From Candidatus Cloacimonadales bacterium (lineage in GTDB: Bacteria > Cloacimonadota > Cloacimonadia > Cloacimonadales > DAONDQ01): a stretch of 64,000 nucleotides of DNA. The notes beneath the pieces were generated by a model that made no database searches, was not told where the DNA came from, and worked only from the letters and a program-made list of their open reading frames with translations. Both the position numbers and the translations under genes were made by a program. Of this stretch, positions 1 through 64,000 are shown piece after piece. Location of the stretch: the NCBI GenBank assembly GCA_963662275.1, contig OY759316.1:3680001-3744000 (forward strand). The letters run 5' to 3'. Position 1 is the first letter of the stretch. Each line of letters starts with the position of its first letter.

Positions 1-809
1 CACAAGTTGACCTTCGGACAACCCAATTTTTCTTTCACTTCTAGAGAAAATGATTTGAGAGATTTCATGATAGGTATTTTTCCTATCAGCCCAAGCCCAT
101 ATGCCGGATTCTCCATTTTGACCGGATGTGCATAATAAACCGGTGTTTCATAAAAATGTATTGATTTTATCATTTGAAGAACATGGTCCAGACGAAAATT
201 CTCGCAAAAGAATTGAATCTTCATTTCATCAACACGTTGTAATTTTCCATATTCTCCAAGCGAAGGATCACTTCCTTCCAAAGGTCTGAAATGCCCTTCG
301 ACCTGGTTTTCTGATGCACATTGATCATAATTTCCTATCAAACCACCACCAGCTTCCGCGATAACCTGTCTGACTCTCACGGCATGGGTAAGAGGTACAA
401 ACACCGTTACATGGAGCCATTCACTACCCGTTTCATTTGTGATATATTCCAAGTCAGTTAGACCTATTTTTTCAGCAAGTGCATGATTCACACCATGAGG
501 TGCTATATCAAGGTTCGTGTGGGAGCTATAAACAGCTATTCTATGCCAGGCAAGGGAAAGCAAGGTCTCGTTCGTTAAGGATTTCAAAGGTTTAAAAATC
601 AGAGGATGATGAGAGATGATGCAATCTACTTTTTCCCTGATAGCTTTTTCAACTGCACCATGAGTAACATCCAGCGTTAAAAGTATCTTCTTCACTTTCC
701 AGGAACGTTCCCCAACCTGCAAACCGGGATTATCCCATTGCATAGCCAATCCTTCAGGAGCTGCTTTCTGCATTATATCCAAGATATCTTGGACAATGAT
801 AGTTTTCAT
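1..809 (-). CDS. Nif3-like dinuclear metal centre protein (runs off the window start)
   Basis: Manual translation from ATG at 809: MKTIIVQDILDIMQKAAPEGLAMQWDNPGLQVGE...LDVT...IISHHPLIF...YSSHTNLD, the NIF3 family motifs. SD-like GAGGTG upstream. Confidence 0.9.
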   Translation of the reverse strand, partial: MKTIIVQDILDIMQKAAPEGLAMQWDNPGLQVGERSWKVKKILLTLDVTHGAVEKAIREKVDCIISHHPLIFKPLKSLTNETLLSLAWHRIAVYSSHTNLDIAPHGVNHALAEKIGLTDLEYITNETGSEWLHVTVFVPLTHAVRVRQVIAEAGGGLIGNYDQCASENQVEGHFRPLEGSDPSLGEYGKLQRVDEMKIQFFCENFRLDHVLQMIKSIHFYETPVYYAHPVKMENPAYGLGLIGKIPIMKSLKSFSLEVKEKLGCPKVNL

Positions 810-918
810 AATCACCTCGAATATTACTTCTCTGATAAGATAATCAATATTTCTACGGATTGCACATTTATTCATTCATGTCAAGCTCTTTTGCAATTAT
901 TCCAAAAACCAGAGGAGG

Positions 919-2779
919 GAGACTGTTCAAAATTAACCTCCATTTTACGCAGCCTTATTGGTAGTGACAGAGAAAAAGTGGTCTAAGTGCGACCAATCCA
1001 CATTTTCTTGACATATGCGGGAGATATTTAAACTTGCTAAAAGTGATTCCTGACGCATGATTGGTTGACCTTTATCGACCAGTTCTTTGAACCAAAGCGA
1101 AAACACAAGGTTGCGGGTGGTTTCTTCAGATTTTAGTCCAAATCTACCGGATGTCACCTTCTTGATTTTGCGGTTCCAGCGTTCAGAGACATTGGAAGTC
1201 AAACCTTTGCTGAGGTGTCTCCAATCACTAATGATATTGCTTTTGATGTATTCGGCGGCGGTTGGGGGAGTAATAGCTGTCAGGCTTGCGATACCCTTTT
1301 TCCTTCCGCCCGCCGTTTCTCTTCGGAAAGCTTTCATAATCCTCTTCTTAAAGAACTTGTCCCTGTCTTCAGGGAGATGACATTGACTGATTCTTTTGAA
1401 GAGATTTCGTATCTTATGGAACTTACAGAGTTGGTAATGGACTTTTGGAAACACTGTTTTTCTTGCAACTGCTAACGATTTACTGCCATCACTGACAATC
1501 AGGGTTGGATCTTTCCTGTAGAGCTGTCTGAAGGTTCTGAAACATGCTTCGAATGATTCTTTCTTTGTGTCAGGATACAACTCACAAAACAGAGGGATGT
1601 GAGTCACAAAATCAACAATACTGATGACATAGTACGGAATACCTTTGATCTTCACATATTTCTCATCAATGCTGATCTTTCCGCTCCACTTACCGATTGA
1701 GTTCAGAATCAGGCTCTGCAGGTCAGCGATTTCATGCCAGAGATTTGAGACTGTAGCTTTACAGGTGTTGAGCAGCAAAGCTATCGTCTCGAAGTTCATA
1801 CCGCTTCCAACCAGGTAATGTACCAGCAGACACAGGTTCTTGCGTTCCAGACTATGGAACGGCTTTGCATCGGCGGTTCTATGGGATGTATTGCCTTTAG
1901 CAGTCTTCATTTGTTCCAGGAGTCTGTCACAGATAACAGGTGTATTCTGCTGACCGGCAAGCAGTTTCAGCAGATGTACAGCATCACCGCCTACTGTCTT
2001 TTTCAGAAGAAGCTTCTGAGCTTGCTTAACTACAGACAGAGAATTGACCTGAGAAGCATATTTGCAGAAAGTGGTATAGGACATTTTAAAATCATGATGG
2101 CTGATGAACTCCTGATACATGACATTTAAAGGTAAAAGCAGGTTATTGATAACAAAATTCTCGATCTGAGGAATACACTCCAGCAGGTCAACTTTCCGGC
2201 TTAAATATGCCAGGATATCATGACCATGCTGCTCAAACTCTTGCCAGAAATTATGTACATTCCTGCGGTCTGCGTAGTTAAACAGATCAGCTATTTGCTG
2301 AAGTGTAAGGAGGTTGTCTCCGCCTATTCCTACTAATAAGCGTAGAAACGCTATTAAGAACTTGTGGTTTGATGTTGTCTCAGGCAAAGTGAATGAAAAT
2401 GGTACGTTAATACTTACATGGTATTGGTTACTTTCATGACTAACACTTACCGCTTCTTGAATTGGAGTGTTTTTTTGTCATAATATCCTCCCTTTTGTTA
2501 CCAGGTAACAAATGCCATTGAAGCTATAGCAAAAAACTTGTAAAGAACTATTTTATATGATTTTAACTACACATTTAGTCAGAAACGGCTTCGAAACATT
2601 ACTTATAATCGCGTGTTTTTCAATTTTAGTCAAAAAGCTTAACTTGTGATTTGGTGTCCTTAGCAGAGCTTATCTGTCAATTCTGGAAGGTATGTTAAAT
2701 TATGACCGTTTCGACCACTTTTTTCAACTTGCTACTTTCTAACTTATTGAATATTATGAATAACTTCATGAACAGTCTC
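919..2779 (-). mobile_element. Insertion sequence, 1861 bp, copy 1
   Basis: Terminal inverted repeats GAGACTGTTCA (919-929) and TGAACAGTCTC (2769-2779). 8-bp direct repeat AGAGGAGG at 911-918 and 2780-2787. Same element as 46777-48637. Confidence 0.95.
945..2387 (-). CDS. DDE transposase (IS6-like D1 motif, IS256/Mutator-like CxxH)
   Basis: Motifs SIDEKYVKIKG, IVSDG, QLCKFH, TSNVSERWN. The likely true start is the SD-preceded ATG at 2481, which is out of frame (see findings). Confidence 0.9.
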   Translation of the reverse strand: MPETTSNHKFLIAFLRLLVGIGGDNLLTLQQIADLFNYADRRNVHNFWQEFEQHGHDILAYLSRKVDLLECIPQIENFVINNLLLPLNVMYQEFISHHDFKMSYTTFCKYASQVNSLSVVKQAQKLLLKKTVGGDAVHLLKLLAGQQNTPVICDRLLEQMKTAKGNTSHRTADAKPFHSLERKNLCLLVHYLVGSGMNFETIALLLNTCKATVSNLWHEIADLQSLILNSIGKWSGKISIDEKYVKIKGIPYYVISIVDFVTHIPLFCELYPDTKKESFEACFRTFRQLYRKDPTLIVSDGSKSLAVARKTVFPKVHYQLCKFHKIRNLFKRISQCHLPEDRDKFFKKRIMKAFRRETAGGRKKGIASLTAITPPTAAEYIKSNIISDWRHLSKGLTSNVSERWNRKIKKVTSGRFGLKSEETTRNLVFSLWFKELVDKGQPIMRQESLLASLNISRICQENVDWSHLDHFFSVTTNKAA

Positions 2780-2786
2780 AGAGGAG

Positions 2787-2857
2787 GTAGAGACGCCCAA
2801 CTTGGGCGTCTCATGAATTGATTCACAACCGAAAGACGCCCTAGTTGGGCGTCTCTA
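2787..2857. repeat. Inverted pair of GTAG-type REP palindromes (REPIN-like)
   Basis: GTAGAGACGCCCAACTTGGGCGTCTC (2787-2812) and inverted AAGACGCCCTAGTTGGGCGTCTCTAC (~2832-2857). Confidence 0.75.
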
Positions 2858-2939
2858 CTGCTTTAGAAGTCATTTTCAATGATTTAGATCCATTTCTAAT
2901 TAGGTCACCAAGAAAAAGAGAGGAAACAATCTCTGATAA

Positions 2940-2962
2940 ATAGTCAAAACTTTCTTGACTAT
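2940..2962. promoter_or_regulatory. Palindrome overlapping a putative -35 box; candidate operator
   Basis: ATAGTCAA-N7-TTGACTAT about 60 bp upstream of the HTH gene start. Confidence 0.4.
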
Positions 2963-3024
2963 AATTTCTCTCTTTGCTTTATTGTCCTTGTATGATTCAT
3001 CTGTTGATAAAAAGAGGTATTAGA

Positions 3025-4389
3025 ATGAAAAGTGTCGCGATCATCAAAGAACATTCTCAAATAAGAGAGCTGGGGTCAAGCCTGAAATACAGTATTTTAC
3101 AGGAGCTGATTAAAAACCCTGCAACCTGCCAGCAACTCTCTAGTATTTTTACATTAAGTAAACAGAAGGTACATTATAATTTGACCAAATTAATGGAAGA
3201 AGGTCTAATTGTCATCGCTGAAACCCAACCACTCAATAATAAGGAAGTGTACTATAGAGCTATTGCGAAGAACTTTTTACTAGATTTTTCATTAGGAGAG
3301 ACCATTTCAGAAAGCATTCTCAATACGCGGAGTATTATCAACAACATCCTTAGTAATGAGTATAAAATCAATTTGCAAGATATAGCTGCCAATATTCTTG
3401 ATAATAGCCTGCGCATGATACCTAAGGAAAGCTTACTTATTGCCACAGGTAGATACAATTTGCCACTGGTCGAGAAGATATTATTGGAAGCATCCCGAAG
3501 GATGATTAAAACAACTCTTATCTACCAGGACCAGGAGTTCATGAAAACCAAGTATGAAGAATTCTCACTTGCCGTATTTAATGCCGATTATGAAAACTTC
3601 AACAAACTACTCAGCACTAGCGATGTTTATCTGAACCTGAACGGTGAATCTCGATATGTGGAATTAAGTGATACACATAAATTGAGCCTGAGAAACAAGC
3701 ATTTTGAAAAAAGCAGGGAAATCATCAATTCACATCGGATTCGTGTTGCAATTATGCCCGGTTTAATTCACGATTCGCTAACAGAAAACACGATTATTTC
3801 TGAATTGCAATTTTGGAAAGCCCTGGATGTTGATTACGATCAGCAATCTGTGACTACTTTATCTCTTTGTTTAAATCTAGCCAACAAACATCAAGTTCAT
3901 GTCGTGAAAAATGCAACTAATTTCGAATTCAGTGTATTGAAAGTTCTTTGTGAAAGTGGTTCCTTCAGTAATAATCCCTATCAAAGCCCTGTTATCAATT
4001 TACCGGGTGGGGAAGTACTGATATTACCTAAGGAAAATACGATGCATGGGACTATCCAAGCCGAAGTAGCCTATGCCTATGGTGAAAAGATCACAAATCC
4101 GCTTCTTAAAATAGTCAATAACGAAATTGTAGATTATCATGCCGATGAAAATGAACATCTTATCACACGAGCTATCGAGGATGGTGGTGTTGATGGACGT
4201 CGGGTGGCATTGATTTGTCTCGGAACGAATGATAATATCAAACCCGAAAATGTCGATAATTCTTATAAGCACAAGTCGAGTGGCTTGATGACCGTGTACT
4301 GGGGTGAGAACAAAACACTGGGTGGCACTGTATCAGGATTGACTGAATGGTTTATTCAACTGGAAAAACCACTTTTAAAATACAATTAA
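3025..4389 (+). CDS. ArsR-type winged-HTH fused to a degenerate peptidase M29 (aminopeptidase II)-like domain
   Basis: N-terminal HTH (ILQELIKNPATCQQLSSIFTLSKQKVHYNLTKLMEEGLI). C-terminal NLPGGEV and M29-like layout. ATG 3025 follows AGAGG. Confidence 0.7.
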   Translation: MKSVAIIKEHSQIRELGSSLKYSILQELIKNPATCQQLSSIFTLSKQKVHYNLTKLMEEGLIVIAETQPLNNKEVYYRAIAKNFLLDFSLGETISESILNTRSIINNILSNEYKINLQDIAANILDNSLRMIPKESLLIATGRYNLPLVEKILLEASRRMIKTTLIYQDQEFMKTKYEEFSLAVFNADYENFNKLLSTSDVYLNLNGESRYVELSDTHKLSLRNKHFEKSREIINSHRIRVAIMPGLIHDSLTENTIISELQFWKALDVDYDQQSVTTLSLCLNLANKHQVHVVKNATNFEFSVLKVLCESGSFSNNPYQSPVINLPGGEVLILPKENTMHGTIQAEVAYAYGEKITNPLLKIVNNEIVDYHADENEHLITRAIEDGGVDGRRVALICLGTNDNIKPENVDNSYKHKSSGLMTVYWGENKTLGGTVSGLTEWFIQLEKPLLKYN

Positions 4390-4406
4390 ATGCGAGGTAA
4401 CAAAAA

Positions 4407-7400
4407 ATGAAAAAACTAATCCTCTTTTTAATCATCTTGGGATTTACCTGTTTAGCATCAGCACAATGGATTCTCAATGAAGGTTTCGAAAATGTAGCAC
4501 TCCCTACCGGATGGACAGTACATGATGACGGTGATGGTTTTATATGGCGCACCACCGGACAGCTTACGCATGTTCACACGGGTGCTCGTGCAGCCTTATG
4601 CGATAACATTTTACCTCATCAGAATCACGATTGGCTAATCACGCCCCAATTACATATCACTCAAGGTGATTCTCTCTATTTCTATACCGCTGCTTGGATA
4701 ACATCTGAAAATCTGAAAGTCTATGTTTCAACCACAACACCAGTATATACTAATTTTAACATGCAAATTGTTTCTCTTCAGAATATTGGTACGACTTACC
4801 AATTATCACAAACGAGCCTGAATGCCTTTGCCGGGCAGTCGATTTATCTTGGGTTCTTCTGGGAGTGTACCAGTTATGGTATCACTCTTGATGATGTGAA
4901 GGTCGGTCATCCTCAAATGAATCCACCCACTCTTACTTTACCGCCATCCTATACATTCATCCAGGGTGAATCATTAACTGTAGATTTTACACCTTTGATT
5001 ACGACAACTAATCTGGAAACAGCATCTTTAACAGTTAGTGGGAATACTCATGTTGGTGTGAACATTAATGGTTTGAATGTGACATTCACTTCCCCTACTT
5101 GGAATGGAACCGAATCTCTGACTTTTACGATTCACGATAACAGCAATGGCTTACAAGGGACAGATACTGTTCAACTGATTGTTGCTCCCGTACCAGCTAT
5201 TGATTTGGCTTTGGCACAAATCATCTATCCCCGGAATCCTGAATATCTTTCCCACCAGGTCTATCCTTCTGTGAAAGTATCCAATGAAGGAGATAATGCA
5301 TTTACCAACCCGATTGAAGTATCATGTACCATTGCAGATTCCCTGGGACAAAACCTGTATAGCCAGACTGTCAATTACAACCAGGGTGTTGGATTTAACC
5401 AGTCAGTGGATATCAATTTCACCCAAAGTTGGACACCCACTACAGTAGGTCCATATTCAGTACAATTCAACTTGGTTACGACTGATGAATATATGTTGAA
5501 TAATGTTCTAAACCGCAATTTTACTGTTGTTTATCGAGTGATGGAAGGAGGACCGGATAGCTTTGGTTATCGCTGGATCGATAGTAATGCACTTAATGGA
5601 CCTGTTTATTCCTGGAATGATATCAGTACGACAGGACTTCCGGTTATCATGAATGGAGTTAATGCCTTTTCAGGAGATGATAACTTTTGTGAGCCTATCA
5701 ATTTCGGCTTTGAATTTCCCTTCTACGGAACTAATTATCTTCAATTTTATGCAGATACAAATGGTGAGATTTTACTGGCACCGAACAATTGGTACTTAGA
5801 TTATCCCACTGATGGCTGGGATGCAGACGGAAATATGTTCAATTACATGTACCCGATCCCCGGTTATACACAAATGCCAGCTTTAATTGCAGCCTATTGG
5901 GATGATTTGGAAGCTGACCAGGGAACCGGTGATATCTATTTCCAGACTTTTGGAACATTCCCTAATCGCTATGCGATCGTCCAATGGAATAACTTTCGTT
6001 TCCATGCCGGTACTGGAGGAAGCCCTGTACTAAAATTCCAAGCTTTCTTATCTGAAAATGGTGAAATTGCTTTTTATTATCATACGACAGAAAACGGTAT
6101 TACAGGTACAATCGCTCCCCATGAAAATGGACGCAGTGCCACAGTTGCCATTCAAAATCAAACAGCGGATATCGGTCTCTGTTATTTGCGTGAGCTTGTA
6201 CAGAACAACAATTACTTAGGTGTTCAACCTGCAGGTAATCTGTTACACGATGGTTTAGCGATCAGGTTTTATAATGGCAATGACACCCAAGCTCCGGTTA
6301 TTACACATTCCCAGCCGGGAAATACTTACGCTTTGAATCCAACGATCAGCGCTCATATCGTTGACTTTTCGAACATTTCTTCTTCTGTATTGCATGTTAA
6401 CTATAGCGGAACATGGCTGACATTCCAACCGAATCAGATTACGGATTCAGATTATTTATTTAACCTGCCGGAATTGCCACATGGTGTTACTTTGCAGTAC
6501 TATTTTTCAGCTTCCGATGAGACTGGAAATTCTTCTCTGTTACCAGCCAATGCACCTGAAAGCGTATTTTCATTCAAAATATTACCAACAAATGACACAA
6601 GCGTTTTGATTCTCTATTCTGGAACCCAGGATTATGAACATATTGAACTTCCAGTGTATGAATCTTTTCTGACCCAACAACAAATCCCTTATGATATCTA
6701 CGATTGGCAGGAATATTCAACGTACACAATTCCAGCCCAATATACAGCAGTTCTCTGTTTCGCCAATACAGGAAGTCAAGGGGCTGACAGTAATCTACTG
6801 AGTACAAATCTCATGAATTTTATGAACAGCGGTACGACAATAGCACCAAAGCATGTATTCTTCTCCTCTGATGGCTGGGCATCTGCACAAGGGGGCAGTC
6901 CAAATTCCAGTCCTATGAAAAAACTGTTGGAAGCCTATTTCCGTACTGTTTATGCCCCTACCGGTGGCGGTGGTGGTACAAATGGACTTGCAGGACCTGA
7001 TGCCATGGGTTATGCAACCGGTACAATCCTGGATATTGAGGGATCGCATATCGGTACAGCAGGTTCATTGTTCAATGTTAATGCTAATAGCCCTGATTGT
7101 ATATTCAGTAATGATAGCTGTCCTGACTGGTATGCTGATCAAGTGCAATTTCCTGAGATTGGTTCACACAATGCTTTTGCTTTTGAAGACGGTCCTATAG
7201 ATGGACATGCGTATCTTTATCATGGTGTTTGTGCGACATGGATCGATTTGAATATTTATCGTGCCTTCTACTTCAGTTTTGATCTGAGCCAGCTCTCAAA
7301 TCAAACACAAAGAACACGATTCATGCATGACCTGATGGTGTGGTTCAGAATCATTCCCACTTCTACAGATGATATAGTAATGATAGCACCAACCACAGAT

Positions 7401-7667
7401 CTAATGCAGAATTATCCGAATCCGTTCAATCCTGAAACAAAGATCGCATTCTCAACCAGCAAGACTTCCTTAACTAAGTTGGAAATCTATAATGTCAAAG
7501 GTCAATTAGTTAATACACTTGTGAATGAAAATCTTCCCTTAGGAAAACATGAAGTCATATGGAATGGTAAGGATATTCATCAGCACCAGGTATCTAGCGG
7601 TGTTTATTTTTATCGCTTAAGTCATGGTGATATCATCAAAACGAAAAGAATGTTATTACTCAAATAA
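4407..7667 (+). CDS. Secreted multidomain surface protein (cleaved-adhesin-like, Ig/CARDB-like, CTD)
   Basis: Signal peptide; EGFE...LPTGWTVHDDGDG...DWLITP adhesin-like motif; GGPDSFGYRWIDS; C-terminal QNYPNPFNPET...YNVKGQ...SGVYFYRL...MLLLK. Confidence 0.8.
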   Translation: MKKLILFLIILGFTCLASAQWILNEGFENVALPTGWTVHDDGDGFIWRTTGQLTHVHTGARAALCDNILPHQNHDWLITPQLHITQGDSLYFYTAAWITSENLKVYVSTTTPVYTNFNMQIVSLQNIGTTYQLSQTSLNAFAGQSIYLGFFWECTSYGITLDDVKVGHPQMNPPTLTLPPSYTFIQGESLTVDFTPLITTTNLETASLTVSGNTHVGVNINGLNVTFTSPTWNGTESLTFTIHDNSNGLQGTDTVQLIVAPVPAIDLALAQIIYPRNPEYLSHQVYPSVKVSNEGDNAFTNPIEVSCTIADSLGQNLYSQTVNYNQGVGFNQSVDINFTQSWTPTTVGPYSVQFNLVTTDEYMLNNVLNRNFTVVYRVMEGGPDSFGYRWIDSNALNGPVYSWNDISTTGLPVIMNGVNAFSGDDNFCEPINFGFEFPFYGTNYLQFYADTNGEILLAPNNWYLDYPTDGWDADGNMFNYMYPIPGYTQMPALIAAYWDDLEADQGTGDIYFQTFGTFPNRYAIVQWNNFRFHAGTGGSPVLKFQAFLSENGEIAFYYHTTENGITGTIAPHENGRSATVAIQNQTADIGLCYLRELVQNNNYLGVQPAGNLLHDGLAIRFYNGNDTQAPVITHSQPGNTYALNPTISAHIVDFSNISSSVLHVNYSGTWLTFQPNQITDSDYLFNLPELPHGVTLQYYFSASDETGNSSLLPANAPESVFSFKILPTNDTSVLILYSGTQDYEHIELPVYESFLTQQQIPYDIYDWQEYSTYTIPAQYTAVLCFANTGSQGADSNLLSTNLMNFMNSGTTIAPKHVFFSSDGWASAQGGSPNSSPMKKLLEAYFRTVYAPTGGGGGTNGLAGPDAMGYATGTILDIEGSHIGTAGSLFNVNANSPDCIFSNDSCPDWYADQVQFPEIGSHNAFAFEDGPIDGHAYLYHGVCATWIDLNIYRAFYFSFDLSQLSNQTQRTRFMHDLMVWFRIIPTSTDDIVMIAPTTDLMQNYPNPFNPETKIAFSTSKTSLTKLEIYNVKGQLVNTLVNENLPLGKHEVIWNGKDIHQHQVSSGVYFYRLSHGDIIKTKRMLLLK

Positions 7668-7689
7668 ATTAACTCATAACTCATCTCAT

Positions 7690-7724
7690 ATCCTGAGTCC
7701 GGTACTAGTTTCCGGACTCAGGAT
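7690..7724. terminator. 13-bp stem hairpin between the two secreted-protein genes
   Basis: ATCCTGAGTCCGG...CCGGACTCAGGAT; no clear U tract. Confidence 0.5.
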
Positions 7725-7747
7725 TAACAAATTCAAATGGAGGAAAT

Positions 7748-9436
7748 ATGAACCAGAAACCCTTTATTGCCTTGTTAGTTCTCTTGATTTGTCTACCTTT
7801 ATTTGCTGGAGATTATAAGATCGGTACTGGCACTTCTACCGAATACTATGTCCCCATGTATGGCAACGCCAATTACAACTGGAGTAAAATTCTTTATACA
7901 AATGCAGAATTACAGACTTCTGGAATGACAACCGCTACCACGATCAAGAAAATCGCTTTTTATGTTTCAAATGTGTCTTCTTACCAGACACTGAATCAAA
8001 AAATTTATATGGGTTATAATTATAATACCCAATATGCTTCTGGATTAACTTCATATCCTTCATCATATACAGGTTATACACTTGTTTATGATGGTGCCAT
8101 CCAGTGGACAGGAACGGGCTGGTTTGAAATTACCCTAACAACACCCTACACCTATGATCCTCTCTCAGTGGCATCTCCCAGTTTAGAAATCCTTTGGGAA
8201 AACCGCGATGGAACTGCTCTTTCACCATATCCCAGATTTAACTATACGAATGTTTCTTACACTTGTTGTTATAAAAGTGGGTCAACCTATCCTTCACTCT
8301 CAAGCGGAACTCGTTACAGTAACCGTCCAAATATTTGGTTGATGTCAGATCCAACGGATGTTCCTCCGGCTGCATCACCTGTGATTCCATTGGACACTGC
8401 CTCCAATATCGAAGTGAACACAGATCTTCGATGGCTTCACAATGGCGGTCAGCCAGATTATTATAGGGTTTTCATTGGCACAAATAATCCCCCTTCTGAT
8501 GTCGTAGCTGGGGAAGATGTCTATGCAAATACTTTTGATATTGCCGGTTATTTGAATTATGGCACAACCTATTACTGGCGCATCATTCCTCATAATTCAT
8601 ATGGCTTTGCGCAGGATTGTCCTATTTGGAGCTTCACAACAAGATCCGATCCAACTATTTATACCTTCCCTTGGACTGAGTCTTTCGATGGTACATTCCC
8701 TAATACGAATTGGGAAACGCATGCAGGTATTTTAACAGATCCTATGGTTTTTGGTGCAGATGGTTTATGCAAATGGGAACAAGATGACTGGTTGAATATT
8801 ACTGGCACTGATAAAGCTGCGAAACTTGAATTACAGTTCACCAACTATACTGGTTGGTTAGTGACACCTCCCTTAAATATTACATCAGATTTGTTTCAGT
8901 TACAGTTTGATCTGGCATTCCTGAAGTGGAACGAAACACCCACAGGAACTCCGCCAACACTCAATGGTACTGATGATCGTTTCGTGGTTTTAATTGGTGA
9001 TGGTTTTAGTTGGACAACTGCCAATATTCTCAGGGAATGGAACAATACAAGTTCTCCTTATGTACTCAATAATATCGCAATCGCCGGTGAAAGAATAACC
9101 ATACCTCTCCCAGTTGCTGGAAGAGCTCAGCGGATCGCTTTTTACGCAGGCTCTACAGTAATGAATGCAGATAACGATCTTATGATAAATAACGTAAGTG
9201 TTGAAGAAGTATTACCCACACCTGTCGCAAATATCTCGGTGAACACAACGAACAGTGATGTCACTCTCTCCTGGGAAGCTGTCGACGGAGCTGCTAGCTA
9301 TATCATTTATAGCGCAGCAACACTCACTGACACATCATTCAGTGAGATTGGTAGGACAAGTGAAGACCATATTGTGATTCCCAATCCCGGTACGAAACAA
9401 TTCTTTAAAGTAAAGGCGACTTCTGTTACAGAATAA
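7748..9436 (+). CDS. Secreted protein with FN3-like and adhesin-like beta domains
   Basis: Signal peptide; LNYGTTYYWRIIPHN FN3-like motif; FPWTESFD...WLVTP; C-terminal LSWEAVDGAASYIIY. Confidence 0.7.
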   Translation: MNQKPFIALLVLLICLPLFAGDYKIGTGTSTEYYVPMYGNANYNWSKILYTNAELQTSGMTTATTIKKIAFYVSNVSSYQTLNQKIYMGYNYNTQYASGLTSYPSSYTGYTLVYDGAIQWTGTGWFEITLTTPYTYDPLSVASPSLEILWENRDGTALSPYPRFNYTNVSYTCCYKSGSTYPSLSSGTRYSNRPNIWLMSDPTDVPPAASPVIPLDTASNIEVNTDLRWLHNGGQPDYYRVFIGTNNPPSDVVAGEDVYANTFDIAGYLNYGTTYYWRIIPHNSYGFAQDCPIWSFTTRSDPTIYTFPWTESFDGTFPNTNWETHAGILTDPMVFGADGLCKWEQDDWLNITGTDKAAKLELQFTNYTGWLVTPPLNITSDLFQLQFDLAFLKWNETPTGTPPTLNGTDDRFVVLIGDGFSWTTANILREWNNTSSPYVLNNIAIAGERITIPLPVAGRAQRIAFYAGSTVMNADNDLMINNVSVEEVLPTPVANISVNTTNSDVTLSWEAVDGAASYIIYSAATLTDTSFSEIGRTSEDHIVIPNPGTKQFFKVKATSVTE

Positions 9437-9471
9437 TTAGAAGTTATCTTAACTCCAATCCATTGAGCATG

Positions 9472-9510
9472 ATGCATGAGCAGAATATTATCTCTGCTCA
9501 TGCATTTTTA
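9472..9510 (+). terminator. Rho-independent terminator
   Basis: ATGCATGAGCAGA / TCTGCTCATGCAT stem followed by a T run. Confidence 0.7.
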
Positions 9511-9595
9511 TTACCAGGCACACCGCATTCGATCATTGAGCGAAGGTTCCGCTGAGCTGTGTCGAAGTGTCGAAATTCCGATGGATTGTTTGCAC

Positions 9596-9655
9596 TGTTT
9601 TGTATTCACCAGCGGTGAAGTACAGCAGAAACAGAAGATTACGGTGATTCGGTAG
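9596..9655 (+). pseudogene. 3' remnant of a deleted paralog of 16075-17739
   Basis: Reads CFVFTSGEVQQKQKITVIR* versus VCVFTNGEAQQKQKITVIR* at 17680-17739. The downstream DNA is also homologous to 17740 onward. Confidence 0.8.
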
Positions 9656-9773
9656 CTGCCAAATTTCATAGCCGTTTGAAAACAGCGTTCCGAAAAGCAA
9701 GGTAAACCATGCTGCCACGATTCCTGAAGTAATCACCACAGGTGCAACGGCACAGCAACGCCTCATCTTGTGA

Positions 9774-10110
9774 GGTGGATAGGTCATATTTTAAATGATG
9801 CAATACTGAAGAATGTTACAGACTATAATCGTGAGAGTAAAAGTTCATTGAAACAACTCTGGAAAAACAATCCTTGACTTGAAATGAAATGTTATTATTT
9901 TATATGTGATACTGGTTTTGTGCGCTTACTTTAGAATGCCGTTTCTTTGTGGTTACTGCTTCAGCTTGTGGGTAATGTTCTTTAGGTCATTGTATTACAG
10001 ATAGAAACAAGGTAAACCATGTTAACACGTTACCTGAAGGAAACAGCCACCATTAGAGAGATAAAATTCCTGAAGTAAGTTGTGTATGTCAATTTTATAA
10101 GGAGTTTATA
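9774..10110 (+). repeat. Conserved ~335-bp leader, copy 1 of 5 (putative promoter, structured UTR and RBS)
   Basis: Near-identical at 11790-12126, 13806-14143, 17858-18188 and 19863-20200. Contains TTGACT...TATTAT/TATTTT and AAGGAG before the ATG. Confidence 0.9.
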
Positions 10111-11721
10111 ATGAATAAATTATTTATCGTCCTCTTCGCTTTCCTACTTTTCTTTGGAATTCTCTCCGCCACTAACCACCTCGATATCATGACCACAATG
10201 CAGGGTGAACATCATAATTCCAGATTTGGGAAAACGATGGCTACCCTTGATTTTAATCATGATGGTCATGACGATCTTATTGTCTGTTCACCGGAATGGA
10301 AAGATGTCTATCCTGCTCCTTTTTCCTCAGCCAAGGGGAGAGTAGATATCTATTTTGGTGGAACTAATTTTGATAATGTTGCAGATATCTCTTTGCTTGG
10401 GCAATATGCTTATCAATATCATAATGTTGTCAATATCGGGGATGTAAATGGTGATGGCTATGATGATTTATGCATCGGTGGTGATGAACCGGAGTCAAAT
10501 CCAAGTATATACTATTTGAGAATATATACAGGTAGTAGTATAGCTCCTGCAGAACCGGATATCTTGATTCCGTATACTTTAGAAGCCGAATATGATCTTT
10601 ATCATGTTGTCAATTTAGGTGATATTAATGGGGATAATTATGGTGATATTGGGTTCAGCATTTGTACGCCAAATTTAGCAGAGATTTTTTATATTTTGTG
10701 GGGTAATAGTTTAGAAAGACAGTATATTACCACTTCCTCTGATTTTAGTGCATCTTATTCAAATGGTTTTAATGGGATAGGGGATATTAATCATGATGGT
10801 TATGACGATTTCGCTATCGGTTATACAAACGAAGATCCTAATATAGGTTATCACCTCATTACTTTATATTTTGGAAATGCAGAAAGTAATTTTAACAATT
10901 ATATGATTTTGACACAGACTCAAGCTGGTATTTCAAAAATAAGTACACCGTTGGGAGATATTAATGGTGATGGCTTAGATGATTTTATGGGTTATCAATC
11001 CATAGCCGGTTTGAATGTCTGGTTTGGAGCAACTGATACTGATTCCATACCAAATTTTGCATTGAATCCTCCCTGGCAGGGAGGGGAAGATGGCTTTTCA
11101 CTGAAATATGGTGATTTAAATAACGATGGCTTTGATGATATTGCAGGTGCTAATTTCTATTCAAATCAATTCCAAGTCTGGCTGGGGAGAGCACAGGTCA
11201 ATGGCATTTCTGATTTATTGATTACAGCCCCATATATTTCCGCTAACCCATTGGACTATTTTGGATATGGATTAACTATGGGGGATTACAATGCAGATGG
11301 ATGCTGTGATATTGCCATTTCTGCACCGGAAACGGATTACGAATTTGCCACCGATTATCGCGGGTATGTGTATGTGTATGCAGGGAATACAGAATTAGCT
11401 GATACTACAGTCGGAATTAATGATCCGCTAAGTCCAAAAGTTACAAATCAAATTACCATGAGTATCAGCCCTAATCCTGTGAGGATTAATGACCGATATA
11501 TTGCAATTAAACTGCAAGACAATTCAGCCGGTGAAAAAAATCCAATCGATATAAGCATTTTTAATATCAGGGGACAATGTGTGCAGCAAACACACTTAAA
11601 TAAAAACAAAACATCTGATACATTCATGCTGGATATCAGCAAAATGGCAAGTGGTGTCTATCTCTGCCAGGTAATATCAGGTAATCGGGTTAAAACAAAA
11701 AAAATATCGTTGGTAAAGTAG
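10111..11721 (+). CDS. FG-GAP/integrin-alpha beta-propeller protein with CTD (paralog A1)
   Basis: Signal peptide; repeated GDxNxDGxDD motifs; G.V.VY.G; C-terminal SPNP...FNIRGQ...SGVYLC. Confidence 0.9.
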   Translation: MNKLFIVLFAFLLFFGILSATNHLDIMTTMQGEHHNSRFGKTMATLDFNHDGHDDLIVCSPEWKDVYPAPFSSAKGRVDIYFGGTNFDNVADISLLGQYAYQYHNVVNIGDVNGDGYDDLCIGGDEPESNPSIYYLRIYTGSSIAPAEPDILIPYTLEAEYDLYHVVNLGDINGDNYGDIGFSICTPNLAEIFYILWGNSLERQYITTSSDFSASYSNGFNGIGDINHDGYDDFAIGYTNEDPNIGYHLITLYFGNAESNFNNYMILTQTQAGISKISTPLGDINGDGLDDFMGYQSIAGLNVWFGATDTDSIPNFALNPPWQGGEDGFSLKYGDLNNDGFDDIAGANFYSNQFQVWLGRAQVNGISDLLITAPYISANPLDYFGYGLTMGDYNADGCCDIAISAPETDYEFATDYRGYVYVYAGNTELADTTVGINDPLSPKVTNQITMSISPNPVRINDRYIAIKLQDNSAGEKNPIDISIFNIRGQCVQQTHLNKNKTSDTFMLDISKMASGVYLCQVISGNRVKTKKISLVK

Positions 11722-11744
11722 GGATAAACCCATGTGTTTATCCT
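11718..11744 (+). repeat. GTAG-REP hairpin overlapping the stop codon (also 13734-13760 and 19793-19819)
   Basis: GTAG-GGATAAAC-CCATGT-GTTTATCC; the TAG of GTAG is the stop codon. Confidence 0.65.
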
Positions 11745-11789
11745 CTGGAAAGTATGCTTTTTTTTGAAATGCAACGCTGATTTTTAATC

Positions 11790-12126
11790 GGTGGATAGGT
11801 CATATTTTAAATGATGCAATACTGAAGAATGTTACAGACTATAAACGTGAGAGTAAAAGTTCATTGAAACAACTCTGGAAAAACAATCCTTGACTTGAAA
11901 TGAAATGTTATTATTTTATATGTGATACTGGTTTTGTGCACTTACTTTAGAATGCAGTTTCTTTGTGGTTACTGCTTCAGCTTGTGGGTAATGTTCTTTA
12001 GGTCATTGTATTACAGATAGAAACAAGGTAAACCATGTTAACACGCTACCTGAAGGAAACAGCCACCATTAGAGAGATAAAATTCCTGAAGTAAGTTGTG
12101 TATGTCAATTTTATAAGGAGTTTATA
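11790..12126 (+). repeat. Conserved leader, copy 2
   Basis: Near-identical to 9774-10110. Confidence 0.9.
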
Positions 12127-13737
12127 ATGAATAAATTATTTATCATGCTCTTCGCTTTCCTACTTTTCTTTGGAATTCTCTCCGCCACTAACCACCTCGA
12201 TATCATGACCACAATGCAGGGTGAACATCATAATTCCAGATTTGGGAAAACGATGGCTACCCTTGATTTTAATCATGATGGTCATGACGATCTTATTGTC
12301 TGTTCACCGGAATGGAAAGATGTCTATCCTGCTCCTTTTTCCTCAGCCAAGGGGAGAGTAGATATCTATTTTGGTGGAACTAATTTTGATAATGTTGCAG
12401 ATATCTCTTTGCTTGGGCAATATGCTTATCAATATCATAATGTTGTCAATATCGGGGATGTAAATGGTGATGGCTATGATGATTTATACATCGGTGGAGA
12501 TGAACCTGATTTACAGCCGACAGAATACTTTTTACGAATTTACACGGGTGGTGATTCTGCTCCCACAGAACCGGATATCTTGATTCCGTATACTTTAGAA
12601 GCTGAGCATCATCTTTATCATGTTGTCAATTTAGGTGACTTTAATGGAGACCACTTTGATGATTTTGGGATTAGCATTTCATCTCAAGCAATTGATTTAA
12701 CATTTTTCATCATCTGGGGTGGTAGCTACATAGCTCAATATATAACTACTTCGATAGACCAGGGTGCTTCTTACCCAACTGGTTTTACTGGGATTGGAGA
12801 TATCAATGGCGATGGTTATGCTGATTTTTCCATTGGATATACGAATCCAGATCCCTATATCGGCTATCACCTCATTACTTTATATTTTGGAAATGCAGAA
12901 AGTAATTTTAACAATTATATGATTTTGACACAGACTCAAGCTGGTATTTCAAAAATAAGCACTCCCTTAGGAGATATTAATGGCGATGGTATCGATGATT
13001 TTATGGGTTATCAGTCTAATGCCGGATTAAATATATGGCTGGGAGCTACGGAAACAGACACCATACCTAACCTCGCTCTCAATCCACCTTGGCAGGGAGA
13101 TTATTTAGGGCAATCTCTGAAATATGGCGATCTCAATAATGATGGTTTCGATGATATTGTTGGAACCAACTATTATACCAATCAATTCCAAGTCTGGCTG
13201 GGGAGAGCACAGGTCAATGGCATTTCTGATCTTCTGATTACAGCTCCATATATTTCTGCTAACCCGCTAGACTACTTTGGTGAAAGTCTGACAATGGGTG
13301 ATTACAATGCAGATGGATACTGTGATATTGCAGTATCCGCCCCGGAAACGGATTACGAATTTGCCACCGATTATCGCGGGTATGTTTATGTGTATGCCGG
13401 TAATACAGAATTAGCGGATACTACAGTTGGTATTGATGATCCACTAAGTCCAAATGTTACAAATCAAATTACTATGAGTATCAGCCCTAATCCTGTGAGG
13501 ATTAATGACCGATATATTGCAATTAAACTGCAAGACAATTCAGCCATTGAAAAAAATCCAATCGATATCAGCATTTTTAATATCAGAGGACAACGTGTGC
13601 AGCAAACACACTTAAATAAAAACAAAACATCTGATACCTTCATGCTGGACATCAGCAAAATGGCAAGTGGTGTCTATCTCTGCCAGGTAAAATCAGGTAA
13701 TCGGGTTAAAACAAAAAAAATATCGTTGGTAAAGTAG
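12127..13737 (+). CDS. FG-GAP propeller + CTD (paralog A2)
   Basis: Same architecture; first ~120 aa and the CTD are almost identical to A1. Confidence 0.9.
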   Translation: MNKLFIMLFAFLLFFGILSATNHLDIMTTMQGEHHNSRFGKTMATLDFNHDGHDDLIVCSPEWKDVYPAPFSSAKGRVDIYFGGTNFDNVADISLLGQYAYQYHNVVNIGDVNGDGYDDLYIGGDEPDLQPTEYFLRIYTGGDSAPTEPDILIPYTLEAEHHLYHVVNLGDFNGDHFDDFGISISSQAIDLTFFIIWGGSYIAQYITTSIDQGASYPTGFTGIGDINGDGYADFSIGYTNPDPYIGYHLITLYFGNAESNFNNYMILTQTQAGISKISTPLGDINGDGIDDFMGYQSNAGLNIWLGATETDTIPNLALNPPWQGDYLGQSLKYGDLNNDGFDDIVGTNYYTNQFQVWLGRAQVNGISDLLITAPYISANPLDYFGESLTMGDYNADGYCDIAVSAPETDYEFATDYRGYVYVYAGNTELADTTVGIDDPLSPNVTNQITMSISPNPVRINDRYIAIKLQDNSAIEKNPIDISIFNIRGQRVQQTHLNKNKTSDTFMLDISKMASGVYLCQVKSGNRVKTKKISLVK

Positions 13738-13805
13738 GGATAAACCCATGTGTTTATCCTCTGGAAAGTATGCTTTTTTTTGAAATGCAACGCTGATTTT
13801 TAATC

Positions 13806-14143
13806 GGTGGATAGGTCATATTTTAAATGATGCAATACTGAAGAATGTTACAGAATATAAACGTGAGAGTAAAAGTTCATTGAAACAACTCTGGAAAAAC
13901 AATCCTTGACTTGAAATGAAATGTTATTATTTTATATGTGATACTGGTTTTGTGCGCTTACTTTAGAATGCAGTTTCTTTGTGGTTACTGCTTCAGCTTG
14001 TGGGTAATGTTCTTTAGGTCATTGTATTACAGATAGAAACAAGGTAAACCATGTTAACATGTTACCTGAAAGAAACAGCCACCGTTAGTGAGATAAAACT
14101 TCCTGATGTTAGCTGTGTATGTCAATTTTATAAGGAGTTTATA
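13806..14143 (+). repeat. Conserved leader, copy 3
   Basis: Near-identical to 9774-10110. Confidence 0.9.
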
Positions 14144-15751
14144 ATGAATAAATTATTTATCATCATCTTCGCTTTCCTACTTTTCTGTGGAATTCTCGCT
14201 GCCACAAACCACCTCGATATCATGACCTCAATGCAGGGTACGCATAATACATCATATTTTGGAAGTACAATGGCAACCTTGGACTTTAATCATGATGGTT
14301 TTGATGATTTGATTGTCTGCTCGCCTGAATGGAAAAGCGTTTATCCGGCACCAATGGATTGGCCAAAAGGAAAAGTGGATATTTATTTTGGAGGTTCTGA
14401 CTTTGATAATATCCCTGATATCACGATGGAAGGACAGTATGATTATCAATTCAGGTCTGTTGTTAATGTCGGTGATGTGAATGGAGATGGATTTGATGAT
14501 CTATATATAGGTGGAGATGAACCGACCGCTAGTCCAAGTACATATTATCTAAGAATCTATACTGGCGGGAACACTGCTCCAACACAACCGGATATTATGA
14601 TCTTATATTCATTGGAATCAGAATGCCATCTTTATGATGTAGCTAAAATGGGTGATTTTAATGGAGACGGTTATGATGATATCGGCTTTAGTACAGATAC
14701 AATGTATTTAGCATTAAATTTTTATATCATTTGGGGAGGGAACTATACTACCCAATATGTAACAACTTCTGTAAATTATAGCGAATCTTATCCTATTGGC
14801 TTTAATGGAATTGGTGATATAAATAATGATGGCTATGATGACTTTTCTATTGGTTATACGAATGAAGATCCCAATTTAGGTTACCATCTCATCACTATTT
14901 ATTTTGGTAATACAACAGGTTCATTTGCAGATAATATGGTTTTAACCCAGACGCAAGCAGGAATATCAAAGATTAGTAATCCACTGGGGGATATTAATGG
15001 TGACGGTATTGATGATTTCATGGGATATCAGTCCATGACGGGGTTAAATGTCTGGCTGGGTTCGACTGAATCTGATACATTACCGAATTTTGCTTTAAAT
15101 CCACCCTGGCAGGGAGGGGAATTCGGACAATGTTTAAAATTTGGAGATTTGAATAACGATGGCTTTGACGATGTGGTTGGTGCAAATTTCTATATAGATC
15201 AATTCAGGATTTGGATGGGAAGAACACTGGTTAACGGCACATCCGATTTATTAATTGATGCCCCCAATAATTCTTTAGACTACTTTGGCTATGGTTTAAC
15301 CATGGGAGATTACAACGGGGATGACTGCTGTGATATTGCCGTATCTGCCCCATTTACTGATGATTCTATGGCACATGATTACCGGGGCTATGTTTATGTC
15401 TATGCCGGAAATACACAATTGGCAGACACAACAGTTGGTATTAATGACCCTCTCAGTCCGCCTCTTACCAATCAATTTAACATGAGCATCAGCATCAGCC
15501 CTAACCCCATTAAATCCAATGATCGTTTTATGACGATCAAGCTGAATGATTCAAGCCATAATAATATAAGCCCCATTGATATCAGTATCTATAATATCAG
15601 GGGACAATGTGTGCAAAAGATACACTCAGATAAAACTGCGATATCGGATACCTACAGTATGGATATTAGTAAAATGGCAAGTGGTGTCTATCTCTGCCAA
15701 GTAAAACAAGGAAACAGAGCAGAAGTTAAAAAAATCTCTTTTATTCGGTAG
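14144..15751 (+). CDS. FG-GAP propeller + CTD (paralog A3)
   Basis: Start set at MNKLF after AAGGAG, by homology with A1/A2. Confidence 0.9.
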   Translation: MNKLFIIIFAFLLFCGILAATNHLDIMTSMQGTHNTSYFGSTMATLDFNHDGFDDLIVCSPEWKSVYPAPMDWPKGKVDIYFGGSDFDNIPDITMEGQYDYQFRSVVNVGDVNGDGFDDLYIGGDEPTASPSTYYLRIYTGGNTAPTQPDIMILYSLESECHLYDVAKMGDFNGDGYDDIGFSTDTMYLALNFYIIWGGNYTTQYVTTSVNYSESYPIGFNGIGDINNDGYDDFSIGYTNEDPNLGYHLITIYFGNTTGSFADNMVLTQTQAGISKISNPLGDINGDGIDDFMGYQSMTGLNVWLGSTESDTLPNFALNPPWQGGEFGQCLKFGDLNNDGFDDVVGANFYIDQFRIWMGRTLVNGTSDLLIDAPNNSLDYFGYGLTMGDYNGDDCCDIAVSAPFTDDSMAHDYRGYVYVYAGNTQLADTTVGINDPLSPPLTNQFNMSISISPNPIKSNDRFMTIKLNDSSHNNISPIDISIYNIRGQCVQKIHSDKTAISDTYSMDISKMASGVYLCQVKQGNRAEVKKISFIR

Positions 15752-15815
15752 CAACAACTTCAACGGGTATTCCGTAGCAACAACTTCAGTCGTTGGATCA
15801 ACTGCTTTAGCCGTT
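15748..15815 (+). repeat. REP-like cluster (GTAGCAACAACTTCAGTCGTTG type)
   Basis: Two GTAGCAACAACTTCA starts (15748, 15774), the first overlapping the stop. Related copies at ~38334 and inverted at ~38470-38493. Confidence 0.6.
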
Positions 15816-16074
15816 ATAATGTTTTAACATTATCTGACATCCGGTGGTTTCCTCATCGAAATGCCGATGAAGAGAATACGTCCTCTAAAAGAGCACGTAG
15901 CACCATCAGATAGATGGCGCCCCAGTAACAGCTATGAAATTAACAAAAACGTGATAGACAAAAGTGAAAATGGATATTATCCGGCAATATGCTAGATAAA
16001 ACTTGCTATGGAATGAAAATTACGTGCGAATATTATATTTTATATTATGTGGGTTGTATAAATAAGGAGTACCA

Positions 16075-17739
16075 ATGTATAAAGGTATTTTAGCTGTTTT
16101 AGCTGTTCTTCTTTTCACCAGCATTCTCCCTGCCTTGAACCACATGGATATTATGACCACCATGACAGGAGAATTTGATTTTGCAGAAATGGGTTGGATT
16201 ATGACCACTCTGGATTGGAATGGAGATAATTATGATGATCTTGTTATTATGGAAAGTGGTTGGCGACCACCTGAACATGTTGGAGACCCAACAGTAAAAT
16301 CATATGGAAAACTGAATTTCTATTTGGGAGGACCAGACTTTGATAATATACCTGAAATAACATTGCCCGGCAGTTATGAACGTGAGTATTGGGCAACCTA
16401 TTCCATGTGCAATGCGGGTGATATGAATGGTGACGGGATAGATGACCTGGCATTGTTTCGGGCGACGATGTATGAAGAGAATATAGATCAGTACTATGAC
16501 TTGCAGCTCTGCGTCTTTTACGGCGGTGCGAATCCCGATACTGTCCCCGATTATGTGCTTACTTTCCCGAGGGAGGAATGGGATAATACCTTTTGTTACG
16601 TTCGTGGTTTGGGGGATATCAATCACGATGGTTTTAATGATATTGGATATATATTGGATAAAGATTATTATCAGGCTCCAAACTCTTTTGGTATTATTTA
16701 TGGCGGAAACATGATGAATACTGTTTTCATGGAAGCCGGTTCTTCATGGGATTGGTCAAGTATATGCGGTGTAGGAGATGTGAATGCAGATGGTATTGAT
16801 GATTTCAGTCTTTGTTATACGTATTTTGTAAGTAATACTACTTATCGCAAAGATATCATTTATTTTGGTTCCATATCTGGAGTTTTTCAGGATAGTTTAG
16901 TTATCTGTGATGGTTCGAACTTAAGAAATCCGTTCACATATCCCGCTGGTGATGTAAATGGCGATGGTTATTCTGATTTCGTGAGTGCCTTCTCCGGTTC
17001 AGATGCTAAACTAATATTTGGAGGTCCTGGTTTTAACGGAACCAATTGTGTAAACATTGCTCCTCCGTACAGCGGCGATCCGGCCGGTGAAGGTTTTTGT
17101 CACGGCGATGTGAATGGTAATGGCACAGATGATCTGATGGGCACCAATGTTACCCAGTTTAGCGGTTATGGAGATGCCTACCTGTGGATAGGAGGCATTC
17201 CCATGAACGGAGGTCCCGATCTGCATTTGACACCAACACTGAACGATAACAATAAGATGTATGGTTTCTGCCTGACTATGGGCGATTACAATGGTGACGG
17301 CTGCTGCGATGCTGCCATTTCTGCGCCCTTTGATTACTCCGGTTCTCCTTATCCGGGTAAAGTATTTGTTTATGCCGGAAACACGCAACTGGATGATCCA
17401 ACCCCAATCTCGGATAATACAAATATACCTGCTATCTCCAAATTGCAGTTGTACCCGAATCCGCTGCAGTCTTGGAATTCTGAACTTAATGTCAGATTCA
17501 CTGTTGACCCCGGACTCACCCCCGACCCCTCTCTTGCTCGCAAACGAGGGGAGATTACCGCAACTTTCGAAATCTATAACATCCGGGGACAGAAAGTTAA
17601 GTCGTTTACTATGAATGCAGAACAAGCTAAATCAGGTTCTGCGATTTACAATTTAAATGATCTTTCATCAGGGGTTTATGTGTGTGTTTTCACAAACGGT
17701 GAAGCACAGCAGAAACAGAAGATAACGGTGATTCGGTAG
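16075..17739 (+). CDS. Divergent FG-GAP propeller + CTD (type B)
   Basis: Signal peptide, NHMDIMTTM, GDxNGDG repeats, LYPNP...YNIRGQ...SGVYVC. Confidence 0.88.
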   Translation: MYKGILAVLAVLLFTSILPALNHMDIMTTMTGEFDFAEMGWIMTTLDWNGDNYDDLVIMESGWRPPEHVGDPTVKSYGKLNFYLGGPDFDNIPEITLPGSYEREYWATYSMCNAGDMNGDGIDDLALFRATMYEENIDQYYDLQLCVFYGGANPDTVPDYVLTFPREEWDNTFCYVRGLGDINHDGFNDIGYILDKDYYQAPNSFGIIYGGNMMNTVFMEAGSSWDWSSICGVGDVNADGIDDFSLCYTYFVSNTTYRKDIIYFGSISGVFQDSLVICDGSNLRNPFTYPAGDVNGDGYSDFVSAFSGSDAKLIFGGPGFNGTNCVNIAPPYSGDPAGEGFCHGDVNGNGTDDLMGTNVTQFSGYGDAYLWIGGIPMNGGPDLHLTPTLNDNNKMYGFCLTMGDYNGDGCCDAAISAPFDYSGSPYPGKVFVYAGNTQLDDPTPISDNTNIPAISKLQLYPNPLQSWNSELNVRFTVDPGLTPDPSLARKRGEITATFEIYNIRGQKVKSFTMNAEQAKSGSAIYNLNDLSSGVYVCVFTNGEAQQKQKITVIR

Positions 17740-17857
17740 CAGCCAAATTGCATAGCCGTTTGAAAACAGCATTCCGAAAAGCAAGGTGAACCATGCTGCC
17801 ACGATTCCTGAAGTAATCACCACAGGTGCAACGGCACAGCAACGCCTCATCTTGTGA

Positions 17858-18188
17858 GGTGGATAGTTCATATTTTAAATGATGCAATACTGAAGAATGT
17901 TACAGACTATTAACGTGAGAGTAAAAGTTCATTGAAATAACTCTGGAAAAACAATCCTTGACTTGAAATGAAATGTTATTATTTTATATGTGATACTGGT
18001 TTTGTGCGCTTACTTTAGAATGCAGTTTCTTTGTGGTTACTGCTTCAGCTTGTGGGTAATGTTCTTTAGGTCATTGTATTACAGATAGAAACAAGGTAAA
18101 CCATGTTAACATGTTACCTGAAGGAAACAGCCACCGTTAGGGAGATAAAACTTCCTGAAGTAAGTTGTGTTTTTATAAGGAGTTTATA
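17858..18188 (+). repeat. Conserved leader, copy 4
   Basis: Near-identical to 9774-10110, with a short deletion near the 3' end. Confidence 0.9.
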
Positions 18189-19796
18189 ATGAATAAATTA
18201 TTTATCATGCTCTTAGCTTTCCTACTTTTCTTTGGAATTCTCTCCGCCACAAACCATCTTGATATTATGACATCAATGCAGGGTACGCATAATAATTCAT
18301 ATTTTGGCGCAACGATGGCAACTTTGGATTTTAATCATGATGGATTTGATGACTTAATTGTCTGCTCACCGGAATGGAAAAGTGTTTATCCTGATCCTGT
18401 GAACTGGCCCAAAGGAAGAGTAGATATCTATTTTGGCGGTACTGACTTTGATAATATTCCGGACATTACAATGTTAGGACAGTACGATTTTCAGTATAAG
18501 TCTGTCGTCAATGTGGGAGATGGGAATGGTGATGGATTTGATGATTTATACATCGGTGGTGATGAACCAGAATCAAATCCAAGTACATACTATCTAAGAA
18601 TTTATACGGGTGGTAATGCTGTTCCGCCTGAACCGGATATTATGATTTCATATCCATTGGCATCAGGTAATAATTTAACGTGGGTAACCAAATTAGGGGA
18701 TTTTAATGGCGATCATATTGATGAGATAGGATTTTGTACTGATATTTTTTCTACATGTGAAGCATATTATATTATATGGGGACAAAGTTTTGAAACTGAG
18801 TTGATCACTATTTCCAGTGCTCATGCTTCGTCATATACTTATAATATTAGCGGTGTTGGAGATATCAATGGTGATGGATATGATGATTTTTCAATAGGCT
18901 ATACAAATGCTGATCCTAATACCGGCTATCATTTGATAATTATTTACTTTGGAAATGAGGAAAGTGAATTAACTAATACCGTTAATTTAGCCCATACCCA
19001 GGCACCAATAACAAAGACCAGTACTCCAATTGGGGATATCAACGGAGATGGGTTAGATGATTTTATGGGGTATGAGTCAAATGATGGGTTATGTATCTGG
19101 TTAGGTTCACAGCAAACAAATCTTATTCCTGATCTTTTTTTTAATCCCCCTTGGCAAGGTAGTGAATTCGGATTTTCTCTGAAATATGGTGATTTGAATA
19201 ATGATGGTTTTGATGATGTTGTTGGTACAAATTTTTATGAGAATGCATTCAGAATCTGGTTAGGAAGAACTCATCCTAATGGTGATTCGGATTTATCAGT
19301 AACAGCACCTTATATTCCTGCAAATCTGTTGGATTATTTTGGGTATGGTTTAACGATGGGTGATTATAATGGGGATGACTGCTGTGATATTGCCGTATCA
19401 GCACCTTTTACGGATAATACGCTTTTACCTGATTATCGGGGGTATGTTTACGTTTATGCTGGAAATACTGAATTGGCAGACACTACAGTAGGAATTAATG
19501 ATCCTTTAACACCGCCTATATCTAGCCAGTTTAATATCAGCATCAGTCCTAATCCGGTGAATTCAAACGATCGCAATATTAACATCAAACTGACTAATCA
19601 AGGTACTGATAAAAGCCCAATTGACATCAGAATTTATAACATTAGGGGACAATGTGTGCAGCAAGCACACTTCGATAAAAATAACATAACAGATACATAC
19701 TCTCTTGATATTCATAAAATAGCAAGTGGCATCTATCTATGTCAATTAACAAAAGGTAATAGGGTAAAAACAAAAAAAATCTCATTAGTTAAGTAG
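18189..19796 (+). CDS. FG-GAP propeller + CTD (paralog A4)
   Basis: MNKLF start after AAGGAG; same motifs as A1. Confidence 0.9.
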   Translation: MNKLFIMLLAFLLFFGILSATNHLDIMTSMQGTHNNSYFGATMATLDFNHDGFDDLIVCSPEWKSVYPDPVNWPKGRVDIYFGGTDFDNIPDITMLGQYDFQYKSVVNVGDGNGDGFDDLYIGGDEPESNPSTYYLRIYTGGNAVPPEPDIMISYPLASGNNLTWVTKLGDFNGDHIDEIGFCTDIFSTCEAYYIIWGQSFETELITISSAHASSYTYNISGVGDINGDGYDDFSIGYTNADPNTGYHLIIIYFGNEESELTNTVNLAHTQAPITKTSTPIGDINGDGLDDFMGYESNDGLCIWLGSQQTNLIPDLFFNPPWQGSEFGFSLKYGDLNNDGFDDVVGTNFYENAFRIWLGRTHPNGDSDLSVTAPYIPANLLDYFGYGLTMGDYNGDDCCDIAVSAPFTDNTLLPDYRGYVYVYAGNTELADTTVGINDPLTPPISSQFNISISPNPVNSNDRNINIKLTNQGTDKSPIDIRIYNIRGQCVQQAHFDKNNITDTYSLDIHKIASGIYLCQLTKGNRVKTKKISLVK

Positions 19797-19862
19797 GGAT
19801 AAACCCATGTGTTTATCCTCTGGAAAGTATTCTTTTTTCAAACGCGACGCTGATTTTTAATC

Positions 19863-20200
19863 GGTGGATAGGTCATATTTTAAATGATGCAATACTGAAG
19901 AATGTTACAGACTATAATCGTGAGAGTAAAAGTTCATTGAAACAACTCTGGAAAAACAATCCTTGACTTGAAATGAAATGTTATTATTTTATATGTGATA
20001 CTGGTTTTGTGCGCTTACTTTAGAATGCAGTTTCTTTGTAGTTACTGCTTCAGCTTATGGGTAATGTTCTTTAGGTCATTGTATTACAGATAGAAACAAG
20101 GTAAACCATGTTAACATGTTACGTGAAGGAAACAGCCACCATTTGGGAGATAAAACTTCCTGAAGTAAGTTGTGTATGTCAATTTTATAAGGAGTTTATA
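19863..20200 (+). repeat. Conserved leader, copy 5
   Basis: Near-identical to 9774-10110. Confidence 0.9.
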
Positions 20201-21814
20201 ATGAATAAATTATTTATCTTCATCTTCGCCTTCCTGCTCTTCACAGGAATTCTCTCCGCCACTAACCACCTTGATATTATGACCTCAATGCAAGGTTCGC
20301 ACAATCATGCCTCTTTTGGAGAAACTATGGCTACCCTGGATTTTAATCATGATGGGTATGATGATCTGGTTGTATGTTCCAGGGGATGGAAAAGTACTTA
20401 TCCTGCTCCTTTTGATAATCAAAAAGGCAAAGTTGATATCTATTTTGGAGGACCTAGTTTTAATAACATCCCGGATATTGTGATGGAAGGGCAGCATGAT
20501 TTTCAATACAAATCTGTTGTCAATATCGGTGATGTGAATGGAGATGGATTTGATGATTTATATATTGGTAGCGATGAGCCTACATCAAATCCGACTGAGT
20601 ATTATTTGAGGATTTATACGGGTAGTGACACTGTTCCGACTGAACCGGATATTATGATCCCATATTCATTGCCTACAGATCGTAATCTTTATAATGTAGT
20701 AAAATTGGGTGACATCAATGGTGATAATTATGATGATTTTGGATTTAATATCGAATCTTCAACTATTCCATTGGCATTGATATTTTATATAGTTTGGGGT
20801 AATATTCTTACAACTCAATACATAACAACTTCGTGCGCATGGAGTGAAGGATATTCGATAGGATTTAATGGCATAGGAGATATCAATGATGACGGTTATG
20901 GTGATTTCTCAATTGGTTATACTAACGAAGACCCGAACATAGGTTACCATCTTATCACTATCTACTTTGGAAACGCTAATTGGATTTTAACAGATAGCTT
21001 GGTTTTAACACTAACCCAGTCAGCTATTACAAAGAGTAGCACTCCATTGGGTGATTTCAATGGGGATGGAGTTGATGACTTTATGGGTTATGATTCAAGT
21101 GGCGGATTAAATATATTTTTTGGTTCGACAGAGACGGATACAATACCAGATTTATTTTTGAATCCTCCCTGGCAGGGAGGAGAAGGAGGACGATCTCTGA
21201 AATACGGCGATTTGAATAATGATGGTTTTGATGATGTTGTTGGCACAAATTATTATCTCGGGAAATTTCACATCTGGTTGGGGAGAACACATCCTAATGG
21301 TGATTCAGATCTGCTAATAGAGGCACCTTATATTCCAGCAAATCCTCTTGATTATTTCGGATACGGTTTAACGATGGGTGATTATAATGGAGATGGCTGC
21401 TGTGATATTGCCGCATCAGCACCGTTTACTGACTTTACAGGGAATGACTATCGGGGTTATGTGTATGTTTATGCAGGAAATACGGATTTAGCAGATACCA
21501 CAGTTGGTATTGATGATCCTGTTAGTCCAACTACTGCAAATCAGTTTACGATTAGCCTTAGTCCAAATCCTGCTAGAATGGGAGATCATTATGTAAAAAT
21601 CAACCTGAATGACCCAGATTATGCTGTTAAGAGTCCGATTGACATTAATATTTTCAACATTAGGGGACAACGTGTGCTGCAAACACATTTCAATATAAAC
21701 CAGGTATCTGATTCATACCAGCTTGATATTAGTAAAATGACAAGCGGTATCTATCTCTGCCAGGTAAAAAAAGGAAACAGAATAGAAGTAAAGAAAATTT
21801 CTATCATTAAATAG
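20201..21814 (+). CDS. FG-GAP propeller + CTD (paralog A5)
   Basis: MNKLF start after AAGGAG; same motifs as A1. Confidence 0.9.
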   Translation: MNKLFIFIFAFLLFTGILSATNHLDIMTSMQGSHNHASFGETMATLDFNHDGYDDLVVCSRGWKSTYPAPFDNQKGKVDIYFGGPSFNNIPDIVMEGQHDFQYKSVVNIGDVNGDGFDDLYIGSDEPTSNPTEYYLRIYTGSDTVPTEPDIMIPYSLPTDRNLYNVVKLGDINGDNYDDFGFNIESSTIPLALIFYIVWGNILTTQYITTSCAWSEGYSIGFNGIGDINDDGYGDFSIGYTNEDPNIGYHLITIYFGNANWILTDSLVLTLTQSAITKSSTPLGDFNGDGVDDFMGYDSSGGLNIFFGSTETDTIPDLFLNPPWQGGEGGRSLKYGDLNNDGFDDVVGTNYYLGKFHIWLGRTHPNGDSDLLIEAPYIPANPLDYFGYGLTMGDYNGDGCCDIAASAPFTDFTGNDYRGYVYVYAGNTDLADTTVGIDDPVSPTTANQFTISLSPNPARMGDHYVKINLNDPDYAVKSPIDINIFNIRGQRVLQTHFNINQVSDSYQLDISKMTSGIYLCQVKKGNRIEVKKISIIK

Positions 21815-21822
21815 GAGGTCAT

Positions 21823-24800
21823 ATGAAACAAGTTCTATGGTTCTTTCTAATTATATCTATCTTTATTCCAGTCTATGCAAAACATTCAGATGCTTTTCTG
21901 AATGGTGTATTTTCACTTTATGATTTGAGATACTCAGGTGATGAAAGTGATACTAGAGCAAAATTCGATCTTCTAGGACACTATCTTCATGAAGCTGGAT
22001 TTAACGCTACAACTTATTCTCTGATATTGGATGGCGACTTTGATAAACTTGATGATCTTCTACCAGCTTTAGACAGAGATAGTATCGATGCTATTCATTA
22101 CGATTTGACATGGAGCGATGCCATTTTGAATCGTACCCCCGAAATAGGTGTAGCATCTTTATCCTGTGGTAATTATCTGCATATGGAAAGTGAATATATG
22201 CTACATTGGACACCACCAGTTCCACCAAATACTCAAGGTTTTTTCGACCCGGATATTTTACCTGAATATGACGATTCAGACAATGATAAAATGAATTATG
22301 TATTTCAGCATGATACAGGTCATAGAGTTTATGAGGAAGGAGTTTATTCAAATGAAAGGGCTTGGGTATGTGATCCAGCATTATTACATAATGCTGGACT
22401 AGCATTGTATTGTCCCCGTTTTCGATGGAGTACAGGATCAACCGCTCTTTCGAGATATATTTCTAATGATTTTAAGTTTCTGAAATCTGCTGATGCACAT
22501 CCTGAAAATGAGAACAAGCTCTATCTCAGAGTTGCATTAAAATGGACGGAAGGAGCAACAAACGTTCCTGTTGCTACGATTAAACTGAAAGTCTTGAAAA
22601 AAACATATATTGACCATTTAGGTATAAATCCTTCTTTTGATACTGTTAATACTGGAGACTATGACGTAAATGATCAAGATTTGTATCAAAAACTAGTCTT
22701 AATTCCTGAATCATCATCATATACAGAGGAACTATTTTCAAATGATCTTAACGATGCTCCTGTAGATGAATTTGGTCATAGGTTTCATATCTTTGAATAT
22801 ACTGTCAGCTTACCTCCCAATTCAGGGTCTTTTAACAGTATTGATCCGGAAATATACTGGGAAGGGCATACAAAACTCTATATAGATTATATTGAACTGG
22901 AAGATGAACTTCATCATCAGATGATGATTGATAATTCTGAATTCCTAACACGCCTGCAACGCAGATTAGATAACATTGATGGACTTGGTTTTGATAACAT
23001 TGCATATTATTATACTGCTGATGAACCTTATCAAGGATCATTCGATACCTATAAGAAATTGCAAACCTATATGTCCGAAAGGCATAAGAAAATAATCACT
23101 GCAAATTACGAACCGTCGATAGATAAAGCAACTGTCAAACCTAATTCTCTGAATTTGCCTTCATATTATCATCCTGGATTGTTCTTAGAATCTGCTTCCC
23201 CGGAAAGGATTATGGTCGATTATTACCCTTTAATAGAAAGAGGTGATCTAATTGACTGGAATTCGAATAATGGATCTAATGGTATTCAAAATAAAATCGG
23301 AAGTCTGTTACTTAATCCATATCATAGAATTTCGCAACTAGTTCATGGGAACAATGACTACTCAAATACAGAATTGCTATTTGTTCCTCAGATTTATGGA
23401 GAAAAAAATGCTTCAACGGGTTCGTGGTCTCACATATATCCACCCCGTAGTATGATGAAATGTCTTCAAATGCTGCCTTTATGTTATGGTGTGGATGGTA
23501 TTGTTAGTTTTGAAATTGCCTCAAATCCTAACACTACAATTAGTGGTTTAAATTGGATTGCACCCTTGGAATACGAGACCTATCCAAGCACGGTTAATGG
23601 AGAGAATAGATATAATAACTTACAGGTTGCACCCGGAAGCGGTTATCAGATGCTAACCGAGGCTAATAGTAAAATTAATATTTATGGTCCGATTATTAAA
23701 GATCTGCATTGGGTAGATGCGGACGCAATTATGACAGATAACGCACATCAGAATGTTGATATTAATGATATGGGCTTAACAAGCCTTATTGTTTGTAACT
23801 ATCTACAGTCAAATCCCCCTCATAATCCAGATTATGAAGGATATGTGCAATGCGGATATTACAATGATAATGCAAATAATCCATCATTTATGCTGGTTAA
23901 TCGTAGAGCAGTTTACAGAAGTGATAATCTGAACACTTCAGTCGGTATTAATGTTGATGCTTCATTTACAAATGCTCCTAATCAGACAGTGCAATTTACT
24001 TTCACTACCGATGCTGTCGCCCACTATGGAGGCAGGTTGGGGCTCTATGATCCCTATTCCCATGATCTGCAGGTTATGAATCCGAATCGGGTTGTCGATT
24101 GTACAATAGATGCAGGAGATGGAAGCCTGAGACAAGTCGTGGCTGTCCTGCAGCCAAATGTTACCGCCAATTATTCAGAGGACAGTGATGTCTTTGTTAC
24201 CGGGGATGTACATATTCAAAATGGCGCAGAGGTAACGATACATCCGGGGAGAACGTTAAATATTCTCAATCACAGCAGGATTTATGTGCAAAACGGTTCA
24301 ACTCTCAATATCGCAGGAAATCACTTTCGTAAGTCAAAACTCATCGCAGACCTGGCGGGAAAGATTTATGTCAGCCAGGGTGGTGCATTAGTAATTCAGG
24401 ATACTGAATGTGATATGAGTGATTCGACATTTATCAGCTTAATCGGTGGTGAATTATCGATCAATAATTCCCAATTTAACTTGAAATGCGGTGGTAACTG
24501 GAAGGGGATCACAAGTAACGGCAGTCATATAAATATATCTTCCAGCACTATATATAAGGCGGAAAAAGCATTTTCCCTGAATGGATCAAGCTTCGCAATG
24601 GAGAATACGGATATCTATATTCCTACAAATGGAACCGGAATTGAGATAACCAATCGCCATTCTTCAGACGAGATTATCCTTTCCGGTCTTGAAGAATATG
24701 AAAATCATATTCAAGGACAAAGAGAAACAACTAGAACGACCGGGATTTCGATGAAAAGTATGGAAAATCCTCTGTGCTGTGCATGGACAGTATTCTCGAA

Positions 24801-26379
24801 CTTAACTACGGGTATTGAATACAGTTTATCCGCAGATAAAGCGGATTCAGTTACAGCATGTAGCTTTACGGGCTGTAGAACTGGTATCTTTATAACCGGA
24901 ACCGGCGGACTGGCAAAAATCAGGCAATGCAATTTCACGATTAGCAACCAGGGATTGGGTATTGACACACATGTATATATTCCCCTGGTTGATGCATGTG
25001 ACTTTGAAAGCCCGACTTCTTCCAATAATACCGGTATCTACCTCGATAACGTCCAAACGATATCGGGTCAGCGGGGAAAAGAAAATATCAGGAACTGCAC
25101 ATTCACAGCTTTAAAACGCGCTATTGAAAGTCGCGGTTCTCAGGCAAGACTGGAAGCGAATTATTTAAATTGTAATGAATCAGGGATTGTCAGTCATCAG
25201 AATTCACTTATTGATTGCAGTTACGATGCATCAAATGTTTTTAATAATATATGGCAGAATGTCTATTTTTATGCTGATTCCACCTATGCAAATGCTACCT
25301 ATTGTTCAACAATCGAAATGCTGAATGGGCATAATGATTTTATTCATGCCGGCGCATGTTATGACTTCCGTTTTAGTACAAACTATGATTATCATGGTCT
25401 TGATAGAGGTCATATCAGGGCGTCCGGTAATTATTGGTCATTAAGTCCAATTCTTGGACCTGATGATAATGCGGTTGTTTATCCTCCGGAACATCATGAT
25501 GTGATAGATGTGGGTAATTGCGATCCCGCCCCTAATATGTTAACTGCTTTTGCGACACCTAGTTCAAGATATGAACAGGCTTTAGCTTTTGAAGATGCGA
25601 ATGATTGTACCGCTGCATTTTTGCTATACAAACAGATTTTAAGTGAAAGATTGCCTGATGAAAAAGCTTTCTGGGATTTATGCATCCCAAGCATCTTCAA
25701 AATTGCAAAACAGGCAAATCTCAACCTTGATGAATTAATCGCTTATTATGATTTGGAAATTTCTGCAACTTCACCGGAAGATTCAATAGGATTGATTCGC
25801 CTGATGAAAGCTTACCAGGCAAATACATACCTGGCACAGAAGGATTATCAGGCAGCTAGTGATATAATCAAGGAAAGAATTGCTAATCCTATATCGGAAG
25901 CGGATTCCCTAGAAGCAGTTATGGATATGGAAATTGTGTATATCCTGCGTGATTTGGATGAGTCAAAAAGACCTCTGATCACAAGTTTTTCCCAGTATCA
26001 TTATCCTGATCTTCAGACGTACAAGGTTAAGCATGAAGAAAACCGGTTAAAGCTGGATGCTCTCTACGATATACAGGAAGAAACGCCATCCTCTATCCCG
26101 ACGGCTGTATATTTGAGCAGGAATTATCCGAATCCGTTCAATCCCACGACCACGATAGAATTTGGAGTACCTAAAGCAGCGAAGGTATCGATCAGGATTT
26201 ACAATATCCGTGGGCAGCTTGTGAAAGAGCTGGTGAATCAGAAATATGAACCGGGTAAATTCAAAGTCGTATGGGAAGGAAAAAATTCATTTGGCAAACC
26301 TGTAGCAACAGGTGTGTATTTCTATCGCCTGGAGGCAGGAGGAAAGTGCTTTACTCATAAGATGCTGATGCTGAAATAG
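21823..26379 (+). CDS. Large secreted protein: unknown N-terminal domain, parallel beta-helix, helical region, CTD
   Basis: Signal peptide; beta-helix-like repeats (WKGI, TGI...C.F); RNYPNPFNPTT...YNIRGQ...ATGVYFYRL...MLMLK. Confidence 0.75.
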   Translation: MKQVLWFFLIISIFIPVYAKHSDAFLNGVFSLYDLRYSGDESDTRAKFDLLGHYLHEAGFNATTYSLILDGDFDKLDDLLPALDRDSIDAIHYDLTWSDAILNRTPEIGVASLSCGNYLHMESEYMLHWTPPVPPNTQGFFDPDILPEYDDSDNDKMNYVFQHDTGHRVYEEGVYSNERAWVCDPALLHNAGLALYCPRFRWSTGSTALSRYISNDFKFLKSADAHPENENKLYLRVALKWTEGATNVPVATIKLKVLKKTYIDHLGINPSFDTVNTGDYDVNDQDLYQKLVLIPESSSYTEELFSNDLNDAPVDEFGHRFHIFEYTVSLPPNSGSFNSIDPEIYWEGHTKLYIDYIELEDELHHQMMIDNSEFLTRLQRRLDNIDGLGFDNIAYYYTADEPYQGSFDTYKKLQTYMSERHKKIITANYEPSIDKATVKPNSLNLPSYYHPGLFLESASPERIMVDYYPLIERGDLIDWNSNNGSNGIQNKIGSLLLNPYHRISQLVHGNNDYSNTELLFVPQIYGEKNASTGSWSHIYPPRSMMKCLQMLPLCYGVDGIVSFEIASNPNTTISGLNWIAPLEYETYPSTVNGENRYNNLQVAPGSGYQMLTEANSKINIYGPIIKDLHWVDADAIMTDNAHQNVDINDMGLTSLIVCNYLQSNPPHNPDYEGYVQCGYYNDNANNPSFMLVNRRAVYRSDNLNTSVGINVDASFTNAPNQTVQFTFTTDAVAHYGGRLGLYDPYSHDLQVMNPNRVVDCTIDAGDGSLRQVVAVLQPNVTANYSEDSDVFVTGDVHIQNGAEVTIHPGRTLNILNHSRIYVQNGSTLNIAGNHFRKSKLIADLAGKIYVSQGGALVIQDTECDMSDSTFISLIGGELSINNSQFNLKCGGNWKGITSNGSHINISSSTIYKAEKAFSLNGSSFAMENTDIYIPTNGTGIEITNRHSSDEIILSGLEEYENHIQGQRETTRTTGISMKSMENPLCCAWTVFSNLTTGIEYSLSADKADSVTACSFTGCRTGIFITGTGGLAKIRQCNFTISNQGLGIDTHVYIPLVDACDFESPTSSNNTGIYLDNVQTISGQRGKENIRNCTFTALKRAIESRGSQARLEANYLNCNESGIVSHQNSLIDCSYDASNVFNNIWQNVYFYADSTYANATYCSTIEMLNGHNDFIHAGACYDFRFSTNYDYHGLDRGHIRASGNYWSLSPILGPDDNAVVYPPEHHDVIDVGNCDPAPNMLTAFATPSSRYEQALAFEDANDCTAAFLLYKQILSERLPDEKAFWDLCIPSIFKIAKQANLNLDELIAYYDLEISATSPEDSIGLIRLMKAYQANTYLAQKDYQAASDIIKERIANPISEADSLEAVMDMEIVYILRDLDESKRPLITSFSQYHYPDLQTYKVKHEENRLKLDALYDIQEETPSSIPTAVYLSRNYPNPFNPTTTIEFGVPKAAKVSIRIYNIRGQLVKELVNQKYEPGKFKVVWEGKNSFGKPVATGVYFYRLEAGGKCFTHKMLMLK

Positions 26380-26570
26380 CCGGGCAGAAGATTCTAGAGG
26401 TTAGTGGCTAGATGCTAGAAACGAATAGCTTAGAGCCTCTATTATTACTCTAGAATAATACATGAAGAATATGTTTTAATTGTAACTATATCTGTGCTGC
26501 ATACCTGCTTCTCACAGCAGGAATGCAGTACGTATGCAGTTGTATATAGTTCGTATGAATGAAGTGCATT

Positions 26571-26604
26571 AAAAAGAGATGCTCAAGCAGGGCATCTCTT
26601 TTTT
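26571..26604 (+). terminator. Rho-independent (possibly bidirectional) terminator
   Basis: AAAAAGAGATGCTC-AAGCA-GGGCATCTCTTTTTT. Confidence 0.75.
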
Positions 26605-26855
26605 ATTGAATAAGTAATTCATATTCTGAGAAGAGCAATCTGGTCATTGGCAAAAATACTTCTTGACTAATAAGTAACCATGTTGACACAATACAATACA
26701 TAGTTGACAATCCATATTTTGTTGTATATATTTATTAATGAACTTGTATTAACACATGAAATAGATGTGCATCAAGGATACACATTCTCGTTAGAACACA
26801 TGAAAATATGCCAGGGCTGGGGAGTTTACAGCATATTTTTCCACAGGGGTTTGAT

Positions 26856-29800
26856 ATGATCAAAAAGATTGAACAGGCACTTACACAATTTGTGGCAGAA
26901 AAACTTCAACTGGTGGAACGGATTGTTGATCGTCAGCGGGAGAAGAAGAGTCACCTCATTGAGATATTAGGTCCATCCGGAACCGGAAAGTCGTACATAT
27001 TCAAACAACTATGCCTTTCCCTTGAAGAAACAGGAGTACCCTACACCGTAGTTTTACCCAGGGTTTTTGTTTTCAACCAGCTTGATGAACTTGTGAAACT
27101 GCTTTTTAAAATCACGGATGCGGAGTATGACGGAATTATTGAAAATTCCCGCCAGTTCAGCACAGGCAGAAAATATGATTTCTTCTATTATCTGACTGAG
27201 ACCCTGAACAAGAAAAAAGCCTTTCAGCCGATCACGGTGCTTATAGATGACTGTAATAAGATGGATGCCTATACCCTGGACTTTCTTCAATATGTCGTAC
27301 AGTATGCACCTGATAATGGATTACATATTATTGTTTTCGCCAAAGATAAGGTTTTTACTTTTTCGGATATAGAGCAGCTTGAGTATCTCAAAACAGAAGA
27401 CATCCGCAAGATATTAACCATACTTTATCCGGAGGCAGGTAGCGAATTTACATCAGAAGGTGATATTCTCAAGAATATAACAGATGGAAACCTGTTCATT
27501 CTAGAGTATATTTTTAATGATATGCTATCCCATTCAAAATCCAAGCAGGTGGATCTTAGCCCTTACATAGAGAAGCGATACAATGACCAGGAAATCTACA
27601 AGCAGAAGTTTAAAACGCTCAGTAAGCTGCAGCAGGATTTGATGCAATGGATATATCTGCTGGATGGTCGGGCAACTGTGGAAATTCTTTCGCTGTTCAT
27701 AAAATCCAAGAAACTGGGAAAAGAACTCCTGGAATTGGAAGAGCAAAATTATGTACTTCGTTATGCAAAACTCTATGGTGTTAAAAAAATAAAAGCCTTC
27801 CAGGAAGAATGGAATAACCTGGATGACATCGTTTGTAAGGATATGCTGACGACTATTGTTCAATACTTCACGAAACAGAAGGAAACCTTTCTTCAGCTTG
27901 GCATGTACTATATCGCTTTGAATGAACTAGCTCCTGAACCATTTCTCAAGATCGTTGATTACCTGGATCTAATCAATGATCACCAGAATTTGGAAAAGAT
28001 ATACCTGTTCCAACTCAATCATCAGATAAAACCTTCTGAACAGCTTTATTATTTAATGCAAATCGGTAAAACCTACAAGAATATGAATGATAAGGAACAT
28101 GCAGCAGAACAATTCAGGCAGTGTCTGCAAATCTGTACTGAAAATGGTATTCCGGCTGAAGAGACAATCTATCAGTTAGCAGATAGCCTGTTTGCGATTA
28201 ATTCAACGAATTTTGCTTTGGAAATTATCAAAAAATATACTCCTCAAACAATCAGTAATTACTGGCGTGCCAGGATTCTCCTTTTAAAAGCTGAAATACT
28301 CATGGAAGTGGAAAGTTATAATGAATCTGTTTCCTGCCTGGATGATGCCACAGAAGCAATCGCCCATGTGGATGATAAGGATAAGAGATATAAACTGCAA
28401 GCGGATACCAGGAAACTGAAGGGGAAGATATTCTATTACAATAATGAATGGGATCAGGCAGCGGTAGCATTCCGGGATGCTGAATCATTATATAAACTGG
28501 AAAATGATTTCACGGGTATGGCAGCTATCTATAATAATCTTGGAGCCATCTTCATGTTACAGGGAGAATGGGAACAATCAGAACAAATGCTCCAACGCAG
28601 TTTAGAGTTAGAACAGCAGCGTTTTAACCTGAACGGTATATCTGTCTGTTATAATAATTTGGGCAGCCTGATGGATGACAAGGGAGATCGTGAACGTTCT
28701 ATTTATTACCTGGAAGAAGCACTGAAACTCCAAAGGCTGTTGAATGAACCGTATAATATCGCCAATATTCATAATAATATCGGCATCACTTACATGGATG
28801 CCAATGAATTTGACAAGGCAGAGGATGCATTCAGGCATTCCCTGGAAATTGCCTTAGCTTATGGATTTTATAAAAATATCATCGCTACTCTCAATAGCTT
28901 TGGGGCACTATATTTTAAGAAAGGTGACTGGAACAAGGCGATCGATTATTATGATCGAGCCATTGAAAAATCCAAAGAGAAAGATTTTATCGAAGGTTTA
29001 CTAAAATCTTATAATAACCTGGGTGAATTATACGAAAAAAGAGGAGAGCTGAATCTCGCATATGATCTGTATTTTAAGGGAAGAGAACTGCTTCCTCAAA
29101 TCAGTAATGACTTTATCAAAGCTGAGTTGTATGGAAATATGGGGTCTGTGCTCACCAAGCTTCATAAATTCAGTGAAGCTTATTCGAATCTGATGGAGAG
29201 CTTTGATTTCTTTAAAGCTCTCAATGCCAAGGATAAGATTATTGAAGGCTGTCAGAAGCAGGCATACTATTTTATTCTCACCCGCAACTATGAAAGCGCA
29301 GATTATTACCTCAATAGTGCCGTTAAAATAGCCAAGGAACTGAATAATCCCTTTGAATTGGGAAAGACTTATTATTTACGGGCATTGCTGGAGCATAAAA
29401 ATATTGAATTGGCACGTAAACAACTGGAAGATGCTATCTCAATATTCCTAGAGACTAAAAACTTCTATGAACTGGCATATGCTAATTACGAATATGCTAA
29501 TGTTCTTTACGAAAGCAAGGAATGGGAACAGGCACTCCAAATTCTCAAAAATAATCGTAAGACTATCCAGCAATTTGGAGCAATCAAACTCCTGGAGCAG
29601 AATGATATTCTCATGCAGAAGATTTCTAAGGAATATGCAAGTGATTTGAAGGAATCGAAATTCCAGGAGAACCTGCTGAATAAATTCTACGAGATTACGC
29701 AAAACCTGAATTCAATCTCGGACTTGGATGTGCTGATAGAATCTTCCCTAGGCAGTTTATGTGAGATTTCGGAGGCAGATGGTGGTATTCTCTGTCTTTA

Positions 29801-31139
29801 TAATAGTGTGACCGTCCCCGAATCATGGGAATATAAGATCTATAATAATTTCAGTCATGATGATAAATACTATGATACAATGATGGATTTGATCCAGGAT
29901 ACATTCCAGACTTCTGAACCCAAGAATGTCAAGCAACCGCACTTTGCTACGCAATTTAATCATATCGTTGCTTTTCCCCTGACCATCAGGAATAAAGCAC
30001 AAGGTGTCGTATTGCTTTTCAGTAAACACGGTTCGCATTATTTCCCTGAACGGGTAGTCAATCTCATCAGTGCGCTAAGCAATCAAATCATCGTCATTAT
30101 TGAAAATATACGTTCAACTAACCTGGAAAAATCACATGCTATCCTACGTGAGCAACTGAATACATCGAACTCCTTCTCCAATATTATTGGTAAAAGTCCT
30201 AAGATGCTGGCTATCTTTGCGATGATCGAAAAAATCAAGGATACACCGACAACCATTTTGCTGGAAGGACCCAGCGGTACTGGAAAAGAACTCATTGCCC
30301 GTGCGTTGCATTACAGCAGTAATCGAAGGAATAAGGCATTTGTGGCGCAGTACTGCGGAGCCTTGCCTGAATCCCTGCTGGAAAGCGAACTATTTGGACA
30401 TGTGAAAGGTTCTTTCACGGGTGCAGCCTATGATAAAAAAGGCTTATTTGAAATTGCGGACGGAGGTACTTTCTTCCTGGATGAAATTGCGGATATTAGT
30501 CTTTCCACGCAGGCAAAGCTATTACGTTTCCTGCAGGAAGGGGAAATTAAACGAGTTGGTGCGACAAAAACAGAGAAAGTGGATGTTCGTGTCGTTTGTG
30601 CAACGAATATAACATTGCTGGATCGGGTGAAGAAAGGTGAATTCAGGCTCGATTTGTATTACCGGCTAAATGTAATTCGACTTGATGTTCCATCGCTCAA
30701 AGAAAGAAAGATGGATATTCCACTATTGGCAATTCATTTCCTGGATAAGTTCAACAAGAGAATGAACAAGGATGTCAGCGGGATTACAGATGAAACGATG
30801 AAGTGCCTATCTAATTATGAATGGCCTGGCAATGTACGACAACTGGAAAATGAAATTGAACGGGCGACAACATTGGCAGATAATAATAGCTTTATTAAGC
30901 CTTCCGATCTTTCGGAAGAAGTCTATAAATATGCAGAACACACCCAGGCAATAAATCTTCTATCAAAGAAAGTAAATCTGAAGGATGCCGTGGAGAGCTT
31001 GGAAAAGATCATGATCCAAAAAGCATTAGAAGATAGCAATTGGAATCAGACGCAATGCGCTAAAGATTTGGGTCTTAGCCGACAAGGCTTGATCAAGAAA
31101 ATGAAGCGCTACAATTTGTTCAGGGAAGAAGACGAATAA
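26856..31139 (+). CDS. Sigma54-dependent enhancer-binding protein with N-terminal P-loop, TPRs, GAF, AAA+ and Fis HTH
   Basis: Two Walker A motifs (GPSGTGKS, GPSGTGKE); ESELFGHVKGSFTGA; FLDEI; FRLDLYYRL; WPGNVRQL; C-terminal HTH; many YNNLG TPRs. Start could be 26808. Confidence 0.9.
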   Translation: MIKKIEQALTQFVAEKLQLVERIVDRQREKKSHLIEILGPSGTGKSYIFKQLCLSLEETGVPYTVVLPRVFVFNQLDELVKLLFKITDAEYDGIIENSRQFSTGRKYDFFYYLTETLNKKKAFQPITVLIDDCNKMDAYTLDFLQYVVQYAPDNGLHIIVFAKDKVFTFSDIEQLEYLKTEDIRKILTILYPEAGSEFTSEGDILKNITDGNLFILEYIFNDMLSHSKSKQVDLSPYIEKRYNDQEIYKQKFKTLSKLQQDLMQWIYLLDGRATVEILSLFIKSKKLGKELLELEEQNYVLRYAKLYGVKKIKAFQEEWNNLDDIVCKDMLTTIVQYFTKQKETFLQLGMYYIALNELAPEPFLKIVDYLDLINDHQNLEKIYLFQLNHQIKPSEQLYYLMQIGKTYKNMNDKEHAAEQFRQCLQICTENGIPAEETIYQLADSLFAINSTNFALEIIKKYTPQTISNYWRARILLLKAEILMEVESYNESVSCLDDATEAIAHVDDKDKRYKLQADTRKLKGKIFYYNNEWDQAAVAFRDAESLYKLENDFTGMAAIYNNLGAIFMLQGEWEQSEQMLQRSLELEQQRFNLNGISVCYNNLGSLMDDKGDRERSIYYLEEALKLQRLLNEPYNIANIHNNIGITYMDANEFDKAEDAFRHSLEIALAYGFYKNIIATLNSFGALYFKKGDWNKAIDYYDRAIEKSKEKDFIEGLLKSYNNLGELYEKRGELNLAYDLYFKGRELLPQISNDFIKAELYGNMGSVLTKLHKFSEAYSNLMESFDFFKALNAKDKIIEGCQKQAYYFILTRNYESADYYLNSAVKIAKELNNPFELGKTYYLRALLEHKNIELARKQLEDAISIFLETKNFYELAYANYEYANVLYESKEWEQALQILKNNRKTIQQFGAIKLLEQNDILMQKISKEYASDLKESKFQENLLNKFYEITQNLNSISDLDVLIESSLGSLCEISEADGGILCLYNSVTVPESWEYKIYNNFSHDDKYYDTMMDLIQDTFQTSEPKNVKQPHFATQFNHIVAFPLTIRNKAQGVVLLFSKHGSHYFPERVVNLISALSNQIIVIIENIRSTNLEKSHAILREQLNTSNSFSNIIGKSPKMLAIFAMIEKIKDTPTTILLEGPSGTGKELIARALHYSSNRRNKAFVAQYCGALPESLLESELFGHVKGSFTGAAYDKKGLFEIADGGTFFLDEIADISLSTQAKLLRFLQEGEIKRVGATKTEKVDVRVVCATNITLLDRVKKGEFRLDLYYRLNVIRLDVPSLKERKMDIPLLAIHFLDKFNKRMNKDVSGITDETMKCLSNYEWPGNVRQLENEIERATTLADNNSFIKPSDLSEEVYKYAEHTQAINLLSKKVNLKDAVESLEKIMIQKALEDSNWNQTQCAKDLGLSRQGLIKKMKRYNLFREEDE

Positions 31140-31154
31140 ATACAGAGGGCTGCT

Positions 31155-33992
31155 GTGAAAAAAAATGAACTATCCGAGAGCTTGGATTTCATCTCTCTCG
31201 ATATTGAAACGACCGGTTTAGAAAAGGAACATTGTGAAGTTATCGAAATCGGTGCCGTAAAATATGAAAAGGGTGTAGAAACAGGCAGATTATCCACATT
31301 TCTGAAAACAACGAAACCTTTACCGGATTTTATTAAACAATTAACGCATATCACAGACGAGCAGACTGAAAAAGGGATGTTTCCCAAAGACGCTTTCGTT
31401 GAGCTTCAGCGTTTTGTGGGTTCTCAAGTCCTGCTTTGTCATAATGCAGAGTTTGACCTGCCATTCCTGGCTTATCACTTTGAGAAATATGATCTCTTTC
31501 CCATGTCAAACCTGTATTGGGATACACTTGAAATTGCCAGGATCTATCAGTCATTTCTTACCAATCATAAACTGAGTACAGTTGCAGCTTTCTTCCAACT
31601 GGAAAATGAGGAAGCACACCGAGCTATTAATGATGCAGAGATTACGGCAAAGATACTGATCCGGGAACTGCAATTCATAGAAGAATATATACCTGTTCCT
31701 GTTAATTACCAATTATCCCAGATTGCTCATTTAGCTATGATGCCAAGCGCACTGTCTTTCTTTCTCGATAAAGTCGTGGAATTTCAAAGAACAAATGCAC
31801 TTCTGAAGAAAAAGACCTCCCTCTGGAAAATAGATAATCAGCATTTGATCTCTCATACAGTATCTGATGCAAAGCCTTTGGAGATCAATGATATTTTTAA
31901 ACAGGACGGCTTTCTCGGAAAGCAGTTTCCTAATTATGAATTCCGTCCCGGACAGCTTGAAATGGCAGAAGCGGTAAAAGATAGTTTCCAGAAAGATGAA
32001 TATCTCCTCGTAGAAGCAGGAACTGGAATTGGGAAATCTTTTGCCTATCTTATTCCTGCTATCCAGGTTGCCATTGAAAAGAAGGAAAAAGTTGTTATTT
32101 CGACGAATACAAAGAATCTCCAGGAACAATTGATGGGAAAGGATTTGCCTTCTATCTGCCGGATACTGCCCCTGCCTTTCAAAGCATTACTCTTGAAAGG
32201 AAGAGATAATTATCTCTGTGAAAAGCGCTGGCAGGAGATTATGTTCGATTTTGGCAAGATTCTCAACAGGCAGGAATTGGAAGGTTTATTGTACCTGGTC
32301 ACTTGGCGTGAATTCAGCCAAACTGGAGATATTTCTGAAAATGGAGCGTTCGACCGTTCCAGGTATAGCACACTATGGAAAAAGCTGTTGGCAGACAGGT
32401 ATTTCTGCCCTGGGAAGAAATGTGCTTCCTATGGTCATTGTCATTTAATGGAATTGAGACAGGAACAGGAATCTGCGAACCTGCTGATTGTAAATCATTC
32501 CTTATTGCTGACGGATATCCTGAACGAAAATACGACCTTGGGTAAATATCGATATCTCATTGTTGATGAAGCTCACAATCTTCCCCAGATTGCTTCCAGA
32601 CATTTAGGGATTAATTTGAGCTATGGTGACTTTTCCAGTTTCTTTAGCCTCTTATCTCATTCAGGCAAGAATCAGCAAAGTGGTTTAATTCCTTCAATTC
32701 ACCAGGCTGCGGAAAAAAGTATGCTTCCGCCCAATAAAATTACTTTAGTGATCAAGCTATGCGAACTTATCACGAATCGTCTTTCTGAAGGCAGGGATAT
32801 GATGCTGGAACTCTTCCAGTATGCCACCGCCATTGTGAAAGACCAGGGTACATATGGTAAGCATCGTATCAAGAAAATGGATGATTATCCGCATTTGACC
32901 GACCTGTTTACAAAAGCTTTAGAGTATTGGAATGAGCTGGATAAGGAAGTCGCTCATTTACACTTACAGATGTCGGAATTCAATGTCAATCAATTCCCTG
33001 ACTATGATTCCCACCTGGCTAACCTGGAAGGAATCAGAAACCGGCTAACCGAATTTGAAAATGAACTGCAAAAGCTCATTGAGCCGGATATGGTCAATTT
33101 CGCCTATTGGCTGGAAAACACAGGTTTTACAGAATCTGCTTATCCTACTGCCAGTTTCAATTATGCACCCTTGGAAGTGAATGAATTGTTGGCAAAATCG
33201 TTGTATTCAGTTGTGGATTCTATTGTCTTTACTTCAGCCACCATCGCCATAAGAGGTGTTTTCAAGTACTTTGTCCAGCAGATGGGCTTAAATCTCATGG
33301 AAACCAAAATTGTCAGGGAACGCGTTGTTCTATCTCCCTTTGTATTCGAAAGGCAATCTGCTTTACTGATAGCCGGTTTTTTACCAGAACCAAATGATCA
33401 TTTCTTTCCTGCGCAAAGCATTTCGGTTCTAAGAGATGTACTGGAAGCCTCTAATGTTGGAAGCATGGTTCTTTTCACATCCTACAAGGATTTGAATTTT
33501 GTATATGATTCCCTGGAAAAAGAACTGTTCGAGAAAGATATTCCCTTACTCGCCCAAGGCAAAGGTGCCAGTCGTTCTGCCATATTGAATCAATTCAGGG
33601 ATCATGGCAAAGGAGTATTACTAGGCACGAGTTCTTTCTGGGAAGGCATTGACGTACAAGGTGAATCACTTTCCTTACTGATTATTTATAAACTGCCCTT
33701 CCAGGTTCCTTCCGAACCGATCGTGGAAGCCTATATCGAGAAGATTGAGAAAGATGGAAAGAACTCTTTCATGAACTACATCCTTCCCAATGCACTGCTG
33801 AAACTCAGACAGGGCTTTGGTCGCCTGATTCGAAGTAAGACGGATAGAGGTATTGTACTCATCATGGATAACAGGGTTGTAACAAAACAGTATGGCAAGT
33901 ATTTTAAGGAAGTATTGCCGACTAAATGTCATGAGATGAAGAATATCCTGGAACTTGAAAACGCAGTTGCCAAGTTCTTCCGTAAAATGTAA
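31155..33992 (+). CDS. dinG: DinG-family helicase with N-terminal DEDDh 3'-5' exonuclease
   Basis: DIETTG, HNAEFD, HRAINDA; EAGTGIGKS, DEAH, TSAT, FWEGID, QGFGRLIR. Confidence 0.9.
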   Translation: MKKNELSESLDFISLDIETTGLEKEHCEVIEIGAVKYEKGVETGRLSTFLKTTKPLPDFIKQLTHITDEQTEKGMFPKDAFVELQRFVGSQVLLCHNAEFDLPFLAYHFEKYDLFPMSNLYWDTLEIARIYQSFLTNHKLSTVAAFFQLENEEAHRAINDAEITAKILIRELQFIEEYIPVPVNYQLSQIAHLAMMPSALSFFLDKVVEFQRTNALLKKKTSLWKIDNQHLISHTVSDAKPLEINDIFKQDGFLGKQFPNYEFRPGQLEMAEAVKDSFQKDEYLLVEAGTGIGKSFAYLIPAIQVAIEKKEKVVISTNTKNLQEQLMGKDLPSICRILPLPFKALLLKGRDNYLCEKRWQEIMFDFGKILNRQELEGLLYLVTWREFSQTGDISENGAFDRSRYSTLWKKLLADRYFCPGKKCASYGHCHLMELRQEQESANLLIVNHSLLLTDILNENTTLGKYRYLIVDEAHNLPQIASRHLGINLSYGDFSSFFSLLSHSGKNQQSGLIPSIHQAAEKSMLPPNKITLVIKLCELITNRLSEGRDMMLELFQYATAIVKDQGTYGKHRIKKMDDYPHLTDLFTKALEYWNELDKEVAHLHLQMSEFNVNQFPDYDSHLANLEGIRNRLTEFENELQKLIEPDMVNFAYWLENTGFTESAYPTASFNYAPLEVNELLAKSLYSVVDSIVFTSATIAIRGVFKYFVQQMGLNLMETKIVRERVVLSPFVFERQSALLIAGFLPEPNDHFFPAQSISVLRDVLEASNVGSMVLFTSYKDLNFVYDSLEKELFEKDIPLLAQGKGASRSAILNQFRDHGKGVLLGTSSFWEGIDVQGESLSLLIIYKLPFQVPSEPIVEAYIEKIEKDGKNSFMNYILPNALLKLRQGFGRLIRSKTDRGIVLIMDNRVVTKQYGKYFKEVLPTKCHEMKNILELENAVAKFFRKM

Positions 33993-33996
33993 TATC

Positions 33997-34118
33997 GTAG
34001 CTCCGGGTTTAGCCGGTTGTTCTGTGGTAGCTCCGCCTTTAGACGGTTGGTAGCTCCGGGTTTAGCCGGTTGGTAGCTCCGGGTTTACGCGGTTGTAGAG
34101 CAGGACTCCGATCCTGCT
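33997..34118 (+). repeat. Tandem REP cluster: four GTAGCTCCG..TTTA..CGG units plus one GTAGAGCAGGA..TCCTGCT
   Basis: Units start at 33997, 34027, 34050, 34073 and 34095, just after the dinG stop. Confidence 0.75.
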
Positions 34119-34149
34119 GAAAAAATATTTATAATATACGAGGTTTCCC

Positions 34150-35052
34150 ATGAATATAATCGACGATTTACGCAATATAATAAATCAAGACCGCATCTTA
34201 ATCGATGAACCCATGAAAAACCACACCTATTTTCAGATTGGTGGAAAAGCTGACTATTTGGTAATACCAGGTTCTATCCCTGAACTCTCAAGCTTGTTGA
34301 AATATGCTTATCAACACAATATCCCATCGATGGTCATGGGCAATGGCAGCAATATGCTCGTTCGAGATGGCGGTATTCGAGGAATTGTCATCAATACGAC
34401 AGGGCTTCAATCATATGAAGTGAAACAGAATGTGATAATTGCTGAATGCGGAATAACCTTGGAAGACCTGGCTAATATTGCGATGACACACGAACTAACC
34501 GGACTGGAATTCGCTTCCGGTATTCCCGGCACACTTGGTGGAGCTGTCGTAATGAATGCTGGTGCCTATGGTGGAGAAATGCAGGATATCGTCTGTAAAA
34601 GCCAATACCTCGACAGTAACAATAACCTGCAGCATCTTACTTTCGAAGAGCATCTCTTTGGTTATCGCAGCAGTTTTTACCAGGGAATGATAGCTACTGT
34701 TACTTCTGTTACTTTAAATTTACATAAAGGTGACTTATCTCAGATTAAGGAGCGTATGGAAGATCTGCATAACCAGAGATGGGAAAAGCAGCCTATGGAT
34801 CAGCCCAGTGGTGGCAGTGTGTTCAAAAGACCGAGTGGAAATTATGTTGGTAAACTCATTGATGATTGCGGTTTGCGTGGTACACGCATCGGAGACGCGA
34901 TGATTTCAGATAAACACTGCGGATTCATTGTCAATGTAGGAAATGCAAAAGCAAAAGATGTATTAGATTTGATCAAACTTACCCAGGAAACAGTCTTCGA
35001 ACGCTTCGATGTAAGACTGGAACCGGAATTGCGTATAGTTGGAGAAGATTGA
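34150..35052 (+). CDS. murB: UDP-N-acetylenolpyruvoylglucosamine reductase
   Basis: HTYFQIGG, GNGSN, GIPGTLGGAVVMNAGAYG, YRSS, SGGSVFKRP, LEPE. Confidence 0.95.
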   Translation: MNIIDDLRNIINQDRILIDEPMKNHTYFQIGGKADYLVIPGSIPELSSLLKYAYQHNIPSMVMGNGSNMLVRDGGIRGIVINTTGLQSYEVKQNVIIAECGITLEDLANIAMTHELTGLEFASGIPGTLGGAVVMNAGAYGGEMQDIVCKSQYLDSNNNLQHLTFEEHLFGYRSSFYQGMIATVTSVTLNLHKGDLSQIKERMEDLHNQRWEKQPMDQPSGGSVFKRPSGNYVGKLIDDCGLRGTRIGDAMISDKHCGFIVNVGNAKAKDVLDLIKLTQETVFERFDVRLEPELRIVGED

Positions 35053-35173
35053 ATGCTCCTAAAACGATACAGTACAGTTGAATCCTAAAATCAAGCAAAG
35101 GGTCAGGATTTTATTGACAACAGAATTCTCATTTTCATACAAGAGTTGTCTATATCAAATATTGAGGTTGATT

Positions 35174-37258
35174 ATGAATCGTATGTTACCCATTCTGATT
35201 TTATTGCTTTCAATGGTTAGTTGTCTTTTTTGTTATGGTGATTTATATGCAATTGCATCACCCAGAGTGTGTAATTCATCTAATTCTTCCTGGAATTTTA
35301 CTTCAACAGGTTATTTAGATGATAACTCAGATATCATGTGCAACGAATTCACAAATTTGCTCTTTCCGAAGAAATGGTACAATCAGAACTGGTTGTATAG
35401 AACGCAGTTTCTAATAGATAATACACAAAATAGAAATACCTTGCTGAATACTCAATTCAAGATTCTACTCTCACAAGATAATTTTTCATATCTGCATGCA
35501 TTGCCAAATGGTGCTGATATCAGATTCACGGATTCAGGAGGAAGAAAATTACTGAATTACTGGATCGAAAGATGGGATACTACTTCAACTAGCCAGATAT
35601 GGGTTAATATACCCGAGGTTACTTCCGGTTCAACTACGACTATATTTATGTATTATGGAAATCCTCACGCCTTGGATCAGAGTAATGGACTAGCAGTTTT
35701 CGAAAATCATGGATTCGATGATTTTGAATCTTATTTTACAGGTTCAATTGTCGGTCAGGTTCCAAAACCCTCTGCCCCATGGAATTGCTATGATGGCAAT
35801 CCGGTACTATCGTCAGGATTTCGCATGAATACTATGTATGGTTTTAGTTCTGTCGTGAAAGATAGTTGTACTTTCCATATGTATTTTACGAAAAAGCCTT
35901 CCATCGGTCACGCCACTTCAACAGATGGATTAAACTGGACTGTAGATCGGGTTCACGGTGAAATTTTAGCGAATGCACTTGTACCTATGGTGTGGAAAGA
36001 AAATAGCAATTGGTATATGTTATACAGACACAGGATTGACTCAACTCATCACAACGGGATAGGATTAGCCACATCCTCAGATGGCATTTCCTGGGTAAAA
36101 TATCAATACAACCCAATTTTAATGGAAAAGGATACATCTTCTTGGCATGGTGGAATCGAGCCATGGGGTATCATCAAAGTTGCGAATACTTATTATTTGT
36201 TTTATAGTGATTGGAATAGTGGATTTGAACAGAGGAAAATAGGTATTGCCAAATCAACAGATCTATATCATTGGATAAAAGATATACATAATCCTATATT
36301 TACAGATGGTCGATTCTGCTGCTTCCCCTTTAAATATGGTGCATATTATTATTTGATCATCCCTCATTATTCATCCCTGAATGACTATTCTGTCCTAGAA
36401 CTTTATCGAGATAAAAACCCCACATTTTATCCGGAAGAAAGAGAATTTGTCAGGAACGTCGTTACTCCTAGTACGGAAGGAACATGGAATTACCAGGACC
36501 AGGATACTCCCTTCGTATTAACAGACGATATTCATAGGGATTCATTTCATCTTACCAATAATGAATTATGGATGTATTTTGCCGGTGCTCCAACCAATAC
36601 CCCTGCAACATGGTTCACAGGTCTGACAATCGAACCGGATATCAAGACAGCTCTGATCCCTCAAAAAGAGAAACCTCTTTGGGTTAGTAAGATCGAGAAT
36701 CATATTATTGTTGATAAACCCACCAAAAACAACAGTGGGAAAGCCTTATTTGTGCACTCTTCCCAAGGTTTTTCTTTGTTAAATGATCTCGATGCAACTC
36801 ATAAGGATGTGATTCAGCTCTGGATGAGAGCAGATAACAATCAGATCAATCAGTTTACTTTAGATATTTTAGATGCACAGGATAATCTTGAAGGCAGTAT
36901 TGGGTTTGGTCGCAGCAATTTTATTTATCATGATACGTTCAAAAGTAGATTTATCCAAACCCATATTCCCTATGCGCAAAACTCTTGGTATTTAATAGCA
37001 TTTGAACTGAATGGCAGTACATATAATGTCGTAGTATATAATGAAAATAACCAGGTAGTTTTCAGACAGGATGGACTTGAACTAGTTGCACCTGTTCATA
37101 AAATCACGATCTCTTCTGATGCTGTGGACAGGAATTCATTTGTCGGTTATGTGGATAATTTCCAGGTATTTCAGGATCAGGGAAAAATTTATCAAAGTAT
37201 TGAACAGCCTGATACTGAGGAATTGGTTTATACTCTTGATGATCATAATTTCAATTAG
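35174..37258 (+). CDS. Secreted DUF2341-domain protein with a glycosidase-like five-bladed propeller
   Basis: Signal peptide; DIRFTD...LNYWIERW...IWVNIP...MYYGN; IGHATSTDGLNW / IGLATSSDGISW repeats. Confidence 0.7.
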   Translation: MNRMLPILILLLSMVSCLFCYGDLYAIASPRVCNSSNSSWNFTSTGYLDDNSDIMCNEFTNLLFPKKWYNQNWLYRTQFLIDNTQNRNTLLNTQFKILLSQDNFSYLHALPNGADIRFTDSGGRKLLNYWIERWDTTSTSQIWVNIPEVTSGSTTTIFMYYGNPHALDQSNGLAVFENHGFDDFESYFTGSIVGQVPKPSAPWNCYDGNPVLSSGFRMNTMYGFSSVVKDSCTFHMYFTKKPSIGHATSTDGLNWTVDRVHGEILANALVPMVWKENSNWYMLYRHRIDSTHHNGIGLATSSDGISWVKYQYNPILMEKDTSSWHGGIEPWGIIKVANTYYLFYSDWNSGFEQRKIGIAKSTDLYHWIKDIHNPIFTDGRFCCFPFKYGAYYYLIIPHYSSLNDYSVLELYRDKNPTFYPEEREFVRNVVTPSTEGTWNYQDQDTPFVLTDDIHRDSFHLTNNELWMYFAGAPTNTPATWFTGLTIEPDIKTALIPQKEKPLWVSKIENHIIVDKPTKNNSGKALFVHSSQGFSLLNDLDATHKDVIQLWMRADNNQINQFTLDILDAQDNLEGSIGFGRSNFIYHDTFKSRFIQTHIPYAQNSWYLIAFELNGSTYNVVVYNENNQVVFRQDGLELVAPVHKITISSDAVDRNSFVGYVDNFQVFQDQGKIYQSIEQPDTEELVYTLDDHNFN

Positions 37259-37422
37259 TGTCTCGTGATACATCATTTGACGGTAGAGTCTCTTCAGTTT
37301 CTCTGAGAAATGCATTAACATTACCATTAAAATATAAGAATTATGTTGACGTAATAGATATTGAAATAATTTTCCTAAAACTGGAAATGATAAATCAGCA
37401 TTTGATAAGGCAAGGGAGATCA

Positions 37423-38184
37423 ATGGACTACGATACTAGGTATATGAACAAACAACTTTGGGAAGAAAATTTGGATACATCATCATTAAAAAACAAAGTT
37501 CCGCTGATTTTTTCCTGGATTCCTCCCGATGTGACAACAATACTTGATATTGGCTGTGGCAATGGCATCCTGACAAATGCACTTGCACAAAATTACGATG
37601 TAACCGGCGTTGATTTTTCCCTGGAAGCTCTTCAATATGTAACCGGAAAGAAAATTCACTCCTCAGCAGCTCAAATACCGGTTGATGAGAAATCGTATGA
37701 TATGGTTTTCTCAAGCGAAATGTTGGAGCATTTATCGGACGATAACCTAAATAAGGCTATCAGTGAAATTAAGAGAATTGCAAAAAAATATATATTTATA
37801 ACAGTTCCTAATAATGAATTTCTTGAGAGTTTGTTTGTTAAGTGCAATAAATGTCACTTTACGTTCCATAAATATGGTCATCTCCAATCTTTCGATGTTA
37901 ATCGGCTGAACTCAATTGTGGGCGTAAAATTCCGCTTGCTGAAATCAGGTTTGTATGGTTCAGAACGCAAGACATTTAATCCATTTTTACTCAATATCAG
38001 AACCAAAATCGCAAATGTTTGGAGTACTGCTGATAAATTTACCTACTGTCCGAATTGTGGAAATAATGATTTTGGGAAAAAGAGAAAAACAATTCTTTCA
38101 AGATGCTGCCATGAAATAAACCAGGTCATTTCCAAAAAAAGTCCATATTGGCTTTTCGTTCTCTACGAACGAATAGAAGAATAG
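37423..38184 (+). CDS. Class I SAM-dependent methyltransferase with CxxC pairs
   Basis: ILDIGCGNG, GVDFS, SEMLEHL, ITVPN; CNKC and CPNC; RBS GGGAG. Confidence 0.85.
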   Translation: MDYDTRYMNKQLWEENLDTSSLKNKVPLIFSWIPPDVTTILDIGCGNGILTNALAQNYDVTGVDFSLEALQYVTGKKIHSSAAQIPVDEKSYDMVFSSEMLEHLSDDNLNKAISEIKRIAKKYIFITVPNNEFLESLFVKCNKCHFTFHKYGHLQSFDVNRLNSIVGVKFRLLKSGLYGSERKTFNPFLLNIRTKIANVWSTADKFTYCPNCGNNDFGKKRKTILSRCCHEINQVISKKSPYWLFVLYERIEE

Positions 38185-38928
38185 AATATGTATCATCACG
38201 TTACTTCTTGTAATTATCGTCACTTTATTTACTGAGACAAACCAGACTGATATAGCTTTTTGATAACTAATAACCAATTTTCATTAATCTGTTCATCGCC
38301 TATGCTTGGGCATCAAGAATTCAACGATTATTTAGAAGCAACAACTTTAGTCGTTGGATGAAATGCCGTAGTTCGCGACCTCCGGGCGTGATATAAGGCT
38401 GCCGGGACGTCAGCCCCTACTGTTAGATTATTCCCATTGAAATGGGTTTGGTTTGATGAATCAAACCGGTACAACGAATAAATTCGTTGCTACTGCTCTT
38501 CAGAACTTCTGACTTCGAACCTCGCACTTCGCACTTTCTTTTTGAGGTAGGTTTCATCTAGGGATCATCTAGGCATTATCTAGGGATCATCTAGACTTTC
38601 TTAGATTTTCTTAGGAAGATGCTTTATTCATGTCATTTTTCATCTTTTCTGGTATTACCCGTGGAACCTTTATGGCTCATGAACCGCTCCTAAGTTAGAT
38701 AGTAACCAGGTACTAGTCAGATCCTAACCAGCTCCTAACCAGCTCCTAAAGTATTTTAGTTTTTGGTTAGTTCCTTATTACATTGTTTTTACGTCCAATT
38801 GAATAGGTGGTATAGGAAGAATTTGTGTGCGATTGGTAAAGGCGAAGTGTGAAAGTAAACGTATATATCTTATTAAGCAGTTAATGGAAGGATTGTCTAA
38901 TCTTTGGATCTACCCAAGAGAGGAATTC

Positions 38929-39054
38929 AGCAGGATCTGAATCCTACTCCTTGACCGCGTAAATGCGGAGCTACGGAATAGCAGGATCGGAATCCTATTC
39001 CTTGACCGCGTAAATGCGGAGCCACGGAATAGCTGGATATTAATCCTGCTCCAC
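38929..39054 (-). repeat. BIME-like mosaic with a 51-bp period alternating two REP types
   Basis: Units at 38929, 38980 and 39031. The reverse strand reads GTAGCTCCGCATTTACGCGG and ..AGGATT..GATCCTGCT, the same types as 33997-34118. Confidence 0.7.
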
Positions 39055-39055
39055 T

Positions 39056-39712
39056 TCAAATAAACGAATCTGTTAGGAATGAATCAATTTGTTCGCGTAT
39101 TTCCTCGACAGAAAACAAGTAGCCTTCCTGCTTCAGGGAAGTTACAAAAGCATCGTGTGTGCGTCCCTGGCGATATCCAGGTTCTTGCTGGGGAGGGTAC
39201 AAATAGCGTGCAATCTCACTAGGTTCCTCAGATACATTCAATACAGCATGATAAAATAACATATCAGGATTGCGATATATTGCAGAACCAAGTATCTTTT
39301 TCTCTCCAATTGCCAAGTCCGATAGTCCTTTGTAATTGATATTTTCAATTCCCAGGCTTTCTAAGGCATTTTGTATTCTAGAACCCATGATATGGAAGAT
39401 TTTTCTAGATTGCAGATCATTGATATTAGTAAACAAAATAGAAATAACGACCATGTTGGGAGTCAGCAGGACAGACTCTCCACCTGTCGGTCTCCTGACG
39501 ATTCGTACACCATCAGCATCAGCTTTATCAACGAAGATAGCTGAATTCAAGTCATTGCTTTGTCCAAGCACCAGCACTTTTTCTTGGGGAATCCAGATCA
39601 ATTTACGTAAACCAAAATCCGAGAAATCAGTTAAAAGCCAGGCATCAGTCAGATCGTATTCTTTTATTCTTTCTGGACTTATTGGCTTAGAAAGTTTTGT
39701 CTTACTCGTCAT
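39056..39712 (-). CDS. lplA: Lipoate-protein ligase A family
   Basis: VRRPTGG, SDLAIGEKKILGSA, FYHA; ends the dehydrogenase operon. Confidence 0.8.
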   Translation of the reverse strand: MTSKTKLSKPISPERIKEYDLTDAWLLTDFSDFGLRKLIWIPQEKVLVLGQSNDLNSAIFVDKADADGVRIVRRPTGGESVLLTPNMVVISILFTNINDLQSRKIFHIMGSRIQNALESLGIENINYKGLSDLAIGEKKILGSAIYRNPDMLFYHAVLNVSEEPSEIARYLYPPQQEPGYRQGRTHDAFVTSLKQEGYLFSVEEIREQIDSFLTDSFI

Positions 39713-41043
39713 TACACATCCAGTGATGCCTCGCCAGCATCCATAAATACTTCAGATACGGTTGGATGGGCATGAATTGTCTGTGCTATATCATAAACGG
39801 TTCCTTCCATTGCCATTAATATGGAAGCCTCAGAGATCATATCCGTGGCATTCGGGGCAACGATCTGCACACCGAGTACTTCTCCATATTTAGGTTCTGA
39901 AAGGATACGAACAAATCCTTCGGTATTCCCTTCCGTCTGTGCTTTTCCATTGGCAAGCAGGAAGTAGATACCAACTTTGTATTCCAACCCTTTCTCCTTC
40001 AATTGCTGTTCAGTCAGACCAATTTGAGCAATCTCAGGGTCAGAATAGATATTCATCGGTGCCTTCGTCAAGTCAAAATCCTTATGTATCCCCTTGATAT
40101 TATTCACTACCTGGATTCCCTGGGCTGAAGCAGTATGTGCTAAAAAACTCTTACCTGTAACATCACCAGCTACGTAGATGGAAGGTATGGATGTCTGCAT
40201 GTTTTCATTCGAATGGATAAAGTTGTTTTGATCCATATCCAGTTTGATCTTCATCTCCGGTAAGATTGCCTTTCGATAACTGCAATTCAGGATCATGTCA
40301 AAAGGAATGACTTGTTCTCCCAACTGTAAGGCTGATTCAGGTGTGATTAACAGTTTATCAGTCACAAAAATGGGTATTTTATCCTGTTTGAAGAGTTTTG
40401 TGAGGAAATCTGAGACATAATGATCCACACCCGGCAGCAAATCCGCTGAAGGACTTACCAGTGTGACCTTCTTACCGATCAGATTAAGTAGTTGGGCGTA
40501 TTCCACAGCGACAGAACCATGTCCCCAGATAACGATATTTTCAGGCAGGTCATGCCATTGAAACAGGTTTTCCATTTCCATGACCTTATCCGGAGGAATT
40601 CCTTCTATCGATGTGGGTTTTGAACCGGTGCAAATGAGTATATTTTCCGTCTCATAGACCTGGTTATTGGCTTCTATGTGATGTTCATCAATGATGGTTG
40701 CTTCCGCCTGGAGGAATTCCACACCATTCTTTTTCCAGAGGAATTCAATTCCCCTAACCAGTTTCTTTACTACACTATCAGCACGTTTCAACGCTACAGC
40801 CCAATTGAATACGATGTTTCCAGGAATAATGCCATCAACACCAAAGGAAGAAGCTTCCTTCGTCTTTTTGAGCATCTTTGCGCTTTCCAGCATCGCTTTC
40901 GTGGGAATACATCCCCAATTGAGACACATTCCGCCTATATAGTTTTTATCGATGATCATGACTTCCATGCCTACCTGACCTGCCCTGATGGCAGCGACGT
41001 ATCCGGCTGGACCGGTACCGATAATGATTAAATCGTATTTCAT
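39712..41043 (-). CDS. lpdA: Dihydrolipoamide dehydrogenase (E3)
   Basis: GTGPAG, GGMCLNWGCIPTK, HAHPTVSE. Confidence 0.92.
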   Translation of the reverse strand: MKYDLIIIGTGPAGYVAAIRAGQVGMEVMIIDKNYIGGMCLNWGCIPTKAMLESAKMLKKTKEASSFGVDGIIPGNIVFNWAVALKRADSVVKKLVRGIEFLWKKNGVEFLQAEATIIDEHHIEANNQVYETENILICTGSKPTSIEGIPPDKVMEMENLFQWHDLPENIVIWGHGSVAVEYAQLLNLIGKKVTLVSPSADLLPGVDHYVSDFLTKLFKQDKIPIFVTDKLLITPESALQLGEQVIPFDMILNCSYRKAILPEMKIKLDMDQNNFIHSNENMQTSIPSIYVAGDVTGKSFLAHTASAQGIQVVNNIKGIHKDFDLTKAPMNIYSDPEIAQIGLTEQQLKEKGLEYKVGIYFLLANGKAQTEGNTEGFVRILSEPKYGEVLGVQIVAPNATDMISEASILMAMEGTVYDIAQTIHAHPTVSEVFMDAGEASLDV

Positions 41044-41051
41044 GAATTCTC

Positions 41052-42431
41052 CTAATACAGCAGCAATGAGCCCGGATCATGCAGATAATCCATGACTTGC
41101 TTCAGGAATCGGGCAGCCTCAGCTCCATCGACGATCCGATGGTCACAGGCAAAGGACAAAGCCATCATGTGAGCTATGACTATTTGATGATCTTTCACGA
41201 TAGGTTTTTCCTGGATTCGCCCCACACCGAGTATTCCCACCTGCGGGTAATTGATCACAGGAACACCGAATGTTCCACCGATCGTACCATAATTGGTGAT
41301 AGTGAAAGTTCCATTCTTGAGGTCTTCGAGAGTAAACTTTCTTTCAGAAGCTTTCGCTTCCAGGGTAAGAAGGTCATTGGCAATTTCATAGATGGACTTT
41401 TTATCTACATCCCTGACGACAGGTACGATTAACCCCTCAGGAGTGTCCATCGCAATACCGATATGATAATAGTGCTTCAAAAGCATCTGGTCATGCTCCA
41501 AATCGAGTTCAGCATTGATGGTTGGGTGGGCTTTCAGGGCATCTACAACAGCTTTCATGATAAATGGCAAATATGTAAGCTTAGAACCTATCTTTATAAA
41601 TTCTTCCTTGTGATGAAGCCGTTCGAGAAAAAGATCGTTCACTTCCACTTCATCCATAGCTGTCATATGCACTGCGTTCTGTTTGGAACGTGTCATGTTC
41701 CTGGCTATCGCTTTGCGTATCATAGTCAATGGTACGGCTTCAACGCCCGTAGCGCCGACTTCAGGCGGTAGTTCTGTTGGTTGTAAAGAAGACTTACTTC
41801 CTAAAGCAGGTGCTACTTTCAGCCGTGTCTTCCCGTCAAAATACAATTGAATATCCTGCTTCATGACCCGTCCGCCTGGTCCAGTACCTACAACTTCACC
41901 AATAATAACACCTAAATCCTTCGCCATCGCCCTGGCAACCGGTGTGGCAAGGACTTTCCTTCCTAAAGGAGGTTTGTCACCGACTAAAGTCGTTTCTACA
42001 CCTTCTAAAGAAGGTGCTACAATAGGTGCTACGGTGGATACTGCAATCCCTTCTGAAGATGCAGGTAAATATGCTCCTTCTCCAGCAATCTCAAGGGTTC
42101 CCACAACTCCAAAGTTCTTTTCTTCAATAGGCTGACTGGTTGCTGACTTGGGCACTTCCACAGCAATTATCTTTGCCTGTTCAGGAGAAACTCCTTCTAT
42201 TTCGAGTTCCACCAGCACATTTCCCACATTGATGACATCACCAACATTTCCATACCTGGCTGCAACGGTACCAGCCTTGGGTGATGGAATATCTGTTACT
42301 ACCTTGTCCGTTTCCATCTTCACCAGGGCGTCCCCTGATTTAATGGATTGACCTTTATCAATGTACCACTGGAGAATCTTTCCTTCCGTAATTCCTTCAC
42401 CGATATCGGGAAACTTGAATGTAAAACGCAT
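41052..42431 (-). CDS. pdhC: 2-oxoacid dehydrogenase E2 (dihydrolipoamide acyltransferase)
   Basis: Lipoyl domain METDKV; PSBD ATPVARAMA...GTGPGGRV; DHRIVDG. Confidence 0.9.
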   Translation of the reverse strand: MRFTFKFPDIGEGITEGKILQWYIDKGQSIKSGDALVKMETDKVVTDIPSPKAGTVAARYGNVGDVINVGNVLVELEIEGVSPEQAKIIAVEVPKSATSQPIEEKNFGVVGTLEIAGEGAYLPASSEGIAVSTVAPIVAPSLEGVETTLVGDKPPLGRKVLATPVARAMAKDLGVIIGEVVGTGPGGRVMKQDIQLYFDGKTRLKVAPALGSKSSLQPTELPPEVGATGVEAVPLTMIRKAIARNMTRSKQNAVHMTAMDEVEVNDLFLERLHHKEEFIKIGSKLTYLPFIMKAVVDALKAHPTINAELDLEHDQMLLKHYYHIGIAMDTPEGLIVPVVRDVDKKSIYEIANDLLTLEAKASERKFTLEDLKNGTFTITNYGTIGGTFGVPVINYPQVGILGVGRIQEKPIVKDHQIVIAHMMALSFACDHRIVDGAEAARFLKQVMDYLHDPGSLLLY

Positions 42432-42446
42432 GTTATGCCCCCTTGC

Positions 42447-43424
42447 TTAAAACTTCACCAGTTTTTCGATTTCGTAAGCAATTCGTTCTGGTGGAATGAT
42501 GTAAAAATGTTCACCAAGCGGAAGAGGAACGATCGTATCGAACCCGCTTAATCGAACCGGTGGCGCTTCCAAGTGCAGAAATGCCTCTTCAATACAAATC
42601 GTCACTAATTCAGCTCCGGCACCAAAGCGTGAAGGGGCTTCTGAAACGATGAGGACACGTCCTGTTTTTTGAACCGATTGCCGAATGGTATCCCGATCAA
42701 TGGGATAAATCGTACGCAGATCGATGAGTTCAACGGAAATACTCTTATCCTTCAGCAAGACCATTGCCCGTTGTACTTCCCGAACCATGGCGCCATAGGC
42801 AATCACGGTGATGTGTTCACCTACATTCAGTACATTTGCTTTGCCGATGGGGATGGTGAACTTCTCTTCCGGTACTTCCTGTTTAATAGCTCTATATAAG
42901 CGTTTAGGCTCCATAAATATGATAGGGTCTTCAGACTCAATAGCGCTGATGAGCAGACCTTTGGCATCGTAAGGAGTGGAGGGAATCACGACCTGCAAGC
43001 CCGGGTATTGGGCAAAGAGAGCTTCAGGGCTTTCAGAATGGTGCTCCAAAGCATTGATGCCTCCGCCATAGGGAAAACGAATGACCATTGGAGCATGGAA
43101 CTTGCCTCTTGAACGGTTGCGTATCCTTGCCACATGTGAGAATATCTGGTTGAGTGCCGGATAGGAAAAGCCATCGAACTGCATCTCCACAATAGGTCTT
43201 AAACCGGCGATAGCCATACCTAAACCGCTACCTGCAATGGCTGCCTCTGCCAGGGGAGAATCGAAGACACGTGCTTCACCGTATTTCTTCTGGAGATTTT
43301 CAGTCACACGGAACACACCGCCTTCCACACCTACATCTTCACCAAAAAGGATGATCTTCGGATCTTCAGCAAGTTTGATATCAAGAGCATTATTGATTGC
43401 CTGTACTAGATTCATGACGCTCAT
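42447..43424 (-). CDS. pdhB: 2-oxoacid dehydrogenase E1 beta
   Basis: GEDVGVEGGVFR, DSPLAE, EMQF, EHHSES. Pyruvate versus branched-chain substrate not resolved. Confidence 0.9.
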   Translation of the reverse strand: MSVMNLVQAINNALDIKLAEDPKIILFGEDVGVEGGVFRVTENLQKKYGEARVFDSPLAEAAIAGSGLGMAIAGLRPIVEMQFDGFSYPALNQIFSHVARIRNRSRGKFHAPMVIRFPYGGGINALEHHSESPEALFAQYPGLQVVIPSTPYDAKGLLISAIESEDPIIFMEPKRLYRAIKQEVPEEKFTIPIGKANVLNVGEHITVIAYGAMVREVQRAMVLLKDKSISVELIDLRTIYPIDRDTIRQSVQKTGRVLIVSEAPSRFGAGAELVTICIEEAFLHLEAPPVRLSGFDTIVPLPLGEHFYIIPPERIAYEIEKLVKF

Positions 43425-44509
43425 TTTGCCCCCTCAGTTGCTGCAATAAATTGCTCGTATGCTTTTCTCTGGCGTTTGAGTTCATCAGGAACATAGCTAT
43501 ATAAATGGTTAAACACATCATCGAGCGGATAGGTAGAATAGTTTTCTGCTATTTCGAATTCAGTTTCCACCAGCTTTTGATATGTTTGAACCAACTCATC
43601 TTCATCTGCTTGCGTGATCAATTTCTTTTCCTGCAGGTACAAACGTAGGCGAAGAAGCGGGTCTCTTTCCAGCCACAGCTTTTCTTCTTCACCTGTCCTA
43701 TAGCGTGTGGGATCATCCGAGGTGGTATGAGCTCCCTGCCGATAAGTGACAGCTTCTATCAGAACAGGTCCTTTTCCGCTTTCCGCATAAGCCCTGGCTT
43801 CTGTCAGGACATCCAGCATGGCTAAGTAGTCATTGCCATCGACCAGGATACCTGGAATGCCATATGCAATCGCTTTGCTGGCAAGATTGATGGAATTTGT
43901 CTGCTTCTTGATGGGCATGGAGATAGCAAACTGGTTATTCTGGATGATGCAGATCAGGGGCACTTTCCAGACCGAAGCGAAGTTAATTGCTTCATGGAAA
44001 TCACCTTCCGATGTTCCACCATCACCCACAAAGCCAAAGACAACTGACTTTTCCTGTTTGAATTTCATGGCATAAGCGATACCGGTGGCATATTGAATTT
44101 GAGAGGCAATGGGAACAGCCGAAGGGAGTAATCGATTCGCTTTTTCAAAACGGGAACCACGTTCATCACCCCGATAATACATGAAAATCTCATGTAATTC
44201 TGCACCCTTTGCCAACCAAGCTCCCATTTCACGAAAGGCTGGAACCAGCCAATCTTCTTCGCTGATGACCTTCCCCGCTGCGGCTGAAATGGCTTCCTGC
44301 CCAAGATTGGGAGGGAACGTGAACATCCTGCCCTGCCGTTGAAAGCTGACTGCCATCAGGTCAGCAGTTCGGTTGAAAAGCATTGTTTTGAATGCGTCTA
44401 AAAGTAGTTTATCATTGAATTCAAATTGAGTTGGAGAGGCAACTATCTTACCTGTTTGATCCATGATTTGGATCATTTCATTCTTGAGGGGATCGTAGGT
44501 CTCGATCAT
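43421..44509 (-). CDS. pdhA: 2-oxoacid dehydrogenase E1 alpha
   Basis: QRQGR, GQEA, GDGGTSEGDF...NNQFAIS, HTTSDDP. Confidence 0.9.
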   Translation of the reverse strand: MIETYDPLKNEMIQIMDQTGKIVASPTQFEFNDKLLLDAFKTMLFNRTADLMAVSFQRQGRMFTFPPNLGQEAISAAAGKVISEEDWLVPAFREMGAWLAKGAELHEIFMYYRGDERGSRFEKANRLLPSAVPIASQIQYATGIAYAMKFKQEKSVVFGFVGDGGTSEGDFHEAINFASVWKVPLICIIQNNQFAISMPIKKQTNSINLASKAIAYGIPGILVDGNDYLAMLDVLTEARAYAESGKGPVLIEAVTYRQGAHTTSDDPTRYRTGEEEKLWLERDPLLRLRLYLQEKKLITQADEDELVQTYQKLVETEFEIAENYSTYPLDDVFNHLYSYVPDELKRQRKAYEQFIAATEGAK

Positions 44510-44627
44510 CGTTCATCCTCCTATAATCATTACTATTAATTAACTTAGTAAATTAATAGAAGATTATGTTTTTTAAATGTAAAGATAATTCACTTTCAGC
44601 AAAGACAAAAGAAAAAGAAGCAGACGT

Positions 44628-45167
44628 CCACAAGAACCCCAATTATTAGCAACGTATTTACCCGCCATAGAATCTTATATTTCTGCACTATCAGTAGTAG
44701 GAAACACAGCATTTTTGTCAGATATTTCGTTAGGTTTATTGATTGTCGACATTTCTAACCCCCAAGAACCTCAGCTTATAGGTTCCTATATTCCTTCCGG
44801 ATATATCAAAGAGATTGAATCAAGAGATAATCTTCTATATATAATTGAAAACCGTGATTATTTGAAAGTGATCGATGTCTCCAATCCTAATGATCTACAA
44901 ATACTTGGTTCATATGAAACAACTGGCATTGCTCAATCGCTTGCTGTCATTGAAGAGACAGCTTATATCGTAAGCAGCAGTCCAGATTTACTATGTTTGG
45001 AAGTCCTGGATGTTTCTAATCCTGATTTGCCCATCATACTTTTTGATTATCCATTTCATTCTACAAGTCAGATAACAGGAGTATATATTAAAGATAATTA
45101 TCTATTTGTTATGGAACTGATTATGAAGGAAAAGCAATTGCTTCCGGAGTGTATTTTGCTAAGCTAA
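44628..45167 (+). pseudogene. LVIVD-repeat protein fragment
   Basis: Three to four LxIVDxSNP repeats. The frame opens after TAA at 44586 with no ATG or signal peptide, and the 3' end degenerates. Confidence 0.65.
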
Positions 45168-45238
45168 GCTCAGAAGGAATAAGTACAGGCAGAAAACTGC
45201 TGTTATTGAAATGATGAAGATCGCATCATAAGCTGATG

Positions 45239-45556
45239 TTATGCTTGCTGCAGAATATTGATCAGCACTTCCTTGTATTTTTCGAAAGCTCTTCTTCCTC
45301 GATTCGTGAGACGTAATAGGGTATGGGGTACCCGGTTTACAAATTCCTTCATAATCTCGACATAGCCGTTTTGCTCTAATTTCAGTAACTGTGCCGAAAG
45401 ATTTCCTTTAGTCAATCCTGTTTTGCGTAACATGTAAACAAAATCTGCTTTATCCACGACATATAAATATAGCATGATGTTCAGTCGAGCTGGTTCATGG
45501 ATGATCCGATCAATATCTTCAATACTGGTCTCTGTAAGATTGTCTTCAGTTCTCAT
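45239..45556 (-). CDS. Winged-HTH transcriptional regulator (HTH_34/MarR-like)
   Basis: IIHEPARLNIM...LTKGNLS...LEQNGYV...LTNRGR. Confidence 0.85.
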   Translation of the reverse strand: MRTEDNLTETSIEDIDRIIHEPARLNIMLYLYVVDKADFVYMLRKTGLTKGNLSAQLLKLEQNGYVEIMKEFVNRVPHTLLRLTNRGRRAFEKYKEVLINILQQA

Positions 45557-46151
45557 CTTTCATCACCGGATATACTATCATGAATTTAAGCAACTGGATA
45601 ATTCCGAAGATAAAATCGAAAACACCTAAGATAAAAATGTAAAACATCAGATTGTTATGATGGAGAATGCCAGAATATATTAAAGCAATAAGAGCAAGAA
45701 TTATTACCCCATAAAGAAGAAAGCCTATGTTTTGTTCACAGAAATAACGGTATAAGAGCAAAATTATGATGAAGAGGGCGATACTTATCATTATCCCAAG
45801 GTGCATGTTCTTTTCAATGGCAGGTGAGATACTGTGACTTTGGAAATACAGCATTAAACCAAATCCCAAGATTAGTAGAATGGCTATGAAAATTTGGATG
45901 AAACTCCTGGAAGTTTTCTTATCACTAATTTCTGCATAACCAATCCTGGGGTAAGTGTAACTTTTTTTTAAGATGGATATTAATACAGGAATAAATGGAA
46001 TAAAGATTACAGCAAAATTCATTTTTCCTATTGAACCGAGAATTGCTATTATCATCAGATACAAACCAACAACAATATGAGATATGCCATCCTTATGCTT
46101 CTGTTCATGTAATACATCGATTCTAACTTGAGTAAGAAAGTCATTTTTCAT
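45546..46151 (-). CDS. Integral membrane protein coupled to the HTH gene
   Basis: About six hydrophobic segments, YPRIGY motif, overlaps the regulator start. Confidence 0.7.
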   Translation of the reverse strand: MKNDFLTQVRIDVLHEQKHKDGISHIVVGLYLMIIAILGSIGKMNFAVIFIPFIPVLISILKKSYTYPRIGYAEISDKKTSRSFIQIFIAILLILGFGLMLYFQSHSISPAIEKNMHLGIMISIALFIIILLLYRYFCEQNIGFLLYGVIILALIALIYSGILHHNNLMFYIFILGVFDFIFGIIQLLKFMIVYPVMKDEN

Positions 46152-46359
46152 GATGTTCTCCTTTGATGTAAACAGGTTTATGGTGTAAACTTGTTTAAGA
46201 TAGTATATTCAGTCAAGAAAAATCTCACCCTTTTTTTTGATCCTATTATTAAAAATAACTTGCAGGATTATTTGAATGCATATGTCCTATCACTTTTCCT
46301 TTATATGAATAGAAATTGCATTGTTCATACTTTCCCTAAAAACCTAACTAGGAGGTTAC

Positions 46360-46608
46360 ATGAGGTCTGCAAAAGTCAGTAATCTGGCTATCAGTGACAA
46401 CGGCTTCGTTTTTGATCCGACAACCGGTTACAGCTATAATACAAATGAGATGGGCTTTTTTCTCTTGAAATTAATGGAGGAAGGATTCGAACAGGATGAG
46501 ATCATTACCCGTATCATGGATGAATATGAAGTAAACCATGACACTTTGGAACGTGACCTAGATTTTTTCAGCCTGCAGATGAAATCTCTTGGTTTGCTGG
46601 AAGACTAA
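46360..46608 (+). CDS. Stand-alone PqqD/RRE-family protein
   Basis: 82 aa; beta-rich GFVFDPTTGYSYNTNEMG then helices ...EYEV...ERDLDFF...LGLL; RBS AGGAGG. Confidence 0.85.
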   Translation: MRSAKVSNLAISDNGFVFDPTTGYSYNTNEMGFFLLKLMEEGFEQDEIITRIMDEYEVNHDTLERDLDFFSLQMKSLGLLED

Positions 46609-46776
46609 GATGTCATTTTCTTTAGCTCATTTCAAAGGCACGATCGCTGTCAGTGGTCTGAAAACCGGAGATAATCCGCAGCCGGGTGTACCTGTTATCC
46701 GTAGTATCCGCAATGCTGGATTCGAAGGTAAAATCATTGGTTTGATCTATGATTCGCTTGAATCAGGTATCTATGT

Positions 46777-48637
46777 GAGACTGTTCATGAAGTTATTCAT
46801 AATATTCAATAAGTTAGAAAGTAGCAAGTTGAAAAAAGTGGTCGAAACGGTCATAATTTAACATACCTTCCAGAATTGACAGATAAGCTCTGCTAAGGAC
46901 ACCAAATCACAAGTTAAGCTTTTTGACTAAAATTGAAAAACACGCGATTATAAGTAATGTTTCGAAGCCGTTTCTGACTAAATGTGTAGTTAAAATCATA
47001 TAAAATAGTTCTTTACAAGTTTTTTGCTATAGCTTCAATGGCATTTGTTACCTGGTAACAAAAGGGAGGATATTATGACAAAAAAACACTCCAATTCAAG
47101 AAGCGGTAAGTGTTAGTCATGAAAGTAACCAATACCATGTAAGTATTAACGTACCATTTTCATTCACTTTGCCTGAGACAACATCAAACCACAAGTTCTT
47201 AATAGCGTTTCTACGCTTATTAGTAGGAATAGGCGGAGACAACCTCCTTACACTTCAGCAAATAGCTGATCTGTTTAACTACGCAGACCGCAGGAATGTA
47301 CATAATTTCTGGCAAGAGTTTGAGCAGCATGGTCATGATATCCTGGCATATTTAAGCCGGAAAGTTGACCTGCTGGAGTGTATTCCTCAGATCGAGAATT
47401 TTGTTATCAATAACCTGCTTTTACCTTTAAATGTCATGTATCAGGAGTTCATCAGCCATCATGATTTTAAAATGTCCTATACCACTTTCTGCAAATATGC
47501 TTCTCAGGTCAATTCTCTGTCTGTAGTTAAGCAAGCTCAGAAGCTTCTTCTGAAAAAGACAGTAGGCGGTGATGCTGTACATCTGCTGAAACTGCTTGCC
47601 GGTCAGCAGAATACACCTGTTATCTGTGACAGACTCCTGGAACAAATGAAGACTGCTAAAGGCAATACATCCCATAGAACCGCCGATGCAAAGCCGTTCC
47701 ATAGTCTGGAACGCAAGAACCTGTGTCTGCTGGTACATTACCTGGTTGGAAGCGGTATGAACTTCGAGACGATAGCTTTGCTGCTCAACACCTGTAAAGC
47801 TACAGTCTCAAATCTCTGGCATGAAATCGCTGACCTGCAGAGCCTGATTCTGAACTCAATCGGTAAGTGGAGCGGAAAGATCAGCATTGATGAGAAATAT
47901 GTGAAGATCAAAGGTATTCCGTACTATGTCATCAGTATTGTTGATTTTGTGACTCACATCCCTCTGTTTTGTGAGTTGTATCCTGACACAAAGAAAGAAT
48001 CATTCGAAGCATGTTTCAGAACCTTCAGACAGCTCTACAGGAAAGATCCAACCCTGATTGTCAGTGATGGCAGTAAATCGTTAGCAGTTGCAAGAAAAAC
48101 AGTGTTTCCAAAAGTCCATTACCAACTCTGTAAGTTCCATAAGATACGAAATCTCTTCAAAAGAATCAGTCAATGTCATCTCCCTGAAGACAGGGACAAG
48201 TTCTTTAAGAAGAGGATTATGAAAGCTTTCCGAAGAGAAACGGCGGGCGGAAGGAAAAAGGGTATCGCAAGCCTGACAGCTATTACTCCCCCAACCGCCG
48301 CCGAATACATCAAAAGCAATATCATTAGTGATTGGAGACACCTCAGCAAAGGTTTGACTTCCAATGTCTCTGAACGCTGGAACCGCAAAATCAAGAAGGT
48401 GACATCCGGTAGATTTGGACTAAAATCTGAAGAAACCACCCGCAACCTTGTGTTTTCGCTTTGGTTCAAAGAACTGGTCGATAAAGGTCAACCAATCATG
48501 CGTCAGGAATCACTTTTAGCAAGTTTAAATATCTCCCGCATATGTCAAGAAAATGTGGATTGGTCGCACTTAGACCACTTTTTCTCTGTCACTACCAATA
48601 AGGCTGCGTAAAATGGAGGTTAATTTTGAACAGTCTC
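46777..48637 (+). mobile_element. Insertion sequence, 1861 bp, copy 2
   Basis: TIRs GAGACTGTTCA / TGAACAGTCTC. TSD ATCTATGT at 46769-46776 and 48638-48645. Confidence 0.95.
47169..48611 (+). CDS. DDE transposase (protein identical to copy 1)
   Basis: Identical translation to 945-2387. Confidence 0.9.
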   Translation: MPETTSNHKFLIAFLRLLVGIGGDNLLTLQQIADLFNYADRRNVHNFWQEFEQHGHDILAYLSRKVDLLECIPQIENFVINNLLLPLNVMYQEFISHHDFKMSYTTFCKYASQVNSLSVVKQAQKLLLKKTVGGDAVHLLKLLAGQQNTPVICDRLLEQMKTAKGNTSHRTADAKPFHSLERKNLCLLVHYLVGSGMNFETIALLLNTCKATVSNLWHEIADLQSLILNSIGKWSGKISIDEKYVKIKGIPYYVISIVDFVTHIPLFCELYPDTKKESFEACFRTFRQLYRKDPTLIVSDGSKSLAVARKTVFPKVHYQLCKFHKIRNLFKRISQCHLPEDRDKFFKKRIMKAFRRETAGGRKKGIASLTAITPPTAAEYIKSNIISDWRHLSKGLTSNVSERWNRKIKKVTSGRFGLKSEETTRNLVFSLWFKELVDKGQPIMRQESLLASLNISRICQENVDWSHLDHFFSVTTNKAA

Positions 48638-49877
48638 ATCTATGTTGACGGTCTTGTGGATAAAGTTTACCAAATGCCCTATCCCTCAGAAGGGGCAGAG
48701 ACATTCATGGATAGGATGGATTACATCCTGTCACATGATAAGATTGATGTCATTATTCCAACCCTAGACTCGGAAATTATTACATATTTACGTCTGAAAA
48801 GTGAATTGATCAATCGTGGGGTGCATACTTTCCTACCTGAAGAAGAACAATTCATCCTAAGAGATAAAACAAAACTCAGCACATTCTTTCCCCCAAAAGG
48901 TATCGCTGTTCCTAAAACAATTATCATGAATGATCCGAGGCAAGCGAAAGATATCTCCAAGGACATACCCTTCCCTGTGATTGTGAAGGGACGATTTTAT
49001 GAAGCTTTTGCAGCAAACAATCCCGATGAAGTAGTTAAATTATACCACCTGATTGAACATAAATGGGGATTACCCATACTTGTTCAGGAGATTATTATTG
49101 GTGATGAATTCAATGTCGTGATCATCGGTGATGGCAAAGGTAAAACAATCGGTATGGTGCCTCAACGAAAACTGGTGATTACAGATAAAGGCAAGGGTTT
49201 CGGGGGAGTTGTTGTTAAGAATGAGAAACTGGAAGCATTTTCCAAGAAGATTATCGAGATTCTGCATTGGCGTGGTCCTTGTGAATTGGAAATCATGAAG
49301 GATAGTAAAGATGATTTTTATCTGTTAGAAATCAATCCCCGCTTTCCAGCCTGGGTAAGATTAGCAGAAGGTGCCGGTCAGAATTTACCCGCTGCAACTG
49401 TAGCCTTGGCTATGGGAGAAAAAGTGGAACCGTTCACCGAATGTAACACCGGAACTCTCTTTATTCGTCATGCAGAAGATTTAATTTCGAATATTGCAGT
49501 GATGGGAGAGATCTCTACAATGGGGGAACTCACGAAGTGCGAAGTGCGAAGTGCAAAGTCCGAAGCGGAAGAGAAGAATAAAACCACGAAACACACGAAA
49601 ATCACGAAAGAAGATAAGTGATAGAATATCTTGCAAAGATGTGTTCCCATTCCTCTCTTTGGATATAGAGAGGTGGTGGTTACTGAGCGTAGTCGAAGCA
49701 TAGTGTCGAAGAGTTTGAGAAACAGTATGTAAATACGAAGTTAAAGAAACTTAGGAAAGATGAAGAGCAGAACTTACTCTCGTCTAATATAGTTGACCCC
49801 CTTAATCCTCCCTTAACAAGAGGGTAAAAGAGCGGGGAACCAGATAAAGACCAGAATTAAAATAAAAGGTGTATAGA

Positions 49878-51227
49878 ATGAAAAAGTCATATAGTCCGCC
49901 CTATATTGAGAAGAACAATGCCGGATTCATGAATAAATTCGCTTATCGCAGCGTCGTGAATTACCAGGATAAAATTGAGAATATTCCGATTGAATCGATT
50001 GTTTCCAAATATGGTTCACCGGTATTTGTTTTTACTGAAGCTACAATTCGTAAAAGATACCGTCGCTTGCTCCAGTCCATAAGTATGCACTATCCGAATG
50101 TGGAAATCTCGTGGTCATATAAAACCAATTACCTGGGGGCAATATGCAAAATATTCCACCAGGAGGGTGCAAAAGCGGAGGTTGTGAGCGGATTTGAATA
50201 TGAAAAAGCACGTGATTTGGGAGTTGCCGGAAGAGATATTATTTTCAATGGACCTGGAAAAAGAGAGCATGAAGTACGCACTGCCATGGAAGATGGAGCA
50301 AAGATACATATCGATCATCTTGATGAATTATTCATGGTGGAAAGAATTGCCAGGGAACTTGGTAAAGTAGCGGAAGTTGCGATTAGAGTCAATATGGATA
50401 CAGGTATCTACCCTCAATGGTCACGTTTTGGCTTTAATTATGATAACGGTGAAGCATATCGAACGATCCAGCGCATCGTTGCCGGCAAGAAATTGAAACT
50501 CACAGGTCTCCATACACACATAGGTACTTTCATTTTAGATGCAAATGCCTATTATGTGGCTGCTTCAAAACTACTGGCATTGGCTCAGAAAGTAAAGGAA
50601 GATTTCCATTTTGCCATTTCCTATATCGACCTGGGTGGTGGATTTGCTTCTAATAACACATTACATGATTCCTATACACCCGGTGAATTCTCTGCCCCAT
50701 CATTTGATCAATATGCACGTGCCATTGGAACAGCGTTCAATGAATCCCAGTTTTCACGGGAAGAATCACCTCTACTCATCCTGGAATCAGGACGTATTCT
50801 TATCGATGAATCAGGTTATCTGATTGCCAGTGTGCTTGGGAAGAAGAACCTTCCAAGCGGAGAGAGAGGTATCATCCTGGATGCCGGTCTGAATATCCTG
50901 TTTACGACTTGGTGGTACAAACTCAAGATAACACCCACCCAGCCATTTAGTGGAACCTATCAGAATACTCTGTTCAACGGTCCTTTATGTATGAATATTG
51001 ATGTAGTTCGACCGCCTTTCAGCTTTCCTGATCTACAGACTGGAGATCACATTCTTGTCAATCCGGTTGGTGCTTATAATGTCACTCAATGGATGCAATT
51101 CATTGAATATCGACCGAATGTCATTCTGATTACAGAAACTGGTGATCTGGAACTCATTCGGGAAAAGGAAACACTCCAGGATGTAATTCAACGGGAACGA
51201 ATCCCTGAGCATTTAAGGAAAATCTAA
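49878..51227 (+). CDS. PLP-dependent group IV (DAP/Orn/Arg-type) decarboxylase-like protein
   Basis: SYKTN (PLP Lys), FNGPGK, HTHIG, DLGGG, ESGR, GPLCMNID, GAY. Substrate unknown, so not called lysA. Confidence 0.85.
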   Translation: MKKSYSPPYIEKNNAGFMNKFAYRSVVNYQDKIENIPIESIVSKYGSPVFVFTEATIRKRYRRLLQSISMHYPNVEISWSYKTNYLGAICKIFHQEGAKAEVVSGFEYEKARDLGVAGRDIIFNGPGKREHEVRTAMEDGAKIHIDHLDELFMVERIARELGKVAEVAIRVNMDTGIYPQWSRFGFNYDNGEAYRTIQRIVAGKKLKLTGLHTHIGTFILDANAYYVAASKLLALAQKVKEDFHFAISYIDLGGGFASNNTLHDSYTPGEFSAPSFDQYARAIGTAFNESQFSREESPLLILESGRILIDESGYLIASVLGKKNLPSGERGIILDAGLNILFTTWWYKLKITPTQPFSGTYQNTLFNGPLCMNIDVVRPPFSFPDLQTGDHILVNPVGAYNVTQWMQFIEYRPNVILITETGDLELIREKETLQDVIQRERIPEHLRKI

Positions 51228-51230
51228 GGA

Positions 51231-53399
51231 ATGTTATCATTCCGCGAAGTCGTCAGTAAAATTGCCTTCATACCGAAAGCGATATTGAACTCATACAGTA
51301 TTATTCTATTTTCATATAATCGCTGGATCGGTTTATTACTATTGTCCAGTACTTTTCTTGCTCCTATTGTAGGGATATCCGGATTGATTGGAGTCCTAAT
51401 CGCACTATTAACAGCAAGGTTACTAGGATTTGAACCTTGGAACTCAACCTCAGGGATCTTGTCATTCAATAGCCTTCTGACTTGCCTTGGAATCGGATTT
51501 TATTTTCCCGTCGCAAGCTATGGTCTTGGTGTGTTATATCTTTTACTTTTCATTGGATCGATATTCACATTATTGCTGTATATCACACTCGATAATTTGC
51601 TCTATGGCAAACTGAAAATACCCTCGATGAGTATGTCATTTTCCATCGTATCTATCTTTATGTGGCTGTTTTTAATGCGCATTGGACATAGTCAGCACTT
51701 GCCTCATAACCAGATGTACGTAATGAATTTCACACCTGTTGTACCTGTATTTGTGCTGAATTATTTCCAAAGTATAGGTGGTATATTCTTTCAACCCTAT
51801 TTCCTGACAGGACTATGTATCGCTGTTGCCTTGTTTTTCATTAGTCGGATAGGATTTCTACTATCAATCATTGGATATACCGTTGGGTATTTTTTCATCA
51901 TTCACTGGGGAGGTAAGGGAGCAAGCGATGTCTTTTATCCCGGTTTCAACATGATGTTGGCAGCTTTTGCGATTGGCGGAATCTTTCTTGTTCCAAGTAG
52001 AATATCCTATTTGTTAGCGATTATAGCTGCCTTCATTGGAATAGTCATTGCGTTCTCCATTGAAACATTATTTCGTGATTTCATGATTCCCCCATTTGCA
52101 TTGCCTTTCAATGTTACCGTTTATATGATAATCTATGCCTTACAATTACGTCTCAAGAATCGAAATCCCTATGTGAATGACTTTAATATACTTCACCCGG
52201 AATTAGCTTTGGAATATTACTTATCCCATATCAACCGTTTTGCCCGTTCAGGAGTTCCCCAGTTCTTCTTACCTATTACAGGTGAATGGACAGTGACCCA
52301 GGGAAATCATGGTGAAATCACACATAAATCAGATTGGGCATATGCCTGGGATTTTGAAATAATGGATCGGGAAGGTAAGAATTATCATCATCATGCCGAG
52401 GAAGTTGATGATTATTATTGTTATGGAAAAGCCGTTTATGCTTCTGCAGGTGGATACGTGGCAAAAATAGTGGATGGTATTGCAGATAATCGAATCAATC
52501 AAATCAATACCGAACAGAAATGGGGTAATTATCTGACCATACAGCACGGTATTGGTGTTTATTCACTTTACGCACATTTAAAATCGGGTAGTGTGAAATT
52601 GAAAGTCGGTGATTATATCCCGCAGGGAGAGAAAATTGCTTTGATTGGTAATTCAGGACGCTCTGCTGTACCGCATCTTCATTTTCATATCCAGACCACA
52701 TATGAAGCCGGCTCAAAAACTTTATTCAGCAATATAGCCAATTATAAGAAACGGGAAAAGGTCAGCCAATCACATTTTATCAGTTTTGGAAATCCGAAGC
52801 TAGCTGATTTGATTTCTCCCCTCATGGCAGAATTGAATTTGCAGGAAATTATGCATTTTCTGCTTTTCCAGAAATTATCCTTTGATGTTACCATTGGGAA
52901 ACGGCATTTTGAAGAAAATTGGGAAGTGGAAGTGACACTAATCGGAACATTTAATATCCACTCTGACCGGGGTAGTTATCTTGATTTCTCCGTTTACAAC
53001 GGTATATATAACGCTCTTGCATTCCGGGGTAATCGGAAAAGTGCCTTATATGCCTTCGCCTTATTGCTTTCCAGATATCCCTATGCAGAGAATCAAACGC
53101 TCGAGTGGAATGATACACCTTCATTCTCTGTAATGATGAAACCATTAATAAAACAAATTGTCTTATTGATTTCTTCTATTGGGAATCCTTTCAAATTTAA
53201 TACAAAATCAATTTCTCATTCGGAAGATAATAAACATGAAGTCGAATCTCTGACAACTGTAAGTTTTTTGGGAAAACTATTGATTAGCTACGAAGGTAGG
53301 ATTCAAATGGAAAAAAAGACTGGTATCGAGATGATCGATATTCACAAGAATGGAAAAGAATATTTACAAGCGCAAAGAATTCAGGATAAGAAATCCTGA
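51231..53399 (+). CDS. Urea-transporter-like membrane domain fused to an M23 peptidase
   Basis: About ten TM segments with FNSLL / PPFALPF, then H..WAYAWD, YAHL and GNSGRSAVPHLHF. Confidence 0.8.
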   Translation: MLSFREVVSKIAFIPKAILNSYSIILFSYNRWIGLLLLSSTFLAPIVGISGLIGVLIALLTARLLGFEPWNSTSGILSFNSLLTCLGIGFYFPVASYGLGVLYLLLFIGSIFTLLLYITLDNLLYGKLKIPSMSMSFSIVSIFMWLFLMRIGHSQHLPHNQMYVMNFTPVVPVFVLNYFQSIGGIFFQPYFLTGLCIAVALFFISRIGFLLSIIGYTVGYFFIIHWGGKGASDVFYPGFNMMLAAFAIGGIFLVPSRISYLLAIIAAFIGIVIAFSIETLFRDFMIPPFALPFNVTVYMIIYALQLRLKNRNPYVNDFNILHPELALEYYLSHINRFARSGVPQFFLPITGEWTVTQGNHGEITHKSDWAYAWDFEIMDREGKNYHHHAEEVDDYYCYGKAVYASAGGYVAKIVDGIADNRINQINTEQKWGNYLTIQHGIGVYSLYAHLKSGSVKLKVGDYIPQGEKIALIGNSGRSAVPHLHFHIQTTYEAGSKTLFSNIANYKKREKVSQSHFISFGNPKLADLISPLMAELNLQEIMHFLLFQKLSFDVTIGKRHFEENWEVEVTLIGTFNIHSDRGSYLDFSVYNGIYNALAFRGNRKSALYAFALLLSRYPYAENQTLEWNDTPSFSVMMKPLIKQIVLLISSIGNPFKFNTKSISHSEDNKHEVESLTTVSFLGKLLISYEGRIQMEKKTGIEMIDIHKNGKEYLQAQRIQDKKS

Positions 53400-53416
53400 T
53401 AGATTAAGGAGACATA

Positions 53417-54025
53417 ATGACTAAGATTTCTTCCATCATAATAATGGTGCTTTTCATAAGTAACATATTATTTGCTCAACCTGCAGCAACACTGCTTCAA
53501 ACATCTTATAATGCAGAAGCCGGCAATAATTTCCAGCTTGCTATTGAATCGATAAAAACCATAGAAAAAGACAACGATGCAGATCCATTTTATAAGTTGA
53601 GACTGGGATGGCTTTATTATAGCTCTGGTCAGTACCAATCTGCTTTGGATTACTATACGAAAGCATCTTCCCTTACAAATTGCCTGGAAGCTAAGGAAGG
53701 TATCATCAATTCTGCTTATTTGCTGGGAAAATGGGATAAAGTCATTGCTACCGGAAATCTGATACTAGATAAATTCCCCGATCATTATTCAGCATTAACA
53801 AAGACTGCTTATTCACAATATGTCCTTAAGAACTATGTAGCTGCTGCCAGTATTTACTATAAGTTACTGAATTATTATCAGTATAACTTGGAAATACGTG
53901 GTTATTACTTAAGCTGCCAGGTTCTTGCAGGTGATCTTGTCAATGCCAAGAGAACATTCCAACAATTGCAGCAATACAGTCCGAACAATCCTTTTATTCT
54001 TGAATATGCCAAGAAATTCCGTTGA
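53417..54025 (+). CDS. Secreted TPR protein
   Basis: Signal peptide; LRLGWLYYSSGQYQSALDYY and further TPR-like helices. Confidence 0.75.
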   Translation: MTKISSIIIMVLFISNILFAQPAATLLQTSYNAEAGNNFQLAIESIKTIEKDNDADPFYKLRLGWLYYSSGQYQSALDYYTKASSLTNCLEAKEGIINSAYLLGKWDKVIATGNLILDKFPDHYSALTKTAYSQYVLKNYVAAASIYYKLLNYYQYNLEIRGYYLSCQVLAGDLVNAKRTFQQLQQYSPNNPFILEYAKKFR

Positions 54026-54038
54026 TTAAGTTGAAGTA

Positions 54039-55388
54039 ATGAAATTTTCTTTGCTGCTTGTCGTGTTGTGTATTACCAGTATTTTACTTGCTCAATCTAA
54101 TGAAGCAGATGTCCAAGATAGTACCAGGTATATTCAAAACCCTGTTGAAAGTCCAGTTCAACATAATCTGCAAGCTTATGAGTTAATGATGGCTGGTCAT
54201 TATACTCTGGCACTCAAGGAATATGAAATTGCGTTAAAGCTCAATTCATCTGATTCCGTTGCCCGTGAAGGAATTCTCTGGGCTAATAATAGCCTTCATC
54301 GTTGGAAAAATACGATTACCACAGGTCAGAAATACCTGAAAAAGTTTGGTTATGATGCAAACATCGAATTATATCTTGCCTATGCATACTTTGCAAAAAC
54401 AGATTATCTACATGCCCGTCAGTGTTATCTATGGAGCTCTGAATACTTAGGCTGGTATGCAGCAAATACTTCTGGGATGGCTTGGACTTTTCGTATGTTA
54501 GGTGATCATACCAGGGAAAGGAAATTCACTCGAAAATGGGAAATGCTTGTTCCGGATTCACTGAAGGCAATTGTATCTCCCCCCCCCTATCCTCTATATC
54601 TTGGTCATGCTCAATATGCATATTCTACCTGGAATGATAACGAAAAGTCTTTTTTACAGCATTACACTCTTCGCTATCAGAATATTGCAGTTACTTGCGG
54701 AGTAGAAGATATTTGGCAGAATCATCATCTCCTAAGAACTGACTATCTTGCCTCCCTGAATTGGGAAACTCCTATAAGCAGCATGGAATGGAGAGGTAAC
54801 TGGCTGAAAGGGGATTATTCAAATTTATACCCGGCAAATTCGCATTTGATTAGTATCAGTAAACTACTTTATGTATCTAAAACACAGTTAGTTCCGGAAA
54901 TTAATGCAGGATACTCATATTATCCTGTTCTTTCGGTATCACAAATAGCCTTCAAACAATCCTATATTCGTGATTCCTGGTGGTTTAGTTATAGCCATGC
55001 TTTGATATATAAGGATTATGATAGTCCCGGTTTGGATTCCAGGAGTAATTGGGCTACCTGGGATGTTGGGACTAGGTTATTAACTAACCTAACTGTTGAT
55101 TTCTATACATCTCATGGTGATCGGACATTTTATGTGAGCAGGGAAATTGGTGTTGTTGATAACAACGTCTCAGCAAAACTGCAATATGGAGCATACTTAC
55201 AATACAATTACAGAATTTTAAATTTAGGGTGTAGTTACTCTAAATCAAAGCATAAGGATAATGAATATTCTTCAACTGTAAGTGTCAATCTCGGGATTGA
55301 TTATTCCCTGAAGGCAACGTATAACGCTGATCATGTTAAAGCTCATTCTGTAAAGCATGATGCCGAACATGCTGGAGTTAAATTCTAA
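54039..55388 (+). CDS. TPR + probable outer-membrane beta-barrel protein
   Basis: Signal peptide; N-terminal TPR helices; alternating aromatic beta-strand pattern in the C-terminal half; terminal Phe. Confidence 0.55.
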   Translation: MKFSLLLVVLCITSILLAQSNEADVQDSTRYIQNPVESPVQHNLQAYELMMAGHYTLALKEYEIALKLNSSDSVAREGILWANNSLHRWKNTITTGQKYLKKFGYDANIELYLAYAYFAKTDYLHARQCYLWSSEYLGWYAANTSGMAWTFRMLGDHTRERKFTRKWEMLVPDSLKAIVSPPPYPLYLGHAQYAYSTWNDNEKSFLQHYTLRYQNIAVTCGVEDIWQNHHLLRTDYLASLNWETPISSMEWRGNWLKGDYSNLYPANSHLISISKLLYVSKTQLVPEINAGYSYYPVLSVSQIAFKQSYIRDSWWFSYSHALIYKDYDSPGLDSRSNWATWDVGTRLLTNLTVDFYTSHGDRTFYVSREIGVVDNNVSAKLQYGAYLQYNYRILNLGCSYSKSKHKDNEYSSTVSVNLGIDYSLKATYNADHVKAHSVKHDAEHAGVKF

Positions 55389-58300
55389 TGAAAGTACGTA
55401 TCTTATTCTTTCTGTGTATCTTCTGCCTTCTCTTAGTCAGTTGCGATAAACGCCATAATAGTAAACTTCCAACCGGTATCTCTCCCTTTGATTATATTGA
55501 AAGTAACATCATTTCCGACAGTACAAATTACCTGGTTCGGAGCACAAATGATGATTCATATATTTTTATTAATAAAACAGCTATTTCCAGTAGTGTCTTG
55601 AAGAAAGGCGATTATCTTTGGTTTTCTCATACCCAGAGTTTTTCAGCCCGTGATTCCGTTGCCATTGCCGATGGGATGAGTCCTATTACAGATGCGCTTT
55701 ATTTCTATGTATATCGTGATTCCATTATGATTCCTATGCAATTCAACACAGGCATGGTCAAGCTCTTTACAAAACCTTTATCAGCTCTTTCCAATGTGAA
55801 AGTGTTGCGTTTTGATGAGAAGTATATTACTTCAGATCATGTGACAGGCATTGCTATGGATAAAGATAATGCCGTCATACCTGTTTCCAAGACAGGTTTC
55901 TTCCAATATTATCAACAGGGGGAAGTTTCCACCTCTGTGGAGTTCACAAGCAACGGTCAAAACTTTTATGCCTGGCATCCTGACTTTTCCACATTTCTTC
56001 CTGCTGATACACAATGGAATGAAAAACATCTGAAATTTACAGAACAAAGCACTTTAACATCCACGCAACAAACACAGGTGGAAACAGTCTTCCCTAGTTT
56101 CGCACAAACGGATAAGATTATTACCTATGAATTATCGGCTGCCGTTACGACAACTCTTTATCCTGAAATCAGGATGTGGAAACAGCCTGCCAAGTTTACT
56201 CCCCAAATGGTTGTATTCCAGCCCGGGACTACAAGTAGCATGTATAGCCTCGATACAGTGGATGATCTTTGGTTAGACCAGGTTACATATAAGGATATAT
56301 ACCTGAAATACCAGGGTACTTATTGCTTCGTCAGCCCTTTATCAGCACAAAACCAGATCACCATTCCTCTCGATGGCACCTTGTCTCAATTGTATTTAAA
56401 CAGGTTATATCTAGATTTGAGAGGGGTTACATTATCGAATGGAAGTCTCAACATCGATCTTTCAAATTACAGCAGAACACTTCCTGCTATATATAATGGA
56501 ACTATTTTCAATGTAACAGATCAAAAACTGCCAGTTACATTTTCTTTTATGCAAAATGGAAGTCCATTAACTGAATTACCGGATTCTCTTTGGATAGAAG
56601 TTGGTATTTCCCTTCCTTCTGGTACAGATACATCAAACCAAAAGTGGTTTGGATATCATTTGGATGATTCTTTGGAAGAATCATTGTACTATTCACTGGG
56701 TACATCTTATGATGCAACGCATTACTCAGTAGCAAATCAATATTTGTTTTTTCCCCTGGCGTTAAGTGGTTTATACTTTTTAGGATCAGATAGCAATACA
56801 TCCCAGTCTTTTACTATCCCTGTCATTCGTGAGTCGGCAATTTACCAGATACGGAATATGACTATCAGTTATGGCGGGGCAATTACGGCAAACTTGAGTC
56901 ATTATTACTTGAATCTGCAACCTCAAGTGGATTTAACACAACCCATATTCCAAGGGAAGCCATATGAGTTAAGCGGAACACAGGCTGCATTCAAGGCTGG
57001 TTTTTTCAAGAATAATGCCTGGACAGATGATGTTCCAAAAACACATCTTATCCAATATCGAAATAACAGACGAAGCCGTAGTAATCATATCCTTATTTAT
57101 AAAAATACTGATGACTGGCAAAAGACGGTTTTACTGACATCAGGTAATCAACTGGATGTAAGCCACTTTGTGCAAAGCGGAACAGATTACACGATTGGTG
57201 GCATCATGGGAGGCAATTACATCCTGACGAATGTGGATAACCTGTCTTCAGCAAGTATCGATTTTGCTCTGTACAGTCACATGTACATAGATTTTGGCTG
57301 CTTGCGAATTTCACGTGATACAGACAATGCAATTCCTTCCGATTATTATCTGCGTGCCCAGATTGATCGCTATATGCCGAGAAACGGCAGGACTTTACCT
57401 GCAATATTCCAGGGTGATATCTTTGATGTGAATGATCCCAAGATACCCGTTACGCTTTCCTATCAGCATAATGGTTCCACTGTAACCAGCCTTCCTGATT
57501 CCTTGTGGATGGAAGTGGGGATTTCACTACCATCAGGTACGGATACTACTGGACAAAGCTGGTTTGGATATCATTTGGACAGCACCATCGAAGAAGAATT
57601 CTATTCGACCCAAGCGACTTCTTATGATGCAAGTCACTATACAGTTGCAAATCAATTCCTGTATATTCCCCTTGCAGTAAGCGGTTTGTATTTTTTAGGA
57701 TCAGACAGCAACACTTCCCAGGAACATTTAATACCAGTTCTACGTGATGCGGCTTATTACCAGATGCCAAATATATCTGTCAGTTATGCAGGAGCTAAAA
57801 CAGCCGGTCTGAGTAAGTACTATTTGAATCTGCATCCGCAGGTTGATTTAACTCAGTCAATCTTTCAGAGTAAACCATATCAGTTGAGTAATACCATTGC
57901 TGCATTTCGTGCTGGGTTCTACCAGGGTAATGATGAGAATGCAACTTGGACTGAAACTGTACCCAGCAGTCACGTCATTCAATATAGAAGTTCAAGACGT
58001 AATCGCAGCAACCATATTTTAATCTACAGCAATACGGATAACTGGCAAAAAGTGTTATTGCAGAAAAATGGCAGCCAGATCGATGGAACACATTTTATGC
58101 AAAGCGGTTCAGATTATACGATTGGTGGTATTTTGGGAGGTACTTATCTATTGGCAAATGTGGATAATATAGCTGCCACTAACATCAATTTCGCTTTGTA
58201 CAGCCATATGTATCTTGATTTTGACCGAGTGAAGCTGTTTCATAGTTCTTCTGATGCTGAGCCAACAGGATACTATCTGAATACCAGGATTGACAATACA

Positions 58301-59071
58301 TTCCCTGATAGCCGAAATATCATTCAAAATCAATATCAATTACAGCAGACATCCTGGAATTACCATATTACTGCATATAATGCCACTTCACAGATTGATG
58401 CAGCCTTTTTGAAGCAGTATCAGCCTGTACTGTATTTTGCTACAACACAAAGGAACACGCCAACATTGGTGCACTTAAATCAAGACCAGGATTACCGTAT
58501 CTACACCTATCCTCAAGGTACAACACTAACTGCATATAATTATATTTCAATTAACGGATTTGAAGAAGTGATACCAAGCTACAATGGCGACTATTGCTCT
58601 TTCAGTGATTCCAGCCCACATACTGCCATCACTACGCTAATACATGCCACGACAACGGAATTAATTACTTCATTATACCAGGCACAATTTATTTTACCCG
58701 CTTTTTTTGTTAATACTGCTTTTCCAGTCGGGTATAAAATAAACCTCTCTGAAACAACAGAAGCGCCCGTGGGTACCCAGTTATTGTCCGGTTATCGCTT
58801 AATTTTTCTTGATAATAACAATAATCCTATTGATTTGAATCTTATTCAAGACTATGTGACTACGAATTACCCTTATATGTATCTGCCTTTCCCCCCAGCG
58901 AATGTTTCCAGCAACTTTCATGTACGATATATCAATGCCTTGGGAGTCAGTACTGATTATTCGAGAGTAACAAGTTTCAGCGGGACTTCCTCTACGGAGT
59001 TTATAGTAGTTGGCAATTGTGTTGTTTTGCCTGTTAATGCAAGGGGAAGATACCTGATTTCTTCTAATTAA
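55388..59071 (+). CDS. Large lipoprotein with a ~305-aa internal duplication
   Basis: Lipobox LLVSC; repeats begin RTLPAI at 56474 and 57389. Confidence 0.75.
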   Translation: MKVRILFFLCIFCLLLVSCDKRHNSKLPTGISPFDYIESNIISDSTNYLVRSTNDDSYIFINKTAISSSVLKKGDYLWFSHTQSFSARDSVAIADGMSPITDALYFYVYRDSIMIPMQFNTGMVKLFTKPLSALSNVKVLRFDEKYITSDHVTGIAMDKDNAVIPVSKTGFFQYYQQGEVSTSVEFTSNGQNFYAWHPDFSTFLPADTQWNEKHLKFTEQSTLTSTQQTQVETVFPSFAQTDKIITYELSAAVTTTLYPEIRMWKQPAKFTPQMVVFQPGTTSSMYSLDTVDDLWLDQVTYKDIYLKYQGTYCFVSPLSAQNQITIPLDGTLSQLYLNRLYLDLRGVTLSNGSLNIDLSNYSRTLPAIYNGTIFNVTDQKLPVTFSFMQNGSPLTELPDSLWIEVGISLPSGTDTSNQKWFGYHLDDSLEESLYYSLGTSYDATHYSVANQYLFFPLALSGLYFLGSDSNTSQSFTIPVIRESAIYQIRNMTISYGGAITANLSHYYLNLQPQVDLTQPIFQGKPYELSGTQAAFKAGFFKNNAWTDDVPKTHLIQYRNNRRSRSNHILIYKNTDDWQKTVLLTSGNQLDVSHFVQSGTDYTIGGIMGGNYILTNVDNLSSASIDFALYSHMYIDFGCLRISRDTDNAIPSDYYLRAQIDRYMPRNGRTLPAIFQGDIFDVNDPKIPVTLSYQHNGSTVTSLPDSLWMEVGISLPSGTDTTGQSWFGYHLDSTIEEEFYSTQATSYDASHYTVANQFLYIPLAVSGLYFLGSDSNTSQEHLIPVLRDAAYYQMPNISVSYAGAKTAGLSKYYLNLHPQVDLTQSIFQSKPYQLSNTIAAFRAGFYQGNDENATWTETVPSSHVIQYRSSRRNRSNHILIYSNTDNWQKVLLQKNGSQIDGTHFMQSGSDYTIGGILGGTYLLANVDNIAATNINFALYSHMYLDFDRVKLFHSSSDAEPTGYYLNTRIDNTFPDSRNIIQNQYQLQQTSWNYHITAYNATSQIDAAFLKQYQPVLYFATTQRNTPTLVHLNQDQDYRIYTYPQGTTLTAYNYISINGFEEVIPSYNGDYCSFSDSSPHTAITTLIHATTTELITSLYQAQFILPAFFVNTAFPVGYKINLSETTEAPVGTQLLSGYRLIFLDNNNNPIDLNLIQDYVTTNYPYMYLPFPPANVSSNFHVRYINALGVSTDYSRVTSFSGTSSTEFIVVGNCVVLPVNARGRYLISSN

Positions 59072-59257
59072 TCATTGTAAAGCGGAACTCTGTTCCTGCT
59101 AAATCTCTGAGGACACCACTCCTGTTGAAAACGAATATCTGGAATGGTCTTTATATCTTCTCTTTCAGCAACCAAACGATACCCTATCATTATACCCGAA
59201 TAATCCTTATTCTAATCCAATTTGAAACTTGTATCATTCCAGTTTCTCGAAACAGGA

Positions 59258-59301
59258 ATGAAACTGGCATGAAACTGGTATGAAACTGGTATGAAACTGG
59301 A
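59258..59301. repeat. 11-bp tandem repeat ATGAAACTGGN x4
   Basis: Direct reading. Confidence 0.85.
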
Positions 59302-59463
59302 TAGAACTTGGTATAATCTTAGGGGAATATTAGTGAATTGTGACCCTTCCTGGACATAATTTATAATTGATATACATACTCATGAAGGATATGCATCTTG
59401 TCCCAAATTGCAAATGTCTGCATGAAATGTGATTTCACACAGACATCAGCTTAACAGATCGTG

Positions 59464-59712
59464 TTAAATTTCCATAAACTTGGCAGTGACATGCGGTAGA
59501 TCATTCAGCTTTTTCATAAATTCATCCACATTACAAAAATTTGCCCCCAATTGCAGAATAATCAAACCTGAAGAAGAGCATTTATCGGTTTCCACTTCAT
59601 GCAATCCCAGCCTGGTTTTGATACAGCAGCCAAATTCTGTAAGAATATTTTGCACATCAACGGCTTCAGTGTCTCTTTTTTCAATTCGAATCATGATTAA
59701 TTTGTATAACAT
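59464..59712 (-). CDS. Small ACT-like protein, TM1266/iron-only hydrogenase regulator-like
   Basis: VQNILTEFGCCIKTRLGLHE...GLIILQL; RBS GGAGG. Confidence 0.7.
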   Translation of the reverse strand: MLYKLIMIRIEKRDTEAVDVQNILTEFGCCIKTRLGLHEVETDKCSSSGLIILQLGANFCNVDEFMKKLNDLPHVTAKFMEI

Positions 59713-59795
59713 AATACCTCCATACTTTTTAAAATAATAACTGCTATTGATTTCAAGTCAATTAATTAATCCTGGTTTCGATAATCTTCTATCAG

Positions 59796-59915
59796 TACCA
59801 GGTTTCCTGGGATGGAAAGGATAAGAATAAACTTGCCTGTTCCAGCAGAATATACTTCTGTTGCTTGGAAACACAGTGACAAAGAATCACAAGGAAAATG
59901 CTGCTGCTGAAGTAA
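59796..59915 (+). pseudogene. CTD remnant of a lost paralog of 60086-62451
   Basis: YQVSWDGKDKNKLACSSRIYFCCLETQ*QRITRKMLLLK* versus ...WNGKDDNGNACSSGIYFCCLETQGQRITRKTMLMK*; the same GGGAACA tail follows both. Confidence 0.8.
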
Positions 59916-59940
59916 GGGAACAGGGAACAGATCCAGAAAA

Positions 59941-60050
59941 AGACCCCCCTACCCCCCTTCTCAAGGGGGGATTAGAACGGGGAGACTAAAATTAAGTTCA
60001 GATGCGACTCTCCTTACATTCCCCCCTTGAGAAGGGGGGTAGGGGGGTCT
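59941..60050. repeat. 31-bp perfect inverted repeat with 48-bp spacer (REPIN/MITE-like)
   Basis: AGACCCCCCTACCCCCCTTCTCAAGGGGGGA at 59941-59971 and its reverse complement at 60020-60050. Confidence 0.85.
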
Positions 60051-60085
60051 AAAGTAAGCGTTCCAATTAGAATCTTGGAGAAGAT

Positions 60086-62451
60086 ATGACAAAGACATTG
60101 TTTTTAACACTGGCTTTTCTCGGTACAGGAATCCTCTGCGCCCTTACTCATTCAGTTAACCTGGACGGTTCTGCCCAGTATACTTCTATCCAGTCCGCAA
60201 TAAACGCATCAGTAGATAATGACACAGTGTTGGTCTATCCCGGTCGGTATTTGGAAAACATTACAATCCTGAATAAAAGAATTATACTGTGTTCCAAAGA
60301 AATGACGACAGGCAATCCCGTTTATATAGGGCAAACCATCATAGACGGTCGGAGATTAGGCAGTTGCATCAAAGTATCTGGAACTGGCTCCAATGGACTG
60401 GCATCAATAATTAGAGGATTCACAATCACGAATGGACAGGGAAGTATGGGTGAAAATGTATTCTATCCGGGGGGGGGGGCACAAATTGGTTATCATGCTA
60501 ATGTGGAGTTAGTTAATAATAGAATTTCTGATAATCGATCTGATGTGGGTGGTGGAATCTATTTATCATCTGGTTCAATAAGTTTGCAGGGAAATAGCAT
60601 CCATAATAATATTGCTTCTGTTATGGGAGGTGGAATATATATTGGTTATGATTCTATTGTTAATTTCAATGCAACTAATCGATGTAATTTCTATAGCAAT
60701 TATTGTGGTCAGGGATCTGATATTTTGTTTGATAATTTTCAAATAACACCTACTATTTATGCAGATACTATATCTGTTTTCACTACATCTACATATTACA
60801 TTAGAAATGATCATGGATTTTACGAAGTTCCTTCTCAGCCTATTATTTTTGCAAATCATGCATATATAACAGAAATCAACCATGATTTATTTGTTTCCCC
60901 TGATGGAAATGATGCTAATGACGGTTTAACTTCTGCAAGTCCATTACGAGCAATTGCCATAGCATTACAAAGAATAGCTTCAGACAGCCTCAATCCCAAA
61001 ACAGTATATCTTGCACCTGGCGAATACCGTCAATCAGAAGGTCAGATTTTTCCGATACAATTAAAAGCATATGTTAATTTCGTAGGGAGTGGTCAGGAAG
61101 ATACACGATTAATCTTAGATGATCCTATTTTCCCTGCAAGTGGAATTGTTGGTAGAGTTATTCAAAATATTGAACTTCGTGAATTTACTTTAAATGGAAC
61201 AAATGTTCAGGGTAATTTTGGCATATTTTTAGCTCCTGAGATTGTAACTGCCAGGGTTCTGATTGATAAAATCTCTCTGGAATATATAAACAGTTTACAT
61301 ATTAATTCAAACGAACCATCATTAGGTATTTTCCAATGTCGCAATGTTATTATTCAGCGTTCTGTTTTTAGAAACAACAGATCTAGTGGTGTAGCAGGAA
61401 TTAGGCTAAATGGTTCTTCCGGTTTAATAGAAGATTGTACTTTTAAAGATAATGTTGCTGATGATCTTTCTCATGAACTGGCACTTGGCTGTGACATTGG
61501 AGCTGAAGTTACTGGTAATTTACAGATTCGAAATTGCATTTTTTCCGGTGGGCAGACCACATTCAATAATCCCGAATCATTGCATGGTATAGTTAGCATA
61601 GAAAGTAAAACCGGAACAGATACTCATATAGAAATTGATAACTGTTTGTTCACTGATAGCCATGCAATGGGTGGAGCTGCTTATACCTTAAGCTGTGAAA
61701 GTCCTGGTGAGATGAATTTAACAAACTGTACTTTTGCCAATAACACGTCACTGGAAACAGCAGCAGTCCTGAATGGTTATATCAATGTGAAGAACTGTAT
61801 ATTTAACAATCCGACAACACGTGAGATCATGCTTGGCTATCAGGGTGCATATGGGGTCGCTACAAATCTTCATATAGATTACAGTGATGTTAGAGGTGGT
61901 GCTGTTTTAATACCTTCTCCCCAATATTATACTTGGGGTGTGGGAAATACTACTTTAGACCCGCTCTTTGCCAGCACGAATCCGCTTGATGACGATTATC
62001 TGTATCTGACAGCTAATTCACCCTGCGTGGACACTGGCACACCGGATACCACAGGGCTTTTCCTTCCTCTTGCAGATTTAGCGGGTAATTACCGTATCTG
62101 GAATAACCGCGTTGATATGGGTTGCTATGAGTTTGGTTCTCCTACAGGGAATGAAGATGAGATACCCGCTGAAGTGGTTGCTACGAAGCTGTGCAATTAC
62201 CCAATCCGTTCAATCCGAGTACGACGATAAGTTTTCATATTCCTGTAAGCTCTCATGTGAGCCTGTCTGTATATAATATCAAAGGGCAGAAAGTAGCACA
62301 GTTGATCAATGAGAATATGCCATTGGGGCAGCATAGCATTGTATGGAATGGAAAAGATGATAATGGAAATGCCTGTTCCAGCGGAATATACTTCTGTTGC
62401 CTGGAAACGCAAGGACAGAGAATCACAAGGAAAACGATGCTGATGAAGTAA
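60086..62451 (+). pseudogene. Secreted beta-helix (DUF1565/pectin-lyase-like) protein with CTD, frameshifted at ~62200
   Basis: YTSIQSAI...VYPGRY, VSPDGND.NDG, SPCVDTG...DMGCYE. NYPNPF is split between frames (TAC CC AAT CCG TTC). Confidence 0.8.
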
Positions 62452-62492
62452 GGGAACAGGGAACAGGGAACAGTTCAGAGAAAGACTGTTCA

Positions 62493-63484
62493 TTGCGCTA
62501 ATTTCAATAACCTGAAGGATACTGCTGCCGGTCGGTAAGCGCTGTCTTTAGCTTGCGCTTTATCGGTAACCTGAAGAATACCACTACCAGTAGGTAAGCG
62601 CTGTCTTTAGCTTGCGCTTTATCGGTAACCTGAAGAATACCACTACCAGTAGGTAAGCGCTGTCTTTAGCTTGCGCTTGTTTATCTGTAACCTGAAGGAT
62701 ACTGCTGCCGGTCGGTAGGCGCTGTCTTTAGCTTGCGCTTTATCGGTAACCTGAAGAATACCACTACCAGTCGGTAGGCGCTGTCTTTAGCTTGCGCTTT
62801 ATCGGTAACCTGAAGAATACCACTACCAGTAGGTAAGCGCTGTCTTTAGCTTGCGCTTTATCGGTAACCTGAAGAATACCACTACCAGTAGGTAAGCGCT
62901 GTCTTTAGCTTGCGCTTGTTTATCGGTAACCTGAAGAATACCACTACCAGTAGGTAAGCGCTGTCTTTAGCTTGCGCTTTATCGGTAACCTGAAGAATAC
63001 CACTACCAGTAGGTAAGCGCTGTCTTTAGCTTGCGCTAATTTACCGTAACCTAAAGGATACCACTACCAGTAGGTAAGCGCTGTCTTTAGCTTGCGCTTT
63101 ATCGGTAACCTGAAGAATACCACTACCAGTCGGTAGGCGCTGTCTTTAGCTTGCGCTTTATCGGTAACCTGAAGAATACCACTACCAGTAGGTAAGCGCT
63201 GTCTTTAGCTTGCGCTTTATCGGTAATCTGAAGAATACCACTACCAGTAGGTAAGCGCTGTCTTTAGCTTGTGCTTTATCGGTAACCTGAAGAATACCAC
63301 TACCAGTAGGTAAGCGCTGTCTTTAGCTTGTGCTCATTTACAGTAACCTGAAGGATACCACTACCAGTAGGTAAGCGCTGTCTTTAGCTTGCGCTTTATC
63401 GGTAACCTGAAGAATACCACTACCAGTAGGTAAGCGCTGTCTTTAGCTTGCGCTATTTTCGTAACCTGAAGGATACTGCTGCCG
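62493..63484. repeat. Tandem array of ~59-bp units (16 full + 1 partial)
   Basis: TAACCTGAAG starts at 62508, 62567, 62626, 62688, 62747, 62806, 62865, 62927, 62986, 63047, 63106, 63165, 63224, 63283, 63344, 63403 and 63462. Confidence 0.95.
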
Positions 63485-63943
63485 AGTGTTAAGTCATAAT
63501 TCAGGTGAGAATTCCATAGTTGAATAGCAATAAGATTTATAGCGTTGTCTATACAAGTATCAAACGATAACATATAAACCAGTTTATGCAAAGCATCAGT
63601 TATAAAGATTTTACATAATTTCAGGCATCCCCCCGTAATTTTCTTAACAATTAGTTTAGAAGCGTTTATAGTAACAGTCAAACGTTTTGCCGACTTTGAA
63701 AATCTGTTTAACATCACTGGTTGGTCAAAACTCCTAAACAGAAACTAGTGCAATTTGTAATTTACGGTAAACAGAAGAGTTGTGTTTTCACGGTAAAAGC
63801 AAAAAGCAGGTATTTTAATAAAACTTATAAAATTATGTGAGAAAATAAGATAACTATATAGAATGTCCATAATAAAACTGTACAAAAAAAGTGTCTCCGA
63901 TCTTTTGTTCAAGCACTAAACCAAACCTAAGAAGGAGACACCC

Positions 63944-64000
63944 ATGATTAATAAGAAGCAAATCAAAACCAGAGAAACCTTGCAAGTAAAATTGTTACAA
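63944..64000 (+). CDS. Start of a gene truncated by the window end (possibly a transposase)
   Basis: AAGGAG RBS then MINKKQIKTRETLQVKLLQ; the RBS lies in a GTGTCTCC/GGAGACAC stem. Confidence 0.4.
   Translation, partial: MINKKQIKTRETLQVKLLQ

Follow-up and report, generated by a model that had tools for sequence, protein, structure and literature searches.

The window, a stretch of 64,000 nucleotides analysed as a whole, contains one copy, probably recently inactivated by a jumping gene (insertion sequence), of a conserved, envelope-spanning six-gene cassette. The preliminary description had listed six co-oriented genes, most of them a few base pairs apart; it was partly confirmed in its observations and partly supported in its interpretation. 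Six proteins are indeed encoded on the plus strand, but the ATP-grasp gene is not intact, being cut by an insertion sequence of 1861 bp. The operon, described earlier as ending at 55388, continues with a 1227-aa lipoprotein ORF, which overlaps the stop codon of the barrel gene by 1 base. The following features were identified:

46360–46608, plus strand: PqqD-like RRE protein, 82 aa (PF05402, E = 1.2e-10)
46610–46776, plus strand: 5' piece of the ATP-grasp ligase gene, 55 codons and 2 nt (read from the sequence; match to homologue L008)
46777–48637, plus strand: insertion sequence, 1861 bp (MULE, Transposase_mut and IS256-like matches)
48646–49621, plus strand: 3' piece of the ATP-grasp ligase gene (PF15632, PF02655 and PRK12767-type matches)
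49622–49877, no strand: spacer with dispersed short repeats (genome repeat search)
49878–51227, plus strand: fold-III PLP decarboxylase, 449 aa, a FigC/BtrK/LysA relative (family scores)
49878–49943, plus strand: YxxPxI tag, N-terminal residues 1–22 of the decarboxylase (conservation in relatives)
51231–53399, plus strand: UT-M23 fusion (PF03253, E = 3.5e-49; PF01551, E = 1.2e-16)
Fusion residues 1 to ~320, plus strand: UT-fold channel (AF2 model, structural alignment)
Fusion residues ~340–505, plus strand: M23 peptidase domain (PF01551, LytM alignment)
Fusion residues ~520–722, plus strand: family-specific beta domain (phmmer matches)
53417–54025, plus strand: secreted TPR protein, 202 aa (TPR Pfam matches)
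54039–55388, plus strand: outer-membrane TPR/beta-barrel protein (AF2 model, Foldseek), with a signal peptide, TPR helices (residues 39–176) and a 14-strand beta-barrel (residues 188–423) in the AF2 model
55388–59071, plus strand: lipoprotein, 1227 aa (lipobox; overlap with the barrel gene stop)

The ATP-grasp gene starts at ATG 46610, 1 nt past the PqqD stop codon, is cut after 46776 and resumes in frame at 48646. In comparison with the intact homologue L008, the 5' piece matched residues 5–55 (76% identity) and the 3' piece residues 49–356 (65% identity). The inserted element encodes a MULE/IS256-like transposase (ORF 47169–48611), ends in terminal inverted repeats and is flanked by an 8-bp target duplication (46769–46776 and 48638–48645). 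A total of 39 matches to it was found in the same genome, most at about 100% identity, and contigs from two studies, matching at the flanks, extend into the element on both sides. Because the split ATP-grasp gene has no second copy in its genome, the cassette copy in the window is probably dead. The word "repaired" in the preliminary description implies that the break had been seen, but the break itself was left undescribed. The broken state was not weighed in the interpretation given there.

Homology of the ligase to its relatives stops near 49549, the final 24 codons coming from inserted repeat DNA. The reported gap of about 250 bp is real (49622–49877) and does contain short repeats; these are dispersed over the genome rather than arranged in a local array, with a ~75-bp unit (about 49644–49721) occurring at least eight times at 88–93% identity. 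In relatives, unlike in the window copy with its spacer, the decarboxylase gene directly adjoins or overlaps the ligase gene. The decarboxylase ORF had been listed from 49869; its likely true start is ATG 49878.

Strict gene order and co-occurrence were observed in loci fetched from Cloacimonadota, Bacteroidota, Ignavibacteriota, Chlorobiota, Myxococcota, Desulfobacteraceae and Proteobacteria (names as labelled in the depositors' records). Among the 64 related loci whose upstream DNA was long enough, the ATP-grasp and decarboxylase genes were present in all and the PqqD gene in 63. The small TPR gene was found in 64/65 loci with enough downstream DNA and the TPR-barrel gene in 50/65, a barrel-only relative being present in some of the others. 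The association of these genes is far beyond chance, and their co-occurrence in other genomes, on which the preliminary interpretation had depended, was borne out as a unit kept across many phyla. The cassette is widespread across bacteria but undescribed: no description of it was found in a literature search, and in the available text of PMC12998343 the UT-M23 fusion appears merely as a domain combination. Also confirmed was the absence of a nearby short precursor ORF. Around related loci having both PqqD and UT-M23, no common family of 12–75 aa ORFs was detected within 1.5 kb up- or downstream, and the sole large short-ORF cluster consisted of antisense readings of the PqqD gene. The conserved neighbours of the cassette included no polymerase, glycosyltransferase or c-di-GMP receptor.

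The PqqD-like protein scored 24–28 bits against the lasso-type PqqD NCBIfam models (cut-offs 70–80). With its PqqD fold and unconserved C-terminus, it is no carrier of the LysW or ACP type. The RRE had been taken to point to a separate RiPP precursor; in our model, the "missing" peptide partner appears instead to be the YxxPxI tag at the N-terminus of the decarboxylase. This tag is conserved in 70/70 relatives and absent from the LysA and FigC family models. The [Y/F], P, I/V and K20 positions were kept in all 70 sequences and G22 in 65, and the alignment had no gaps within the tag, with variable columns past G22. Modelling of the PqqD–decarboxylase complex gave an ipSAE of 0.64 (best control 0.05), a mark that 116 of 157 solved complexes and 2 of 215 mismatched pairs attained, although these calibration counts hold only roughly because self-made alignments were used. 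Three runs had at least 67% of contacts in common, with a partner pLDDT of at least 79. The predicted interface joins decarboxylase residues 2–13, the only ones touching PqqD at low expected error, to the PqqD strand 24–32 and helix 54–79. As RRE–leader complexes have already been solved, resemblance to those structures, and not true binding between the two proteins, may account for the score.

This arrangement resembles the lasso B1 protein, as a small PqqD-fold protein is predicted to hold a Y-x-x-P-x-[L/I] motif on its beta-3 strand and alpha-3 helix, and the operon also encodes a peptidase together with an enzyme that forms amides at the cost of ATP. In the cassette, however, the motif lies on the N-terminus of a 449-aa enzyme and not on the product of a short precursor gene. 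The peptidase is a channel-fused M23, whereas lasso B2 is transglutaminase-like, and the ligase is an ATP-grasp enzyme, whereas lasso C is asparagine-synthetase-like.

As had been anticipated, the decarboxylase is something other than a plain LysA. It scored 215 bits on the LysA model TIGR01048 (cut-off 297.9), and its best solved relative was FigC/FslC (214.6 bits versus 135.9 for the best DAP decarboxylase); BtrK was a clear relative (117 bits), and the FslC NCBIfam model gave 245 bits (cut-off 500). In the same genome, no gene passed the lysA family cut-off. All FigC catalytic residues (K82, R170, H214, G253–255, E303, R306 and C371) are kept and invariant (n = 43 sequences), whereas the predicted citryl-binding H357 and R387 of FigC correspond to invariant Ile and Gln. 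The cassette enzyme thus lacks the predicted citrate-binding residues of FigC, and its pocket also differs from that of LysA-type enzymes. The nearest decarboxylase systems compared were the FigA/FigC (FslA/FslC) rhizoferrin route and SbnH of staphyloferrin B. According to the available text of PMC7857480, the amino acid on which FigC acts is tethered by its side chain, and the Fig logic of ligating first and then decarboxylating the conjugate fits the cassette. The cassette nevertheless has an ATP-grasp enzyme where the Fig route has an NIS synthetase, and FigC systems lack the RRE, UT-M23 and barrel proteins. In butirosin synthesis (BtrI/BtrJ/BtrK), an ATP-grasp ligase likewise works with a fold-III decarboxylase on a side-chain-held amino acid, and the PDB entry of BtrK names such a substrate. 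The cassette shares this pairing of enzymes but has no acyl-carrier protein, its small protein having the PqqD fold.

The UT-M23 fusion, named "urea transporter" or "MepM/NlpD" in public annotations, was modelled by AF2 (pLDDT 89.2, pTM 0.82). VIA-align gave Z 35–36 for the UT domain against UT-A3, UT-B and dvUT and Z 13–14 for the M23 domain against LytM domains. The channel shares the fold of UT/SLC14 proteins (dvUT, UT-A, UT-B) over about 310 residues (rmsd 2.5–3.7 Å) but differs in being fused to M23 and the beta domain. A single-sequence phmmer search of 1.84 billion representatives with the beta domain returned only 37 matches at E ≤ 0.001, located at about 515–730 of ~700–740-aa proteins or in shorter proteins, possibly fragments. 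The UT domain scored 91 bits on TIGR03441 (cut-off 274.6). The polar Q-T-T-Q urea path of known UTs, as given in the available text of PMC11589576, is not kept: among 23 sequences, Pb is G/A/S in 23, T5b A/S/V in 22, T5a S in 23 and Pa Q in 7, in an alignment to dvUT at about 20% identity that could be one residue off. With this urea-recognition motif replaced, urea uptake by the UT domain seems unlikely, in agreement with the preliminary description.

In the M23 domain, H365, D374, H449, H482 and H484 were present in 23/23 sequences. The canonical HxxxD place of the first zinc-ligand His is occupied by Ala, Arg, Lys, Gly or Gln, and an invariant His sits nine residues before the Asp; with this ligand away from its usual place, peptidase activity is not assured. 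Because no membrane helix follows the UT domain, both ends of which are basic, M23 and the beta domain most likely lie on the cytoplasmic face of the channel, a placement derived from hydropathy, charge distribution and known UT topology rather than from measurement. Any cut would therefore occur before or at entry to the pore, contrary to the suggested passage through the channel followed by M23 trimming.

The small TPR protein carries a signal-like hydrophobic segment (residues 1–27). The last of the six genes is predicted to encode a barrel, as proposed: the AF2 model has high confidence (pLDDT 90.4, pTM 0.80). Whole-length Foldseek matches were BcsC (E 2.5e-11) and PelBC, whereas the barrel alone was closest to OmpG (TM 0.69–0.78). 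In Bacteroidota, a protein of about 444 aa between UT-M23 and TPR belongs to the same barrel family (hhalign 97.7%), the family being common to different arrangements (97.7% and 96.6%), and in some lineages the barrel occurs without TPR. With BcsC, PelB/PelC, PgaA and AlgK/AlgE the protein shares a periplasmic N-terminal TPR stack followed by a C-terminal barrel; it differs from them in its 14 modelled strands, in having only about 140 residues of TPR and in the lack of a synthase partner in the cassette. Relatives of the lipoprotein follow the barrel gene in 11–12 Cloacimonadota loci, making it a seventh coupled gene, a Cloacimonadota-specific add-on. It has no Pfam or NCBIfam family match and contains an internal duplication of about 300 aa (repeats 61% identical over 293 aa).

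For intact copies, a tentative working model is proposed, to which as a whole we give a probability of about 0.45. Gene content, conservation, folds, motif retention or loss and the insertion are shown by the data, and contact between PqqD and the tag is a model prediction; the order of steps, the direction of export, the M23 substrate and the product are inferred. In the cytoplasm, the ATP-grasp ligase would join a carboxylate and an amine into an amide, one partner being a side-chain-tethered amino acid, whose alpha-carboxylate the FigC/BtrK-like decarboxylase would strip. The PqqD-type protein would clamp the lasso-leader-like tag of the decarboxylase, not a separate precursor peptide, and thereby keep the enzyme in a membrane-associated complex. 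M23, catalytically equipped, and the beta domain would hang on the cytoplasmic face of the UT-fold pore, and M23 would cleave an amide or peptide bond, either of the product or of the tag, in the latter case at the conserved [F/Y]-G. The small product would exit through the pore with its replaced urea-recognition residues; transport across the outer membrane would fall to the periplasmic TPR protein and the 14-strand barrel, whether or not the latter has a TPR of its own. A dedicated TPR-barrel is not obviously needed for a small solute.

It is unlikely, though the most serious of the other readings, that the tag is a true leader in a self-templated, lasso-like maturation. M23 would then cut at [F/Y]21-G22, the ATP-grasp enzyme would cyclise the new N-terminus onto an acidic side chain or load an amino acid, and the decarboxylase's own tail would be the substrate or carrier arm. 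Many M23 enzymes cut adjacent to glycine, and the RRE, the peptidase and the ATP-dependent amide ligase have counterparts in lasso B1, B2 and C, albeit with different peptidase and ligase folds. According to the available text of PMC10368454, lasso leaders have YxxPxL at -17 to -12 and Gly1 starts the core; with Y5 set at -17, G22 (65/70) falls at +1, past the invariant K20 and [F/Y]21. Yet positions +7 to +9 lie in variable columns and have no conserved acidic residue, tag cleavage is hypothetical, and the pore, TPR protein and barrel are left without a role. Somewhat more doubtful is uptake or salvage, in which barrel and TPR would let in a small amide or a short piece of peptide (e.g., from the cell wall), the pore would import it and the cytoplasmic M23, decarboxylase and ligase would process or re-use it. 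UT channels are passive conduits that work in either direction, leaving room for import; each of the three enzymes is kin to a cell-wall-related one (Ddl, LysA and DD-endopeptidases), with weak NCBIfam matches in every case, and the OmpG-like barrel and the lack of a lysA scoring above its cut-off fit as well. The ATP-spending ligase and strictly co-inherited decarboxylase point rather to synthesis, the whole-length matches of the TPR-barrel are exporters, the decarboxylase has a pocket and score unlike LysA, and the RRE–tag link has no obvious place in catabolism.

Highly improbable is the earlier proposal that a polymer (polyamide or peptide) passes through the UT channel, is trimmed by M23 on the outer side of the membrane and leaves the cell in the manner of a synthase-dependent polysaccharide. 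The TPR protein and TPR-barrel do resemble the AlgK/E, PgaA, BcsC and PelB modules, and ATP-grasp enzymes such as cyanophycin synthetase and RimK can form repeated amide bonds. However, the conserved neighbours lack the polymer machinery searched for, the UT fold is a narrow small-solute pore, M23, with no membrane helix separating it from UT, is most likely intracellular, and barrels of BcsC/PgaA/AlgE/PelB-type exporters have 16–18 strands against the 14 modelled here. That a LysA, a urea transporter and a cell-wall M23 hydrolase simply happen to be neighbours is barely credible, even though the public names of the fusion and the 215 bits on the LysA model would suit it. This reading is already contradicted by LysA and urea-transporter scores under the curated cut-offs, the lost urea motif, a conserved tag foreign to the LysA and FigC models and co-occurrence in 63–64/64 loci across phyla.

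The region 46360-59071 was filled by nine ORFs, all on the + strand, among which the Pfam and NCBIfam scans gave the following features.

46360-46608, + strand, PqqD-like protein
47169-48611, + strand, MULE/IS256-like transposase
48626-49621, + strand, ATP-grasp ligase ORF lacking the first ~45 residues
49869-51227, + strand, fold-III PLP decarboxylase ORF
51231-53399, + strand, fusion of a UT-fold channel with an M23 peptidase
53417-54025, + strand, TPR protein of 202 aa
54039-55388, + strand, 449-aa protein with a single weak TPR match (TPR-barrel protein below)
55388-59071, + strand, 1227-aa protein with no family

The preliminary description had placed six of these genes in one operon. The genes are real, but the copy in the window is broken, its ligase gene being cut by an insertion sequence. 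Promoter and terminator scans gave results at chance level (54 vs. 47 ± 7.5 and 11 vs. 8.9 ± 3.1, respectively).

Related loci were collected by an alignment-based scan of contigs, with one genome per species. A single-protein scan of genome contigs revealed no relative, whereas the alignment-based scan gave at least 600 stretches, 586 of which were confirmed as relatives of the fusion. The best 80 loci of these 586 were retained for comparison, and their record titles named Cloacimonadota, Bacteroidota, Ignavibacteriota, Chlorobiota, Myxococcota, Desulfobacteraceae and several Proteobacteria. Searching all ORFs of the 80 loci by phmmer with the window proteins detected the fusion in 79, the decarboxylase in 74, the small TPR protein in 73, the ligase in 68 and the PqqD protein in 66 loci, with almost all absences at contig ends. 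Where at least 3 kb of upstream sequence was available (n = 64), the PqqD gene was present in 63/64 loci and the ligase and decarboxylase genes in 64/64 each; where at least 2.6 kb lay downstream (n = 65), the TPR protein was encoded in 64/65 and a member of the TPR-barrel family in 50/65 loci. The cassette genes thus co-occur in other genomes, as the proposal of a joint pathway had presupposed.

The source names of the closest fusion proteins place the organism in Cloacimonadota. Within this phylum, the fusion was present in 81 of 201 sampled genomes and in 66 of the 151 with at least 90% completeness and at most 5% contamination. It was not found in the single other genome of the same genus. 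The cassette is an accessory trait within Cloacimonadota, where it is arranged as TPR protein, barrel and lipoprotein. A protein of ~444 aa was encoded between the fusion and the TPR gene in 42 loci, most of them with Bacteroidota labels, and proved to be of the same family as the 449-aa window protein (hhalign 97.7%, E 1.7e-12). A 274-aa protein matching the barrel half of the TPR-barrel family (96.6%, E 6e-10) came after the TPR gene in ten loci, labelled for the most part Ignavibacteria or Melioribacteraceae. An AraC-family regulator preceded the cassette in 14 Bacteroidota-type loci. Genes for type-IX secretion sorting-domain proteins, some with FG-GAP repeats, immediately precede the PqqD gene in Ignavibacteria-type loci, and in some Cloacimonadota loci they follow the cassette; such proteins lie at 6431-7342 of related locus L015, 6386-7237 of L028 and 14804-16583 of L002.

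Reading of the DNA placed the start of the ligase gene at ATG 46610, one base past the PqqD stop codon. An element with inverted ends, reaching to 48637, breaks the gene after 46776. An 8-bp direct duplication (46769-46776 and 48638-48645) brackets the insert, and the ligase reading frame resumes past the duplication at 48646. The genome, a single contig of 4.38 Mb, holds only one such ligase gene, split into a piece that matches residues 5-55 of an intact homologue and a second that matches its residues 49-356. The element carries the features of the IS256/MULE group, namely a DDE transposase, terminal inverted repeats, an 8-bp duplication and many copies; target duplications in this group are usually 8-9 bp long. 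Its transposase scored above the cut-offs of PF10551 (32.6 bits) and PF00872 (27.7 bits) and below that of the NCBIfam IS256 model (47.8 bits, cut-off 150 bits). The 1861-bp element gave 39 matches in its own genome, mostly ~100% and a few 98% or 92% identical, which suggests that one insertion sequence has recently undergone a burst. One further copy lies in the window itself (919-2780, - strand; contig positions 3680919-3682780).

At both flanks of the insertion, contigs from runs of two studies run on into the element, the sequencing depth of which was ~26-30 times that of its flanks. No contig joining across the insertion site was found in four runs; since contigs drop rare variants, a rare intact allele may still exist in the population. 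None of the sequencing runs listed as containing the sequence was an RNA run. The 256-bp spacer ahead of the decarboxylase gene, previously described as a repeat-filled gap, indeed consists, like the 24 codons that end the ligase ORF, of short repeats scattered through the genome. These repeats (~49540-49880) give the ligase ORF its 24 foreign codons and part it from the decarboxylase gene, whereas the two genes adjoin in relatives. A repeat unit of ~75 bp was recognized at ~49644-49721 and another unit at ~49540-49614, with many genomic sites of 77-97% identity. As the remaining ORFs are all open, the copy in the window is, judged from its sequence, a recently broken one. The cassette has been knocked out in this genome by a currently expanding insertion sequence and is a clear case of inactivation.

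The decarboxylase scored 215 bits on the LysA model TIGR01048, under the equivalog cut-off of 297.9, and 244.8 bits on the FslC model NF041039, under the cut-off of 500. Among solved relatives, FigC/FslC (7kh2) was the best match with 214.6 bits, ahead of the best diaminopimelate decarboxylase (135.9) and BtrK (117), in agreement with the earlier view that the enzyme is not a plain LysA. All fold-III PLP residues are present (K82, R170, H214, G253-255, E303, R306 and C371), are invariant in 43 relatives and align with those of FigC. According to the accessible part of PMC7857480, the corresponding FigC residues comprise the Schiff-base Lys, the PLP-stacking His, the Gly loop, the PLP-contacting Glu and Arg and the catalytic Cys, while docking implicated H357 and R387 in citryl-group binding. 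The latter two are replaced by I374 and Q404, also invariant in the 43 relatives, so that the cassette enzyme keeps the catalytic residues of FigC/FslC and lacks the citryl-binding His and Arg named there. Because of this combination, the protein is predicted to be an active enzyme of a 'conjugate-decarboxylating' branch with a distinct pocket of its own. A clear lysA was not found at the TIGR01048 cut-off of 297.9 in the window's genome, which is 99.97% complete; its only other LysA-like gene (contig positions 1273185-1274258, found at 1414-2613 of locus L082) scored 171 bits. The named relatives of the ligase are distant: PRK12767-type 'CPSase-like' models were far under their cut-offs, and PDB 2pn1 matched with an E of 9e-6.

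About 22 residues precede the part of the decarboxylase at which the LysA and FslC models start. In 70 relatives this tag follows a gap-free consensus, K-K-x-[Y/F]-x-x-P-x-[I/V]...G...N-K-[F/Y]-G, with [Y/F], P, I/V and K20 conserved in 70/70 and G22 in 65/70 sequences. A model of the whole decarboxylase in complex with the PqqD protein reached an ipSAE of 0.64 (best control 0.05), above the mark of the tool, which was reached by 116/157 solved complexes and 2/215 mismatched pairs, counts that are rough since the alignments were self-made. At least 67% of the contacts were common to three runs and the pLDDT of the partner was at least 79. The modelled interface involved only residues 2-13 of the decarboxylase, against residues 24-32 and 54-79 of the PqqD protein. 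As RRE-leader complexes have already been solved, a passing score for the model shows likeness to them and is not proof that this pair binds.

A carrier of the LysW/LysX type was also considered for the PqqD protein. In those systems, a conserved acidic acceptor sits at the C-terminus of a small carrier. The C-termini of 66 PqqD-like proteins vary in length and sequence, and a LysW-like role was therefore rejected. The search for longer proteins holding a PqqD domain hints that fused forms are rare: its one match, joined to sigma-70 domains on a 1868-nt contig, was not accepted as real.

The structural model of the fusion (pLDDT 89.2, pTM 0.82) divided the protein into three parts. Residues 1 to ~335 superposed on UT-A3, UT-B and dvUT with Z of 35-36 over 308-312 residues, residues ~340-505 on LytM domains with Z of 13-14, and residues ~535-720 formed a beta domain with middling matches only (ApoB, lipovitellin and a Parabacteroides lipoprotein, Z 8-9.4), from which no function was drawn. 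A single-sequence phmmer search of 1.84 billion representatives gave 37 matches to the C-terminal domain at E ≤ 0.001, either at ~515-730 of proteins of ~700-740 aa or in shorter proteins, possibly fragments.

The fusion shares its fold with urea transporters (UT/SLC14), but not their equivalog score or their polar path. It scored 91 bits on the urea-transporter model TIGR03441 (cut-off 274.6). The passages available from PMC11589576 describe a urea path of four polar residues, Q(Pb)-T(5b)-T(5a)-Q(Pa). At the corresponding positions of 23 fusions, in a low-identity alignment, Pb was G/A/S in 23/23, T5b was A/S/V in 22/23, T5a was S in 23/23 and Pa was Q in 7/23, and three of the four positions can be regarded as replaced across the family. 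The suggestion that the UT domain does not serve urea uptake is borne out to this extent. No hydrophobic segment was found past residue ~305, the UT part is rich in Lys/Arg at both ends, and the same passages assign the cytoplasmic urea pocket of known UTs to the first half and the extracellular one to the second; for these reasons we infer a cytoplasmic location of the M23 and beta domains. In the M23 domain, D374, the catalytic H449 and H482-x-H484 are invariant (23/23) and align with those of active enzymes, not with the degenerate EnvC. The canonical first His of HxxxD is missing, an invariant H365 lying nine residues before the Asp instead.

The 449-aa protein, expected from the outset to be a barrel, was modelled with a pLDDT of 90.4 and a pTM of 0.80. 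As only two more true relatives came from a word-indexed search with the alignment of the barrel family, the structure run used barrel sequences from the loci. The model contains a signal peptide, TPR helices (39-176) and 14 strands (188-423); in Foldseek, the top match of the whole protein was BcsC (E 2.5e-11) and that of the barrel by itself was OmpG (TM 0.69-0.78). A Slam-like reading, with TPR and a 14-strand barrel beside a lipoprotein, was considered. Against it, the barrel proteins scanned gave no Pfam family beyond TPR, and no solved Slam stood in the Foldseek list, though absence there is not decisive. Members of the family of the 1227-aa lipoprotein were found behind the barrel gene in Cloacimonadota alone (11 loci by phmmer, 12 by clustering); the window protein matched no family in Pfam or NCBIfam and nothing usable in the ESM Atlas. 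Owing to an extra tandem internal repeat, 61% identical over 293 aa, it exceeds its relatives, which measure 908-973 aa, by ~300 aa.

The best reading of the cassette, to which we give a probability of about 0.45, is a membrane-docked biosynthetic complex. The ligase would produce an amino-acid conjugate linked via the side chain, and the tagged decarboxylase, gripped by the PqqD protein, would decarboxylate it. M23, placed at the inner opening of the re-purposed UT pore, would then cleave an amide bond, the pore would be the exit of the small product, and the TPR protein and the barrel would provide for the crossing of the outer membrane. The preliminary description had instead proposed a polymer, a polyamide or peptide, exported via the UT channel, M23 and TPR/barrel. 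The resemblance to BcsC speaks for a polymer exporter, but the Bcs, Pga, Alg and Pel systems have a synthase or glycosyltransferase partner, which was absent from the conserved neighbour clusters, as scanned through their representatives. Their TPR-barrel porins have 16-18 strands as opposed to the 14 modelled here. The synthase-dependent polymer fails on these points and is very unlikely.

Lasso peptide systems provide a close parallel to the tag. In the accessible portion of PMC10368454, lasso leaders carry YxxPxL at -17 to -12 and Gly1 opens the core; with this spacing, the conserved G22 of the tag falls at +1. The lasso RRE, discrete or fused, binds its YxxPxL leader, and in the cassette a PqqD fold and YxxPxI are placed together in the model. 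However, the PqqD protein scored under the cut-offs of the lasso PqqD models, and lasso systems have a short precursor gene, a transglutaminase-like B2 peptidase and an asparagine-synthetase-like C cyclase, whereas Pfam and NCBIfam showed M23 and ATP-grasp among the operon proteins and no B2- or C-type families. No conserved small ORF was found near the cassette in the related loci, which upholds the earlier remark that no short precursor ORF was to be seen. That the tail of the decarboxylase itself is used in a lasso-like or self-templated manner is unlikely. Similarly doubtful is a protein-tethered assembly line, which would be without precedent, in which the enzyme bears its own 'leader peptide'. 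There, the PqqD protein would grip the leader, the channel-fused M23 would cleave at the conserved [F/Y]-G, and the freed N-terminal arm of the decarboxylase would serve as a carrier on which the ATP-grasp enzyme loads an amino acid. The same decarboxylase would act on it in cis, and M23 would release a small amide into the re-purposed urea-channel pore and on to the dedicated barrel. The cassette might also be read in terms of import and salvage, which is quite improbable, and that ordinary genes are merely adjacent is scarcely credible beside the co-occurrence in 63-64 of 64 loci upstream of the fusion. What is left of the probability belongs to mechanisms other than those named.

A search of full-text literature found no description of the cassette among the papers listed, no paper with 'ATP-grasp' and 'urea transporter' together, and none with three of urea transporter, M23, ATP-grasp and PqqD. 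In the text available from PMC12998343 (2026), UT + M23 is noted merely as a domain combination. The cassette matches the defining feature set of no described system, and the function given for it here is a proposal. If the model of a membrane-docked complex holds, the docking of an enzyme by a RiPP-type recognition element via a built-in tag would be new, as would a urea-transporter fold that serves a biosynthetic complex as its exit and bears a peptidase on the inner side, and a small dedicated TPR-barrel serving a non-polymer product. Because the cassette is common (586 confirmed of at least 600 stretches; 81/201 Cloacimonadota genomes), a metabolite made by it, probably secreted, may occur widely in anaerobic digesters, sediments and guts. 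As names of the cassette genes, 'urea transporter', 'MepM/NlpD' and 'diaminopimelate decarboxylase' are incorrect.

Downstream of the cassette, an ORF for a right-handed beta-helix protein (60086-62230) overlaps, in a different frame, one for a type-IX C-terminal sorting domain (62191-62451), and the two are probably one cargo gene with a frameshift. Upstream, the divergent region 45239-46151 (- strand) holds two overlapping genes, one for a winged-helix protein (HTH_34, E 2.4e-26) and one for a family-less polytopic membrane protein of 201 aa. A relative of the winged-helix protein was present in only 1 of the 80 related loci, and it is therefore probably not part of the cassette. A 150-aa ORF with LVIVD repeats at 44715-45167 resembles a fragment of a larger beta-propeller protein. 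The G+C content falls from ~0.46 to ~0.35 near 44000, where a 2-oxoacid dehydrogenase operon (E1 alpha, E1 beta and E2; 41052-44509, - strand) ends.

Follow-up and report, generated by a model that had tools for sequence, protein, structure and literature searches.

A lasso-leader-type tail on a PLP-dependent decarboxylase as the candidate ligand of its operon's discrete RRE

The lasso-peptide B1 proteins TbiB1 (5v1u/5v1v), TfuB1/FusB1 (6jx3) and PbaB1 (9x90) are small RREs with a winged-helix fold, a hydrophobic cleft and an Asp that faces the Tyr of the leader. Their ligand is a free precursor of 30-50 residues, a short peptide in which the leader is joined to a core and a cleavage site, and their loci also encode a B2 protease, a C cyclase and the core peptide. 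The discrete RRE LppB of the linear polyphosphorylated-peptide pathway reads a YxxP motif (LppB-LppA, 9x8z) and hands the free peptide to a signal-peptidase-like leader peptidase (PMC13381572). In quinohemoprotein amine dehydrogenase the leader engaged is that of an enzyme subunit; the RRE is part of QhpD, a radical SAM enzyme that crosslinks the small subunit QhpC (PMC13692751).

The butirosin module BtrI/BtrJ/BtrK combines an ATP-grasp ligase, a fold-type III decarboxylase and a small protein, in this case an acyl carrier protein. FslC, the N-citrylornithine decarboxylase of rhizoferrin synthesis, works in a pathway that is not known to have an RRE, ATP-grasp or UT-M23 partner.

The locus described here shares features with each of these systems. 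Its RRE is like the lasso B1 proteins in size (82 residues), fold, hydrophobic cleft and Asp, but its candidate ligand is the N-terminus of a 449-residue enzyme, to which the leader-like tail is fused, and the operon has no B2 leader protease, C lasso cyclase or precursor peptide among its genes. Like LppB it is proposed to read YxxP as a discrete protein; its partners, however, are an ATP-grasp ligase and a decarboxylase. It is free-standing, unlike the RRE of QhpD, and the leader-bearing protein is a full-size catalytic enzyme without known modification, unlike QhpC. The combination of ligase, fold-type III decarboxylase and small protein is that of the butirosin module, except that the small protein is a PqqD-type RRE with no carrier-protein family match, and neither a phosphopantetheine site nor thioester chemistry is indicated. 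Among solved and curated proteins, FslC (7kh2) is the one nearest to the catalytic body. We consider it probable that the first 22 to 30 residues of the decarboxylase form a flexible, built-in docking peptide of lasso-leader type that is bound by the operon's discrete RRE.

The cassette and its interrupted ligase gene

All genes described lie on the forward strand of the window, the whole stretch of 64,000 nucleotides that was analysed. The RRE gene (46360..46608) is followed by the gene of the ATP-grasp ligase, whose ATG is 1 nt past the RRE stop codon. The ligase gene is in two pieces. The N-terminal piece (46610..46775) corresponds to residues 4-65 of an intact orthologue (L043) at 71% identity; the C-terminal piece (48639..49621) matches Pfam ATPgrasp_Ter (E 2.2e-11), and window positions 48626-49543 align with residues 60-365 of the same orthologue at 67% identity, the first codons of this alignment falling in the end of an insertion sequence and in duplicated bases.

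This insertion sequence (46776..48638, 1863 bp), which the original prediction overlooked, splits the ligase gene. It has perfect terminal inverted repeats of 12 bp (46776-46787 and 48627-48638), is flanked by a direct duplication of 6 bp (46770-46775 and 48639-48644) and carries a transposase ORF (47169-48611) that matches MULE, Mutator and IS256-like models. A search of the genome with the element returned 39 matches, of which 32 are at 100%. In two public runs, contigs lead from the flanks into both of its ends. No empty-site joint was seen in the contigs of four runs, but contigs are prone to drop rare variants, and a minority allele may have gone unseen. Because the element interrupts the ligase gene, the copy of the cassette in the present genome is probably inactive, its ligase probably being out of action. 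No close or informative solved relative of the ligase that would point to its substrate was found.

The spacer between the ligase and decarboxylase genes is unusually long (256 bp) and contains a dispersed repeat of ~75 bp (49644..49721), at which contig depth jumps; the genome holds eight other copies at 88-93% identity and many partial ones. The decarboxylase gene (49878..51227) is followed by a gene whose product joins a urea-transporter-like membrane domain to an M23 peptidase (UT-M23; 51231..53399; Pfam UT E 3.5e-49, Peptidase_M23 E 1.2e-16), which is found 3' of the decarboxylase gene in nearly all related loci with enough flank. The conserved fifth gene (53417..54025) encodes a TPR protein, matching TPR families, and lies downstream in most related loci. 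Among Cloacimonadota, 81 of 232 genomes carry the cassette; among the Bacteroidota genomes sampled, 31 of 401 do. A search of open-access papers turned up nothing relevant on the cassette or on RRE docking on a decarboxylase.

The decarboxylase and its N-terminal tail

The decarboxylase is a PLP enzyme of fold-type III with Pfam matches to Orn_Arg_deC_N (PF02784, E 3.5e-32) and Orn_DAP_Arg_deC (PF00278, E 2.5e-07). It scores under the equivalog cut-offs for both lysA (215 bits against 297.9) and FslC (244.8 against 500). Among the matches listed, its best solved relative is FslC (7kh2, E 2.2e-62), followed by DAP decarboxylases and BtrK (7ru7, 8.4e-33; 2j66, 9.1e-33). The stretch S80, Y81, K82, T83, N84 is invariant among 50 and among 66 decarboxylase sequences, and we read K82 as the putative PLP lysine.

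Read from ATG 49878, the ORF starts MKKSYSPPYIEKNNAGFMNKF, 21 residues encoded by 49878-49940. An alternative start, GTG 49869, lies three codons 5' of this ATG, but it sits within an AAGGTG ribosome-binding stretch, and the orthologues begin at the methionine of MKK, in several cases with a stop codon immediately before it; ATG 49878 is therefore taken as the start. The tail (residues 1-30, 49878..49967) contains Y5-x-x-P8-x-I10 and then a second box, G16-x-x-N19-K20-F21-A22. The original prediction had placed the extension at 49878..49960; its start agrees with ours, and its end falls in codon 28.

That the YxxPxI motif lies in an extension ahead of the catalytic fold, as first proposed, is borne out by model and homology alike. 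The AlphaFold2 model has a pLDDT of 88.2 overall but of 51, 43 and 60 in the three ten-residue blocks of residues 1-30, and no secondary structure ahead of residue 32; the tail is predicted to be flexible or disordered, and in the monomer model it is not packed onto the enzyme. In 20 of the 21 solved relatives listed the alignment begins at decarboxylase residue 30 or later (at 31 for FslC), the exception being the weakest match, 3vab, aligned from residue 16. The curated models for FslC, lysA, DokD and the exosortase decarboxylase begin at 31-35 of a 452-residue reading, that is, at 28-32 in numbering from the ATG. The extension with the motif is about 22-30 residues long. FslC has no such tail, since its model starts about 20 residues later. 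The genome has no second decarboxylase of the same family at E ≤ 1e-5 and hence no RRE-less paralogue, so that the contrast between RRE-linked and RRE-less enzymes rests on the curated models and solved structures; in that comparison, which the original prediction had proposed, the motif is without counterpart in the FslC, LysA and BtrK families.

Among RRE-linked homologues the motif is kept throughout, in line with what had been predicted. All 127 orthologous tails, from Cloacimonadota, Bacteroidota and three more sampled phyla, contain [Y/F/W]xxPx[I/L/V], the first residue being Y in 102, F in 23 and W in 2. P8 and K20 are present in all 127, G/A22 in 126, I10 in 120, G16 in 119 and N19 in 106. 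The motif survives across phyla between orthologues of only 46-52% overall identity. Averaged over its columns, the tail is conserved less well than the enzyme (mean column identity 48-50% versus 66-67%). According to PMC13381572, RREs of this kind read [Y/W]xxPx[L/V/I/F/A]; the window tail fits this motif, and F, the first residue of 23 of the 127 tails, is not among the residues named there.

The RRE and its proposed pairing with the tail

The stand-alone RRE reported at 46360 is confirmed by its match to Pfam PqqD (PF05402; E 1.2e-10, 42 bits against a gathering cut-off of 23.4, residues 17-80), and it is single-copy in the genome. Its profile matches TbiB1 at 2.6e-10 and TfuB1 at 6.9e-10, the nearest by sequence, while it falls far under the NCBI lasso-RRE cut-offs (lasso_PqqD_Strm, 28.4 bits against 70; lasso_PqqD_Bac, 24 against 80). 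The AlphaFold2 model (pLDDT 86.4) has a winged helix-turn-helix fold, with a three-stranded sheet (a short first strand and strands 16-19 and 24-27) followed by helices 30-40, 45-55 and 60-76; a Foldseek search placed it nearest to these proteins by fold as well, with TM 0.82 and an rmsd of 1.5 Å to TbiB1 (5v1u) and TM 0.77 to 6jx3. Lasso-type recognition, as originally suggested, fits an RRE of B1 type, a type that reads the published motif.

Cleft positions mapped from PbaB1 through an HMM alignment are kept in the window RRE as Y26, L35, I52, Y56, V58, D66, F70, M74 and L79. Across 66 RREs these positions are Y26 (Y in 46, F in 20), I/L35, L/I52, Y56 (Y in 51, F in 15), V58, F70 (F in 50, Y in 16), L74 (61) and L79 (62). 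D66, at the place taken by the Asp in TbiB1 and TfuB1, occurs in 49 of the 66, namely in every RRE with a Tyr tail but one, which carries N. In LppB, D70 lies four residues ahead of the Phe that divides the cleft and bonds the hydroxyl of the leader Tyr (PMC13381572); D66 and F70 have the same spacing.

The two sides of this candidate contact vary together. In 122 pairs, tail position 5 and RRE position 66 are Y-D in 98, W-D in 2, Y-N and Y-H in 1 each, and F with Y, S, E, T or H in 20, with F-D absent. No other RRE column shares as much mutual information with tail position 5 as position 66 does (0.627; next 0.419). Among all 83 RRE by 30 tail positions D66-Y5 is the top APC-corrected pair, and tail positions 3-7 take part in eight of the ten highest-ranking pairs. 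By analogy, the D66-Y5 pair would be the Asp-Tyr hydrogen bond of the crystallised RRE-leader complexes. Very few independent events underlie this covariation. A tree of 121 decarboxylases shows 4 changes of the tail between F and Y/W and 3 changes of RRE position 66 between D and non-D; independent contrasts gave 3-4 pairs, with about 1.9 concordant, 0 discordant and about 1.1 without a difference, and the sign test is not significant (p = 0.5). Since all RREs without D66 fall within one subtree of 24 rows, the covariation may be a clade effect.

Complex prediction, an approach put forward with the original prediction, gave a score of 0.50 for the RRE with tail residues 1-40 (runs 0.52, 0.50 and 0.50), whereas the best of 3 controls scored 0.00; the runs share at least 95% of contacts, with a partner pLDDT of at least 53. 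Of 157 solved complexes, 116 pass the mark that this pair passes, as do 2 of 215 mismatched pairs, but the pair lies in the weak band: only 18 of the 157 solved complexes, and both of the passing mismatches, passed at 0.60 or under. The prediction is weak support for binding, and its score may reflect memory because lasso RRE-leader complexes have already been solved.

The binding itself is what we infer, and its geometry is drawn from the analogy with solved RRE-leader complexes. The tail would be added as a strand in the cleft between the RRE β-sheet and helix 3, with Y5 and P8 in a first hydrophobic pocket, the Y5 hydroxyl bonded to D66, and I10 in a second pocket. The translational coupling of the RRE and ligase genes suggests a role for the RRE as a tether between decarboxylase and ligase. 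Such tethering would present the second tail box, G16 to G/A22 with its invariant K20, to the ligase, and the ligase product, probably a side-chain-joined amino acid as in the substrates of FslC and BtrK, could reach the decarboxylase without diffusing away. This scaffold purpose is purely what we infer. The original proposal that the RRE docks on the enzyme tail is partly supported: conservation, RRE type, the lack of a precursor and the rank of the D66-Y5 pair are in its favour, as is, weakly, the complex prediction. It is held back by a covariation signal that comes from few events, and the results fit both of the purposes it named, a scaffold and modification of the enzyme.

Other readings and the meaning of a proposed RRE-bound enzyme

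The tail could instead be a carrier or substrate. The RRE would then present the K20 box, the ligase would form an isopeptide bond between an amino acid and the side chain of the lysine, the decarboxylase would decarboxylate the amino acid tethered to its own tail or to that of its dimer partner, and the channel-fused M23 peptidase would release the amine product at the membrane. The conservation of the box (K20 in every tail, with G16 in 119, N19 in 106 and G/A22 in 126), its position 6-12 residues past the RRE motif and the roughly 30 flexible residues of the tail would all suit such a role; in solved complexes that stretch of the leader is outside the grip of the RRE and is presumed to meet the modifying enzyme (PMC13381572). 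The nearest characterised relatives use conjugated or carrier-tethered amino acids (N-citrylornithine for FslC, glutamyl-BtrI for BtrK), and QhpD with QhpC sets a precedent for RRE contact with a leader borne by an enzyme subunit (PMC13692751). The coupling of the RRE gene to the ligase gene also agrees with it. A search among longer proteins for fusions found one unrelated protein and one natural RRE-ATP-grasp fusion (P0251), a further point in favour were it not a singleton that could be a read-through error, and so too thin to count. Against all this, it would be unusual for an enzyme to be fused to its own stoichiometric carrier, and the ATP-grasp ligase has no close solved relative suggesting a protein substrate. 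We regard this reading as unlikely, though if true it would describe an enzyme that primes itself, joining recognition in the manner of RiPPs to BtrI- or LysW-like carrier-protein chemistry.

A further reading separates the two partners: the tail would serve the decarboxylase or some other partner, for example by making an oligomer contact, by covering the active site as a lid or by docking UT-M23 or the ligase, and the RRE would bind another peptide that is unrecognised, very short or unlinked. Presence and absence of the genes are in line with RRE-tail binding but do not discriminate within an operon. In 232 Cloacimonadota genomes the RRE and the tail are both present in 81 and both absent in 147, the 4 discordant cases all having a match at a contig edge; tblastn found the RRE in 72 of 80 related loci, the remaining 8 being cut by a contig end; and for 30 RRE loci of an even Bacteroidota sample the tail is nearby in 28 and on another contig in the other two. 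Any two genes of one operon would be expected to co-occur as perfectly, and no natural cassette without the RRE or without the tail was found as a contrast. In one genome (G325) the RRE is unlinked from the cassette, and both are nevertheless retained. Some candidate cases were set aside: a tail missing residues 1-17 in a genome apparently without RRE (G056) belongs to a gene cut by a contig end; a supposed RRE fusion (G026, 'open frame 449') consists of separate RRE and ligase ORFs; and a weak PqqD match (G851) belongs to a different system, adjoining an ORF read by eye as an S26-like peptidase in a genome without the tail.

The precursor that the original prediction had called missing did not appear: the 80 loci and the window hold no conserved small ORF outside the known genes, in a screen blind to fast-evolving precursors and to ORFs of fewer than 18 codons. 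A single family of short ORFs lies downstream in 12 loci. Searches for free-standing tails gave 42 matches among 240 candidates (profile of residues 1-42 against proteins of 23-74 residues) and 96 matches among 1.84 billion representatives (30-residue profile). Nearly all continue past the tail into the fold of the decarboxylase (HIDGV...GSPLFV) before they break off or become chimeric, and were rejected; P0158, P0159, P0193, P0229 and P0205 end right after NKFG, and are singletons with unrelated ends.

An unlinked or very short ligand could thus have escaped the screen, the short-ORF family is a conceivable source of one, and the weak complex score and the non-significant contrast test leave room for it. 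On the other hand, the top RRE-by-tail pair is precisely the Asp-Tyr contact predicted from structure, the motif class of the tail is exactly the one that the nearest solved relatives of the RRE read, the monomer model leaves the tail unpacked, and no tail-like sequence occurs elsewhere in the genome. We give this reading a low probability.

That a short N-terminal extension came to resemble a lasso leader by chance is highly improbable: Y..P.[IL] does occur within the first 14 residues of 7 of the 2649 long ORFs of the genome, and one such motif by itself would be weak evidence, but it is kept in 127 of 127 orthologues across phyla at 46-52% identity, and the decarboxylase is the only protein of the genome that fits the full tail pattern.

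Docking of the discrete RRE on the decarboxylase tail would bear on how RREs are used to read genomes. RREs are a common handle for finding RiPP gene clusters, and each is assumed to have a precursor peptide. If this large RRE family grips an enzyme's own tail, that would explain a class of 'orphan' RREs without a precursor, and leader-RRE recognition would have been reused as a general protein-protein docking module. The pairing would also offer a concrete way to the product of the five-gene cassette.

The gene row and its state in the window

The co-directional gene row recognized from the ORF list and family model scans spans 46360–55388. Its first gene encodes an 82-residue PqqD-type protein, the putative RiPP recognition element (RRE; 46360–46608), and is followed one base past the stop by the ATG (46610) of an ATP-grasp ligase gene. 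Next come a fold-type III PLP decarboxylase (49878–51227) and, starting three bases past its stop, a fusion of a urea-transporter-like domain to an M23 peptidase (UT-M23; 51231–53399); two TPR-type proteins end the row. Upstream, on the minus strand (39712–44509), lie four ORFs of 443, 459, 325, and 362 residues whose translations, read by eye, resemble the E3, E2, E1-beta, and E1-alpha proteins of a 2-oxoacid dehydrogenase complex.

The decarboxylase N-terminus reads MKKSYSPPYIEKNNAGFMNKF from the ATG at 49878, with an AAGGTG stretch in front. A GTG three codons 5′ of this ATG was rejected as the start; it falls within the AAGGTG stretch, and orthologous decarboxylases begin at the methionine of MKK, in several cases with a stop codon immediately ahead. 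Given this start placement and the agreement of the orthologues, the N-terminal sequence from which the original prediction set out is correct.

The ligase gene is interrupted after codon 55 by an 1863-bp insertion sequence (IS; 46776–48638) that ends in perfect 12-bp inverted repeats and is flanked by a 6-bp target duplication; the ligase reading frame is restored when the IS is removed. The element encodes a MULE/IS256-like transposase and gives 39 matches across the closed 4.38-Mb genome, of which 32 show 100% identity; a second copy lies on the minus strand at window 919–2780 (genome 3680919–3682780). The number and identity of the matches point to a recent burst, and the insertion in the ligase gene itself looks recent. 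Contigs of two public studies enter the IS ends from both flanks, and no empty-site joint across the IS was seen in contigs of public runs. The 256-bp ligase–decarboxylase spacer is unusually long, the two genes nearly abutting in most relatives, and holds a dispersed repeat of ~75 bp (49644–49721) that has eight other genome copies at 88–93% identity, besides many partial ones. The reading frames of the RRE, decarboxylase, and UT-M23 genes are undamaged, and the genome has just this one cassette; judged from its sequence, this copy is probably inactive.

The RRE-type protein and the decarboxylase tail

With a profile of 66 orthologues, the best solved relatives of the small protein were the discrete lasso-peptide RREs TbiB1 (E 2.6e-10) and TfuB1 (6.9e-10), then PbaB1 (9.6e-6), true PqqD being far weaker (0.21). 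Its AlphaFold2 model is a winged helix (pLDDT 86.4); superposition gives TM 0.82 and rmsd 1.5 Å for TbiB1, and TM 0.77 for TfuB1 (6jx3). In a 2026 structural paper (PMC13381572), lasso-type RREs recognise [Y/W]xxPx[L/V/I/F/A], the residues of the PbaB1 pocket are named, and an Asp in actinobacterial B1 proteins and in LppB, the RRE of the linear polyphosphorylated-peptide (LPP) pathway, bonds the hydroxyl of the leader Tyr. By profile alignment, the PbaB1 pocket maps to Y26, L35, I52, Y56, V58, F70, M74, and L79 of the window protein, all kept family-wide, and the Asp to D66. Profile and model thus identify the protein as a predicted lasso-type RRE. Counting against such membership, NCBI lasso-RRE models score it at only 24–28 bits versus cut-offs of 70–80, and neither a lasso protease nor a cyclase nor a precursor is encoded in the operon.

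The original prediction also held that the decarboxylase carries an extension ahead of its catalytic fold, and the structural comparisons agree. In an AlphaFold2 model of mean pLDDT 88.2 (50-sequence alignment), residues 1–30, the tail, average 51, 43, and 60 by ten-residue block, and none of the sequence ahead of residue 32 has secondary structure. Of 21 listed solved relatives, all except the weakest match, 3vab (from residue 16), begin to align at residue 30 or beyond; the top match among those listed is FslC, an N-citrylornithine decarboxylase (7kh2, E 2.2e-62, aligned from residue 31), followed by DAP decarboxylases and BtrK. The curated FslC, lysA, DokD, and exosortase-associated models begin at residues 31–35 (452-residue reading) versus model positions 7–23. 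Taken together, these comparisons put the extra piece at about 20–25 residues. Since the catalytic body scores 244.8 against the FslC model (cut-off 500) and 215 against the lysA model (cut-off 297.9), the enzyme is neither FslC nor lysA proper.

Conservation of the tail and its linkage to the RRE

A Y..P.[IL] motif near the N-terminus is no rarity, occurring in 7 of 2649 long ORFs of this genome; the whole tail pattern is matched by the decarboxylase alone. We fetched 80 related loci from a one-genome-per-species collection—Cloacimonadota at 62–71% identity, and Bacteroidales, Ignavibacteriota, Victivallaceae, and myxobacterial/deltaproteobacterial MAGs at 46–52%—and 50 more from even samples of four phyla, recovering 127 tails that were aligned to a tail profile. 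All 127 have [YFW]xxPx[ILV], so the leader-like motif is conserved in RRE-linked homologues, as had been foreseen. P8 and K20 do not vary. At position 10, 120 tails have I, 4 have V, and 3 have L; G16 recurs in 119 and N19 in 106, while 126 carry G or A at position 22. Two boxes therefore stand out in the tail, the leader-like motif (residues 5–12) and a second (16–22) around the invariant K20. Mean column identity is lower over the whole tail (48–50%) than over the enzyme (66–67%); the motif itself is, on these alignments, conserved far beyond chance. In two loci (L124 and L134, from the phylum of G236) position 5 is Trp (WEKP) and RRE position 66 is still D, a parallel to the Y/W alternation in lasso and LPP leaders.

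The order RRE, ligase, decarboxylase, UT-M23, TPR is repeated across related loci. tblastn found the RRE in 72 of the 80, the other eight stopping at a contig edge in or just 5′ of the ligase gene. The 232 Cloacimonadota genomes include 84 matched by the tail profile and 86 by the RRE profile (four of these weakly, to other PqqD families), and 81 have both; in each of the discordant genomes G025, G056, G087, and G143 the match is at a contig edge. Of 401 evenly sampled Bacteroidota genomes, 31 encode the RRE, and the tail adjoins it in 28 of 30 fetched loci; one further locus is truncated at a contig end and its tail is on a different contig. In G325 the RRE (L115 4037–4282) stands alone on one contig and the ligase and tail-bearing decarboxylase (L137 2236–5198) on another; the two are unlinked, and both are retained.

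Some loci have additional genes. The G325 RRE neighbours a 539-residue ORF whose translation, on inspection, looks like a secreted repeat protein, and its ligase and decarboxylase genes flank an opposite-strand 146-residue gene that by eye resembles a FabA/FabZ-type hotdog. One Bacteroidales group has a 287-residue membrane protein gene between RRE and ligase (L011 6060–6923; L012, L016, L017, L023, L031, L049). The divergent PqqD gene of G851, a genome without the tail-bearing decarboxylase, was set aside as a different RRE system; it is followed by an S26-like peptidase (ORF read by eye) and a 397-residue protein (L122 179–2366).

The absence of a precursor, which RRE docking on the enzyme was meant to explain, held up within our screen, in which all 18–110-codon ORFs of the 80 loci and the window were clustered and shorter or fast-evolving peptides would be missed: with one exception, no conserved family lay outside the known genes. 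The exception recurs in 12 loci, far downstream and several kb beyond the cassette (L001 10986–11195, minus strand, and 11 others). Profile searches for stand-alone forms of the tail yielded almost exclusively truncated decarboxylase N-termini and chimeric sequences, apart from a handful of singletons.

Evidence for the proposed docking and its possible working

Tail position 5 and RRE position 66 covary in the 122 loci having both. Y pairs with D in 98, N in 1, and H in 1, and W with D in 2; F pairs with Y in 11, S in 4, E in 3, T in 1, and H in 1, never with D. No other RRE column matches 66 in mutual information with tail position 5 (0.627; runner-up 0.419). In an unbiased, APC-corrected scan of 83 RRE by 30 tail positions (118 distinct sequence pairs), D66–Y5 ranks first and tail positions 3–7 take part in 8 of the top 10 pairs. 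This pair is, by analogy, the contact predicted from crystal structures of RRE–leader complexes, and the pattern is consistent with D66 being constrained for as long as the tyrosine hydroxyl is present. A single clade effect could also produce it. On a tree of 121 decarboxylases (tail columns excluded; L053, which is too short, omitted), there are only 4 changes of tail state and 3 between RRE D and non-D; the 3–4 independent pairs comprise ~1.9 concordant, 0 opposite, and ~1.1 without difference (sign test p = 0.5). Non-D RREs all fall within one 24-row subtree, 5.37 of a total tree length of 30.85, and all 97 rows outside it have D.

Complex prediction with the RRE (66-row alignment) and tail residues 1–40 (matched rows) scored 0.50 (runs 0.52, 0.50, and 0.50) versus 0.00 for the highest-scoring of three controls, with at least 95% of contacts shared among runs and partner pLDDT of at least 53. 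The docking envisaged earlier reaches the mark, which 116 out of 157 solved complexes also attain, as do 2 out of 215 mismatched pairs. Its score is rated "weak support": only 18 of the solved complexes, plus both passing mismatches, reach the mark at 0.60 or below. Because lasso RRE–leader complexes are already solved, the pass may reflect mere likeness to them. On balance, we lean towards the RRE binding the decarboxylase tail. As with a lasso leader, the first RRE pocket would then hold Y5 and P8, the hydroxyl of Y5 meeting D66, and the second would hold I10; residues 10–13 would pair with an RRE strand.

The RRE gene is translationally coupled to the ligase gene, and one singleton protein (P0251, 435 residues) is an in-frame RRE–ATP-grasp ligase fusion with the ligase's start methionine still visible, which may be genuine or may stem from a lost stop codon. 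In known complexes (PMC13381572), the leader segment past the RRE motif probably contacts the modifying enzyme. Because of this and of the RRE–ligase coupling, we favor a purpose in which the RRE would bring the decarboxylase, with its K20 box, to the ligase. The tail might be a tether for passing on a side-chain-conjugated amino acid, which fits the FslC- and BtrK-like catalytic body; more boldly, it might be a built-in carrier, the ligase loading K20 and the enzyme decarboxylating the tethered residue. In the open-access literature searched, neither the cassette nor docking of an RRE on a decarboxylase was described; a precedent is QhpD–QhpC (PMC13692751), in which an RRE engages an enzyme subunit's leader. 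On this reading, lasso-type leader–RRE recognition would here be reused between two proteins.
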